Positions 1 through 64,000 of a stretch of 64,000 nt of DNA are shown in pieces. Numbering within the stretch: the stretch's first letter is position 1; each line of letters starts with the position of its first letter. This DNA is from Phaeosaccion multiseriatum (Eukaryota; Protista; Ochrophyta, other classes). The stretch is from positions 5,146,001 to 5,210,000 of the forward strand of contig OZ218950.1 of NCBI GenBank assembly GCA_965112735.1, given 5' to 3'. Below the pieces are notes generated by a model. That model was given only the letters and a program-made list of their open reading frames with translations. It ran no database searches and was not told the origin of the DNA. The position numbers were made by a program, and so were the translations under genes.

Positions 1-1065
1 ATTACATCAATGAGAGAAAGCGGCTGCGGCACCGGAGCAAGGCCGAGAAGCTGGCGGAGCTCAAGTACGGAGCGCAGCCCTCTCCAGCGGCTTTGAGGAA
101 GAGAGGACGGGGCGGTGGAGGGGGTGGAGACGCGTGGAGAAGACAAGAAATTTTGACGGTGCCCACCCCACAGCAGCTCCCATATTTACTCAAGAAGAAG
201 GGTATGGCTCGCTGGTGCGGCCTTCCAGAGAACTCTGGAAAGGTGCTCATGGGACTTGATGTGGGCGAAACTAAGTGAGTGCAGCAGCAGACAAGACGCC
301 CTTTGAGTAATTTCGCGGAGCCCGTGGCATTGTCGAAGCCTTCGCTACCGATGTTCCTCTTTGGTCATTCATTCATCGTATCTCAAAGAGAAACTTGCCC
401 GCCCTACAGGTTTGGAGTGGCCCTGACGGACTCTACGCGAACAGAAGTCATTCCCCTGGACCTTATCCTCCGCCGCGACAGGAAGCATAAGACAGGTATG
501 TGTCGTTTTTCCAGAGATGGGGGAGAGATGGGAAAGGCCTTGCGCTCACATTGTACGCGCTGAACCCCTCTGGCGGCAGTCCCCAAGGAGGCTGTCTCTC
601 GCAAGCTCATGGACGCCATCGAAGACAATCACGTGTGCGGCTTAGTGGTGGGCTGGCCCGTGGAGAAGAATGGTGACCCGGGGACGCAATGCATCAAGGT
701 AGGAACCTGTTCATGCGGGTTGAGGTACCGGCTCGTGGTCCGGATTGACGAACCGATGGGGTCTTACTTGCCCTTCTTGCTGCTGCTGCCCCTGCTGCTT
801 CCCCTGCACATCCTTCGCGGCAAACCTGTGGTCTTGATAGGTACTGAACTTTCTTGCCGAGATGCAGACAGTGGAGAAGCTTCCCGTACCCGTGCTTCTC
901 ATGAACGAGACAGACTCCACCATTCTGGCCAATGAGAAGATTGCAGAGCTCAAGCTCACGCGATGGCAAGACGAGATGGAGGACAAGGTGGCTGCGGCCA
1001 TTATTCTCGAGTACTTTTTGTTCTCAGAGGACGCCATGCTGTACGGGGTGTCAGAGAGGGCGTGA
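1..1065 (+). CDS. yqgF: YqgF/RuvX family (pre-16S rRNA nuclease / resolvase-like) protein, 5' end outside window, 4 visible exons
   Basis: Spliced motifs LMGLDVGETK|FGVALTD, GLVVGWP, LMNETDST and EDKVAAAIILEY match the YqgF RNase-H-fold signature. GT-AG introns at about 275-409, 496-579 and 699-840. Confidence 0.85.
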
Positions 1066-1157
1066 GTGAGAGTGCTACTGCTGCCCGAGGGGAAGGACAC
1101 ACGCCTCACTTTCGATGAATGAAATTCTGTTGAGCAAGTGATTCGATTTTCCCGACT

Positions 1158-3704
1158 TCAGCGGCGGTCCAGGATCCTACTCATAGGCCCGAGGAAGGCC
1201 TCGTATCTCTTCCAGCGCCCCATGGCCTTGGCGTTGACCTTGCTTCTTGTCTCCACCGCACTGTTGGAGCTGACTGCCCCGAGCACAGGCGAGCGGCTGC
1301 TCTGCTCAGGCGACATGCACTCTTCCGCCCAGGGGAGGCCCAGGAACTCCAGCAGCTCAGCCGTGACCTCTCTCTGATCCCCTCCCACCAAGCGCTCGTA
1401 GCGGATCTTGAGCACGGGCAGCCCCAGCACTTCTTCCCAGTGCTGCATGAGGTCTTCCCACAGGAGATAGTGCTTGGCGATTGCTTCCTGGTCGCAGGAG
1501 AAGGCGAGTTGGGGAGAGGCGAAGGAGCGCAGAAGGACGGACAGGCAGGCATCCATAGCGTCTCTCTCGACGAAGACGAGCTTTGCGCTGGGGAGCAGCT
1601 TGGGCACCAGCCAGGCGGACAGAATGTCCAAATTGGAGTTGCTGACCACGTGCGACACCTCCTTTTCGGTCACGTTTTGGCGCAGGAAGGTCACCAGTTC
1701 CTCGGCGAAATAGTCCACCGTGGGTTGGTCCAGCCGCGTCTGCAGGTACTCCAACACTGAGAACGTCGGGGAAGGAGGTAACAAGTTGGTTCGTGGCAGT
1801 GCATAAGCGAGGACAAATGAACTGTGGGAGTGCAGAAGACGCCAGACACGCACCCACCTGGAAGGCCGTGTTGCTTGACGCCAAGGGTCTTGATGCGGCC
1901 GGCGATCTCCTGCAGCATGCTTCGCTCTCCGTTGGAGTGCACAAGAGGGTGCCTAGAGAGGATCTGCAACAGAAGGAAGGACGTCCGGCGAACCAGCGGA
2001 TGGATACGTGAGGGGTTCGTTTGAAGGATACGTGTCTGCTGAGCTTCGAGTGCCTTCAATACCTGGTCCACGAGAGTCGTTCCCGACCTGGGATAGCCCA
2101 CGGCAAACACGGGCACGAAGGGGCGGTCTGCGGCGTGCTGTGACTTGTCTCCTCCGCGGTGCGTCACTGGAGTTGTGGCGACGGGCAGCTGCTCCAGGAA
2201 GGCGGCATTGAAGCTCAGCTGGGGGAGGAGGAGGGTACAAAGTGCCGCGGGAGCGGGATGAGGAGCCGTTTTTGGTAGATTCATCCTTGTATGTCGAGCA
2301 GCAGCTCACCTTGCTCATCTCCACGTGCCCAGTGTAAGATCTCATAAAGGCGGGCAGATCCACCTTCTTGCGAGCCTTCTCGTTCATTATCTGTGCAGGG
2401 GTTGGACAGTAAAGAAAGTTAGAGCGCTTGCTTACATCTCATTTTCTCCATCCTATGACTCCCCCTTGTCCTGAATCTTGTGACTGATTGATTACTGTAC
2501 CTGTGCCGCGTGAAAGGCCTCCTCTGTCAGCTCCATCTCGTCGAGAAGCCGCACAAGGCCAGCGTAGAAAGTGGCGGCCTCAGGCCCGAGGATGTCTTCG
2601 GGGGGAGGGGGCTTCGCTAGAAAGGCGCGGACCAGGGGGAGCGCCTGTGGAAGTGTTTCCATTCAATGGGAAGTATCACCTTGTTTAGGAAAGCCGGGGC
2701 TGGAGGGGTAGTAGAGAATCCACTGAACTGAACCTGGTCTTGAAGGCCCAGGGTCGATGCATGTCTGGAGAGAAGGTAGAGAAAGTGCATGTCGTGGGCT
2801 GTGTATGGTGCTGCATGCGCGAGTCCCACGCTCAAGGCAGAGTCCACAAGGTCCTGCGAAGGCGCGTGACAGCATCAACAGCACGGGGTTGGGCACGGAC
2901 GTCACCAGAAGGTAAGCCAGGCAGTTAGTGGAGCCCTTGCTTGTGCATGGAGTCCTCACCTTGACGCGTGGCATTTGCGCTTCGTCGTCCGCCAAATCCA
3001 GCACGTCCAAGGTTACGCTTAGGACCTGTACGGCACGGCGAGATAAGAGTTCGTCCTGGATAGAGGTTGAGCATAGTCTCTTGACGTGCGCACCTGCTTG
3101 TTCAAAGGCTCCCTCCATAAAGCCTCGGCGATAACCTCGCTGCTTTGCTGCAACTGACCCCCCTCCAGGTAGAGAGCAGCTTTGTTGGCCAGGAGAGTCA
3201 CCTGCTCCTTCTCCGGGGCTCTCCTTTAGGGCAAGAAACGAGGCCGCGCGTTCAGCCAGGACGAGACAATAGATGTGGCTTCAAGGGCTTAGACAGCATT
3301 TACCCGATTGCGAGTTGGTAGAGCGTGATCGCTTCGTCGAGTCGGCCTTCCTGAGCAAAGTCAAAGGCCAACTCCTGCGCTTGCATCCACGACTTGATCT
3401 CCAAGGCATGCCGATGACCTCTTGGGGTTTTGGTCGTCTCCGATTGGTCCGACCTGGGGGAGCGCTCTCTCTGCTGCTGCTGCTGCTCACCAGCAAGAGC
3501 TTGGGGTGCTGGTTGGACCAGCTTTGAAAGGAGAACCCCTCCCGCTAAGGCAACCAAGCCGAGAGCGGACCACCGACACCAAGAAAAAGGGCCTCGGGGG
3601 GGCTGTTGCCTCTGCTCCTTCTCCCCCCTCTCGCCCTCCCTCCTTCTTACGCGCTTCTTGCCTTTGGCTTTACTACTAGCACTCCCTTCTTTGGTGTTCG
3701 TCAT
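1158..3704 (-). CDS. TPR-containing sulfotransferase (Sulfotransfer_3 type) with N-terminal type II membrane anchor, about 8 exons
   Basis: 5'-PSB VFAVGYPRSGTTLVDQ|ILSRHP, 3'-PB KLVFVERDAMDACLS, YERLV, FLGLPW. TPR-like GRLDEAITLYQLAI and LLANKAALYLEGGQ. TM segment WSALGLVALAGGVLL. Exons join in frame with GT-AG introns. Confidence 0.85.
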
Positions 3705-3819
3705 GCGGTACCCTTCGTATTCACCGTGCGCCAAGATCGATAGATCGCGCAGTGGATCCCCGTCGGAGAGGCCAACCGCCAGTTTCAGTTTCAGCTGGAG
3801 ATCATTTTTCCCCCATCCC

Positions 3820-3955
3820 CCACCCCTGACAACCTGATGCACTATCCGGGCCCCTGGGGGCCGGATAGCGCGCTATCGAGAATGTGGGCGATAGTGCGTC
3901 AGGGGTCGAGTGCACCTCAATACCTCAAAACGATTGTAGCGTGTCAGGGGTTGAG
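3820..3955. mobile_element. Degenerate copy of the TCGACCCCTGACA-TIR non-autonomous element
   Basis: 3864-3912 is the near reverse complement of 58383-58431. A second terminus-like copy TAGCGTGTCAGGGGTTGA lies at about 3937-3954. Confidence 0.7.
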
Positions 3956-4278
3956 GGTGGGTGAGTGAGCGAGTGAGTGGAAGAGAAGGCATCACCTACC
4001 ACAGGACCAGAGTCACAGACAAGTAAGCTCTGCACCACCTTTCCAGTTTGGCAGCTAACCTCTTACGGTCGGTGCCAGTGGTCGGGTGTTGCCTACACGT
4101 GGGCCACTGGCATTCGTAATAAGTGGGTGATTGAGTGAGAGAGGGAGGAGCGAGGGAGGGCGCCCTCCTTCCTTCCCTACATCGCCACCTCCCTCTCTCG
4201 CTCCCTCACTCACTCACGCATCTCGCTTCCTTCGTTGCTTCATGAGACAGCAATGAGAAACAAGTGAGTGCTCGTTCC

Positions 4279-5943
4279 TTATGTCTTTAGCGGTTTCTTT
4301 TTCCTCCTCTCAGCCAGCTTGTCCTTGGCCGCTTGCGCCTTGGCCCCGTAGTTCTTGTCCTTCTGCTGCTGCGCCAGAGTCATGGCCACCACCTGGATCA
4401 CGTCCTCGTCCATCATAACGTGCGTTAGGCCCACTCGCTGCGGAGAGTGCTTGGTGCTCCGGCCCCACACCAGGGCGTAGTTGAAGGCGCTGAGCATCTC
4501 CTTGCTCACGTGCTCGCAAGCCGCCTTGACAGTAAGGCCACTCCTCTCCGTGGACAGCACCACCGGCTCCTCGAAGCTTGGCGGGGCGCCCTTCTTCTTT
4601 GTGAATATCCGCACTAGCCCCATGTAGTCCCACATCTTGGCGAGTAGTCTGTCAAGGTTTAGCTTCATGTGCACGCTGACTACGGTGCTATCCGGCTCTC
4701 TAGCCAGCTTGTCCATATCCTCCACCGTAATCATATCCACCTTGTTGTACACATAGAGGCACCGAATATACTTGCGATTGCCCTGGATCACGTCCACGAG
4801 CTCGTCGCTGTCAATGTCCTCTCGGATGAGTAGCTCGCAGTTGTGCACCTTGTACTCCTGCAGGACCCTCTTGACGGTGTTGGCCGGGTCATCCCCCAGT
4901 TTGGTCAGGGGGATACTGGAATTGAACTTGACCCCACCGGCCATCTTTTTCACAAAGGTCACATTCGGTGGCCGCTTGTTGAGCCGAAGGCCAACTGTCT
5001 CTAACTCTCGCTCTAAGATGGCCCGGTGGTTGTTCTTGCTGCCCTCCTTGGCCGCATCCAGCACCATGAGAATGAGGTCGGAGGACCTTGCCACCGCGAT
5101 TACTTCCCTCCCCCGCCCCTTGCCATATGCAGCTCCTTCGATGATTCCGGGTAAATCCAGCAGCTGGATGCGCGTGTCATTGTACAAAATATTTCCAGGG
5201 ATACCTGTGTGTGTGGGAGGGAGGGGTGCGGGGCTCTGAGTCAAACACCGATTCGACGCTGCTGTGAGTCCATTCATGAGCCATGTACGCGCCTCGCAGA
5301 GGGCCCGAGGATGAACATACATGTGAGGGTTGTGAATTCGTAGCCCGCTGCTGTGGACTCTGTTTCCGTGAGCTCCGAGAGAAGCGTGGACTTGCCCACC
5401 GAGGGAAAGCCAATCATCGCCACTCGACCGTCGCCGCTCCGTGACACCGCAAACCCCTGTAGGTAGGGATTAAAGTGCAGAGCCGTGGAAGACACATGAG
5501 CACTTGCCACTTCCAGAACAACCAAAGGAGCAACTCCATCTCTACTCCCAAGCTCTCCGAGTCGGAGGACGACGATCGTTCTGTTCGCCCCCCCCTCGCA
5601 CAACAAAACCCCGCTAAAAGCCTTTCGGCGCTCACTTATGTTGAGTAACAACTAGCCAATCTCCCTTCCCCCCTGCGGTCCACGCACCTCTCCGCCCCCT
5701 CCGCCCCCTGACGGAGCTACAAGCAACTCGTTTCTGAGCTTGGCTAAGCGGGCCTTGAGCATGCCCAGATGACCCTCTGTGGCCTTGTTCTTTTGCGTCC
5801 TGCATCCAGCAGAGCAATAGAGTGTTGACAGGAGAGGGAGGGTTATCAGCGCCGTGTATATGACTCCCCTTGCCCTTGAGCTGAGAAAATCCTTACCTCG
5901 ACATCTCCGTCTCAATCTCCTTGATGCGCTCGAGGATCCCCAT
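4279..5943 (-). CDS. DRG2: Developmentally regulated GTP-binding protein 2 (OBG-family GTPase, TGS domain), 4 exons
   Basis: [16 protein letters not shown]|[68 protein letters not shown]. Confidence 0.95.
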
Positions 5944-6327
5944 CCTGGCCGCCACGAATTGAAAGCAGCGGAGGGCCTACAATGAGGATCTGTCGTGAGA
6001 GAGGATATGGTGGATCTGATCTGTCCTGAGGAAGAGGCTCCTTCGGCATAAGAGTAATCAATTTGTAGGCATACGGGCCCTCCCTTGGTTGGCCTGTCAA
6101 TCACAGGCCGACCCTCTCCGCAAAAAAAATAGGCCCCTCCCTCGCACTTGCGGCTTCGGGAGGTCAAGAGAGGTCTTGCTCTTGACCTCTTCTCGCCCAC
6201 CTACTTTGAGCATACAACCGAATAAAAGAGAGCTGAAAAAGTCACCGCCGTGGGGAGGGTGTTGGGGAGGAGGGCCAAAAGGGAGGGGAGGTGATCGCCG
6301 GTTAGGCCCTGACCCGCCGCAGCAGAA

Positions 6328-8133
6328 ATGGCCACTATGGACCCATTCAAAGCGGCCCAGCAGGCGGACCCGAAGGCGATAAAGGCGTACCTGTCTGCAG
6401 GAGGCTCCATCCTCGTCGGGGACCCCGAGTACGGAGCATTTCCTATCCACTGGGCTTGCCTGAGGAGCCGCTTGGAGACAGTTAAGCTGCTTCTGGAGGT
6501 GGGAGGGGCGAAGACGCTGGAAGCTCGGACCTTTACCGAGGGAACGCCTCTTGTGTGGGCGTGCATGGGCGGCGATGGAGATGATGCCAAGGACATCAGC
6601 AGAAGCAGCAGAAGCAGGAACAATCGGGGGGTGGTTGACTACCTGCTCTGGGCTGGCGCGAATCATGCAGCGACTACCAAAGGAGGAGGGACTGCGCTTC
6701 ATCACGCGGCCTCTTACGGTCACCCTGGGGCGGTGGCGTCCCTTCTGCAAGCAGGGGCGGACTGCTTCGCCCTCGACTGTCGTGGAGACGGACCAGGGGA
6801 CTACTTTGACGAATCGGTGGGGACGAGCACCAAAGCACACATAATAGGCATGATTGAAGAGGCTCAGCAGGAGCAGCAGGCCACGCGTGATTGGCTGCGA
6901 GGTAGAGGACCCGTGCCCGTGCTGCCGGGAGGGAAGAAGGGGGGGGTGCCGGAGATGACGGGGGAGAGGGGAGGGGGCTCTTCGTCGACACTCAGTTCCT
7001 TGGCCTCCTCGTCTTCCAGTGCTCCAGCAGCAGTATCAACAGCAGGCGATGGCCAGGAGCAAACGCAGCAGCAACAAGGGCGTAGGAGGACTTTCGGTCA
7101 AGGGACGGCGGGGACAGATGCGGCCGATGGTTTGCTCGCGTCTCTGTCTCTGTCCGGCCGTAATCCCTTCAACCCCGTCAGAGCTTCCAATCCCTTCGTT
7201 GTCCCCGAGGGGGGGGATCGTGCAGGCAGCCCCAGCAGCAGCCTCGGCAGCAGTGTAGAGAGCGTGGTGGGAAGCTCAATGAGAGGAGGTGCGGGGGGGG
7301 GGCGCCTCTGTGGAAGGAGTGGTCCGGACGGCGGGACTAGTGTGTGCACTACACCCCCGGCTTCTGTCACTCCCGACAACTCTTCCGAATGCTCCCCACA
7401 ACCAGGCCCCAAGCTTGCAGAGAGGATGAAGGCGGTAGACACAGAGCAAGAGGGTGGTCTACCCGCGGCAAAAGAGCAAGAGCCAGGACATGGTGTGGAT
7501 TTGGGGAACATGTGGAAGGCCTCGGAGGAACAGGACGAGGCCACGCGCCAAGCCCTACACTCCGTGCGGGAGAAGGACGAGGCCATAGCTGCTTTGCAGG
7601 CGGACAGGGAGGGCGCTCTGGACAAGCTGTTCTCCCACTGGGGCAGCTCTGAAGCGGCACTGCGCCACCTGGTGCAGGGAATGGCCACGCGCTGCGAGAT
7701 GCTGCAGAGCGAGCTGTCGGCCAGGAACAGGCAAGTCGCGCATCTGAAGGAGAGGCTTGCAGTGTTTGAGGCACGCACGGATGAGGAGGAGGGGGAGGAG
7801 GGCGAGGAGGAGGCCTTACCGTGGCTCGGTGATGCTGGTGGTGGTGCCTGCGGTGAGGCGAGGAAAGGAGCACGAGGAGAGCCCGACGATTGCCCATCAA
7901 AGAGTTGGCAGCGCAGCGAAGGGGGTCTTTGGCCCCTGCAGGATACAGACGACCCGAGAGGGGACGTGGAGGGATGTGGAGAAGACGTGCCGCAGCAGGA
8001 GGGGCAGCTTCAGCGCCAGCATGCAGGAAGTGGTCAAGAGAGGCAGCAAGAGGGGCAGGACCAGGGGAAGCATACGGGAAGTGGCCTAGAGAGCCTGCCC
8101 ATGTTTTACCAAATGCTGGCCAAGTCGAGATGA
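6328..8133 (+). CDS. Ankyrin-repeat protein with low-complexity linker and coiled coil (601 aa, single exon)
   Basis: FPIHWACLRSRLETVKLLLE, GTPLVWAC, GTALHHAASYGHPGAVASLLQAGAD. Two NPF motifs and a C-terminal coiled coil. Confidence 0.85.
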   Translation: MATMDPFKAAQQADPKAIKAYLSAGGSILVGDPEYGAFPIHWACLRSRLETVKLLLEVGGAKTLEARTFTEGTPLVWACMGGDGDDAKDISRSSRSRNNRGVVDYLLWAGANHAATTKGGGTALHHAASYGHPGAVASLLQAGADCFALDCRGDGPGDYFDESVGTSTKAHIIGMIEEAQQEQQATRDWLRGRGPVPVLPGGKKGGVPEMTGERGGGSSSTLSSLASSSSSAPAAVSTAGDGQEQTQQQQGRRRTFGQGTAGTDAADGLLASLSLSGRNPFNPVRASNPFVVPEGGDRAGSPSSSLGSSVESVVGSSMRGGAGGGRLCGRSGPDGGTSVCTTPPASVTPDNSSECSPQPGPKLAERMKAVDTEQEGGLPAAKEQEPGHGVDLGNMWKASEEQDEATRQALHSVREKDEAIAALQADREGALDKLFSHWGSSEAALRHLVQGMATRCEMLQSELSARNRQVAHLKERLAVFEARTDEEEGEEGEEEALPWLGDAGGGACGEARKGARGEPDDCPSKSWQRSEGGLWPLQDTDDPRGDVEGCGEDVPQQEGQLQRQHAGSGQERQQEGQDQGKHTGSGLESLPMFYQMLAKSR

Positions 8134-8143
8134 AAGAAGCTCG

Positions 8144-8397
8144 TTTTCACCGCCTTCGCTTCGCCCCATGGGAATGAGTTCTGAGCTGCTCACAGGAGGC
8201 GTAGTAGGTTATGGACATACATGCATGCATACACACACGCAAGTGTGATGGTTTTTTGGACGTACACACTTTTCCCCGCCTTCGCCCTTTGGGATTAGTT
8301 TCTGAGCTCAAGCACTAAGGGTAGTAAGCAAGGTTATCGTAGACCAATAGGTACATATATATATATACAATACAGACACACGCAAGTGTGATGGTTT
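8144..8397 (+). repeat. Degenerate two-unit tandem duplication (about 125 bp period) in 3' UTR
   Basis: CCGCCTTCGC...TTCTGAGCT...GTAGTA...ACACACGCAAGTGTGATGGTTT occurs twice. Confidence 0.75.
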
Positions 8398-8965
8398 ATT
8401 AATTTTAAAATTAATAATCGCACACGAATGTAACTTTGAGACACCCGCGAGGGATGTTACCCGAACTCTCTACGTAGAGTAAGTAGTGCCTTGAAGGGGA
8501 CGTTAACACGGCCTGTACGCGGCACGTGGCTTGAGCGAGGGCCTGAGAGGAGGAGGCTGAGGCTCCCTCGTCCTTGCACCTCTCCGTGTTCGTGCCTTCC
8601 GTCGCCTACGCTAACTTCCCATCGATGGAGCCAAACCTGCCTGCGGCTCGCCTGGGCGTACTTCCTTCTTTCTGCCTGTGTGTAAAGCATGGCTGCCAAT
8701 CGAAAGGGGGGAATCAAATTCCCGCGCTGGTGGTTCACAGGGTATTGCGGTGTGTGGGGCGTATCCATCGAAGGCTGTGTCGCTCCCTCAGACCGTCCTC
8801 TGCGCCACTGCCCACAAGACGTGCACGCCCCCCCTGGGTATGTACCCCCCTCTAACCTGACCTCGAGGTCTGAGCTCTTGCGCACCCGGTCTGTAGCGAA
8901 GGGCTGAACGGGGGTGTGCTTGGCGGGAGGCCCATGCGGGTGCCTCCCAAAGTGATTCACAAAGC

Positions 8966-9855
8966 TTACTCCTCGCTCGTCTCGTCGCCTTTCGCATCCG
9001 ACGCGTTCTTCTCCTCCAGTTGCTGCTCCAGCACCTTGACATAGCCAGCCGGATCGTTCTTCATGTATGCCTCACGTTGCACACTCATGCTGGCCTCCTT
9101 CAGGGCAGCTTTGATTTTGTCCGTCATGAGCGCTTCGTCGTACTGCACGTTCCACGCCTCCGTGTTCATTCCGAGCTTGAGCTGGTCACAAAACGGTTCA
9201 GTGAGGGGGGTGCAATGCGAGCACACGACGTTTTCTTTCTTCCTCTCACCTTGACTCCTGGACCGACTGGATACGAGCAGCAAGAAAGCACAAAGCCCTT
9301 TTGCTTCGCTTCCTGTGAGCGCGAGAGGCGGTGCGACGAAGAACAAGCACGTCAAGAGGGGGCTCTGGTGGCAATTCACACAACGTGGGGCCTAGCGTAC
9401 CTCGCAAAGGAAGGTATCCGAGCTCCTTTCCCCATTACGTTGCTTCAAGTACGACACCAAGTTATCCGTTGACCCTGTGTCTGGAAGCGGAGACGAAAGA
9501 CGGGGAGTGAGTGTCTCCATCTCGATCTCATGATATTTTGGGGCTTACCAAGCTGCGCCGAGCACGTCAAGCAATTCCCGCGAAGGCACTCGTGAGGAGG
9601 CCTTATGCCACTCGCCTCCGCCGCCACCAAGATGGAGTCTCCCGGCTGCACGGTGATTTTCTTCTTCTCCCCCCACATGTCCACCTCCACATCCCAAGCC
9701 ATCATGTCCCCAAAGCCTGGCGTGTGTTGACAAAGTGAGGTGCCAACCCTCCTCCCACCCGCAGCATGTCCCGGCGTTGAGAGTGCGACAAAAGCGGCTC
9801 CTTGGACCACCATGCAAAGGAGACCTGCGCAAACCAAGGCCACCCTCGCTCCCAT
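8966..9855 (-). CDS. Plastid-targeted plant-type [2Fe-2S] ferredoxin with C-terminal extension (FdC-like), 4 exons
   Basis: Signal peptide ending VQGAA-FVAL. CLRGNCLTC ... GFVLSCCSYP cluster ligands. About 65-aa helical C-terminal extension. Confidence 0.85.
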
Positions 9856-10361
9856 CCTGTTATGCTTCAATCTTCGGGCGCAAATAGCTTAAGGTTAAGA
9901 AACATGAATAGATGGTTCTGTAAGGAGTATTGCAGCAGCTGGAGGGAGAAGAGAGAGGGAAAGAGGAAGAAGGGGGTGAGAGGGGGGGGGGGAAGGGGAA
10001 GACATCCAGAGGAATCCTTAGAAACTGAAACTGAAAATGATGCGGGTGTTGCCCCTCCGCGCAAAGGGCGTGAGGAGGGACAGGCTGGCCGCCCAAGAAG
10101 GTGGGCTACCTTCCTTCCTTTGGCAAAATGACACAGCTGACGAATTCTTTTCTTTTCTTTTGGGGGGCGAGACTCTACACACATTGGGTGGGACCTGGCG
10201 CGTTCTCTCTGCCTACTGTCGTGGCTCGACCGTCTCCTCTATTTCCTCTCTTACCACCGGAACTATATCACATCTCGCACGCCTTCCACCAGTCGCCTGC
10301 CCGAGCCTTAAACGTTTCGCGTCGTGCTCCCTCTCTGTGCCTACACCACAAATCTCACACA

Positions 10362-11616
10362 TCAAGGGCCAAACGGCAGCTGGTCCCCGGGCAAGTACTC
10401 CTTCTTCACCCCAGTCTTGTCGATCACCACCGTCCGAATGACGCCTCCCGAGGAGCCGTCCCGAGCCATAGCGTGCGAAATGGCCTTCTTGACGAAGTCC
10501 GTGGCCTCTTCCCTGCCCATACCTTCCTTGTACGTCGCGTCTACATGGCCGTAAATGTACGTGGAGCCGCTGCCGCCCAGAGCAAAGTGCTGCTTCATCA
10601 GGGTCCCTCCCAGGGGGATCTCGTATACCTGGCCGCCCTCCACTGGGTCCCAGCCCGCAATGATCATGCCTGCCAGCATGGAGTCCTTGTAGTTGTAGCA
10701 CAACCGACGCGCCAAGTTGGCTGCTGTCTTCACCAAGGGCATACGGCCCAGCTCAGCACTGTGGGAGCCATGTACAGGGACGAAAGCGGGGACGGGAGCA
10801 AGGCCAAAACAGAAGCAGGGGTGAGGGATTGAAGAAGAACAAAATTGTGCTTCGCTGAGCGAGGACGAGACATCCCCCCCTCAATTCAAACGTATCCTCT
10901 ACGCCCGTGTGATGCTCCAGCTTCCCACCCTTCTTTGGTTGGAAGGAAGGAAGAAGCTTGGCGTCGCTGTTTCTGGACAAGCTTCTTTGGAAAGAAGTAA
11001 AGAAGGAAGAGTGGCGGCAGAGCCAGCACTGCATACCCACAACCCACATATGTGCCCCATCCATATCGCCCGCTCCACAGTTGAGACTGACCTGTGGGAC
11101 GCTAAGAAGTACCGAACGTAATCTGAGATTGCCTGTGTGTCAGCAGCAGAGCCGGAGCGGCACGCGTAAATGTGGTCGTGCAAGGCCGTAATCTTATCGC
11201 TCACTCTGTTCGCCACATATGTTCCTGTGGATGTCCGTGAATCCGCCCCCATGATCACCCCCCCCTCAAATGTACATGCCATGATTGTGGTCTGTGCGGG
11301 GAGTGTTGATGCAGGGGCGGGGTGAGGGGACAGGGGCGAGGACACGGGCGAAAAGGGGCAGGAATAAGTCACATGGCAGCCTCTCCGGAGCATCATTAAC
11401 GAGAATTGAATCCATCCAGGACCCTCCACTGCAGCGGAGGGGTGCAAGCGGGGGGCAGCGTGAAAGAAGGGTGTTCTGCGATGTTCTTCGCCTGCCACTT
11501 TCCCCACATTTCAGGTACACAAGCTCCTTTCAGCCCACCACTACAGCCTGACTCACCCCTGTAGAGATCTCTCCAGGCTTGAGCCCGGACATCTCCATTG
11601 GCAGTCCAACCTCCAT
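10362..11616 (-). CDS. PSMB6: 20S proteasome subunit beta-1 (PSMB6/Pre3), 3 exons
   Basis: GEISTG|[53 protein letters not shown]. Confidence 0.96.
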
Positions 11617-11926
11617 GGCTACCGAGCTCTTACAGCCTTGTGGGAAGGCGGTGATACGGGTTAGGGTCTGGGGGTTTCTGCTGCTGCTGCCTCTGGTTCT
11701 TCTACTGCTACTGCTCCTGCGGATGCTGTTGCTGCTACTGCTGCTGCTGTTGCTGACTGGAGCACTGCCCTACGGCTATTCTCTGAGCTTGCTTTGTTTT
11801 GATGAATAAGGTGTCTGGGCGTTGGCGTCCCGGGGGGTGTTAGGGTGTTGGTTGTCCACTTTACTTTTAGGGGAGGGAGAGAAGCTGACCCCGCTGCTTG
11901 CAAAGCTTGCATGCTTGCTCTCTTCC

Positions 11927-12780
11927 ATGGAGGCGGCCCCTGTTTATGCGTCTCTTGCTCGGAAAGAAAGAAGCGTAGAGTGTGCTTCCCCCAGACGCTC
12001 GGACTGTCCTGATCTCGCTGTCGAGTCAGAAGGAGCGACATCGCCTCAAGAGGAGGCAGCCGAAGGTGGAACGGTCTGGGAGAGAAGGAGGCGGTGGATA
12101 TTGAGCGAGTGTAGCGGAGCCCTTGGTGATGTGGGGAGCTTTCTTCCCATCGTGACCGCACTGGCGAGCTCCGGTCAGATCAACATCACTGCGGTACTGT
12201 TCTACTCGGGGCTGTACAACGTGCTCACAGGTGAGCAGACCAGACGCTCGAGTACTCCTGCATGCAAGACCCCTCGCTCAGTGAGTTGTTGGTTACCTTT
12301 CTCGGCGTGACTGCAGGGTTGGCATTCGGGGTGCCGCTTCCTGTGCAGCCCATGCACACCATATCCGCGGTGGCCATTGTCGAGTCTCTGAGCTCGAGCG
12401 AGATTAGCGCGGCGGGCATTGTCATTGGAGTCATCGTCGGCGCGCTCGGAGTCTCGGGCCTTATCTCCTTCTTCACTCGACTCGTGCCCAGGGACATTGT
12501 GCGCGGTATTCAGGTAGGCAAATGTCAGTCAGAGGCGAGCCGCTCCCCTCCCTCTGAGCGTATGCTCTTGACGAAGTTTATTGTGTTGCTTGCCCGCCGA
12601 CAGCTCGCTCTAGGACTGCGGCTCATGTCCAAGGGACTCGGCCCGGACTATGCGTGGCGAAAAGTGTCGCACGGGGGGGGAGGGGGTGATGAGTCCACAT
12701 TGTGGTGGGGCTACGACAGCGTCCTGACAGCGCTGCTGTGCGGGCTGCTGACTCTCTGGGTGTGGGGCAAGAAGCAGCAG

Positions 12781-12814
<34 letters not shown>

Positions 12815-13841
12815 GCCTCGACAACCAGCGATATCTACACCCGTCCTCTGGGGAAGGTGGCTCCTGCCAGGCGTTGGGGGGGCGAGTCCTGGTGAGGGAA
12901 CGGAAGGAAGGCCGAGACTGTGCCCCCATTCCCGTGGCTCTCTTGCTCTTCATGCTGGGAATGGTTCTGTCCCTCCTCAACACTCGAGGCGCGGACGACC
13001 AAAGCGAAGCGTCTGCATCCGCTGAGAAGCTCCGGGCCCTCTGGAGCAGCTCCGAACACTTCCTTCCTGGGCCAACGATCCCGTCACGGCGCGACTTTGT
13101 GACTGGCACCATGCAGGCGGCTCTGCCCCAGCTGCCCCTCACCTGCCTCAACTCGGTCCTCGCAGTCACTAGTCTGGTCAAGGAGCTGTACCCATCCTCA
13201 TCAAGTGGGCAGGGACGCCGCGCGGCGAACGCTCGCCTGTTGGCTCTGTCCATCGGAGGCTTTAACGCTGCGTGTTGCGGCTTTGGTCACTTCCCATCGT
13301 GCCATGGAGCGGGCGGCTTGGCCGCGCAGCACGCCTTTGGCGCACGGGGGGGAACTTCCATGGTGCTACTCGGCCTCTTCAAGGTGCGCAAGTGTGCGTG
13401 AGGGGGGGGGGGCAATGTCCCAGCCCGCTCTCTCACGACACTTTCTCACGCCCCTCTCCACCCACTCAGGTCTTGTTCGCCGTTGCGTTCGGTGCGGCTC
13501 TGCTCCCCGTCCTCGAGTCCTTTCCTCGCTCCATCCTGGGGGTGCTGCTGTGCGTCAGCGGGCTCGAGCTTGCAATCGTCAGCTTGCGGGAGACTGTCGC
13601 CCCCGTCATACACGGTGTGCAGAGGGACTACACTCTCCTCTTACTGACTGCCGCCGCATGCCTCGTTTACAACACGGGCCTGGGGTTCGTGGGCGGAGGG
13701 CTTGCAGCAGTGGTGCTGAGGCTGGCGGCAGCCAAGAGAGACGCTAGAAGCAGCAGCAGCGGCAGCGAGGGCCCTCGGGAAGGCCCTGAAGACGAGAGGG
13801 GCCGAGCCTCCTCCTTTCCTGGGCAACTTCACGCGAACTGA
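11927..13841 (+). CDS. MOT1: Molybdate transporter MOT1 family, 4 exons, with poly-Q insertion
   Basis: SECSGALGDVGSFLP, FGVPLPVQPMHTISAVAI, QLPLTCLNSVLAV, FPSCHGAGGLAAQHAFGARGG. Confidence 0.92.
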
Positions 13842-14483
13842 GCAGCGAATATACTAGTCTTCAAATCACCCCTAGTGCCGGGATCCTCAGAAGACCCCCA
13901 AAAGAGGGCAAGTTGGCTCAGAGGCACGTGATAAGGAGGTTCGGGTCGATAGTGGGGATCGATTGTGTCCATATTTTTATATTTTTCTACTCAAGTCTCT
14001 CAGCGACCTGAGCACTGAGCTGAACTGGCTGGCCCTACGGCGGATTTGGCCTACCCGCAACAAGGGTGCCCCTATAATTGGGTTGTGTCCCATACTAACG
14101 TGCCTGAGAGACACCGTGAGAGTGGAGGGCCGAAGTGGAGAGAGTAAGTTCCTTTCTCCCCTCTATCTCAACCTCAAACTCTCTTGAAATCTCTCAGCGC
14201 CTTCGCGCCGCACCCGCCATCTGTGGCTTATACGCCTATACATAGGTTAAAGGCTTGGAGACAGGGCTTGGCTGCTCTGTGCCCAACTTGTTGGCCCTCC
14301 TGTCGTTATTTCGTACCGCCGCCGTGGTGGCAGGTTCTGACAGGCGAGCGTTGGGCGCAAACTTTTTGGGCTTGACCGACGGACCGAACCTTTTGCTTTT
14401 AGCCAGGCCTTGGCTGGAGACAGCTTTCCCTCTGGGCATTGCAAGAAGCGTTTTTCAGCAGAACGGGAGGAGGCAGACACCCC

Positions 14484-16691
14484 ATGCATCGCCAGGGTTT
14501 CGTAAGCGTGCTTGGGTTTTTCCTTGCTGCGCTGCGTCGTGGTGTTCTTGCTGGTGTCTGCCCGCCGGAACAGACAGTTCCAGACAATGACAGCGAGGGT
14601 TTGCAACTCGTGGCACGCTTTGATCCTTGTGCGGAGGAGGGTCTTCTTAGCCAAGTATTCGTTGTACTCACGATTAGACACGAGAACGTGGGGGACTTGA
14701 CTTTGAGTGTGCAGAGTCCAGCAGGTACGACTGTCGTTCTGAGCGCGAACAATGGAGGGAGTGGAGCAAACTATGACGGAACATACTTTGCTGATTTTGC
14801 GCTTACACCAATCACGGAGGGGGAGCCTCCCTTCAATGATTTTTTCCTGCCGGAAGAGCCTTTGAGCGCCTTCAATGGACAAGATAGGGAGGGCGACTGG
14901 ACCGTTGCCATCATCGATAGTAATGAAGGGGTTACAGGATGCGTGGATAGAATAACTGTTCTTGCTTCGTGCCCTCGCATAAGTTGCGTGTTGGAATGCG
15001 GAACACAAGTGCCGCGCTGGGGGGGCTGTGCGTGTGACGCGTCTTGCTCTACAGAAGGGACGTGCTGTGACGATTACGAGAATATTTGCGGTACGGGGCC
15101 GCCTGCTCCGCAAGTAACGGCGCCGCCTACTCCTGAAGATACGCCTGCCCCTATTGCCGAGGTTGAGGCAACGGCGGCGCCTATTCTTGAGGATACACCG
15201 GCCCCTGTGGCCCAGGCGGAACCAACGGTGGCCCCCACTCCTGAGGAAACACCTGCCCCTGTCGCCGAGGAGGACACACCACCGCCTACTGCTGAGGACA
15301 CACCTGCCCCTGTTGCTGAGGCAGAACCAACGGCGGCGCCCACTCCTGAGGATACGCCTGCTCCTGTGGCCCAGGAGGATACACCAGCGCCTACTGCTGA
15401 GGACACACCACCGCCTACTGCTGAGGACACACCACCGCCTACTGCTGAGGAGACACCACCGCCTACTGTTGAGGACACACCACCGCCTACTGCTGAGGAC
15501 ACACCACCGCCAGTTGCTGCAACTACGCCTCCTCCTACACCTGCCCCGGTTGTCGAGGGGGGGACACCAGCGCCGGTCGCTGAAACAACGCCTGCCCCTG
15601 TTGCTGGGGAATCCGCTGATCCGACACCGACAGCAACAGTCGCAACAACGCCAGCACCCGCCCCCTTCACCGCCCCCCCAACTCCAGCTGGAACGGTGCC
15701 TCCCACAGCCGTCGATCGAGAGGTCGGGGGTACTGACCCCGTGGAGCTGGACTTTGACGGCAGCGCTGATGGCGAGCTTTTGGATACCACCTCCTCTGTG
15801 GAGCTTTTGGATCGCTTCGAGGACGCCTACGGGGTGACTTTCAGCACAGGAGTGACCAGAGTAGTGGACTCGGACAACGGGGGAGACCCTTCCGATGGAA
15901 GTGTTGCCAACCTGCCGGCAGGTACCAGCGCACTTCTATTCACAGAACCGGAGTCATACATGACCGTTCCGGGTGGAATTGAGGACGGGGCAGCATTCTT
16001 TTACTCCTCCTCGGCGGAAGTGACTGTGGCAGCTTTCTCGGAAGAGAGTGACGTTGGAGCTGGCGAGCGAAAAGGAAGAAGGCTGTGGATAGGGGGCAGG
16101 CGGTTGGCAGAGGTGGGAAGCATCACGCTCCCAGCAAAGCACGACGAAGACTGCCCTGCAGATGGAGACGACGACGGGGAGTACTGCAACTGGTGAGTAG
16201 CAGCAGAAGGGGCCTTTTTTTGTTCGTTTGTTTGTATCTGGGGAGGGAGCTGTTTTTAACCCAAGAGCCCAATGCTGTGCACACGCCTTCCCTCTCTTCA
16301 ATCTCAGGACCGAGGCGGCCGTGCCTGTCTCCCGAACCGCTGAAGCGCTGACGTTCAGCACGAGCGAGAGAGCTTTGTACCTGAACAGGCTCACCCTTGG
16401 AAGCGTGTCACTCGGATCTACCAGCAGTCCGGGACGAACGGACTCTTCCGGTGGCGGCGGAGGCGGGAATGACATGCTCTTCGTGGGTCTCCTCGTCGCG
16501 GGGGTGGCCCTTTGCCTGTGCCTGGGCTGTCTGTATGTTGGAAGGAAGAGGCTCAAGAAGAACCGTGAGCAGGAGGCGTCAGAGGAGGATGAAGAGGAGG
16601 ACATTTACCCCGTGGGGCCTGCTGACCTTTTTGCAGAGTCCGGACACATGGCACATGGAAGCCCTTCGGCGTTGCACCCTGCTCCAGACCA

Positions 16692-16726
<35 letters not shown>

Positions 16727-16818
16727 TGGTGGTCAATGGGCTTCTCCCTGTGGCCGAGTATAGCGGGAGCGAGTGCAGCTCAAATACTGGGCATTCTGCT
16801 TCCACCCCGTACCACCTT

Positions 16819-16868
<50 letters not shown>

Positions 16869-17178
16869 GCAACAACAGCAACAGTTACCTCTGACGCCTC
16901 GGCAGCAGCACTACGGCGCGGCCCGCCTCATGGCCCCGCCTCAACCCCCTTCTGCCTCGGGTCCAATGGGTGGCAAGACGGACCCCGGCCAAGGAGTGCC
17001 CAGCCAAACCGCCAGTGCCAGTCCAGATGGGGCGGCAGGGGAAGCAGCATCATCCCCAGAGTTCTACTCTCGAGTCTCCGCTCCGGCGGGTGGGCAGCGG
17101 GCCCAGTTCGGAGAGGACGAGGTCGAAATGGAGCCCCCCAGTTACGATGCTCTCTTCCTCAACTCCACCCACAACTGA
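14484..17178 (+). CDS. Type I membrane surface protein A: signal peptide, P-domain, somatomedin-B domain, Pro/Thr stalk, PEP-CTERM-protein-like domain, TM, poly-Q/PPSY tail
   Basis: IRHENVGDLTLSVQSPAGTTVVL...FNGQDREGDWTVAIID (P-domain); CACDASCSTEGTCCDDYENIC (SMB); TPPPTAED repeats; TM LFVGLLVAGVALCLCLGCLYVG. One intron at about 16193-16307. Confidence 0.8.
15110..15620 (+). repeat. Coding minisatellite (24-bp EDTPPPTA unit and longer variants)
   Basis: GAGGACACACCACCGCCTACTGCT repeated in tandem. Confidence 0.85.
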
Positions 17179-17812
17179 ATCAATGGATATGCACGTGGGA
17201 GGAGTCCGCCTGTCGAGAAGGTCTTTTGATTGGACGCCCTTTTGGGGCCTCGAGTGAATTTTCTGAGTTTGAACAGACGCACACGCACGTCTATAGACAT
17301 TTTGAACATGGGTCATGGGTTTTGGGCAAGGCAAAGTCAGGAACGAGGCGGCGGAGGGAGGCGCTGCAGGAACCGATCAAGCACCGCAACACAGCACTGT
17401 CGGAGGAGGAGGCGAAGGGCGACATCGGATGGCGCAGAGGAATGAATGTGCCTTTCATACGCTCGTCGTAGACTAGGCAGGTGGTGCGACCCTCTTCCGT
17501 TTTTCTGGGTCTGGGCCGTCAGCACACCTGCTTGTCTGCAGCGATGAGCCGCACTGCTCCATGGCTCTCTATGGAAGGGGACCCCTGTTAGAGGCTCAAC
17601 CTCACAGGGCAAAAGAGGTCGTGTTGTGTAAGGGGAAAACACGACATGCACCGGATATACATCTGTTTTTTTTTCCCACACAAGTGTACATGACTCCCCA
17701 ATCACTTCGCAAATGAGATCAAATGACATGAAACTAAAATTGCCGCCAGTCACACTCCGCCCTGATAGAAAAGTGGGGGAAGCTGGCAGCAGCAGCAGCA
17801 GCAGCTAAAGAG

Positions 17813-18474
17813 ATGATCTCTGTGGCTGCTGCTGTTGTGGCTGCGGTTGTTTCTTGCTCAGCCTTTTCGTTGGCCGCTGCGCAGTCCCTGTGTACCTATC
17901 TCATACCTGACGATGGCGACACCCCTCTCCAACTCTCTTCGCATTTCTCTGCCTGTAGAGAGGGCGGGGGCATCGGCACGGTCATGCTCGCCGGCAACAT
18001 CATTCATCCCAGCGTGGAGGAGCTGAGCATCAGCATCGAGAGTCCCGACGGGACGACGGTGTCTGTGCTGGAAGCCGGATCCATCAGCGGGAAAGACATG
18101 GACTCCTTTGTCTTCTTCGATGGGGCCTCTTCCTTCATCGATAGCGGAGCATCTGCGCCCTACTCTGGATTCTTCAAGCCATCAACGCCATTCCAAGAGG
18201 CCTTCCGGGGAGAGGAGGGAACAGGCCATTGGACTGTGACCTTGCTCGACGGTAGCCCAGGCAACATGGGCTGCATCGTGGACATGACTCTTGCGCGGAT
18301 CTGCTCAAAGTCGAGCCGTGCTCGCGTGCCTATTCCCGACGGTGGCGAGGCTATGCTGATGAGCGAGTTTGAGGGGTGCTCGGATGGGCGACCGGTGCGT
18401 TATCAATGTCAGGAGAGAACCCCGCTGTTCTTGTGTCTTGATAAGCAAACCTACCTGATAACCTCTTCTCTCCC

Positions 18475-18511
<37 letters not shown>

Positions 18512-21137
18512 TATGCACACACAGGTTGGCCCTGTCTACCTCTCTCTGGACATTGATCACCCCCGAGTGGCGGACTTGGAAGTCTCTCTGAGCAGTCCAG
18601 ATGGCACTGAGGTTTTGGTCTTCAGCGAAGGGAGTGGAAGCGGGAGCGACTTGGAAGGTGAGTAGCGAGCATCCACAAGTGATGTTTGAATGTTTCATTC
18701 AGGAGCGAGCAGCTAACACATTAAACCATTACCCCCCCCCCCCTTGCCTTATCCCGCCTGCCCGAAGGCACTTTCTTTCTGGACGACGCATCGGCCTCGC
18801 TAGAGTCGGGGACGAGCCCGTTTGCGGGGCCTTTCCAGCCAGAAGATTCATTCGGCGCTTTTCGGGGGAAAGAGAGTGGCGGCCAATGGAGGACAAAGGT
18901 AGTGGACACGAGAGCTCGCAACACGGGTGCCATTCTGGACTGGCACTTATTGCGCTTCTGCACTCTGGGGAGAGAGGCAAGCGGGGGTCCCTCTCCCACC
19001 CCCGCGCCAACAACGCCAGCACCCACGGTCTCGCCAGCAACACCCACGCCTACTGCCGCACCCACAGCTCCACCGACAGCAGCACCAACAGCTGTAGTAG
19101 GCACCAGAAGCCCCACGGCTGTTGCAGCTCCTCCTACAGCAGCACCACCAACAGCGGCACCTCCCAACCCAACCCCAACTGAGGCACCGACTGCGTCTCC
19201 GACTGCTGCGTTTCCGACCGAGGTGAGTTCCTCTACTTGCTCCCTTTGTGCCATCATGCTGTACCTCAAGTACCTGGCTTCCCTTGCTTTGTTTCCCATT
19301 CCTCAGGCGCCCTCGGTTGCTCCTACTGAAGCCCCGACCGCCCCCCCTCCAACCAGAGCACCCACTTTGCCTCCCACAGTGCGCCCCTCCTCACCAACGC
19401 CGACTGTGGAGGGACGTGGAGACGAATCAACTGCACCGACGCCGACAGCAACAGTCGCAACAACGCCAGCACCCGCCCCCGTCACCGCCGCCCCAACTCC
19501 AGCTGGAACGGTGCCTCCCACAGCCGTCGATCGAGAGGTCGGGGGTACTGACCCTGTGGAGCTGGACTTTGACGGCAGCGCTGATGGCGAGCTTTTGGAT
19601 ACCACCTCCTCTGTGGAGCTTTTGGATCGCTTCGAGGATGCGTACGGCGTGACTTTCAGCACAGGAGTGACCAGAGTAGTGGGGGGGAAAGGAGGGGAGC
19701 CTTCCGATGGAAGCGTGAGCATGGCCAATCTGCCGGCCGGCACAAGCGCTCTGTTGATGAAGAGACCTGTGTCGTTCATGGAGGTGGAGCAAGGCTTCGA
19801 CACGGGGGCTGCCTTTTACTACTCTTCTTCGGTCGATGTCACGGTGACGGCTTACTCGGATAGCGGCGGCGCTGCAAGAGCTCCGGTGGAGCCGACTGGC
19901 TTGGGGAGAAGGGTGCTACAAGTGGGCGGCCGGAGGCTGGCAGAGGTCAGTAGCGCATCCCTCCCCGCGCAGCACAACGATGACTGCCCAACGGATGGCG
20001 AAGACGGAGAGTTCTGCAACTGGTGAGTTGAATGAGTTGAAGTGGGCCTGCTTCTTAGTTGGTTTGTTCACGTGTTGCGCCCTCCCTCCGCCCGCCCGCT
20101 CTGGCGTCTGCCGCTGTTTTCTCGCTCTCCTCAGGACCGAGGCCCGGTTGGCAGTGAGCGAGGCGGTGACCGTGCTGGCGTTTGATTCGGGAACCTCCGC
20201 CAACGCACTCCTTGTCGATAGGCTGACACTTGGCGCCGCCTCAGTCGCGAGCGACGACGACAACGACGATGAAGCAAACGAAGACAAAGAAGAAGAGAAA
20301 GACAAAGACGATGCGACAACCGTAGGAGGAGGAGAGGGAGGTGACGACAACAGCCGCCCGCTGTTGATCGTCATCGCGTGCCTGGCTGCAACGCTGGTGG
20401 TCGGGGGTTTTGTCGGCGCCGTGCATGCCACAAAGTCCAAGAGAGGCACTTTCTTTCCACCGACGACAGACGATGATGGAGGAGAGGGGACCTTAACGTT
20501 GGCTGTGGGGCGCCCGCAGTGCGACGATGAAGGAGGTCCACATCAGTGGAGGAGTACAGCTTCCTCGGCCTTTGAGAGCGGACACCACCCTCCGTACGAG
20601 TACGGCATGCGCAACGAGAGCCAACCCCACCCGGCATACGGGTATGTCACCGGGTACGACAGCCAGCCCCGCCCTCCCTACGGGTATGGCATGGTGGCGA
20701 TCCCCCCGGCGTCGGCCTACCCATCCGCGTCTTTCTCCTCGGCGGTCCCCTCCTTCCGCGGCGGCCCCGCTTCTTCCCTCTCCACCAACAGCAGCATGCC
20801 GTACTCACAACAACGGCCCATCTTGGGCACGCTCCAGCGGCCACATGAGCGGCTCCGCGTGGAGGGCAGAGTCCTGTCGCCTCCCGAGCCGCCGTCGCTG
20901 CCAGTCTCTGTCAGCGGAAAGAGAGACCTTGCTGACACGGCCAGCGCCGCCAGGCTGGCTGCCGAAGCAGCTGCTGCTTCGGGGGGTGGCGGTGATGGGA
21001 GAGGGGCAAGTGCTCACGGCGATGCTCGAGGCGGCGGAGGGGATCACGACTCATTGCCCTCTCGTCTGCCCACCTCTCGGCCCTCTAGCCCGCCTCCGCC
21101 CACGTACGATGACATGTTCAACACCACCACCGGCTGA
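17813..21137 (+). CDS. Type I membrane surface protein B (paralog of A): signal peptide, two P-domains, Pro/Thr stalk, same PEP-CTERM-protein-like domain, TM, PPTY tail, 5 exons
   Basis: IIHPSVEELSISIESPDGTTV...GTGHWTVTLLD and LDIDHPRVADLEVSLSSPDGTEV...GGQWRTKVVD. Shares an intron position within CNW with gene A. Confidence 0.8.
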
Positions 21138-21403
21138 AGAAGGGAGGGGGAGGTGCTTGCTGCTGCTTCTGTTACGCTTGCCGCTACTTTTGGGGGTTGC
21201 GAAGTGGGTAGGAGGGTGGGAAGAGACACGCGCTTGTCATACTCTTGTGATATTTGTATAGGTTTTAGTTTACATGAAATGCGTCAATCTTAAGTCAGAA
21301 GTAAAACTTGTAATATGGCTCTTCCGTCGGGAGGGGGCGAGGGCCCATTGGAAGTCGGAGCTGCGAGCTCATGCTTGCATCTCCTGCGGGGCATCTCTCG
21401 CCT

Positions 21404-21759
21404 TCAAATGCTTCCCTCCTTGCGGTACCCTTTCAAAACGGAGGCGTTCCCGTGCTGCTGCTGCTGCTGCACCGCCGTTGCTCCTCCTTCCGGGTGCAGA
21501 GCCAGCACGACACTCGTCTGCTGCCGGGCACCATGCTTTCGGCCGTCGATCCCTTGCGTCGGCGACACAGAGGTCTCGGCTATGAACTCAAGAAAGCAGG
21601 GCGGGGCGTCTCCCGAGCAGGCGCGCAGGAAGCTGTGTTCGGAGGGGCAGCCTGGCACGTGGAGGAAGATGGTGATCTTGGCGCTATCGAAGCGCCTCAG
21701 CAAAACGGGCTCACCGAGAGGCACCTCCGCCTCCCTGTAAGAGACGCTGCCACTGCCGG

Positions 21760-21792
<33 letters not shown>

Positions 21793-23525
21793 CGAGTACC
21801 GTCCGGTTGCAGAAGCGCGCGTCGTGCCGCACTGGCCCGAAGCCGCCCACTTGCCCTTCCCTCGACAGATGGAAATCTTGCGCAGGAAGCACCACCTCGT
21901 CCGCCCAGACGTTTTGCACCTGAGGGAAAGGCGCGTGAAAAACATCAAGTTGTCGTAAAAATAGGCGTTACATGCACCATGTTACACTTTGCAGCGCGAG
22001 AGCAGTCGCAGCAGAGAGCAGAGAGCAGAGAGGAGCACTTGCTGCCCGTACGTACCCGCAGTGTGAGCTGCAATATCTCCATCGAGCGGAAGTGGCCCGC
22101 GCAGTCCTTCACCGCTCGGCCCGTTTGCCCGTTGGAGCGGCACGCCAGCACCAGCCACGCTGCCAGAGGCTGCGCATCACAACGAGTCCGCCCTAGAACG
22201 ACGTCCGTAGCGCCGCTACCGGCCGCTGATGCTCCTGCCGCTGCTTTTGCCGTCGCAACCGCGGGTGGAGCGACCTCCCGGTGAAGGCCACGGTACAGCG
22301 CGCGCCAGTCGGGCAGGGCGAGCTGCGGCCGCTGCTGCCTCCACGCCTCCAGCTCCTGCGCCTCGTCGCGCATGCGCCACCGGCGTAGGGCCAGCGGACG
22401 CCAGCAGCAGTCCCAGCCACCCCGTGCGCGCCAGAAGCGGCTCAGCTGTCGGCAGTCCGACAGGGACTTGGGGTCCAGGAAGCCCAGCACCACGAGGGGA
22501 AGCTCTCGGAACACCCGCTCCATGGCCGCTGCCGCTGCTGCTGCTCTTGCTTCGCTGGAGGGTGGAAGCTTTTTCTCCTCCTCAGAGCCAGCTCTGGGGG
22601 CAGGAGACGGACTGTGCTCTCGCGTGGCATCAGCCAATTTGGGTCTCTTCGTTTGCTGTTCTACTTCCGCCCCCTCTCCCCCGCAGAGATGCTCTTGCTT
22701 CCAGGTTACCATCTTTTGGTACTCCACCATCAAGACGCAGTTCTCGTTCCGCAGCGTGGCCACGAGGCAGCCGAGCTCGTCAATGAGGGCCTGTGCGCCC
22801 CCCAGCACCGCAGGCCGCTTGATACCCCGTCTAAAGGTACAGAGTGTAGGGGTTCATTGCGTTAATACACACAGGATATCCGCCTCTCTCTCTCGGTTCA
22901 AGACGCCAATGAACACAAATCCCGAGGGAGAGGACATACCAACCCCCTTTCAACAGAACGGATCTTTACATCATTCAAATGCCACAATCCATTTAAACGT
23001 TCTCTTTCTCTCTCTCCGCCACTTTGATCTTAACCCAACGACAGAACGCACGCACCTTTGCATCATTCCCGTCATCGCCGACTTCGAACAGTAGCGCTGC
23101 ATCGTCTGGTGGAGAGATTTGTAGAGCTCATTCATCTCCTCACGGAGAAGCTTGGCTCGGTGGCCCTTTTTCCTCTTGCTCAAATCCACCTCGTCTTCGT
23201 CATCCATTTCATCGTCTTGCGGCATTCCACCCGCCGGTGGGGCCAATGAGACATCCGAAGGACCTGATGCTGCATCCACTGGCACGGAAGACGCTGCCAA
23301 CGTCAGCTGCGGCTGCGGCGGCGGCGGCTGCGGCTGCTGCTGCTGCTGCTGCTCCTGTTCCTGCTTGATCGGGGGTGAAGGCGGTGCTGGTTCTAATGGC
23401 GCCACAGAGAGGGGCAAGCCGGGGGCTTCCTCCCCCAGCAAGCCGCCCACATAATCCCAGTTCAAGAAGAGGTCCGCCTCATTAGTCAAGGCGCTCACTC
23501 CTTCAAAGGGGGGCACCTCCCCCAT
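21404..23525 (-). CDS. F-box protein with N-terminal bHLH-zipper-like region, 3 exons
   Basis: F-box FRELPLVVLGFLDPKSLSDCRQLSRFWR...CCWRPLALRRW. Spliced KRKKGHRAKLLREEMNELYKSL...RRGIKRPAVLGGAQALIDELGCLVATLRNEN. Confidence 0.7.
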
Positions 23526-23753
23526 GGCGTGTTGGATTTGTGTTGGAGTCACACGGGACCAGCAATTCCAACTCAGTTATTACACGGTGTTTACAGTTTA
23601 CAGTTTCAGCTCATTAATCCATCACCCTACTGCCCAACACATCAACCCGAACAAACGGCCCGAGCTCTCTCTCTCCCTCCTCTGAGGCCTGCCTCTCCCC
23701 CTTCCCTGTTTCCGTGGTTGGCCCAGTGGTGGGCTTGCTGAAAGCATCGGGCG

Positions 23754-24642
23754 ATGTTTGCATCAAGGAAGCTCGCAGGACTCGCGGTGAGTACATGATG
23801 TGATTGTAACCCGTGTCTCGGCGGCATGGCTTGGTCTTGCGTTCGTGGGGAGGAGAAGCAGCTAATGTTCTTTACCGTTTCCTCGCTCCTCCCCTCTCCG
23901 TCACAGCCCGCGTCTCGGCGGCAGATGAGTGGCTTCCTTCAATTAACGCAGGCGCGCTTGCTCTCCAGTAGCAGAGCCAGCGAGGATCTTGGCAGCCAGC
24001 CGAGTGTTATGTTCGTCTGCAGACGAAATTCATGCCGGTCTCAGATGGCCGAGGGCTGGGCCAAGAAAATCGCCGAAGATCGACTCCGAGTGTACAGCTC
24101 TGGGCTCGTGGGCTCTACCGTCCACCCTACGGCTCAGCAAGTAATGAAGGAGGCTGGCGTAGACATCACTTTCCACACATCAGGTTGAGCAGGATGGCCG
24201 GAGGGCGAGTACAATGCAAGCATGACGAGTATGACCCCAATGTCTCACACTCGAGTATGACCCCAATGTCTCACACTCACGCGCTCTTTTCCTTTTCTTT
24301 TTTGTGGTCGAGCAGACAATCTAGACGACTTCAATGCCGAGGACTTCGATGCCGTGATCAGCATGTGTGGCTGTGGAAACAAGCTACCGCAGGCGTGGCA
24401 AGATAGGCCTTACTTTAGAGACTGGGAGCTCGAGGTAAGTGCGGGCGTCGATGCCACGCGAGGAGCCCCGTTGCCTTTTGCCCTCTTGCCCTGCCCCGCA
24501 GCCTGCTGAAAGCCACTTGCGTGTGTACGCTCCTATCCTGTCTCTCACGGCACGACAGGACCCTGACGGAAAGTCCCTCGAGACCTTTTACGACGTGCGG
24601 GGCCAGATCAAACAGAAGATTGAGAGGTATGATGGACGGTAG
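23754..24642 (+). CDS. arsC: Arsenate reductase, LMW-PTP fold, cyanobacterial glutaredoxin-dependent type. Exons 23754-23786, 23907-24183, 24316-24434, 24559-24642
   Basis: VMFVCRRNSCRSQMAEG, VHPTA, DFNAEDFDAVISMCGCG, DWELE|DPDGKSLETFYDVRGQIK. All three introns are GT-AG and in frame. Confidence 0.92.
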
Positions 24643-25055
24643 CTTCACTCCTTTATATTTTTCTTTTTCCTTCCCTCCTTTGTAATATAACTACATGGAG
24701 CTTAAGTCCTCTCTTTCACCCGACACCTAGAGGGGCGCAGCAGCTTCGAGCGCTCGGACAGTGGCATTGGGTCTATTGTTGACTTACGAGACCCAGATAT
24801 CACGACAGCTTCTCCCGTCCTCGCCTCGACTGCTCCTCCATCCGTCCCCCAATTCCCATACTCCGCACTCACCCCCTCTCCTTCCCTGGCGCTCTTTACT
24901 CCGTGCTCACCCCCTCTCCTCCCCTGGCGCCCTTACGGCTCGTTCTTCCTGCCTGTAGCCTTGTGGATACCCTCGTCGACGGCGAGACAGCATGGCGGAG
25001 CAAGGACTAGAGGCCGACCGAGTATCAGAGTGGCCTGCGAGCAATTGGTCTCCAA

Positions 25056-25390
25056 GTCGACCCCTCACACGCTATGGAACTGTCGCTATCAAATGCTGTC
25101 AGCTATTACCGGTGCAGCCGGCACGCGACCAGGTTGGCATGACGTTATCTGGCTGGCTACAAGCTATTGCCCCCCCCCCCCCTCCCCGGAGAGGGACCGC
25201 GGCAGTGTGATAGCAGGCGTATGGGTAGGGTAGGGGCGCGTACTCAGCTATTGTGGCGCCACCAGCCGGCGCGCTTTCAGCTGTTGACTTTTACCTAGGT
25301 AGGGAGGGAACTCAATTACGACGACAGGTTTCCCTGTTTCTTGTTTGTGGCAGGCGCCAGCCGGCCTGTGTCCTATTTCTGGCCGGTTTG
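25056..25390. mobile_element. Highly degenerate copy of the TCGACCCCTGACA-TIR element
   Basis: GTCGACCCCTCACACGCTAT at 25056, followed by CAGCCGGCACGC / CAGCCGGCGCGCT / GGCGCCAGCCGGC units and a poly-C tract as in the 58386 copy. Confidence 0.55.
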
Positions 25391-25592
25391 GCCTTTTTTT
25401 TTAAAACCTTGTAAACTACTGGCTGGGCAAGGCATGTCGATAAGCGACCAAAGCATGTGGACTGGTTTGTGGCCCTCGGCAAGTGGACAGGACGACCGGC
25501 GGCAGGTTTGGCACACGTGACCCCCCTGGGGATTCGATTTTTTTGGATCGCGATGTAATGTGTTTGAGTGCAACATCAAGCAAGCAGTAAGC

Positions 25593-26273
25593 ATGAAGCT
25601 CGCACCTGCACTTTCGGGGAAGGCCATCGTGCTCCTGTCCTGTGTGGTGGGCATCCAGGCCTTTACCTTCACCACGACCAGCGTGACCCCCCGACGCCAC
25701 CATGTCTTGCGATCGACCCCAGTCGAGAAGGGGGGGGAGACCTCTCTCCCAGTGATCCCCAAGCTCGGGGACAAGTCGCGGACGGTGGGGTTCACCAGCG
25801 AGGAGATGAAGGAGCTGACCGATTTCAAGACGGAGATTGCGGATGCTCCTGGCGGCGGAAAAGGTCTGTCTTTCCCTTGCTCTCCCTCAAGGATACTGGC
25901 GATTTTTTAATTTCCTCCTTCCTTTTTCCTGGGCTGATAGCAACAACCTCCGTTGCCTCTTCTCATGCAGACTTGCAGGTTGTCGTCCTCCCAAGTTGGC
26001 AGCACCACCCCGTGCAGTGGGACCCCCTGTGTGCGGCGCTGGGCGAGCTGGAGCTGCCCACTACTGTGCTGGAGACCCCCGATAACATGTGGGCATACGC
26101 GCTGAGGGGCCTTGGGCACCGCCGCATGGTGATGGCGGAGGAGAGGGGCTTGGGCGACGTGCAGGTGCGTGCGTATGTTATGGGGCGGCGGAGGGTAGAA
26201 GGGGTGGGGGGCAGCAGAGGGCGCAGGGCCGCTTCGCCCGAAAGCGGCAGTTTGAACTGACCAATGCCCCCCA

Positions 26274-26313
<40 letters not shown>

Positions 26314-27016
26314 TCTGCTGCTTTCTTCTTTGTCTTTCTCATTGTACCGTATTCGCTCCTGCTGTTGCGCTGCAACACGCCGCAACCCCATCCCGCACCC
26401 TCACCCTTCTTCTGTGGGACCGACGGACCCCTAAATCGTGCTGCCACAACAACAATAGGTGACGGAGAGTCTTCAACCTGTGTTCCGCTTCTTCTCAGAG
26501 GCCCTGAATGAGTTAGTGGGTGGGGAGAAGAGAAAGGAGCTTGTCGTGCTCACCAATGACGACTCCACCTGGATGTTCAAAGCTTTCTTGAACAGCAGGG
26601 CAGGCGGGAAGTGGTTGGATGAGGGAAAGTCTCACATCCAAAGCGTCATCTACCTGGGGGGATTGAAGGTGGGAGACACGGGAGAGGTCGCGCTGAAGGT
26701 TTACCCGGGCGAGCACTTGGAGCCCCCCAAGCCGGCGGCTGGAGAGATGCTAGAGTACGGCCGAGGGGCACCTTCAGAGGAGGAACATGTGGACCCCAAG
26801 GTGGAGCCCCTTAAGCGAGAAGCCACCCGCTTCTTTGACCTCACAGCCACTGGCGAGTTCGACCCCTATGTCGACACCCTGAGCTGCGTGCAGACAGACG
26901 GCGAGGACGAGACGTGCATGCTGCCGAACTTCGAGGAGCAGGGGCAAGTGGCTTGGCTTGGGTCTGTGCGGATGATCAAGCTCTGGCTGCCCAAGGTTAT
27001 TGGCATGGTGAGGTGA
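25593..27016 (+). CDS. Plastid-targeted protein of unknown function, possibly a degenerate alpha/beta-hydrolase fold, 3 exons
   Basis: Signal peptide ending GIQA-FTF. Exons join in frame: LQVVVLPSW..., KELVVLTNDDSTW, IQSVIYLGG. Confidence 0.6.
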
Positions 27017-27136
27017 TTATACTATAGATTCCATTTCCCCTTCTCTTCCTCTCTAGCCTTTGCGATTCCGCTTTTGAGTGTCGCCATTTTGCACCAGCAG
27101 CCATAAGCTCTGTCCGGAGACACGCACACGCACATG

Positions 27137-27168
<32 letters not shown>

Positions 27169-27793
27169 CCCCCACCAGTGAGCTGTCGAGATGAGAGAGA
27201 AACTCTTTGCTGAGCAGGTGAAGCAACTCTTCTGCTCTGCTCGATTAGCCCTCTCATTGGCAGAGTGCGCTCCTCGTTTTTTCTTTCTATACGAGACAAC
27301 AATACAATACGTACAGTGGTGAAATTTCTTTCGTCCTTTATCCTTATCTCTCCTCCCCTCTCTTTTTTTTTTTTTCCTCCTTTTTTTGAGGGACCATCAA
27401 GAGAGAGAGGGCGGGGTTTTGAATTGACTTGTGTCGGACGTTTCAATTCAATTTCAGTTCGTTCGCCCCTGGAATGCCGCCCTCTCTCTTTTACGAAGAG
27501 GCTCGGCTGTGTAAAGAACGGCCCTAAGCATAGAGGTCCTACAGGATGGAGTGGCAGATGCAGAGCATAGCAAGCTAGGTTGAAGGGAAAGCTGAAAGCA
27601 CCCCCCTGAAGGGAAGGGGGGGGGGGAGATTTAAGTGATCCACTCATGGGACCGTGGCGTGACTCCTGCCAAGCGTCGGGTGGGGCATGGAGGGCACACA
27701 GCCATGACTCCAAGCCCCATATAGTACTTCGTGCGAACAACTTTGAAGGCGAATAGAAAAGGGTGAGGTAGTGCACAGCAACAGCGTGCAAAG

Positions 27794-28996
27794 ATGGTGG
27801 CTATTGCCCAGATCGTCAACAACCGGCGAGCCGTCCGCAACAGTGAAATCAGCCAATGGGCGGCCCAGCGACAAGGGCCCACTTTCTACACGTCTCGACA
27901 GACGAGGGACGAGTTCCGCAAGCGAATGAGAGACGACCTCGAGAACACTACAATCGTAGAATGCCGACGCCAAGCCGACGTGGAGGTGAACCCTGTCATG
28001 CGAGACAAGCGCACAGAGCTGCTTAGAAGGAGATGCGAGGCAGCCGCTGCGGGCGACGACGCAGACATGCTCTCCATTCCGCCTTGGATCCTTCTCACTC
28101 TCATCTCCAATGCGACCAAAGCGAAGGCTCGCGTCAAGTACAAGTGGCAGCTGAGGCGGACTTTTGATCCGAGGGACTCCAAAAAGGTTGCGTGGGACAT
28201 GTATGTAGGGGCGCTCATCTTGTACAGCGTCGTCATGGTACCGTGGAGGATGGCTTTTTCCGCGGAGGTGAGTAGAACAGCATGAACCGAGCCCCGAGCA
28301 ACATCGCTGCTCACACCCCGCCATCGCACCTCACACCCTTTTGCCTCGCCCCTTCCTCACCCCATCTCCACGCACACACGGTCCGCTGTCTTTCTTCCCC
28401 CCTCCAGCCGGGTCCCGCTCTCGCGGGTGTCGACTACGGAGTGGACATTTCGTTTGGATTGGACCTCATTTTCAACTTCTTCACCTCATACTATGTGGAT
28501 GAGATTCGCATCATGGACCATGCTCTCATCTCCAAGCAGTACCTCAAGGGCTGGTTCTGGCCCGACTTGCTGTCTACGGTCCCCATCGGTGAGATAACGC
28601 GTCTGATCATGGGCGGAGACTCCAACAGCTTGCGGAGCTTCAAGGCAGTCCGGGCCATGCGGCTCTTCCGCCTGGCCAAGCTGGTGAGTGTTTGCATATG
28701 TGTGTGTGCGTGCGTGAACATCGCGTTCCTTTTTAAGGAGCTTTGTTTCCTTCCATCGCTGTTCCTTCTTTTCTCTCCCCAGTGGCTTCCTGCTCACTGT
28801 GCGCCCACCTCTGTTTGTCGCTTTGCTCCTTTGTTCTTTCCCTCCCCCCCCGGGTGCCGTTAGGTGCGCATGGCTAAGCTCGGAGGCATACTCTCTCGCT
28901 CGGGGCTGCAAGAAGTCATAGGGCCCTTGTCCGTCAAGCTCATCAGGTTGGAGGGGGGGGGGTGGACAGACATGTAGCAGCGACAGAGACAGAGAC

Positions 28997-29027
<31 letters not shown>

Positions 29028-32000
29028 TGGTTCTCTTCTGTTGGAGGGAATGGGAAGGGGGATATGATGCACCCTTTGGGCCTTGCAGCTCTCCGCCGCC
29101 GCTCCATTCCTTGTGCCTGCATGCCTTTCTCGTCTTTCTCAGCAACTGATCAGCGTGCTCTCCCCTCCTTCCCCTCTGTCCGTCCCCTTCTGCGCTACCC
29201 TGCTAACAGCTTGCTGGGCAAGATCCTCTTCTTGACGCACTTTGTGGCCTGCGCGTGGTGGTACTTGGCCTCTGGCTGTGGGGGTGGCCACCTGACCTCG
29301 GATACCTCCGCGGAGTTCGGAACGAAATTGTGGTTCCAGTGTGGGACGGGAAGTCATGCCTCCGCCTACCTGTCCGCCTTCTACTGGGGAATCGTAACCA
29401 TGATGACTGTGGGGTATGGAGACATCAACCCGGAGCCAGCCATTGTTCCGTGGCTCTTCACCATTTTGGTGCAGGTGCGATGGATGCTTTGCTGAGCGGC
29501 GCGTTGCTGCGCTTGGCTTTTCCTTCTTTCCCTGCCCCTACTATACTGCCACCCCCGCCGATGACGACAAAGCTCCCCAAGCCTGGCCAGCGCCCCCCCC
29601 CTCACCCCTTCCCTCCCCCCTCCCCCATCCACTCTGTCCATCCCTTCGCCAGTGCATCGGTTGCTGCACCTTCGGCTTCATCCTCGCCGTTGTAACCGAA
29701 GTCGCAGAGGCCATGTCTGCAGAGGACCCGGAGACCGTCGCTATCGCACAGGCCAAGAAATTCATTCGGAAATGCGACCTCCGCCCCTCCATGGCGGCCA
29801 GGGTCAAAGCCCACCTCCTCTACGCGCTGCAAAACCCCGGACCGCAGGAGGGCAGGCAGGCGATGGATGCCTTGTCGCATGGGCTGGGGAAGGATGTGCT
29901 AACGGACGTTTGCGGGGCGCGGCTGACTCTCCTACAGAGTCTGCCCCTTCTTGCCCACGTGGAGGGCGATGAGACGATGCTCATAGAGATTGCTGTGCGG
30001 CTACGGCCTTGCTTTTTGCTCCAAGGCGAGCAGATCATTCGCAAGGGCATGATGGCCGCACAGGTGTACTTTGTGGTGAAAGGCTTGTGCTTCGGAGTCG
30101 CAGCCGACCCTACTATTGCAGGGGCAGGGGGCAGGGGCATAGGGGTGGGGGTGGCGCTGGGGAAGGAGGAGCATGGCCAGCAGAAGCGTCATCACGATGG
30201 CGAAAGGGCCGCACTCACTTTTGCCACTGCCCCATCTACCCCGGTGGGGGTCTGCTCCTCTCCCGGTGTGAGCACCGCTGTATCGCCTACCCCTCCTGCT
30301 GCGGATGCGGCGCGATCAGACGGTCCGTGGACGAGCTCCGAGGATATGGGAGAGGGAGGGGGCGGGAGTGGGGTGGTCCGTGGTGGGTGTTGCGGGAGCA
30401 AGCAGATATCGGTTCTGCTGCCATTGGGAGGGCTGGAGCCGCTGGAGCCACAGGTGCCGGTGAGACCACTCGCCCCCTTGCCTCAACAAGGGGAGGGCAA
30501 GGACGGACCGAAAGCAGACAACATGGTCTCCGCAATAGAGCAGGGCGAGGGGTATGGGTCCGGGGACACCCCCCCCAAGGGCAAGGGGAGTGGAGAGGCA
30601 GAGATGACAGGCAACAAGGCCGACACGCCCACCCAGAAAACGGCGGGCGTCACCATTCTCCCGGCCTTGACGCAGAGACGCCCCGCCTCCTCAGCAGCCA
30701 AAGGTGGTGCTAAGGCGAGTAAAGAGGATAAGGGCACTGCTGAAGAAGCAGGAGAACGCACCTCCAAGAACGTTCTCCAGGCGCTGTACTTTGACGGGGC
30801 AGAGGTGGGGCTAGCGGAGGCGGCGCTGAATCAACGCATGGCCCACAACGTTCTGGCAACGGTGCCCTGCGATCTCATGTTCATCGATGCACCGAGTCTT
30901 GTGGATGTGCTGCGCAACGTGTCTAGAGGCCGCCTTCGGAGCCTACACGACGCCTTTGTGAAGCAGCTGGACGATTATCGCAAGGCAGGGCTGGCGGAGT
31001 CGGAGGACATCGACATGGCTTACGCCCCAGAACAGCAGCACTACGGGCAGGAGCCGGACGGGTTGGGGGGCAGCCAGCGGGTGAGGAGGAAGCGAAGTCG
31101 AGTAAGTGGGAGTGTGTTCCAGACCCTGCGGAACAAGAGTAGCTTCTTCGGTGGGGGCACGGGGAGGAGGCAGGAGAAGCAGGGGAGAGGGAAGGTAGGC
31201 GACGACCACCACAACGACCACGCCACCGCCATCGCAACGGCTGTCGCTGAGCACAACGAGCGCGAGCAACGGAAACTGGAGCTGAAACAGGAAAAGGGGC
31301 GGCGGCAGCAGTTGCAGAGGGAGAAGAAGAAGCAGCAGCGGGATCGGCAGTTAGAAGAAAGGGGGGGGGAGGAGCAGCAGCAGGCGGAAGAGGATACGGG
31401 AGCAGGGAATCCACTGCTTTTAGGACAAGTGACGTCTAGCGATGAGGACATCGCTAAAGAAGGCGAAGGAAATAGTCATAGTGGGGGGCGGGCACCAGAC
31501 ACAGAGGAGGAAGAGAACGAAGACGACCAACAACGGAAGGGCGAGAGAGACGACGACGATGATGATGATGATGATGAAGGTAGCCGCAGCGGCTCTGAAG
31601 CAGATCCAGACGATGACATGCAATTCTGCAGGATCTCACCAGGCGTAACCATCAACGGCAAAGTGGCCTGTGCCGAGACACTGCGATGCCTCATGCCGCA
31701 GGGGCTGGCCAGGACCAGGCAGTACCTGGTGTCGGGCGCGTGGAAGCTGCCAAACGACCAACAAGGACCAGGGTCTGGGCGGGGGGGAAGGGGAGGGAGA
31801 GGAGGAGGGGAAGGGGGAAGCTTCACATCGGACGGTGGCGACGGAGTCGGGGCAGGTGAGTGAAGCAACACATGTGGTGTGTCGTGTTGTTGTGTGCGTT
31901 TCAACATTGTTGACTTACTGCGCTACTCTTTCTTTCAATTCCTTCTCTGCCTGGCTACCGCTACTGATTTGTGGCTTTGCTCGAGCCACAGGCGAACATT

Positions 32001-33695
32001 CCCTCCCTCCGGCCTCTCCCTCTCACTCTCACTCCTCTCGCAACTTACCTCATTTTGCCCGCAATCCCAATCTCCTAACAAAGGAGTAGATGTTTCCCAA
32101 CAAGGAGCAGATGATGCAGAGGGAGGATACGCGCAACACAGCCCAGGAGGCAACAGCAGGAGGGAAGGAGAGGGGGGATACGACGCAGCAGAAGGAGGTC
32201 CTGCTCCTGTCGCACTGTCGGCGGATGGCAAGGGGGGTGGGGTGGCGTTGTGGAATCTCCCCACCAACCACCATGCGCACGTAGACGCTCAGCTGCTCCG
32301 AGACGCCAGACAGGGCAAGCTGGCAACCATTGACAAAAACGAGGAGGCGGGGGAGGGGGAGGAGGGCATCCTCGGAGGCTCATCCTCGCACCAATCCTCG
32401 GCTGAGGTGGCTATTGTCCACGAGTCTATGGTGCAGGACAACGCCACACCCAAGGGCATCATCCACCCCAGCAACAGGCACAAGGTGATGTGGGATGTGT
32501 ACATCTCCCTGCTCATCCTGTCCAGCGTCTTCATCGTGCCCATTCGACTTGGTTTCCCCCTGTCTGGCGGGGGGTGGATCATCAGCGACTGGGCCTTGGA
32601 CTCGAGCTTCTTGCTGGACATGGGGGCCAATTTTAGGACGGCTTTCTACGACCGCAGGGGCGTGTTGGAGGTGCGCAAGTCACGCATTGCTCGAAACTAT
32701 TTGAAGGGGTGGTTCTCCCTCGACCTCGTCAGTACGATGCCGCTCGACAAGATTGCGGGCTGGGTCATGCAAAACGACAGCGGAAACCTTAGGTGAGCAG
32801 GAAGGCGACGCCAGCGAGCGGGTGGGTGGGTGGAGGTGCAGGGGGAGCGGGAGGGGGAAGAACGAGGGCCTACCCACTCGTATGGGATGGTGTCTAGCAG
32901 AACCGTAGACCATGATCTCCGTGTGGAGGAATACGGGAATCCCAATGTGCCCCTTGTCGTCCCCCCCCCCTCTCTCGTCCTTTTTCTCTCTCTGTGTGTG
33001 TGTGTGTGTGCATGTGTGCGTGTGTGCGTGAGCAGGTCCCTAAAGCTGATCCGCATCGTACGTCTCGTGCGTCTGCTCAAGCTGTTCCGCATCCTCAAGC
33101 TCAAGTCACTCTTTGCACGCATCGAAGAGTTCTTGGTGAGTCAGACAGTGAGAAGCATCACCAAGCGGCACAAAGTATAGATGGCAATGGCACTTTGACG
33201 TTGTTTGGGGCTCACCTCTCCTCATACTCGTGCATTTTTACTTAGCTTTTAGATGTTCGTATCTATCCTGTTCCCCGTCCCTGACGGCCCCTTTCACCAA
33301 CACCAACACCATCACCCGTGCTTATGCTCCTCCTATCCCTGCCCCAACCCTGTTGGTCCCTTCTCTCGCGGTGCAGGGAGGAGGCATGGGCTTCAGTCTG
33401 GCCAAGTCGTTCGTGTTTGTGTTCACATTGACGCACGTCTTTGGGTGCTTCTGGTCCATGATGGCTTCTGACGATAGTGACACCGTATCATGGCTAGGTA
33501 TGTAAGGCATAGCGCCAAGTAGGGGAAGGAGGGAGGAAGGGAGGAAAGGAGGGAGGGAGGGAGGGAGGAAGGGAGGGGAGAAGGGAGGGGCGGGGGGAGG
33601 CTTGTCCAGAGGACGTGGGGGCACTCTCTCAATGTTCAACACTCAACAGCATGTCCCGAATTGTCCTGTCCTCACGTGTGTATGCATGTGTGTGT

Positions 33696-33726
<31 letters not shown>

Positions 33727-35493
33727 GCCTCCGAGGGTACAGTGGGTGCAAGTCAAGCGTTACTTGTTGGCCCCCTGACCTTTGTCCGCCCTGTTCTCAC
33801 TGGTGCCCCTATCCCTCTCCCTCCTCGTCGAAATTTCCCACCGACAACAGAGCAAGATGGCAAGGAGAAGGCGAACTGGGGCACGAGCTACCTCGCTGCG
33901 CTGTACTGGTCCTTCACCACCCTCACCACGGTAAGATACACGTGCAAGCTGTTTTGACACATGCATCCATCCACCCTTTTTTCATCCCTTTGCGTTGCCG
34001 CCACTCCATCGCTTCACCCCATCCTCGACTGCTTCACCACGAGGCCGCTGTGTGATTGTGTTTGTCTTCTTCCTTCCTTGCTACCCGTGGGCCTTCCCCT
34101 ACCCTCTTCTTCTCCGTGAGAGCTCCCTCCTGCCAACTATCGCAAGCTCACTGTCGTACGCCCAGCGTCGTTTGTGTACGCACCCACTTTGCTCTGAGCG
34201 TCGCCTCCCTCCCTCCCTCCCTCCCTCCCTCCCTCCCTACCTACCTCCCTCTTCCCCTCCCTCCCTTTGCTTTGCAGGTGGGCTACGGAGACATCAGAGC
34301 TGCTACGGACAACGAGCGTGTGTTCTCCATCGTAGTAGTGCTGCTCGGGGCGTCGTTCTTCAGTTACATAGTAGGGAATGTGTCTGCGTCACTTGCCTTC
34401 GGGAAAGCGTCGAACGACGAGGTGTGTGTGTGTCTATGTATGCGTACGTGAGCACTCTCCAACGTAATGACGGAATCACTCACTCAGCACGTCTCCCCCT
34501 CCCCCCCCTCCCTGCCTACCTCCCCCTCTTGTCCGGAGCAGCTGGTGGCCAAGGATGTGAAGCAGCTCCTCGAAAGCGGGGGCGTGTTTCCCGGCCTCGT
34601 CAAGTCCATCTTCCGACAACAAATCGAGGTCGTCGCCCACACAAACTCGACCATTAGTAGGAGTCCCCAGATGGAAAAGCTTCCCTCCTTCCTCGCGGAC
34701 GAAGTACTTGTGTACATCAACCGCAGTCAGCTGGCGCGCATCTCGCTGTTCAGCCACGCGGCCGAGAGTGGAGAGAATGGTGCAATCGGCAAGAGGAAAG
34801 CCAAGGCCTTCCTTCACTCTCTCCAAAAGAACGGTGAGTGCAGTGGACGGGCACGAGGAGAAGGAAGAGAGCGGGTGGGGTGGGGCGGGCACGCGACGAG
34901 CTACGGATGACTCTCCCCAAGTCACCTGGCCCGGCCGGGATCGGGACAGGAGGGAATAACCGAAGTGCAATGTCCCTTGACCGCCGAAAGATTGATTGAT
35001 TGATGTGCCTCTTACGTGGAGGAAGGGGTTGACGCAAAGCAAGCGCCTCTCCTCCCAGCTCTCACCTCTTTCCTCTGCTATCTGCTCCTCTCCTCCTCTC
35101 CTCCTTTCCTCCCACGCACCGCCTGTCTGGCGCTACCGTCTTGCTGTGCCTCACAGACACGGTCTTGCTGTCGCAGAGCGTGTCCCTCTCGTCCTCCGCC
35201 CTTGACTTTCAATTTGCAGCCTTCATGCTGAGCTACCTCTCACTCGAGTTCTTCACCACCCACCAAGACATGTGCCTTCCTGAGGTAAGATTATTTCGTC
35301 TCGGAGCGATATTGAACCCCAAACAACCCTTTTGGGTACACTCCCCTTCTCGGTACACTTCCATTTTCTTCGCGCCGCACGAAGAAGCAGTCTTCGCATC
35401 CTCCTTGCTCTCCTGGCCTTACTCACTCGCGCACTCCGCTGACCGGCACTAAACCATCCCATCTTCGTTTCTCTCTCTCTCTCTCTCTCTCTC

Positions 35494-35534
<41 letters not shown>

Positions 35535-35551
35535 CTCTCTCTCTCTCTCTT

Positions 35552-35636
<85 letters not shown>

Positions 35637-37997
35637 ATTGTATATATTCTTTGCCAAGGTTGGAGGGGTGGGAATGTTCTTCCTAACCAAAGGTGAAGCC
35701 ATTCTGTGCCTGCCCGTGGAAGAAGAGGTGAGGCAGGAAGGAAGGAAAGAAAGAGAAGAGAAGTTTTTAGGAGGCCCGACGGACGCAGAGCGCGGAGTCG
35801 ACTTGTTTTGGTGTACCTCGCTCACTCTCTCGTAGGCTGGTAACCCCCCCTAACCCCTAGCTCCTACCCGAACACGCCCCTTGTCCCCCCACCGTGCCGT
35901 GCCCGCCTCATCTCATCCCTCTCTCTCATCAGGCGCTACCCCCTCATGGGTCAGATCTTAGAGAGCTGTCTCGTCAACAACATTCGTGAGGCGGTGCGCG
36001 ACATGGACAAGATGTGTTACAAGAAGAGGGACAAGAGCAAGGGCATGAAGAGCAGTAGCAGCAAGGGTAGTGGCAGTGGGAAGGGCAAGAGGGAGGGCAA
36101 GGGCGGGGATATGGGGAAGCAGGATTCCAGGAAGAGGGGCAGGTCCCCAAGCCCGCCCTCTTCGTCCCGTTCCTCCTGCTCTTCCTCTTCCTCCCGTTCC
36201 TCCTCGTGTTCCTCCTCCTCCTCCTGGTCGTCTTCGTCTAGCTCCTCGTCTGGAAGTGGCACAAGCGATAGCGACAGCGACGATGGCAGACGCGCGGCAA
36301 GGCAAAGGCGGAGGAGCGCAGGGAACAAGGAGAAAGATCCAAATGATGTCGATCCGACTCCGGCAGTGACCACAGCCGCTACTACAGGTGGCCGCAATTT
36401 GGGTTTGGTCAGCAGCTTGAGCAGGAGGAAGAACCTGACAAAGACGAAGAGAAGAAAGACCGTGCAAGTGTCCGCTAAGGAGGATGACATCGGCGACCAA
36501 GGCAGCGTTGAGGCGGGAGGCCTTGGCCAACACGATCTGAGCTACTCGGATTTGAATGACCTGCAGCACTTTGGAGAATTCATCACGCAGCATGCGGTCA
36601 CTACCATCTTGGGTATGGAAGTGAAGATTAGTCTCTCGAGTATGATCGGGGGACCTGGGGCAGGGGCTCGGCGCTCTTTGGAGAGAGCCCGGATTGCGAG
36701 CAAGCTCATTAAGCGAGCGAGACAGGCCCAGGCGCACGGCGGGAAGGGATTAGGGCATGGGAAGCCCGTGTCGAGCTTCCTCATGGAGCGGCTCAGGAAG
36801 AAGGCCCAAGAGGCCAAACAGAGACTGGAAGAGGCCCAGGAGAAGGCACGAGAAGATGGGGTGGCGTACGATGGCCCGGTGCCCAGGCATGGCTCTGTGG
36901 TGGTGGCTGGTCCGGACGACGCGCCTGCTTCTCCTGCGCCGGCGAAGAAGCCTACTGCCAGTCCGACAGCATCAGCAGCCAGCAGCAGCAGTCTGCCCAC
37001 CTCTGGTCCGACGCGCAGCAGCAGTAGTGTGCCTGTGTCTGATGGCTCCGTCGTGGCACAGTCTGCCAGTCAGTCTGCCAGTCAGTCTGCCAGTCAGTCT
37101 GCCAGTCAGTCTGCCAGTCAGTCTGGCAATCAGTCTGGCAGTCAGTCTGGCAATCAGTCTGCCAGCCAGTCTGCCAGTCAGTCTGTCAGTCAGTCTGGCG
37201 GGGAATCAGAAGCGCATGGCGGTCCCCACCGCCATCACCACCACCACCATCGTCCGCATCACGAGGGGGCGTCTCCCGATGACCACCACCGCCACCACCA
37301 CCACCACGACCACCACCATGGTCACCAATCACCACACCACCACCGCCACCACCACCACCACCACCGTCATCACCGCGAGGCTAAGCCTGTGGTGACTTCG
37401 GGGTTTTTCAAGGAACAACCGCTACCGCTCATTGCCTCGAACTTGCCACCGTTGATCGAAGTCGAGAAGAAGACACCGCAGCAGCCGACTGCAACGCAAC
37501 TGCAAGGGGAAGGAGCCAAGGCAGGAGGCGCAGTGGTGACGAAAGGCTCTTCCACGACGTCGACGACCGACGACTCGGAACCGGTGTGGACGGGCCTGGG
37601 CACCGGGACAAGCTCGACGGGTTGGAGGCGGGTGGGGCATCTCAAGATTGTTCCTTCCTTCGTGCCGACAGGGGCCGCAATGTCGGAGATTATAGCAGGG
37701 TACATTCACGATTGGTTGGTGAAAGGGTTCATCGACGGAAAGATTCAGGAGCTCTTTCGGAGGTGTGGGGCGTTTCATTTCGTGCCGGCGGAGGACGACG
37801 ACGAGGAGGAGGAGAAGAATAAGAAGGAGGAGGGAAAAAAGAAGAAGAAGGAGGAGGAGGAGCTGAGGAATAAGGGGGCCTCTGTTTCCCTCTCGGCTCG
37901 TGCGTCAGAGGAGAGTGAGCATATTGGGAGAAAATCAGGTTTCCAGCGCCAGATCACCATGCGGAGACAAAAAAGCGTTCTCGGGACGTTATCTTGA
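27794..37997 (+). CDS. Two-repeat (2x 6TM + CNBD) EAG/CNG-like K+ channel, many exons. The junction to the last large exon (about 35930-37997) is uncertain
   Basis: Two sets of YLKGWF..DL.ST.P, S4 (RAMRLFRLAKL; RIVRLVRLLKLFRILK), pores TMMTVGYGDI (about 29400) and TLTT|VGYGDI (33930/34278), and CNBD-like VYFVVKG and MFFLTKGE. Confidence 0.8.
35470..35635. repeat. Long (TC)n microsatellite in intron
   Basis: About 155 bp of near-perfect TC repeats followed by (TG)n. Confidence 0.95.
37059..37375 (+). repeat. Coding 12-bp SQSA tandem repeat followed by a poly-His tract
   Basis: CAGTCTGCCAGT repeated about 11 times, then (CAC)n blocks. Confidence 0.9.
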
Positions 37998-38112
37998 TAC
38001 ACGGAGAGGGATAGACAACCCCCCAATAAATAGACAAGTTAGATAGATTTTGTGGACGAGGAAGTACCTCTCGATTCGTCCCGCCCGCCTGAGTCCGCTT
38101 TGAGAAAGCGCA

Positions 38113-40331
38113 TCAATCGTAGTCAAAGGCCCTGAACTGCGCTCCCCATTCCGTCCTGACAAGTGCCTGCAGGGCCGGGGACAACGGTGCCAGAGCGTTC
38201 TTCTTAAAGCCTTCCAAATCCTGCCAACAACGCCCAAAGCAAAGCGAGAGGAGAAGAGGAGAGGCGTGTTCGTTCATTCATCGGAGAGGGGCTCTTGATT
38301 GGCGACGGCCTTCGGATCACCAGTCTCTACGGGGCTTACCTTGACATAGTCGCGGACGCAAGCCTCTGCGTCTCTGTGGAAGTCCCCGAGCTTGAGTGTG
38401 GTGTAGATGTTCTCACAAACGGAGATCTGATCTGCTTCAAGCTCCGCAAACGACACCTTACGACGAAGGACGGCCGAGCGTACGTATGGTTGGTTGCAGG
38501 TGACCGCACCACCACATGCCACAAGCCACAAGCCCACACGTTATTCTTAATTCAAAAGAATCGGAACGAACATGATGGTGGGCACAAGAAGCGACACACA
38601 CACGTCGACAACATCCAAGAGAGATAGATGAATGGTGTGCCGTAGATAACAGACAACCCCCTCCCGTCCTAGGTATCTCTTTTGTGTGTCCCTCGCTCGC
38701 ATACTTGCTCACCTCCACCAAGTTTCCCTCGGGTATGAGGCCTCTGTCTCGGAGATAGGCCTCGTAGAGGATCTTGCCTTGCTCAAGGATGAAGCTTTGA
38801 ATGTCGTCGTTGGTGGGGTTCTTTTGGAGGTACGTCTTCCAGTAATAAGCATCCGCCATGTGGCTATGAAAGATGCAGCGAGACAGGGGGGTGGTGGGGG
38901 GGGGAGAACATGGCGGCCACGAAAGGAGGTGTGTGGGTCGGGGTGAGTTCCCTCTTACCATTCTCCCTCACACTCTCCTCGAGCCCGCACCCGCACCAGC
39001 ACCGCAGTAGAAAGTTAGCAGCTTCCCTTCCTTCCCCGCTCTCTCACCAGGCAGATTGGAAGGTAACGAGGGGGTCTCTATGAACGTATACGAACTGCGC
39101 GTTGGGGAAGAGCTGCAAGAGAAGCCTCACTCTGCCGCAGTGGTTGGGGCTCTTGAGGAGGAGACGCTTGCGCGAACCCACGCGGTAGGTGAGCTGCGCG
39201 GAAGGATAGAGGAGACAAGGCGAGAAGGGAGGCGGAGGGAAGAAGGCAGTGCGTCATCAAGACAGAGAAGGGCAGGCGGGCGGCGAGGCCTTGAGCGAAA
39301 GGTGGATCGGTGAGTGACTGAGTGGGTGGGAGCCCTGACCTTTCTCAGGAATCCCAGGAAGGCCCTGTGCCATCGCCGGAAGGCCTTCTCCTCGCCTTCA
39401 AACGCGTTGTAGCCCAAGTACACCCTCGCCTGAGCTCTTTTCATAAAGAGCAGCGGCATGATCGGGCTGCGAGGGGGGACAGGCGGGGAGCAGGAGCCAC
39501 AAGACACTTACTGTCAGGGAGTACCATGTCTGACTTAAATCATGCGCCTTTGATTCTGTCCTGTCGTCGCCGCTCAACGCCCCCCCCCTTCCCCGCGCTC
39601 CCGTCTCCCGGAGATGTAGCCTGCGTACCTTGTGCCGGCAGAGAGAACGTTCGTGGCCAGCTCGTCCTCCTGCGAAAAAAGTTCCGAACAAAGCAAGCCC
39701 TCCTTAACAGAAACCTCTCCCATTGGACAAACAATGGCCCCCACCCCCCACTAATTGACTTCACCTGCGGTAGGTCGAAGTCAAGCTTCATTGCATCCAT
39801 GGGCCTTGTCTCGCTAATGAGCGGAGACAGTAGGAACTTGAAGCCAAGCTTGCATCCATGGGCCTTGTCTCGCTAATGAGCGGAGACAGTAGGAACTTGA
39901 AGCCAAGCTTCCCGAAGAGCAGAAACGTGGACGGGAAGCTGGGAGAGGAGAGGAAGCATCGAGGCAAGAGCGAAACGGTGCGCTTATACTTCATAAGCGA
40001 CATCGAAGGTGGAGGCGAAGGTGAAGTTTGTCCTGTCTCTCGAAAGAAGGTTGTGCAGCAGCGTAGTTCCTGTTCTTGGGTGGCCGATTATAAAAACAGG
40101 CCGCTCGTTCAGCACAACTTTCCCCACCGCCCGCCCGAAGAGCGCAGTCTCTACGCATGCCCAAAGAGAGTTCCAAACGGAGATGCAGGTGAGGAACAGC
40201 AAGCGCGGCCAAACAGTTGTCCAAGCTATGTCTCCTCTGTGCCGATGAAGAATACATACCCACGCCGGCAGGCAGATCCCTGCCATCAGGTTGTCCTTGC
40301 AAGAGTACTTAGCGTGAAGAAGAGAGATCCG

Positions 40332-40363
<32 letters not shown>

Positions 40364-40497
40364 TGAGAGAAGGGAAGAAGACTTGGAGAGAGTGTTCCTC
40401 CAGCACTCACCCAGTCTTTTGGAGTGAATTGATACAGAGCGTCGTCTTCTTTTTCCTCTTCATCGACGTCCCCCTTCGCCGCCCGCTGGCGGCTCAT
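38113..40497 (-). CDS. Sulfotransferase (Sulfotransfer_3 / Stf3-like), about 9 exons, apparently disrupted near 39790-40000
   Basis: PVFIIGHPRTGTTLLHNLLS, RPMDAMKLDFDLPQ|EDELA, LLLKSPNHCGRV, FPNAQFVYVHRDP. A 59-bp frameshifting duplication and no phase-compatible donor after STFDV. Confidence 0.8.
39791..39908. repeat. Perfect 59-bp tandem duplication inside an exon
   Basis: TTGCATCCATGGGCCTTGTCTCGCTAATGAGCGGAGACAGTAGGAACTTGAAGCCAAGC occurs twice. Confidence 0.95.
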
Positions 40498-40651
40498 TAC
40501 CAAGAACGGCGGCGGTGAAAGAAGGAGAGGAGAACATTTATGATTGTCTAAAAGTAATGAGAGGGAAACTCGCATGTTGGTGCTCCGGGTTCACAGATTT
40601 TCATCACAATCACAATCACACCGAGCTACGTGCTGATATCTCTGGACTAAA

Positions 40652-43600
40652 TCAACGCCGTGGAAACAGAGCGGCCGTGCCAGACACAGCGCCACTGGAG
40701 CGAGTGGCGTTGTTGCTCTCCGTAGCACCACCTTCACGTGAAGACGACGCGTCCACCGAGGCCTCCGAGGCTGCCTCATAGAGGGTCTGGAAAGACCCCG
40801 TCGCCTGACAGAGCCCGTGGAATAGAGAATTGGGGTCGCGTAGGAGGGCAAGGGGTGCAGCCAGCTCTGCAATCTCCCCCCTTTCGAGTACCATGATGCG
40901 GTCGTAGCGGATGACAGTGTCTATGCGGTGTGCGACGGTGAGCAGCGTGCAGTTTCTGGTGGTGGGGTGGGATGGCAGTGGATGGGTGGGATGGCGGTGG
41001 ATGGGGCGGGTAGGGTGGGTAGTGGTCAGATGCACGCACGCGCACGCACAACGAGGAGGGGAAGGCGAGGGAAGCAGAGCGATGGTGTGGTGACTGAGTG
41101 AATGAATTGAGTACTACAGCTGTACTGGAGCTGGGCCATCATAATTTGGTCGCTTTCAGTGCTCGGACCGGACCGACCGGTTTGTTCATCTGCCAAAAGG
41201 TTTCCTTCTGGGGACGGACTTGAGAGTCCGTCTAAGAAGGGCGTGGGTATGTATCCTCCCCCTTGTTCGCGGGCCGCCCACCCACCCAGCCACTCCCTCC
41301 CTCCTCCGCTCCTCCTCCTCCTCCTCCTCCTCCTCCTCCTCCCCCTCCTCCTCCCTCCTCACCTGAACTCCGTATCGATGGTTCGCTGAATGATGGCGTC
41401 CGTAGCAGGGTCCACTGCTGCAGTCGCCTCATCCATCACCAGCAGACGCGTCTTCTTCAGCAAGGCACGCGCAATGCACAAGAGCTGCTGCTCCCCCAGG
41501 CTCAGGTTGTCCCCCTTTTCACTCACTCGCGAGTCCAGACCGAAGGCGGACAAGCAAGCTCGGTCCAGCGCCGCCCTCACCTGCGAAGAAGAATAATAAG
41601 AAGAACAAGAATAAGAATATGAATAGCAAGAAGGAGTGTGTGCGTGTGTGTGCACCCAGGGAGAGCCGCCCTCACCTGCACGTCGCTGTACTGCTCCAAG
41701 GGGTCCACATTGCTGCGCATGGTGCCCTCGAAGAGCACGGGGTCCTGACACCCGGCAACAGCCAACACCGGAGGAGGGTAGGAGGGATGGCAGTGGACGG
41801 ATGAGAGGGTGGGAGGGCAGGAGGGCAGGAGGGATGGCAGTGGATGGAAGGGCGGGAAGGGCGGGAAGGGAGGCGAGGGCATTCGAAACGACCACAAGTC
41901 AAGTGAGGTGGAGGCATAAGAGTAAAAATCTTCTCCGCCAGAGATATGAAAAGAGGTAGGGATGGCAGTGGACGGGAGGTCCGAGAGAGGGAACAGGAAG
42001 AGAGATAGTAGACAGAGCGAGAGCGAGAGAGAGGGAGGGAGGGAGACAGAGGGAGAGACATAGAGAGGGAGGGAGAGGGAGGGAGAGGGAGGGAGAGAGA
42101 GAGACAGGCCGCCAAAGGGAGAGACATAGAGAGGGAGGGAGAAAGGGAGGGAGAGGGAGGGAGGGAGAGAGAGAGAGAGAGACAGGCCGCCAACGCGTGG
42201 GGTGAAGCCGCCGCCGCCTACTCTCTCGGCCAGCCATTGCGGTAGCAACGATACGTTCACAGACGCACTACTATCTTGTACAACCAACCGATACGGATGC
42301 AATAGTACCTGAGGTATGATGGAAATGCTGGAACGAAGGGCCCGCAGGCCGATGGTCGTAACGTCCACTCCGTCGATGATTATCTGCCCCCGCAGAGGCT
42401 CCACCAGGCGGAAGAGGACCTGCAGCAGTTGGTGATACAGCAAATGGTGATACAGCAGCAAACGCGTGGCTGGTTGTCAGAGGCACGCACGTCCAAAGAG
42501 AGACAGCAAAGGATGAATGGCCACACAGATCGATAGCCAAGTAGTAGGTGAGAAGCAATTCCTTACTGAGGAGGACCCAGGACAAAGCCTCCTCCTCACG
42601 CCCATTCACTGCCATCCACCCCTGTTCTTACCGCGACGAGTGTGCTCTTTCCCGCCCCCGTCCTTCCGCAAATGCCCAAGCGAGTGCCGGCTTCCAGCGC
42701 CAGATTGAGATTATTGAGCACGGGGGCGGGAGCGAGGTTGGTGGCACTACCAGGGAAGCTGCTGCGCGGTAATGCCTCAAAACGGGACACTGATGAGCTC
42801 ATGCTGCTCCCCCTCCTCCCGCCCCTGCTGTTGTCAAAATCATTATCATGATCATCATCATCATAGTCATCGTCATCGCCGTTCCAGTAGTTGTCGTTCT
42901 CGTCGTCGACCGTCTCGTACACAACAGTGAGGTCCCGCAGCGTCAGACTCCCCTGCCTGGGCCAGTCCGGTGGCAGCTGCGGCACCCCCTCCCCAGTAGA
43001 CTCGTCTGGTGTGTCTGCAGGGGCCTCTTGAGGGAGCTGGAGGTACTCTGCTACCTTGGGAACGCTACTCCTCATCTGCGGAGAGAGAGAGATGGAGAGG
43101 TTACAGGAGGTAGAGAGAGAGTGCGTCAGTGCGTCAGTCACCCACCGCCCGCAGTAGTAGCACAGTAGTCGCCAAGAAAGGAAGAGCGCACGTGAAGGAA
43201 GGAATGAAGGGATGAATGAATAAATGAATGAACGTCCTGCTGTGCTCTGTCTACCTATACCTAACCAACGCCAATCATCTCCTACGGACACTTACATTGA
43301 GCTCGAGCAGAGTGAGCCATCGTGTAAGCGTCACATTCATGGTGGGCAGTAAGGAGCAGTGGTTCATCAGGAGGCTCGCCAACACGAGGGACACGGAGTT
43401 CCCTGCATTCAGCAGAACGATGGCGCAGAACATGGACACGCTGGCAGAGAGAAGCACCACGCGAAGGATGCTCCAGGCCTGACAAGTAGCAGTTGGTGAT
43501 ACAATAGCAGTAGTAGGAGAGGTAGCAGTAGTAGTAGTAAGGGGAAGGGGGGGAGGAGGAGCAGGAGTAGTCTTCAGAGGAGCAGTGGTAGTGCAGTAAC

Positions 43601-46600
43601 AGTAGTGGTAGTAACGGAACGGGGGAAGTGGCCCAACTCAAGGGACACACACATCAAAAGCCTGGCCTCTGCTTGGCTTTGGCTTTGAGCCCCCCGCCCA
43701 GCCAATAGTTGGCGGGGATCGAACCACCAATCGACGCACCTCGGTTAGGGCGGCGTTCCAATTGGCGCAGTTGAGGAGGTCCACCCTCTTGCAGCAGTCC
43801 TGCAGGAACTTTGACTCCATCTTGAAGGCGCGGATCGTCGCCAAACCAAGGGTGGCCTCTCCCAGCAGAGAGGTCAGGGGCGTGGCGGTGCTGGCTTGCT
43901 ATAGGAAGGAGGGGTAGTAGTTGTAGCAGTAGTTGTAGGAGGAGGAAAGAAGGAACTGTGAGGTATCAGTTAGCTGCAGTTAGCTACGGCGAGAGGGAGG
44001 GAGAGAGAGCATTAATAGAGTTAGCGGTTCTAGCTGCTGAAGAACACGTGGGCACAGGTGGGTCAATTGAGAGAGGAGAGGGAGACCAGAGGAAGAGGGA
44101 GAGATGAATAGAGGTAACAACTCTCACGTAATCTCAAGGAACCCCACACAACCTCACGTAAACGCACGAGTCTTACGTACCAAGCTCTTGACCCCTATGG
44201 CCGCCGTCATCGACACCCACAGCAGTGTCGCGAAGAGGACGAGGAGGCTCACCACCGCCACTACGAAGATGGCAGAGGACTCCACCCGACCGCTGATAAA
44301 CAGCAGCACCACGAACACGCTGGACAGGTGGCAGCAGATGGAGGCAGGAGGACAGGTCCGATGGCAGCAGACAGCATACGGGAGAGGTGAGGTGAGGTGA
44401 GGTGATGGCAGCAGATTGAAAGGGGAGGGTGGAGACGTTTGAATAGCGGTGGGTGGATACAGGTATAGCTATAGCCCACCCCTCCGACTTGTCTGTACAT
44501 GACCGGGCTACCTGCCGGCAGCTACTGTACACAAAGCTACACCGGCCTTTGTGACGCGGCAGTCCCTTGGGCCGGTACAACCCTCAGCCGCTACCTTAAA
44601 CTCCAAAACAGGCCTTGAATCTGAACAAAATAAGTAGATTTTCACACCCCATTCGCTCATTCTAGCAGCCAGCCAGTCAGCCAGTCAGCCAGGCAGTCAG
44701 TCATTCATTAACTCAGTCAATCAGTCTCCAGGTACTCTCAAGCTTGCCTGCCGGCAGGGCTACTCACCTGAGGGTGCATGCGGCCAAATTCAAAGAGCCG
44801 CGCAGGGAGAAAACAAAGTCCCTATCCATGATCTCCAAGTCGATGGCGAAGCGGTTGAGGATACGCCCATGAGGAGTGTGCTCAAACCACGCCATTGGTG
44901 CCCGCACCAACCCTTCCACCATGCGATTGAACAGCCTCCGCTGGCTACGGAGGAGGTTGACACTTGCCAAGAGACCCTGGATGAAGTACAAGACAAAGCC
45001 CAACAAGCAGAACCCAACGTAGAGCCGGCAGAAGAGGGCTTCCTTTGCCGATTGTCCTGCGGCGTTGGCCTTGACAAATTCGCCGAGAGTGTATGCGATC
45101 ACTGCGGGTGCGGGGGTCGGGGGTGTATGTCAATGAATTGGTGTGAGTGATTGCGATCACTGCGGCGGGTGCTGAGCGGGGGGGAGGCCAAAGGCAGGAG
45201 CACACGAAGCGAGTTGTGTGTGTGTGTGCGTGTGTGTGTGTGCGTGTGTGTGTGTGTGTCGTGTGTGCGTGTGTATGTGTGTGTGTTTCCTGTGCCGTTA
45301 GAGGTCTTGAGGAGGGCGGTGTTCCGCTCGGTTTGTGTCCCATACAGCAGACACCCCCTTCCACCACGGCCATCACCACCACCACCACCACCAACACCAC
45401 CGCTGTCTCCCCCCAGCCCCCCCCCTCCGTCCCCACCACCACCACCGCCATTGACTGCCATCCCACCACCACCATTGGCTGTCATCCCACCATCGCCATT
45501 GGCTGCCATCCCCCCACTGCTGACCTGTATGGTTGGACGTTAAAATAATCTGTATGACGATGGCAGGCAGCACGTAGGTAAGCCACCCCATGTACCCGAG
45601 GAAGGTCTTGTAGTTCTTCAGCCGGCTCGAGCCCGTTCCATGCATCTTGCCTTCGCCCCCCAGACCCTCGTCTCTGTATGCCTTGGTCACGTCTTCCTGC
45701 AAACTCAAACTCTGTTGACTTATGCACGAGCCGATGGAATTCCGATGACTTATGTACGAGCTGATGGAGTCGCGGTACTCCATAATGCCCCCCCCATCGT
45801 CGTCTCCTTCGTCTTCGTCTCCTCCTCCCCCTTCTTCTCCTCTCTCGAGCAAGTCTGCCAGCGCGGAGCCCGACACGGCTAGAAGCTGTCTCGGCCGCCC
45901 CTGCTCTCTGACGGTGCCATCCTTTGACATTACGAGCAACTCATCGGCGTACCTACGGGAGGGAGCGTGCGTGGGTGCGTGCGTGCAGGTGCGTGGGCGC
46001 GAGGTCCACCAATGTCCAACACGAAGCAAGCCCAAGGCCGTTCGTACTGTATCGGTATGCCGTGCGCTTATCCCGCCTGCCTGCCCCCCCCTCCCCCTTT
46101 CTCGCTCTCTGTGCGTGCGTGTGTGTGTGCGTGTGTGTGTCTGTTTCCCCTTCTCTCCCTCTTTCTCTGTTGTGGCTGGCCTCTCTATTCTCTCACCCTC
46201 CACACACACACACACGCACACACCCATCCACACGCACACACATTCATTGACACACGCACACACATTCATTGACACACGCACACACTCACGTTTTTGATAC
46301 CTGCATTCATGACATATTCACATAACACCGTACCTTGCAGCTTTGGCGACGCTGTGTGTGGCCATGATGACCGTCTTGCCCCTGCCAACAAGCGTCTCCA
46401 TCACACACCTCTCCATGAGGGCGTCAGCCACATGCGAGTCTACGGCAGAGAGCACGTCATCCAGCAGCACCACATCCGCGTCATCGTACACTGCTCTCGC
46501 CAGTGACACGCGCTGCCTCTGACCGCCACTGAGAAAGAGAAAGAGGGAGGGGAGAGAGAGAGGGAGAGGGGAAGAGGGAGAGATAGGAGAGAGAGAGGGA

Positions 46601-49600
46601 GGGGGGTAGGGAGAGAGAGGTGTAGAGAAAGGTAGTGAGAGAAAGAGAGGGAGAGAGGAAGAGAAAGAGAGAGAGGGAGGGAGGGAGCGAGAGAGAAGAT
46701 GGAACCAGAGAAGAGGGAGAGTAGAGAGAAAGAGGGAGGGAGAAAGAGGTAGAGAAGCAGAGAGGGAGGGAGAGAGACGGAGGGAAAGAGGGAGAGGCGG
46801 GGGGGGGGAAGAGAGACAAGAGAGGGAGGGGGGCAGCGCTGTTGACGCATGGAGAGAAAGGGGGGAAGGGGGAGGACTGTATAATAAACAGGCTGGGACA
46901 CACTGGATAGAATGTGGACAACCAACATGAGCAGCTAAGCTCTAGCACCGGCCGGGCCCGGTACCTGAGGTTGGAGCCTCTCTCTCCGATGACTGTGAGG
47001 TCCCCATCCTCCAAGAGAGGCAAGTCGCGGATGAGTGAGCAGCACCGCAAGACATGCTTATACCACCCTTCGTCCCACTCCCCTCCCATCACGATGTTGT
47101 CCCTGACCGTGGCGTTTTGTATCCACGCGGTCTGCGGTGCGTAAGATATGCGCCCCCCGAGGCTAACCTCTCCCTCCGTCCTGCGCATCTCACCCAGCAT
47201 GCCTAGCAGGAGGGAGCTCTTGCCTGTAGGAGAGAGAGAGAGAGGAGGAGGAGGAGGAGGAGTAGGGGGAGGAGGAGGGAAAGGAGGAGGAGGGGGGGAG
47301 GAATTCGAGGAGGAGGAGGAGGAGGAGGTGGTGGTGGTGGATGGCAGTGGATTAACAAGACTATGGGATGGAAGCGGGCGGGTGCTTACAACATTACACG
47401 AGGCGGGATGGCAACACATGGCGACAACAGGTTCAAAAGCTCCACCACCACCACCACCACCAGCCCACCTCATCACACTCCCTCTACCTCGGCTCCTTCG
47501 ACTCGCCAACTCACTCACTCACTCACTCACTCACTCACTCACTCACTCACACACGCACTCATATTCACTCACTCACTCCTTCACTGACTACTCACTAACT
47601 CACTTACCACATCCAGTGGGGCCGCAGATACAGACGAGATGTCCATGGCCTGCCTTGTTTGCGTCGCCGTTCGAGTTAGTGGTAGGCTCTGTGCCCGCGT
47701 CGGCAGCGTCAGCGTCGTACGTAAGGTTAATGTGCGACACCTTGTCACCGCCTTCGTCGCTGCTCGGGGTGGGGGGAATGCCTTCAGCAGAGGCAGCAGC
47801 GGGGTCCTCGCCGAGCGCCTGCACAGCAGCATGCACAGACAGATAGAAGGACAGTCAATCAGCAACGCAAGAGAGCGAAGCAAAGAGAGCAAGCAAGGCA
47901 CCACAGAGTAAAACGGCGCCGGATGTATAGAGAAGAGAGATCGAGAGAGATAAAAGACAGAAAGAAAGCCCCAGAGAGAGGGGATGAAGCAAGGCAGCAC
48001 CACGCAAAACAAAGCAGCGAAGCGGGAGCTTTGCCGTCAGTCACCAAAAACAAGGGAGGGAGCAGCTGGCACGTTTTCCCTCCGTCCGGCTCGCCATTTC
48101 CACACGGTTTCAGTTCATTAGACCCCCCCACACACCTTCCTTGTCTCCAGCGGCACGATATGTAAGCAAGCAACACACATGGAATACACAAACTCAAAGT
48201 CATGCTCACCGACGGGCTACTGCGTCCCCAAGAAAAGCTGGCGTCGACGATTCGCACGCTGCCAGGAGACAGAGTCACAGGTGGCAGAGGAGACAGACCG
48301 TCTCCTCCCTCGCTGTGCTCCGTCGAAGTTGGTGATACAGCAGAGCCTACTACTTCCGCCAGGCGATCGGGCTGCTCCTCCTTCTGCTCTTGCTCCTGTT
48401 GTACCGCCTCCTGCTCCTCCTCCTCCTCCTGCTGCTGCTGCTGGTGGTGGTGCCCCCCCGCTCCGCCCGGCAGCGGAATCAGGACCTCCTCCAGGCGGGC
48501 AAGAGATGCGAGACCCTTTACGGTGATGAAAGGCGGGGGGGGCGAGACGGGGGGGGGGGCAGGAAAGGCAGCAGTCAGGCAGGACCAGAGGAAAGAAGGA
48601 AGGAAGGATGGAAGGAAAGTGCTTGTCTCAAGAGAGAGAGATAAGGAGCAACACTCAACACCTTGTAGAAGCCCCCGGTGTCTGTCCGCGTAATCGCCTC
48701 CCGCCCTCCTTGCACCCCCCCCCCTGACGTTGTCTCAGGAAGTAGAAGCAACAACGTCCAACTTCGTACTATATTAGCCCTCGGGGGTTTGTTCGCTTAA
48801 CCCACTCCCTTCCTCCTTTCAAATCCCCCCGGCTCTGACGCACACACCCACACACCCACACATACACCCCCCCCCCCCCAACACACGCACACGCACGCAC
48901 ACACACATTCATTGACATACATACACCCACCTTTGTGACCATGGCCGTCGATCTTGGCGTGAATCCCGCCATGACCACCAACACGCGCAGCAGACAGAGC
49001 ACGCTGAAGGTGTCGTAGAAGTTGAGCCGTCGATCCAAGCCTCTCGTGTACAGTATGAAGGAGGTCATGCCCATGACGGAGGCGATGGCGTTCACCATGG
49101 TGAAGATGGCAACTGACACGAGGTGATAGCGCATGAGAGGGGCCATCTCCTTCTCGCGCTCCCCCCTGAGAGACAAGCCCGAAGCCAAAGCGTGATACGA
49201 AAGTAGACAGGCGCGACACGACAAGGAGACAAGACGACAAGACGAAGAGAGACAAATTAAGGCAGGGTAAGCCAAGCCAAGCCAAGTCAGGCAGGGAAGG
49301 AGGCATTTATTCGCGTCGCGTCACTGGCTGTGCAGTCTCAGTCGCCATCTATGACCATCTTTATGGACTTCCAACACGGTGGGTGGGTATCATGATATCA
49401 TGATGCGCGCAAGTCTCCACATCGACAGGCAACAGGCAGCCAAAGGGAGAGCAGCAGCGCGGGGTCCTCGGCCGCTGCTGCTGTGTAGGGCAGGTACTAA
49501 ACAGATGTGATAAGGCCGGCAACAGCGGGACCCCCACTGAATCATAAAGCACGCAGAGCCCTCCTTGCTTTATTCCCTTAGGCACGCACACACGCACGTC

Positions 49601-52600
49601 CACACGCAAGCACGCACCCACGCAGACACGCACATACCCACGTACCTGATTCTCTTGACAAAGTACTGCTCCCAGGTGTAGAACTTGACAATGCGCATGT
49701 AGCGGACCAGCTCCGAGATGGTGGACACGAGGTGTGCTTTGACGCGTATCAGCACGTGCACACTATCGACCGTGACGCCTGTCAGCGCCGTGACTGCGCA
49801 CACCACCACCGCCAAACACAGCACGGCGGCAGAGGCGGCCACTCCGATGAGGTAGTACAGGAGACTCACGGTGCCAATCATCTGGATGGCAGCCAAAGGG
49901 TGGGGTGGGTTGGGTGTGAGGGAGGGGATGAAATAGGAGGCAACGAGGCAACAACATCAATGCATGGGGTGGGGTTAGGTAGTGCCAATCATCTGGATGG
50001 CAACCAATGGCGGGGTGGGGAGGAGGGGGTTCATTACATCGGATTACAAGGCAACGAGGTAAAAAGGGGGGAGGGGGTTAGGAAGATACCTAATGTATCG
50101 TACAACTCAGCGAACTGCCTGCCCCCCCCCCCCCCCCCTCTCCCCCCCCCTGCATACCCCCGCAGAACACGGAACACGGAACGTGCCTGCAAGATGAGGC
50201 CCGCTGATTCCACCATGTTGATGATGAGCTGTTCCACGTCAGCAATACCGGTGTTGAATACGCTCATAATGGCCCCGGGGGGCAGCGTCGCCTCGCTCAT
50301 CCTAGTGTTGAGGGTCTGATTGATACGATAGAGCATAGAGTAAGCAACAGAGAGGAGGGGTAGTTCTTGAGGAGGAGGGAACAGAGCGAGACAACAGAGC
50401 GAGGATGAAATGCATGAATTGAAGAGCTTCTAATCTTTTCCCGAGAAGACACACACTGCCACACTCTGCTTGATTGATTGATTGATTGATAGCCGATGAG
50501 GCAAGCCCATAAGCGACTGACAGCGGAGGCAGTAGTGAGCAGCTTTGTGAGGAGCGAGAGAGTCCCAAGCCAGAGCAATGGAAAGGCAGCAGAAGAAGGG
50601 AGGTCCCTCCTATCTCCTGGGCGTGAGTCGTATAGGAGTCGTCTTCGCACAGCCACGCACGCACCAACCCACCCAAACAGTAAGAGTCGTGACGCACACA
50701 CGCACACACACACGGGATGGAGTGACGCACACACAAGCACCTGGTCGAGCACTGCCAGCTGCAGCGCCGCTCTCGTGCGCATGGCCATTCGAGTGGCAGC
50801 GAGGAGGGCTCGGGAGTCCGAGACGGAGATTACCAGAGGGATGACACCCATCGCCGCCACCCAGCAGATATTGGTCCAGCTGCAACAAGCCAAGAAAGTC
50901 AAGGATGACAGTCGACGATGGCAGTGGACAGGGGGGGGGGAGGCGAAGATGGCAGTGGATTAGTGTTTGACTTGGGTGGGGCATCAGCTCCCTTCTATCT
51001 CCTCTCCTCTCTTGTTGCTGGTGATGAGGACCATGCACTACACGTAGGGAGGGAGCGAGGGAGGGAGGGAGGGAGAGAGAGGGAGGAGGGAGGCAGGAAG
51101 GGAGGGAGCGAGGAGGGAGGGAGGGAGAAGGAGGGAGCGAGGGAGGAAGGAAGGGAGGGAGCGAGGGAGGGAGAGAGAGGGAGGAGGGAGGGAGCGAGCG
51201 ACCCACGCAGCATCGCAGTCGTCCACTCAATCGCCGCCACACGGCTTGCCTTCCTTCCTGCCTCTCTTCTTGCCACACACGAACACGCACACGCACACAC
51301 ATCTCTTTCTTACGTAACTTAGGTTGACTCCTTTGAAGCCAATTTTTCTCTTCTTGTCAACTCACCTCCAGACTTGATAGTCCTCGTCCGCCCGAAGCTC
51401 CACCAGCGCCCTGAGAACAGCTCTCAAGGCGAGCGGCGACATGAGTTGCGCCACGACTTGGGATATACGAAACAAGACTTGCGTTAGGAAGAGCCCAGGA
51501 GACAAGGAGAGTACCAGCCGCCACAAGGGAACGATCCGACGGCCCGAGGAGGCCGCAAGCGCACGCGCCCTGCGAAGCTTGGGGGAGAAGTTCTGTCGGA
51601 GGTGGCGGGCAAAGTCTCCTTCGCGGACTGGCACCACATCCCGTTCAAACAGCATCTCATCCGAGGCCTCTTTAGCGCCAAATGACCTGAGTGGTGTGTA
51701 GTGAGTGAAAGAAGAGGAGTGGGAGAAGTGAAGGAGAGAGAGAGACACCACACGAGCGAATTGAGGCGCGTAGCGCGAGTCCTCCGGGCGAATGACAGAC
51801 ACAGACACAGACACAGAAACAGTCACTCTGTGCACTTGACAAGAGGGAGGGGAGCGAGAGGACGAGGTGTCCTATCCGCTGATATTACATCACTGGGGCA
51901 GGGCGTCTGTTTAACACGAGAACATCCGCACCCACACACACACACACTACGAACTCGACGGGAGAGAGAATTCTGCGGCCAGGGGTGAGTCCGTTCGCCG
52001 TCTAACAAGCGCAAATTTCAATTTTCCGCCCCACGCCTGCATGGCTCCTCTTCCTCGTCCTCATCCCCATCTACTGCCTTCCACCCTTCGCCTCCTCCTC
52101 CTCCTCCTCCTCCTCCACAGACCTGATGTAGGGTGTGAACCAACTGAGCAGAACCAGTGAGAAGAGCCCCGCCTGTGAATGACATGCATAGTGTGAGGAG
52201 GAGCGAAGAAAGGAGGGAAGATGAGAAGAGGCGAGGCGCGAAGTTTAGGGTGCAGGGGCGCATGAGTGGAAGGCAGGACCGCCCGCAGCTTACAGCTTAC
52301 ACGACAGCAATCACATCATGGACTAGAGACACAGCATGAAGCTCATCGGCAGCAGAACCCAATCGCTTCCCCGCCCCCCCTGCGTCTCTCTCTCTCTGTG
52401 TGTGTGTGTGTGTGTGCTCCTTGTGGCTGGTGGTGGGTTCGTTTGTAAGACCTGACCAGGTCCTGACCAGCAGCCAGGTGTAAAAGGAAGGGAAGGAAGT
52501 TGCTGCTTGCTGCTATGCTTCTCACCTTCTCTGCAGCAGACGGCCGATACTGGCCGAAGCGCACTCGCGATCCTTGACCGATGAACAGCACAGCAGCCGC

Positions 52601-53335
52601 TGCACAACCCACAGACAGCAGAGTGATCACGGCACATCCGATCCAAAGGGAACTTGTTCGTCTGTCATCTTCTTCCTGCCACTCCAAATAGGAGAGCCAC
52701 ATGGAGTTGGCGGCGCTCAGCAAGAAGATCCCAACCAAACGAAATAGCATGATGAGGCGGAGGGCCCCGCCTCGTCCGCTGGTGGCGCCGCGTTGCCTGT
52801 ACCCATAGTTTGTTGGCTGGCCCAGGAGGAGGAGGACCGTCCCGTACACGAGGGCGAGGCTCAGATGAGCCCACTTCCTCCTGGAGTCGTCCGAGGACAC
52901 AACTGAGGCGCCAAAGAGAGAGGCATGCGCCACCATGAGCAGAAAAGTCATGCCTTCCATGACGAAACGCAAGGACCTCGACGGAAGCAGGTACAGGTCC
53001 TGGTGCGCCTCTCCTCCTGGGAGTGTTCTCGGAGTCGGCACCCTGTCATCATCTTCTGGGGGGGGCACGCGCCCCTCGGCCTCGCCTCCTGCTCGTCCTG
53101 CTCCATTTTGCCCATCGGACAACTGGAGCCCGCCCAATAGCCGTTTGTCTCCTCCTCCTCCTCCTCCTCCTCCTCCTCCATCCCCAGCAGCATCACCGCC
53201 TTTCTCAGTGTCATCTCCAGGCTTTCTCCGCGAAGCCGAAAGACACTCACGCGCCGACGAGTACAGAAAGAGGGCAAGGGTGGAGCACAATATGGCCAGG
53301 GAGAGGATGAAGACATCAGGATGGGTGGACGGCAT
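40652..53335 (-). CDS. ABCC/MRP-type full ABC transporter, about 20 or more exons
   Basis: NBD1 ICGPTGCG|[30 protein letters not shown]|[27 protein letters not shown]2 [17 protein letters not shown]2 [62 protein letters not shown]. Confidence 0.93.
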
Positions 53336-53852
53336 CGTGCGTGCCTGTGAATGACAGAATTTACCACTAGCGGACGGGACGGGAAAATGAAAGAATCACT
53401 TTACGTTGTACTTTTTGCCGCGACGAGACTTAAGAATTTGATGAAGAGCGAAGATAAGGGGTAAAGGAAATTTGGTTTAATTCCACCTTAGAAAAGCGCG
53501 TCGGCGAGGACAAAAACACCGCACACCAAGAACAAGAAGTTAGACTTTGGATGGCCCCATTTCCCCCACCCTCCTGTGTGACGGCTCCCACATCTTCTAC
53601 TCTTCTCTCCTGTTTGACACCTCCATCTCTACGTGCTCCAATAAGTTTGCGCAACAGAGTAGAGGCAAACCTTCCCCTCTCTGCTGGTGTGTTGATATCT
53701 ATTTCAGTCGGCGACAAGATCTATTGATATCAAGAAGAGGGGGCAGTAGTTCTGTACTAAGTGGTACACCTGGTACATTGAACAAAAAAAAGAACACGAA
53801 CTGCCGGCGTGCGAGCATTTAAGATACGACAGCAGCGCGCTCCAAGTAAGGC

Positions 53853-56800
53853 ATGATGAAGAAAGCTAACCAGCTTGCGTTCTGTTTAGCCACCTTCGTC
53901 GCCGCCCTGCACCAGAAGCAGCACATGGCCGCAGCATTTGCCACCGGCAAACTGGGGGTCTACATGAGTGAGTAAGGGAGGGAGGGAGAGAGGAAGGGAG
54001 GGAGAGAGGGTGGTTGGAGGGAGGGAGGAAGGAAGGGAGGGGCCGGGGGCAGTGGAACAAAACTTGCTTGGCTGACCCCTCCTCTCTCGACCGCATCCTC
54101 ACCAACCACCTCCTATATGGACCCACTAGGCACGTCAGCAGCACCCACAACTAAAGTGAAGACCATCTTGGGTACGGGGGGCGTACCAACCCAAAAGCCC
54201 CTTGACATACCGTCTACAGCAGAGGTCCTTAATTACTTCAAAGAGGCGGGGCTTGAGGACATCGACTCCGCAATCATGTATCACGGAGGGAGCACTGAGG
54301 AGGGGCTCGGTAGGTACAATGATTCCATGACTGTATACAAGGTACATACACACTTCTCATTTGGTCCCTTCTCCGGCGGGGCGGTATGAACTCCTCGTGT
54401 GTCTCCAGGTCAAGTCGGGATGGGAGGCTTTAAAGTGGCGAGTAAAGCCAACCCCTGGTAAGCCAAGTACACCAATCTATCTCACCTCGTCCGCTCTAGT
54501 CTCTCTCTTAGCTACTGCGCACTTCCCCACCACTCCCCGCGTCCATATCCGCCATCCACTGTCTCCCACCGCCCTCCTCTCGTGCCCTCGCCACAGGTAC
54601 CCGACGACCACAACCCTCAGTGGCGGCCTCAAGGTGCGTATGTTGTGCTGTGTCCTCATGTCGCGTTCCTTCCACATCCATGGTCGCTGCACACTCACCG
54701 CAGCACGAGCCGAGCCATGATCATTTTATCCCCACCACCACTGGCGGGCTGGGATTGCCCCTCTCTCACCACGCACCCTCGCCCACCCACTAGCACTAAC
54801 CCCCCTCCCTCCTCTTCCCAAAGTGACCGTCTACTCTTGCTTGAGACTGGCAGAGCCACTCACTCTCCAAAGGGTGGACGCCCCTACCCTTGCTCCCCCC
54901 CCCCACCTCCCTCCATCTCTGTCTTCAATCTCCCATTTCGTCCGTCGCCCGCACCGCTGCTCCTTTCAGCCGTCCCTCTTGAAGGAGCAGATTGGCAAAT
55001 CGCTGGCCAGTCTCAAGCTCAACAGCTGCCAGCTGTACTACTTACACGCGCCCGACCGTGACACGCCCATCGACGACACCCTGACGGCCCTCCTGGAGCT
55101 CAAGCAGGTGTGTGCGTCTTGCTTTGTGTGGGACGCATTGGTTTCTGAGTTGCGTTGACCCCGCAGTAGCAGATCGGGGGGCAATCAATGGCTGAGAAGC
55201 AAACTTTTATTTGTCAACCTCAGCTTGTTCTTTCCCCGGGTGTCTTTACCGGAAGTTGCTTCCACTGGCTGACCCCCTCTCTGTGTCATTGTATCCCTGG
55301 GCAGGAGGGAAAATTCGAGGACTGGGGCCTCTCCAACTTTGCGTCTTGGGAGGTGAGTGGGGGGGGGGGGGGGCTCTGCTTGGACCCGGGGGGGCTTTCA
55401 AGAGAGTCCCAATTGGTAGCGGACTATTGTATCGATCTATGACTCTACATGGAGGCCGGTGTGAGACCACCGTTGGGCATCCCCCAAACCCCTTCGCCCA
55501 CCCACCCACCTCACTCTCCCTTTCCTTCCCTCCTCTCTCCCCTCCCTTTCTGCCTCTCCCCTCCAACCCCTGCCTGTTCGATCGCTCTACCCCTCTCTCT
55601 CTCCCCCCCTCTCTCCCTCTCTCTCTTCTGTCTTTTTCTTTTTCTCTCTCTCCCTCCCTGCCTCCCTCTCTCTCTCTTTCTCCATCTCTATCTCTCTTGT
55701 GTGTGTGTTGCTGGCTTGGTTGCCTACATCATACCACTTCACTAATTAAGGTGGTGGACATTTACCACCGCTGCAAGGCCATTGGCCTCGCCCCACCCAG
55801 CGTGTACCAGGGCATGTACAACGCCGTGACGCGTGAGGTGGAAGCGGAGCTGCTGCCGGCCCTGAGGGCCACTGGCATGAGCTTCTACGCCTACAACCCC
55901 CTCGCAGGTGACGTTGTGGACTGTTGCTATCATCAACTGGTGCAGCACCGTGTGGGTGGGGGGTTTGGTTTGCTTTTGCTTTGCTTTGCTCCACTTCAGG
56001 TTTTGTATCAGGGGGCAAGGGGCGGGCGGATGGACAGTTGGGACTCACAAAGAGAGAGAGAGAGAGGGGGGGGGGGGGGGCGATTCTTGACTTGCATGGA
56101 TGGGGAGGACGGAGATAGAAGGGAGACATGGGGAACGGAGAGGCATGGAGAGAGGTATGAGGATAAGGAGCGGGTTTTTGCTAACACACGGCCATCCAAT
56201 CGATCACTTAATTGGCTTACTATCGCAGGGGGCGTGCTAAGTGGAGCCCACAGCTTCGACGATGATCCAAAGTCGGGAAGGTTCAACACCGAGTCGTTTT
56301 GGGGGCAAACGTAAGCAAGCAAAGGCACCACAGAGGCGTTGTCGGTCCTTCCTCTCTGCTGGATGTTGCACCCCCCTTCGTCCCCTCCCTCTCTCGGCAG
56401 AGCTTTTGCTGCATGCCTCTCTCTCCTATGTATGCCCCTTCCTTCCCTCCCGCTCAGTGTTCCTGGAAGTCGTTCGGATTTGTTACTGTACAGCTTGGGG
56501 AGTGAGTGAGTGAGTGAGTGTGTGTGAGTGAGTGAGTGAGTGAGTGGGTGGGTGAGTGAGTCAGTGAGTGAGTGAGTGAGTGAGTGAGTGAGTGAGTGAG
56601 TGAGTTAGTGAGGGAGTGAGTGAGTGACCGAGTAAGTGAGTGAGTGAGTGTATGATTGCGTGAGTGAGGCAGTGAGTGAGTGAGTAGTGAGTGAGTCAGA
56701 GTGGTAGTGAGAGAGGGAGTGAGTGAGCGAGGGGGCGAGCGAGTGAGTCAGTGAGTTGAGTGAGTGAGTGAGTGAGTGCGTGAGTGAGTGTTCGTGAGGG

Positions 56801-57574
56801 AGGGAGTGATTTAAGTGAGTGAGTGAGTGAGTGAGTGAGCGAGTGACATTCCCCCTTCACTACTTACCGCGTGCTGCGGTGGCGCCTCGCGTTTGCTCCC
56901 CTGCCCCCACGCCCTCATCTGCCCTCCTTCCTGCGCTCTCGTCCACTGCCTTCTCTCCCCACAAGGTATCGCGAGCGGTTCTGGCACCGCCCTGTCTTCG
57001 ACGCAGTGGAGAAGCTCAAGGCGTTGTGCGAGGTAAGGGCGAGAGATGGGTGTCAGGACAAAGACGTCAGACGCAGAGGTCAGGCGACGGAGGGTGGTCC
57101 CTCCGCTCACTGGCCCCGGAGAGTGGGGGGCAGCCAGCGCCAAATGGTGGAAGGCAGTGAAAGGGCCATGCACCGCCACAGTGCTCAACCGCCCTCATGT
57201 CACGCATCCAACGAGTTCAGTCCTCCTACAGTACAAATGCCGCCACCACGTGCATGACATTGCACTCTCAGCCGGGCCGCTGCGCCTCCGTCCGTCCGTC
57301 CCTCCCTCCCCTCGCTCTCTCCCTCCCGTTTTTTCCCTCTGCACAGAAGCACAACACCACTCTCGTATCGGCGTCTCTGCGATGGCTGCACCTGCACTCT
57401 GCCCTCAAGGGCGAAGAGGGAGATGGGGTCGTCATCGGGAGCTCCAGCGTTGCCCACTGCAAGGCGAATATTGATGCCAGCGTGGACAGAGAGCCTCTGC
57501 CAGACGACATCCTTCAGGCCTTCGATGAGGCCTCGGCTGCCTTCAAGCCCCTGGCGCCCACGTACTTTCGGTAG
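53853..57574 (+). CDS. Aldo-keto reductase, AKR7A (aflatoxin aldehyde reductase)-like, predicted plastid-targeted
   Basis: Presequence ...HMAAA-FATG. IDSAIMYHGGSTEEGLG, LYYLHAPDRDTPIDDTL, WGLSNFASWE, PSVYQGMYNAVTREVEAELLP, FYAYNPLAG, YRERFW, SLRWLHLHSAL, VVIGSSS. Confidence 0.9.
56500..56845. repeat. (GAGT)n tetranucleotide microsatellite in intron
   Basis: About 340 bp of imperfect GAGT array. Related (ACTC)n at 47508-47605. Confidence 0.95.
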
Positions 57575-57763
57575 TCCATAGTACTACGACCATAGAAGGG
57601 TTCCAGTCCTCCTCGGAGGACGACTTGGATTTCTTACGTCGTGCGACGCTGCAGTCCCTCGTGCACGTACCAGCTGCTCCTTGGGAGCATCGGAAACGCG
57701 GCCTCGTTCCAACTGACGCTCATATAGTCCCCGTAGACCTTGCCCGTCCTTGCGTCGACTCTA

Positions 57764-57895
57764 TCGACCCCTGACATGCTATTTGACATTCGCGATAGCA
57801 GATGGCACGCGCTCCGGCTGGCGCCGGCAAATAGCAGATACTGGCACGCCCGTCGCGCGCGCCAGCGATAGCAGACACCCTGCGACGGCCTGGCT
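57764..57895. mobile_element. Partial degenerate copy of the TIR element
   Basis: TCGACCCCTGACATGCTAT..CATTCGCGATAGC..CCGGCTGGCGCCGGC. Confidence 0.7.
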
Positions 57896-58385
57896 GCCTA
57901 CCCACTCTAACTCTTGTTGGATGTTCTCATTCTCTCTTCGCTTGCATACTATCATATAGACTAGCGATCGCTTCCTCGTCCCTTCTCTCCCCCTCTCGCG
58001 CCTGACGCCGCACCTTGCTTCCCCCCGACCCCGGAACCCCGGGGGTGCAGCAGTATATATATATATATATATAGCACTTTCCTTTTCCTAGATCTTGCTT
58101 TTGTCTTCTTGTTGTGCTCGGAACAGGCAGGGCCAAGACAGGGAGGCAAGAGCGGCACCAGAAGTGAAATCCAGGGCAAGGGGAAAGAAAGGAGGACTCC
58201 CCCCTCCCCGCCCCCCCCCCAAAAAAAGAAGGAAAATCATCTCGTCCCCCCTGGCCCAGACCTAGCACGAGCGCGCCTTCCTGGGACAGCTCAACCGCGG
58301 CGCCAGACCAGGGCTGCCCCCCCCCCGGCCAGGCGGAGAGGTACCTAGCGAACGCGCTCACACACACTCACACACATACACACAC

Positions 58386-58755
58386 TCGACCCCTGACACG
58401 CTATCGCTCACATTCTCGATAGCGCGCTATCGCGCCCCGGCAGGCCCGATAGCGCGCTATCGGCCGCCGGCCAATAGCGGATAGCGTGCCGGCTGGCGCC
58501 GGCCGATAGCGGATAGCGCGCCGGCTGGCGTCAGCTCTCCCCCCCCCCCCCCCCCGGTGCGGTAGCAGCTGACGCTGGCGATAGCGGATAGCGCGCCGGC
58601 TGGCGCCGGCGATAGCGGATAGCGAGCCGGCTGCGCCGGCGATAGCGGATAGCGAGCCGGCTGCGCCGGCGATAGCGGATAGCGCGCCGGAGATAGCGGA
58701 TAGCGTGCCGGCTGGCGCCGGCGATAGCGTTAGCGGATAGCGTGTCAGGGGTCGA
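58386..58755. mobile_element. Intact 370-bp MITE-like element with perfect 20-bp TIRs and internal ~30-bp repeats
   Basis: TCGACCCCTGACACGCTATC ... GATAGCGTGTCAGGGGTCGA, flanked by CACACAC on both sides. Internal unit GATAGCGGATAGCGNGCCGGCTGGCGCCGGC occurs about 7 times. No coding capacity. Confidence 0.85.
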
Positions 58756-58850
58756 CACACACGCACACAATTTCAGTTTGCTGCAGGTGATTCCTGTTGT
58801 TCCCCCCTCACAATAGACAAGTTATTCTCCTTCTCCTGAAGGTGGGGGAC

Positions 58851-60717
58851 ATGTTGCACATCTTAGTGGCCCTTTGCTTGCTTTTGATCTCATGTGGCGA
58901 TGCATTTTTCGCAGCACCAGCGGCATACAGGGGCAACAGAGGGAAAGTTCAGCGAACGAGGTTGTTTGCAGAGGGAGGGGATGGCGCCAAAGGATTGGAG
59001 AAGGGTGCCGTGGTTGTGGTATGCGGAGCATCTGGTGTGGTGGGTAGGATGGCTATAAAGGTGAGGAGTGAGGAGGAAGCGGCATCACGCTTTGTAGAGG
59101 GCGTTACTCCTACCTGACTTGCTCCACCCTGACCAATGTTCTTCTTCATACGTGTCGTCCGTCCTCAGAGTTTAGTAGATGAAGGCAAGTATAGCGTGAG
59201 GGCGGTGGTGCGAAATCCCAAAGCAGCCACTGGCGACGAAGGACCCCTTGCTGGACTCCAGAAGAAAGGGCTTGAGGTGGTCGAGGGAGACATTACTCAA
59301 AGCAACTCAGAGACCTTGCGCAAGGCCATGCAAGGTACGATACAGAGAGGAGACGAGGACCCCATGGAGGACCCCATGATCTCTCTGTTTGTTGTTTTCT
59401 GGTGTCGTCCTGATTTCAGACTTTTTTTGCCGGGCAAACAGGAGCTTCTGCCGTGGTGGCGCTGACGGGAACAACGGCGTTTCCCACGCAAAAGTGGAGA
59501 GGAGGAAACACACCGGACAAGTAAGGACATATTTCAGGACATATTTAGTATTAGCAGTGCTTTATCGCTCACCTGTGGGCCCTAGGGGGGATATTGCTTC
59601 ATTACGAAGATCGGGGAGAGGGCTATATCCACACGCTTTGAGGCCATTCTAACCACGCATGCATGCCCCCCCCCCGTGCGCCTCCCGCTGCAGGGTGGAC
59701 AACCAGGGCGTGGCGAACATGCTGGAGGCGGCTGTGGCGGGAGGGAAGCTCAAGCGCTTCCTGTTCCTATCCTCAATTGGCGTGGAGAGGCGAGGGGGTT
59801 TGCCTTTCTCTATCCTCAATCTTTTCGGTAAGGAGAGGGGCCGGGGCGCACCTGTGTCTGCTCGTCATGCTGAGGGCACGCTTTGGCGCCCACAGCATCC
59901 GTAAGAGTCTCTGCCTACGTCCCTCCGTGCGCGTCCGGCGGCGCTTGCCTCTCTTTTGTATTTACCTTTTAACTCTCTTGCTGCTGCGATGCATCATGTT
60001 CAGGTGTCCTGGACGCAAAGGCCATGGGGGAGGACAGAATCCGCAGGTGAGAGAGGAGAAGGGGGGTGGGCGTGTATCATCTTCAGGAAGACATGCACGC
60101 TGCAAGAAGGGCCGTCGGCCGTTGACTGTGATCTGCCTCCCCTTGCGACATGCGACTGATGTACGTACACCTCCCCCCCACCCCAGCGCAAGCGAGGAAG
60201 AAGGCTTCGAACATGTCATCATTCGACCAGGGAGGTAAGAGAAGAGAGCAGCACTTCCCTCCCTTCCAGCACCCTTCCAGCAAGAGAAGAGAGCAGTACA
60301 ACCCTGCCCTCGTCCTTCCACCCCTCGACAAATCGTCCACACTTTGTCTGTTCGCCCTCTCGCCTCACCCCGTCGTGGTGCTCCTTCCTTCCTCGCTCAC
60401 GACTTAGCTTTGCATCCGCCCGCTTGTCACGTATGGTTGCCGGCCCCTTGCTACCACTCTCTGTCGCCCTACCCAGACTTGTGGACGAACCTTCCGATGA
60501 CCCCAACAAGGGGACCAAGAAGGGACCGGTCAAATTGGGCGTCGAGTTCCAGCGGGGCGACTCGGCAAACGGGGATATCATGAGGAAGACAGTGGCCGAC
60601 ATTTTCGTGCAGACGCTGGACCAACCCAACGCTGGCAACAAGACCTTCACAGCGGTGAATGTCAAGGGAAAGGCCCCCACCCAGGAGGAGTGGGACGCCG
60701 CCTTCGAGGCCATCTGA
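58851..60717 (+). CDS. Plastid-targeted atypical SDR / NAD(P)-binding Rossmann protein (Tic62/NmrA-like)
   Basis: Signal peptide ending CGDA-FFAAP. VVVCGASGVVGR, VRAVVRN, VEGDIT, VDNQGVANML, FLFLSSIG, HVIIRPGR, GDIMRKTVAD. Confidence 0.88.
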
Positions 60718-60889
60718 GAGGCGCTCTTGATCTTGGCCGTGGCCTTTTCGCCTTAAGCTCTTGAGCTATGTGGCCGACTAAGCGAAAGGGGGGGGGGTTC
60801 AGAAGGGGAAAGCTTGCAGAATTTTTGGACGGGACGGTAATCAGGGAGGAGGCACAGCGGAGACAGAAGCAATAAATATACGTAACACG

Positions 60890-60965
60890 GTCGACCCCTG
60901 ACATGCTATCCGCTATCGGTCGCCGCCGATAGCGCGCTATCGAGAAAGGGGGCGATAGGGTGTCA
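60890..60965. mobile_element. Internally deleted (about 75 bp) copy of the TIR element, opposite orientation to the 58386 copy
   Basis: GTCGACCCCTGACATGCTATCCGCTATC..GATAGCGCGCTATCGAGAA..GGCGATAGGGTGTCA. Confidence 0.75.
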
Positions 60966-61360
60966 AATTCAGTTTCAGTTTACTGGCCGGGAATGCGATA
61001 TGGCAACAAAACAATAATTCCAATATCTCCCTCCCGTCCCTCTCTCTTTCTCATTTTCCTGTTGCGTGTCTAGTGATACCGACAAAGTTTATCTTTCCGT
61101 CCGTCGTAGTCTACCGAGAAGTAGTAGTAGCAGCAACACGGCAGCGCAGTAGCCGTAGTAGCAGCTATCGGCCAGGAAAAGACGCACCAAACATCTCTCT
61201 TGGGCAACTGCCAACTGCCTTTGAAAAGGAGGGTAGCGAAGGGAGGAGGAGCGACAGCAAAGCCAAACCCCCCGATGTGTACTTGTAGTAGTCACAAGGG
61301 GGGGGAGGCAGTCCCAGTCTTCTCCATGTAACTGGAGAAGAGGAGTTGTGCTTTAGAACA

Positions 61361-61477
61361 GGCAATCCAACTGCCATCAGACAGCCCGGAATGGCTCATG
61401 CCAGTCGAGAAAGCCACGGCAATCCAACTGCCATCAGACAGCCCGGAATGGCTCATGCCAGTCGAGAAAGCCACGGC
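61361..61477 (+). repeat. Perfect 57-bp in-frame tandem duplication
   Basis: GGCAATCCAACTGCCATCAGACAGCCCGGAATGGCTCATGCCAGTCGAGAAAGCCAC occurs twice. Confidence 0.95.
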
Positions 61478-63668
61478 GTGGATGAGTCGAGGCGGCTGTG
61501 TGATCAGCAGGAGACTCGTGGCCACTCTAGTGTAGCGCAGATTGAGGATGGGGCGGGTGGGGCGCGAAATAGGAAGATCAAACGAAGAGGACTCAAGGAG
61601 GTACAGGGGGTAAATGGCAGTAATGCCGAGCACAAGGGAGGTAAGGACGCCACCATCAATGTCCGCAGATCGAGGAGACTGGAACAGGCTGAGCAGGTGG
61701 CGACTTCAGATCCATGGGAGGCGAATCGGACGCAATTACGAAGGAGCAAGAGAGGACGACAGAGCTCCGACGCGGCCGAGGATGACAAGAGCAGCAGCGC
61801 GGATACAAGTGCTCATGCGCCTGGGGCCCCGCAGCGTGGACAGGAAGAAGAGAATTTCATAGACCCGCAGAGGCAAGTCGAGCTGGGGCAGGGGCGAGTT
61901 CCGGAGAGTGGGGGAAGAGGTGGCCTCCTTGCGAGGCAAGACCTCAATGGGAAGCGCGGCGTGAGGCCCCAAGAAAGCGAACGCGTGGATGGACAGCGGC
62001 ATCACAGTCTACCGGTGAGTTGCGATTCGTACGTGCTAAACAAGCCGTGTGCCTCAACTGATGAAGAGTTGGGATTGGGAGCGAGGTGCTTCGAGAATGC
62101 TCGCCATTGCCATCCCACAACCCCTCCACCACTGTCTATGGCTCTGGCAAACCGCCAAAACAACAAGCGGCAAACTCAACCCTTCTCTCTCTCTGGGACT
62201 GTGCCTTACCCAGGAGGGCCTTCCCGACTTTGACGAGGAAGATCCACTCACGCAAGTGAAAGGGGCGAGCACTGCCGTGTGGGCAGCGCCGCCCCCGCCG
62301 AGCGCCGGCACCAAGAAAGGACGCAGGGCTGCACGCGGACAGGAGCAAGGGGGCTCTTCCGGGCAAACGGCCCCGGCGGTAGAAACAGTGCATGAGGCAT
62401 TGGTAGCGGAAGGAGCAGCAGCAGAGGCCACAAGGGAAGCGCAGCGCCCGACCCTGACCTTGCAGGGCGTCCCCAGGGGGCAACGGCAGATCTCTCTTGA
62501 TCAGGAAGTGGAAGAAGTGAGTCTACCTCCTGGGGTAGAGGACATTGACGCAGGGTCGGACATGGAGTTTGACCCGGGCTATATGAATCAGTACTACCAG
62601 AACCTCCGGAGCCTCGATCGAAAGTACCCGGTCCAGCCGGTCTTGGACAATGAGGGGCTGCTGCTGCCTTGCTCGAGGAGTACTCGGCGCAGGGCCATCG
62701 TGTGGATGATGAACATCTGCCGACAGGGGGATGTGGAGGGGGAGGCGATGTTCATGGCTGTGCAGCTGTTGGACAGGGCGCTGCTGAGGATGCAAGACAT
62801 GACCAAGAGGGACATGGAGAAGATTGTAACGGTGTGCATCACAGTGGCCACTAAGGTGAGAGGGCTCAAGGGGCGAGCGGTGAGGTGGGGGTCGGCAAGA
62901 GGCACAGGCACAGGAGGTCGGGGGCGGCGCCTTTTATCTCTCTTGTCTCTTTCTCTCTCTGTCAGGGAGTAATCCCAACGGCTTGTCTGCTTTCCCCTTT
63001 TGTTGTCTCTTGGGTCTCAAGTTTGTGTGTGAGGAGCACATCCACCCGGGCGAGATGGCCCGACAGTGGGACAACATTTACACCAAGCAGGTAAGGAGAG
63101 AAAGTATCTTTTGCCTATTTTCAATAGAGCTTGCACCGGCCTGCTGCTTCACCTTGCTTGACAACCAACGCCCGTGCCCTTTCTATTGGCCCCAACCCCA
63201 CAGGAACTGGTGTCGTCCGAGGTCGTGCTACTGGGCCTGCTGGAGTATCGCATCGTGTGCGCCTCTTCCATTCAGTTCGCGCCCCGTTACTGCCTCGCCG
63301 CAGGGTTTAACAAGGACTCGTGCCCCAAGGCCTTCCATCTTGTCCACTATCTCTTGGAGCTGGCGCTGCTCGAGTACGACTTTGTGCCCTTCAGTGCGTC
63401 TCTCAAGGCGGCCTCCGCGGTCAACCTCGCTGCCCAGACGCTCAAGACAAGTGGCCTTTTTCGGCCTGGGTGGGGCGCGCAGTGCCTGTTCTACACCGGC
63501 CACGCGCCGCCGGAGCTGGAGGAGTGTGCGCGCATGTTGCTGGAGCGACAAGCGCGGGCCGATTTTGACCTGCCGGATGCGGATGTGGTGGTGGCCAAGT
63601 ACAACACCAGGGGCTACTATTACGCCTCCGCCGTGCCCGCCATGAATCCGCGAGAGCTCACCTTCTGA
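61391..63668 (+). CDS. Divergent A/B-type cyclin; start codon uncertain
   Basis: RRRAIVWMMNIC..EAMFMAVQLLDRAL, VCITVATK|F, YTKQ|ELVSSEVVLLGLLEY, HYLLELALLEY..SLKAASAV, VVAKY. D-box-like RRGLKEVQGVN near 61580. Confidence 0.85.
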
Positions 63669-64000
63669 GGGAGGCGAGGCGGACGTCTTTATGGCCCGAA
63701 TGTCCCATTGCCTGCCTGCCCCTTCCACGCCCAGTCAAGACCACCCCTTGTGTAACGAGGGGCGAGGGCGCGGAGGGGGCCTCTCTACCTGTCCGTCCGC
63801 TGAGCAGATTAAGCAGGAAGAGGTTGGGTGGGACGGGAGCTCTGAGGAGCTCCTGCAGGCGAGGCGCGGTTTCTGTTTGTAGCTGAGTGCGGCTACTCTT
63901 GTGTTGAAACGCGCCTCAAGTACAACATGTGTTCCGTGGCTCTGGGAAGGCGAATTTCCCAGATACGGCACGGACTTTGCTCCTGTTAATAACAATATCT

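Follow-up and report, generated by a model that had tools for sequence, protein, structure and literature searches.

Tandem genes of Phaeosaccion multiseriatum, probably encoding membrane glycoproteins, share a domain homologous to bacterial PEP-CTERM cargo

Introduction

How does a domain that reads like part of a bacterial exoprotein come to lie within two neighbouring genes of an ochrophyte, and what might it do there? An earlier note on this DNA, made from the sequence alone, had proposed a match between a region shared by both genes and bacterial proteins sorted by PEP-CTERM signals, and had suggested that a bacterial domain was grafted into a eukaryotic surface scaffold. Here, the whole 64-kb stretch (the window) was analysed computationally. 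The best explanation as a whole is that the two genes, A and B, arose by an old tandem duplication in the nuclear genome of a eukaryote, that each encodes a type I membrane glycoprotein, and that their shared domain came from bacteria and binds a glycan; we give this combined reading a probability of roughly 0.6.

Results

Exon-by-exon checking identified A (14484-17178, + strand) and B (17813-21137, + strand) as spliced eukaryotic genes (Table 1). Gene A encodes a signal-like N-terminus, one P-domain, a somatomedin-B (SMB) domain, a Pro/Thr stalk, the shared domain, one transmembrane (TM) segment and a low-complexity tail, while gene B encodes a signal-like N-terminus, two P-domains, a Pro/Thr stalk, the shared domain, one TM segment and a low-complexity tail. 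The signal-like and TM segments were assigned from hydropathy (Kyte-Doolittle, 19-residue window) together with reading of the sequence; hydropathy places a single hydrophobic region at the N-terminus of each protein and, further along, a single TM-grade segment with basic residues after it. The architecture that had been claimed for both genes is borne out by the exon check, Pfam matches, tandem repeats and hydropathy. All introns of gene B are GT..AG (130, 110, 84 and 112 nt). In gene A the stalk contains tandem repeats with periods of 24, 54 and 105 nt (TRF) and the tail contains CAG repeats at 16690-16725 and 16819-16884.

Table 1. Coordinates of the features of genes A and B, numbered from the first letter of the window
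Feature	Position	Strand	Basis
Gene A exon 1, signal-like N-terminus to most of shared domain	14484..16192	+	ORF, first ATG; donor AAC TG/GTGAGT at 16193
Gene A hydrophobic N-terminal segment, signal-peptide-like	14496..14558	+	Kyte-Doolittle maximum 1.68
Gene A P-domain	14649..14948	+	PF01483, E 7.5e-10, 39.2 bits vs cut-off 21
Gene A somatomedin-B domain, 8 Cys	14982..15092	+	PF01033, E 4.7e-8, 33.7 bits vs cut-off 23.1
Gene A stalk, Pro/Thr/Ala/Glu-rich	15093..15734	+	Translation; tandem repeats 15116-15511
Gene-conversion tract, gene A copy; partner 19455-19690 in gene B	15640..15880	+	DNA identity
Gene A shared domain, exon-1 part	15741..16192	+	HMMER; hhalign
Gene A intron within shared domain, 115 nt, phase 2	16193..16307	+	GT..AG, pyrimidine tract
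Gene A exon 2	16308..17178	+	Exon-by-exon check
Gene A shared domain, exon-2 part, ends ...RLTLG	16308..16407	+	Profile columns 165-196, E 0.011
Gene A TM helix, then RKRLKK	16474..16542	+	Hydropathy maximum 2.73
Gene A cytoplasmic tail, low-complexity, with an acidic run and two poly-Q runs	16543..17178	+	Translation
Gene B exon 1: P-domain 1 at 17978-18283 after signal-like N-terminus at 17813-17884	17813..18394	+	PF01483; hydropathy 2.22
Gene B exon 2: P-domain 2, first half	18525..18657	+	PF01483
Gene B exon 3: P-domain 2, second half, then start of Pro/Thr stalk	18768..19222	+	PF01483; tblastn
Gene B exon 4: stalk to 19549, then exon-1 part of shared domain at 19556-20022	19307..20022	+	HMMER, hhalign
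Gene B intron, 112 nt, phase 2, inside shared domain, same codon as gene A intron	20023..20134	+	GT..AG
Gene B exon 5	20135..21137	+	Exon-by-exon check
Gene B shared domain, last part, ends ...DRLTLG	20135..20234	+	Profile columns 165-193, E 0.068
Gene B TM helix, acidic linker before, KSKR after	20361..20423	+	Hydropathy maximum 2.62
Gene B cytoplasmic tail, Tyr/Pro/Gly-rich	20424..21137	+	Translation

Both genes carry a P-domain above the Pfam cut-off for PF01483 (21 bits), as in the proprotein convertases furin and kexin, but the P-domains of A and B stand alone at the N-terminus, directly after the signal-like segment, and no exon product of either gene matched the subtilase catalytic domain (Peptidase_S8) in Pfam. 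P-domain 1 of gene B (28.7 bits, E 1.4e-6) is 35% identical to the P-domain of gene A. P-domain 2 is split over two exons, with PF01483 positions 4-37 in exon 2 (28.6 bits, above the cut-off) and positions 54-84 in exon 3 (18.3 bits, below it). The SMB domain has its 8 Cys within a 36-residue stretch and in the PDB it is closest to the paired SMB domains of EndoU (9ftw). This 8-Cys knot links gene A with vitronectin, ENPP and EndoU, although it is present in gene A only and its context of P-domain, stalk and bacterial domain is foreign to those proteins.

The shared domain is approximately 170-185 aa long and is spliced from two exons in both genes; the motif string previously quoted for it is seen in both copies as stated. 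A single phase-2 GT..AG intron interrupts it at the identical codon in A and B, and once it is spliced out the N-W-T of the bacterial consensus is intact again. In gene A the exon-2 part is in register with the end of the exon-1 part at profile column 160. Bacterial contamination or an assembly chimera, with the domain lying outside the eukaryotic genes, would agree with relatives that are bacterial only, but it is ruled out by the canonical intron, whose codon and phase agree between the copies, and by the restored N-W-T. Furthermore, the domain shares one open frame with the P-domain, SMB and stalk, the GC content of the locus is the same as that of the remainder of the window, the flanking genes on both sides are eukaryotic (DRG GTPase, ankyrin, MOT1, cyclin) and identity to any bacterial member is merely 29-39%. 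Contamination is effectively refuted by the intron, frame, GC and neighbours and is thus exceedingly improbable.

A HMMER scan of 1.84e9 protein representatives returned four matches only, all of bacterial type (E 1.4e-5 to 4.5e-4) and all carrying the same motif series, and one of them, P0003, has PEP-CTERM above the Pfam cut-off. A profile seeded with these four matches recovered at least 544 protein clusters of about 220 aa, the majority of which carry PF07589 and the name 'PEP-CTERM sorting domain-containing protein'. Bacterial species genomes gave 358 matches, and the best 79 loci of the 358 cover at least eight phyla. Alignment by hhalign of the window copies, represented by their exon-1 pieces, against 39 bacterial members gave a probability of 98.7% and an E-value of 1.6e-16 over 127 columns, whereas the exon-2 pieces alone aligned weakly and non-significantly, yet in the predicted register. 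Each copy keeps 25 of the 47 strongly conserved bacterial positions, both Cys included. The modest full-scan E-values (1e-5 to 5e-4) and the non-significant exon-2 part are what chance, or convergence of unrelated beta-sandwich domains, might produce, but this is effectively refuted by the hhalign E-value, and motifs collinear from one end of the domain to the other, a preserved spacing of the Cys and the correct exon-2 register also speak against a coincidence that is now hardly conceivable. Profile comparison therefore shows the shared domain to be homologous to the N-terminal cargo domain of a widespread, unnamed bacterial PEP-CTERM (exosortase-sorted) family. The match given in the earlier note is real, with significant bacterial PEP-CTERM hits in the HMM search, and the bacterial motif string that it gave agrees near-verbatim with the computed consensus.

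Examples of the bacterial family (among them P0003, P0065 and P0078) come from Zoogloea, Massilia, Phenylobacterium, sphingomonads, Alteromonas, Acidobacteriota and Planctomycetota. Their motifs follow the same order as in A and B, i.e. F-E/D-G, YG-V/I-S/T-FS, IDxDxGG, N-x-P, GF-x-TG-x-x-F-x-YS, C...G...C-N-W-T and D/R-I/L-T-F/L-G. The Cys pair is likewise shared, and in both cases the domain sits immediately external to one TM helix with basic residues behind it. However, the bacterial proteins consist of a signal peptide, the domain and PEP-CTERM only, whereas the domain of A and B starts approximately 420 residues in (A) or more (B), after the P-domain(s) and stalk (plus SMB in A), and these proteins lack PEP-CTERM and have a 17-24-aa Arg/Gly-rich insert, an intron and a 200-230-aa cytoplasmic tail. 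The PEP-CTERM signal (PF07589/TIGR02595) had no match at E<=1 in the exon-2 products of A and B and the hhalign alignment ends before the PEP-CTERM columns, while 29 of the 39 bacterial members match TIGR02595. No conserved gene neighbourhood was found for the bacterial family. No Pfam or NCBIfam model covers the shared domain in either the window pieces or the bacterial members and, as the earlier note had supposed, no named family with this architecture was found in these databases, nor any eukaryotic relative or described family.

The AlphaFold2 model of the bacterial member P0003 (pLDDT 81, pTM 0.73) was searched with Foldseek, and the best match was to the CBM6 structure 1uxx (E 4e-5, target TM 0.60). 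Further matches were to the gingipain cleaved-adhesin domain, CBM4/11/29/61 and MAM. For CBM6-type modules and the gingipain domain the range was E 4e-5 to 1e-3 and target TM 0.5-0.6, with 9-17% identity in the structural alignments. As modelled, P0003 is a CBM6-like (galactose-binding-like) jelly roll; CBM6 and the gingipain cleaved-adhesin domain are extracellular binding modules, but no CBM Pfam model was matched by sequence (E<=1) in the window pieces or the bacterial members. The exon-1 piece from the window, modelled alone (pLDDT 73.7), gave no fold match.

No eukaryotic relative of the shared domain was found in the scan of 1.84e9 representatives, in word searches or in a metagenome scan; the A and B proteins themselves are absent from the collections searched, and relatives in sister species could be unsampled. 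Nesting inside bacteria is the usual proof of transfer. In the tree, a very long branch (approximately 3.7 substitutions per site) separates the A/B pair from every bacterial member sampled, with no nesting within bacteria and no donor clade among those sampled. Acquisition from bacteria by transfer is nevertheless most likely, because outside A and B the domain was seen only in small envelope proteins of the bacterial PEP-CTERM type; since the tree gives no donor clade, the direction is argued from distribution and not from branching order. Of the grafting proposed earlier, homology and eukaryotic residence (introns) stand.

The absence of transfer from bacteria, i.e. an ancient, vertically inherited domain that was lost or is unsampled in other eukaryotes, or movement from eukaryote to bacteria, would accommodate the placement of the A/B pair outside every sampled bacterial clade. 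The lineage of the window is seemingly absent from protein collections, and its relatives may thus be thinly sampled. Against this, at least 544 clusters and the 358 genome matches contrast with one eukaryotic locus and zero eukaryotic matches among the representatives scanned, in bacteria the domain occurs by itself as simple cargo for several sorting systems, and a long branch is consistent with faster change after fusion. We consider this alternative unlikely.

Discussion

The data allow the construction of a model in which a bacterial domain would have entered the eukaryotic lineage, gained a spliceosomal intron, been fused behind eukaryote-type modules and been duplicated. In the resulting proteins, one or two beta-sandwich P-domains (and the SMB knot in A) would be outermost, followed inward by a long Pro/Thr stalk that is probably O-glycosylated, and then by the membrane-proximal jelly-roll domain of approximately 185 aa, one TM helix and, in the cytoplasm, a disordered tail. 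The shared domain is probably glycan-binding, given the CBM6-like predicted fold and the conserved Cys pair, and its ligand may be either a matrix or wall polysaccharide of the cell itself or a bacterial exopolysaccharide. The proteins could then act as surface adhesins or receptors, and the P-domains, as the earlier note suggested, may serve as further ligand-binding modules.

There is a precedent in the diatom Trailins, in which a transferred bacterial surface domain, choice-of-anchor A, occurs together with PTS-rich regions; these are adhesive trail proteins that lack a membrane anchor, and their domains nest within bacterial clades (10.1101/2023.03.06.531300). Both systems pair a domain known from the sorted surface proteins of bacteria (cargo of LPXTG, PEP-CTERM or T9SS sorting) with Pro/Thr/Ser-rich regions in a eukaryotic extracellular protein. 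A and B differ in having a TM helix and tail, in the lack of a donor clade and in the domain itself, as choice-of-anchor models such as PF20597 (Pfam, NCBIfam) matched neither the window pieces nor the bacterial members.

Rather than ligand receptors or adhesins, A and B could be wall or matrix sensors or structural anchors like fungal Wsc and Mid2, with a rigid glycosylated stalk passing mechanical stress from a matrix-embedded head to the tail. The plan of a head domain, Ser/Thr/Pro stalk, single TM and signalling tail is common to both, and a CBM-like module could embed in the polysaccharide of the cell itself, but the CBM-like domain adjoins the membrane instead of the stalk tip and the tails have no recognisable signalling domain in a Pfam scan of the exon products. 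A sensor role is the less favoured possibility, though one to be taken seriously.

A more far-reaching and rather doubtful proposal is that a whole bacterial PEP-CTERM gene was captured, including the cargo domain, anchor helix and basic stop-transfer residues, and that the receptor still recognises the polysaccharide to which its bacterial ancestors bound, bacterial exopolysaccharide (EPS). The eukaryotic TM helix would then descend from the PEP-CTERM helix, and an exosortase substrate would therefore have become the membrane-proximal core of a type I receptor. Such a capture would fit the retained order in which domain, short linker, TM helix and basic cluster follow one another, while Pfam, NCBIfam and hhalign gave no sequence support for descent of the helix. 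If true, the eukaryote could sense, adhere to or ingest EPS-producing bacteria, with internalisation driven by PPxY.

The tails of A and B are unalignable except for a terminal motif, PPSYDALF followed by 6 aa and the stop in A and PPPPTYDDMF followed by 5 aa and the stop in B. The conserved C-terminal PPxY may recruit a Nedd4-type ubiquitin ligase by its WW domain, leading to turnover or internalisation; endocytosis by this route is something that we infer only, from eight residues read by eye.

The window contains two copies of the shared domain only, and their likeness is not due to chance because tblastn between them gives E 1e-60; the exon-1 parts are 68-76% identical. Copy B is without the DxD of the conserved IDxDxGG loop and the two copies may therefore bind different things. 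A gene-conversion tract has approximately 98% DNA identity, compared with 45-70% in the flanks (58, 59, 60 and 50 identities in successive 60-column windows). Outside this tract, dN and dS between A and B are 0.28 and 1.7 for the shared domain versus 0.76 and 2.0 for the P-domain, and no part of the paralogues is under stronger constraint than the shared domain.

Homology to bacterial PEP-CTERM proteins

The ~185-aa domain shared by the tandem paralogues A and B, which encode modular, membrane-anchored and probably surface-exposed proteins, had been likened in the earlier note to a domain of bacterial PEP-CTERM exoproteins. Profile searches confirm the match and support the interpretation built on it. 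All searches and folds took single-exon references as queries. Aligned by hhalign with 39 bacterial members, the first-exon parts of the two window copies gave a probability of 98.7% and an E-value of 1.6e-16 over 127 columns, and the motif string given in the note is nearly identical to the consensus of those 39 members. The first exon ends at column 160, and the second-exon pieces align weakly (E 0.011-0.068) to columns 165-196, exactly where collinearity predicts.

A full HMMER scan of 1.84e9 representatives returned just four proteins at E<=1e-3 (1.4e-5 to 4.5e-4), all with the same collinear motifs as the shared domain, and neither a close relative nor a self-match. P0003, a bacterial-type protein of 240 aa that carries the homologue, has a C-terminal PEP-CTERM signal above the Pfam cut-off. 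With a profile seeded from the four proteins, at least 544 clusters of proteins about 210-240 aa long were recovered. PF07589 is present in most of them and is replaced by PF18203 in a few, and the named ones bear the name of a PEP-CTERM or PEPxxWA-CTERM sorting domain-containing protein. Scanning one genome per bacterial species gave 358 matches, in Zoogloea, Massilia, Phenylobacterium, sphingomonads, Alteromonas, Acidobacteriota, Planctomycetota, Verrucomicrobiota, Nitrospirota and others. Pfam and NCBIfam hold no model for the bacterial domain, and their scans of all exon products left the shared domain unmatched. Word-index searches were also blank, whether the query was the shared domain by itself (candidates of 86-273 aa) or the domain within the gene A ORF (322-1024 aa), and PDB sequence searches with the window and bacterial profiles found nothing meaningful.

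The shared domain in genes A and B

The window holds no further copies of the domain besides those in A and B, whose first-exon parts are 68-76% identical. Both copies are split at the Trp codon of C-N-W, behind its second base, by a phase-2 intron (115 nt in A, 112 nt in B); in both genes the domain resumes in the next exon with T-E-A and ends with R-L-T-L-G, and splicing restores the N-W-T of the bacterial family. Of the 47 positions with at least 85% conservation in bacteria, 25 are retained in each copy, both cysteines among them. The DxD of the IDxDxGG loop is kept in copy A and lost in copy B, and both copies contain an Arg/Gly-rich insert of 17-24 residues.

Coordinates of genes A and B, of segments within them and of other features of the window
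Feature	Positions	Strand	Remark
Gene A, exons	14484-16192, 16308-17178	+	2 exons
Gene B, exons	17813-18394, 18525-18657, 18768-19222, 19307-20022, 20135-21137	+	5 exons
Shared domain, first-exon part, A	15741-16192
Shared domain, first-exon part, B	19556-20022
Near-identical tract, A	15640-15880
Near-identical tract, B	19455-19690
(CAG)n	16690-16725, 16819-16884		gene A
(CT)n(CA)n microsatellite	18463-18520		gene B, intron 1
DRG-type GTPase	4279-5322	-	eukaryotic neighbour
Ankyrin-repeat protein	6328-8133	+	eukaryotic neighbour
MOT1-type molybdate transporter	12262-13841	+	~640 nt upstream of gene A
Cyclin	62049-62972	+	eukaryotic neighbour
Long ORF	29416-31863	+	no Pfam match; no exact match in protein collection
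Long ORF	35946-37997	+	no Pfam match; no exact match in protein collection
Long ORF	46481-47518	-	no Pfam match
Long ORF	52343-53335	-	no Pfam match; no exact match in protein collection

Both genes lie in eukaryotic nuclear DNA with spliced genes, a GC content of ~0.58 throughout and compact spacing (635 nt from A to B). Every intron of A and B is GT..AG, 84-130 nt long, with a pyrimidine-rich 3' end; the microsatellite takes up the greater part of gene B's first intron. The compact spacing and short introns, with a gene content resembling that of protists, speak against human DNA. The long ORFs without a Pfam match encode 330-815 aa, an exact look-up of six window ORFs in the protein collection found none, and the window contains no Rfam family and no tRNA.

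Modules around the shared domain

The N-termini of A and B are hydrophobic and signal-like. In Pfam scans a proprotein convertase P-domain scores 39.2 bits in A and 28.7 bits in exon 1 of B. A second P-domain of B is divided between exons 2 and 3 as complementary profile positions 4-37 and 54-84, which supports the intron between them. A also has a somatomedin-B (SMB) domain with 8 Cys (33.7 bits in Pfam), whose best solved relatives are the EndoU SMB pair. No subtilase domain was found by Pfam in any exon product of A or B, and thus both genes, although they share the P-domain with proprotein convertases, are not convertases because they lack the catalytic domain. The pair presents stand-alone P-domains and SMB as extracellular modules outside the convertase and vitronectin contexts of animals. 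Similarly, A and B share their domain with the PEP-CTERM protein family but are not strict members of it, since they have no sorting signal.

In both genes a stalk rich in Pro, Thr, Ala and Glu, built in A from 24-, 54- and 105-nt tandem repeats, is followed by the shared domain, one TM-grade hydrophobic helix, basic residues and a tail. Descent of this helix from the PEP-CTERM helix was considered and received no support from Pfam, NCBIfam or hhalign. The tails are of low complexity and 200-230 residues long, with no significant BLAST similarity to each other. The (CAG)n repeats code for two poly-Q stretches in A's cytoplasmic tail, where a weak Pfam match to TFIIA is a low-complexity artefact. 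The two tails, otherwise unrelated, share the motif P-P-S/T-Y-D-x-L/M-F, which stops five or six residues short of the C-terminus. PPxY is a ligand of WW domains, as in Nedd4-type ligases, and its presence thus suggests regulated turnover or internalisation of A and B.

Predicted fold and function

Built on the family alignment, the AlphaFold model of P0003 (pLDDT 81, pTM 0.73) shows a beta sandwich with an anchor helix. Foldseek matched it to CBM6 modules (1uxx, E 4e-5, target TM 0.60) and further to the gingipain cleaved-adhesin domain, to CBM4/11/29/61 and to a MAM domain, and the predicted fold is accordingly read as the galactose-binding-like jelly roll known from extracellular binding modules. 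An AF2 model of the window's first-exon piece (pLDDT 73.7) matched nothing in Foldseek, probably since the sandwich is incomplete, its last strands being encoded by the following exon. Given a domain with a CBM-like predicted fold and an extracellular Cys pair close to the membrane, and a mucin-like stalk with further beta-sandwich modules, A and B are most likely surface adhesins or receptors that bind a polysaccharide.

Origin of the domain

Bacterial contamination is excluded: the domain is interrupted by an intron and fused in frame to SMB and P-domains, its GC content is that of the window, and the genes on either side are eukaryotic. Neither a full HMMER scan nor a scan of metagenomes for peptide patterns specific to the window revealed a eukaryotic relative of the shared domain, and this, together with its distribution over hundreds of bacterial species and a single eukaryotic locus, leads us to infer that it was transferred from bacteria. 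The window's own proteins are absent from the searched collections, so relatives in sister taxa may be unsampled. A tree of 96 sequences, aimed at a donor clade, places the eukaryotic pair outside all sampled bacterial members, on an isolated branch of ~3.7 substitutions per site; no donor clade can be named from it.

The paralogues themselves are old: dS has reached saturation (~1.7-2), identity between the P-domains is 35% and no alignment of the tails is possible. The shared domain is their most constrained part, with a dN of 0.28 versus 0.76 in the P-domain. A tract of ~240 bp is ~98% identical between the genes, compared with 45-70% in its flanks; this marks recent gene conversion, which crosses from the end of the stalk into the domain and takes in its first ~45 residues.

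The nearest conceptual precedent is the Trailins, diatom adhesive trail proteins that combine a choice-of-anchor A surface domain of bacteria, acquired by transfer, with PTS-rich regions (10.1101/2023.03.06.531300), although A and B contain a different bacterial domain and are membrane-anchored. A and B offer a clean case of a bacterial exosortase/PEP-CTERM cargo domain becoming the best-conserved module of eukaryotic membrane proteins and, with Trailins, an instance of eukaryotic adhesion or recognition proteins built from parts of bacterial surface proteins. The family of this domain counts hundreds of members but lacks a name, a Pfam or NCBIfam model and a described function; it is now defined by an alignment and a predicted CBM6-like fold, and with A and B its ligand can be sought in a second, independent biological setting. 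The finding is a curiosity with a testable function and does not answer a long-standing question.

Forms and context of the bacterial family

The family domain is cargo of several sorting signals, namely PEP-CTERM, PF18203 and, read by eye in the long proteins P0001 and P0004, a GlyGly-CTERM-like end, which in P0001 is Gly-rich, hydrophobic and basic. P0001 (1075 aa) and P0004 (635 aa), with loci L082 and L083, are the best-scoring relatives of the window's domain and are low-GC-type bacterial proteins; in both proteins the homologous domain is N-terminal and accompanied by CarboxypepD_reg-like domains. P0001 and P0003 are encoded on short metagenome contigs. Gene neighbourhoods show no conservation in the bacteria: the most frequent neighbour (example ORF, a CysA-type ABC ATPase) is found at 10 of 79 loci, so that the surroundings offer no hint of function. 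Relatives 29-30% identical to the window's copy occur on two IMG/VR contigs (L080:1460-1858 and L081:5001-5294), which are classed as viral but may be misclassed bacterial DNA. Three bacterial loci (L055, L021 and L018) each hold two copies of the family gene within ~2 kb, indicating that local duplication has taken place in bacteria too.
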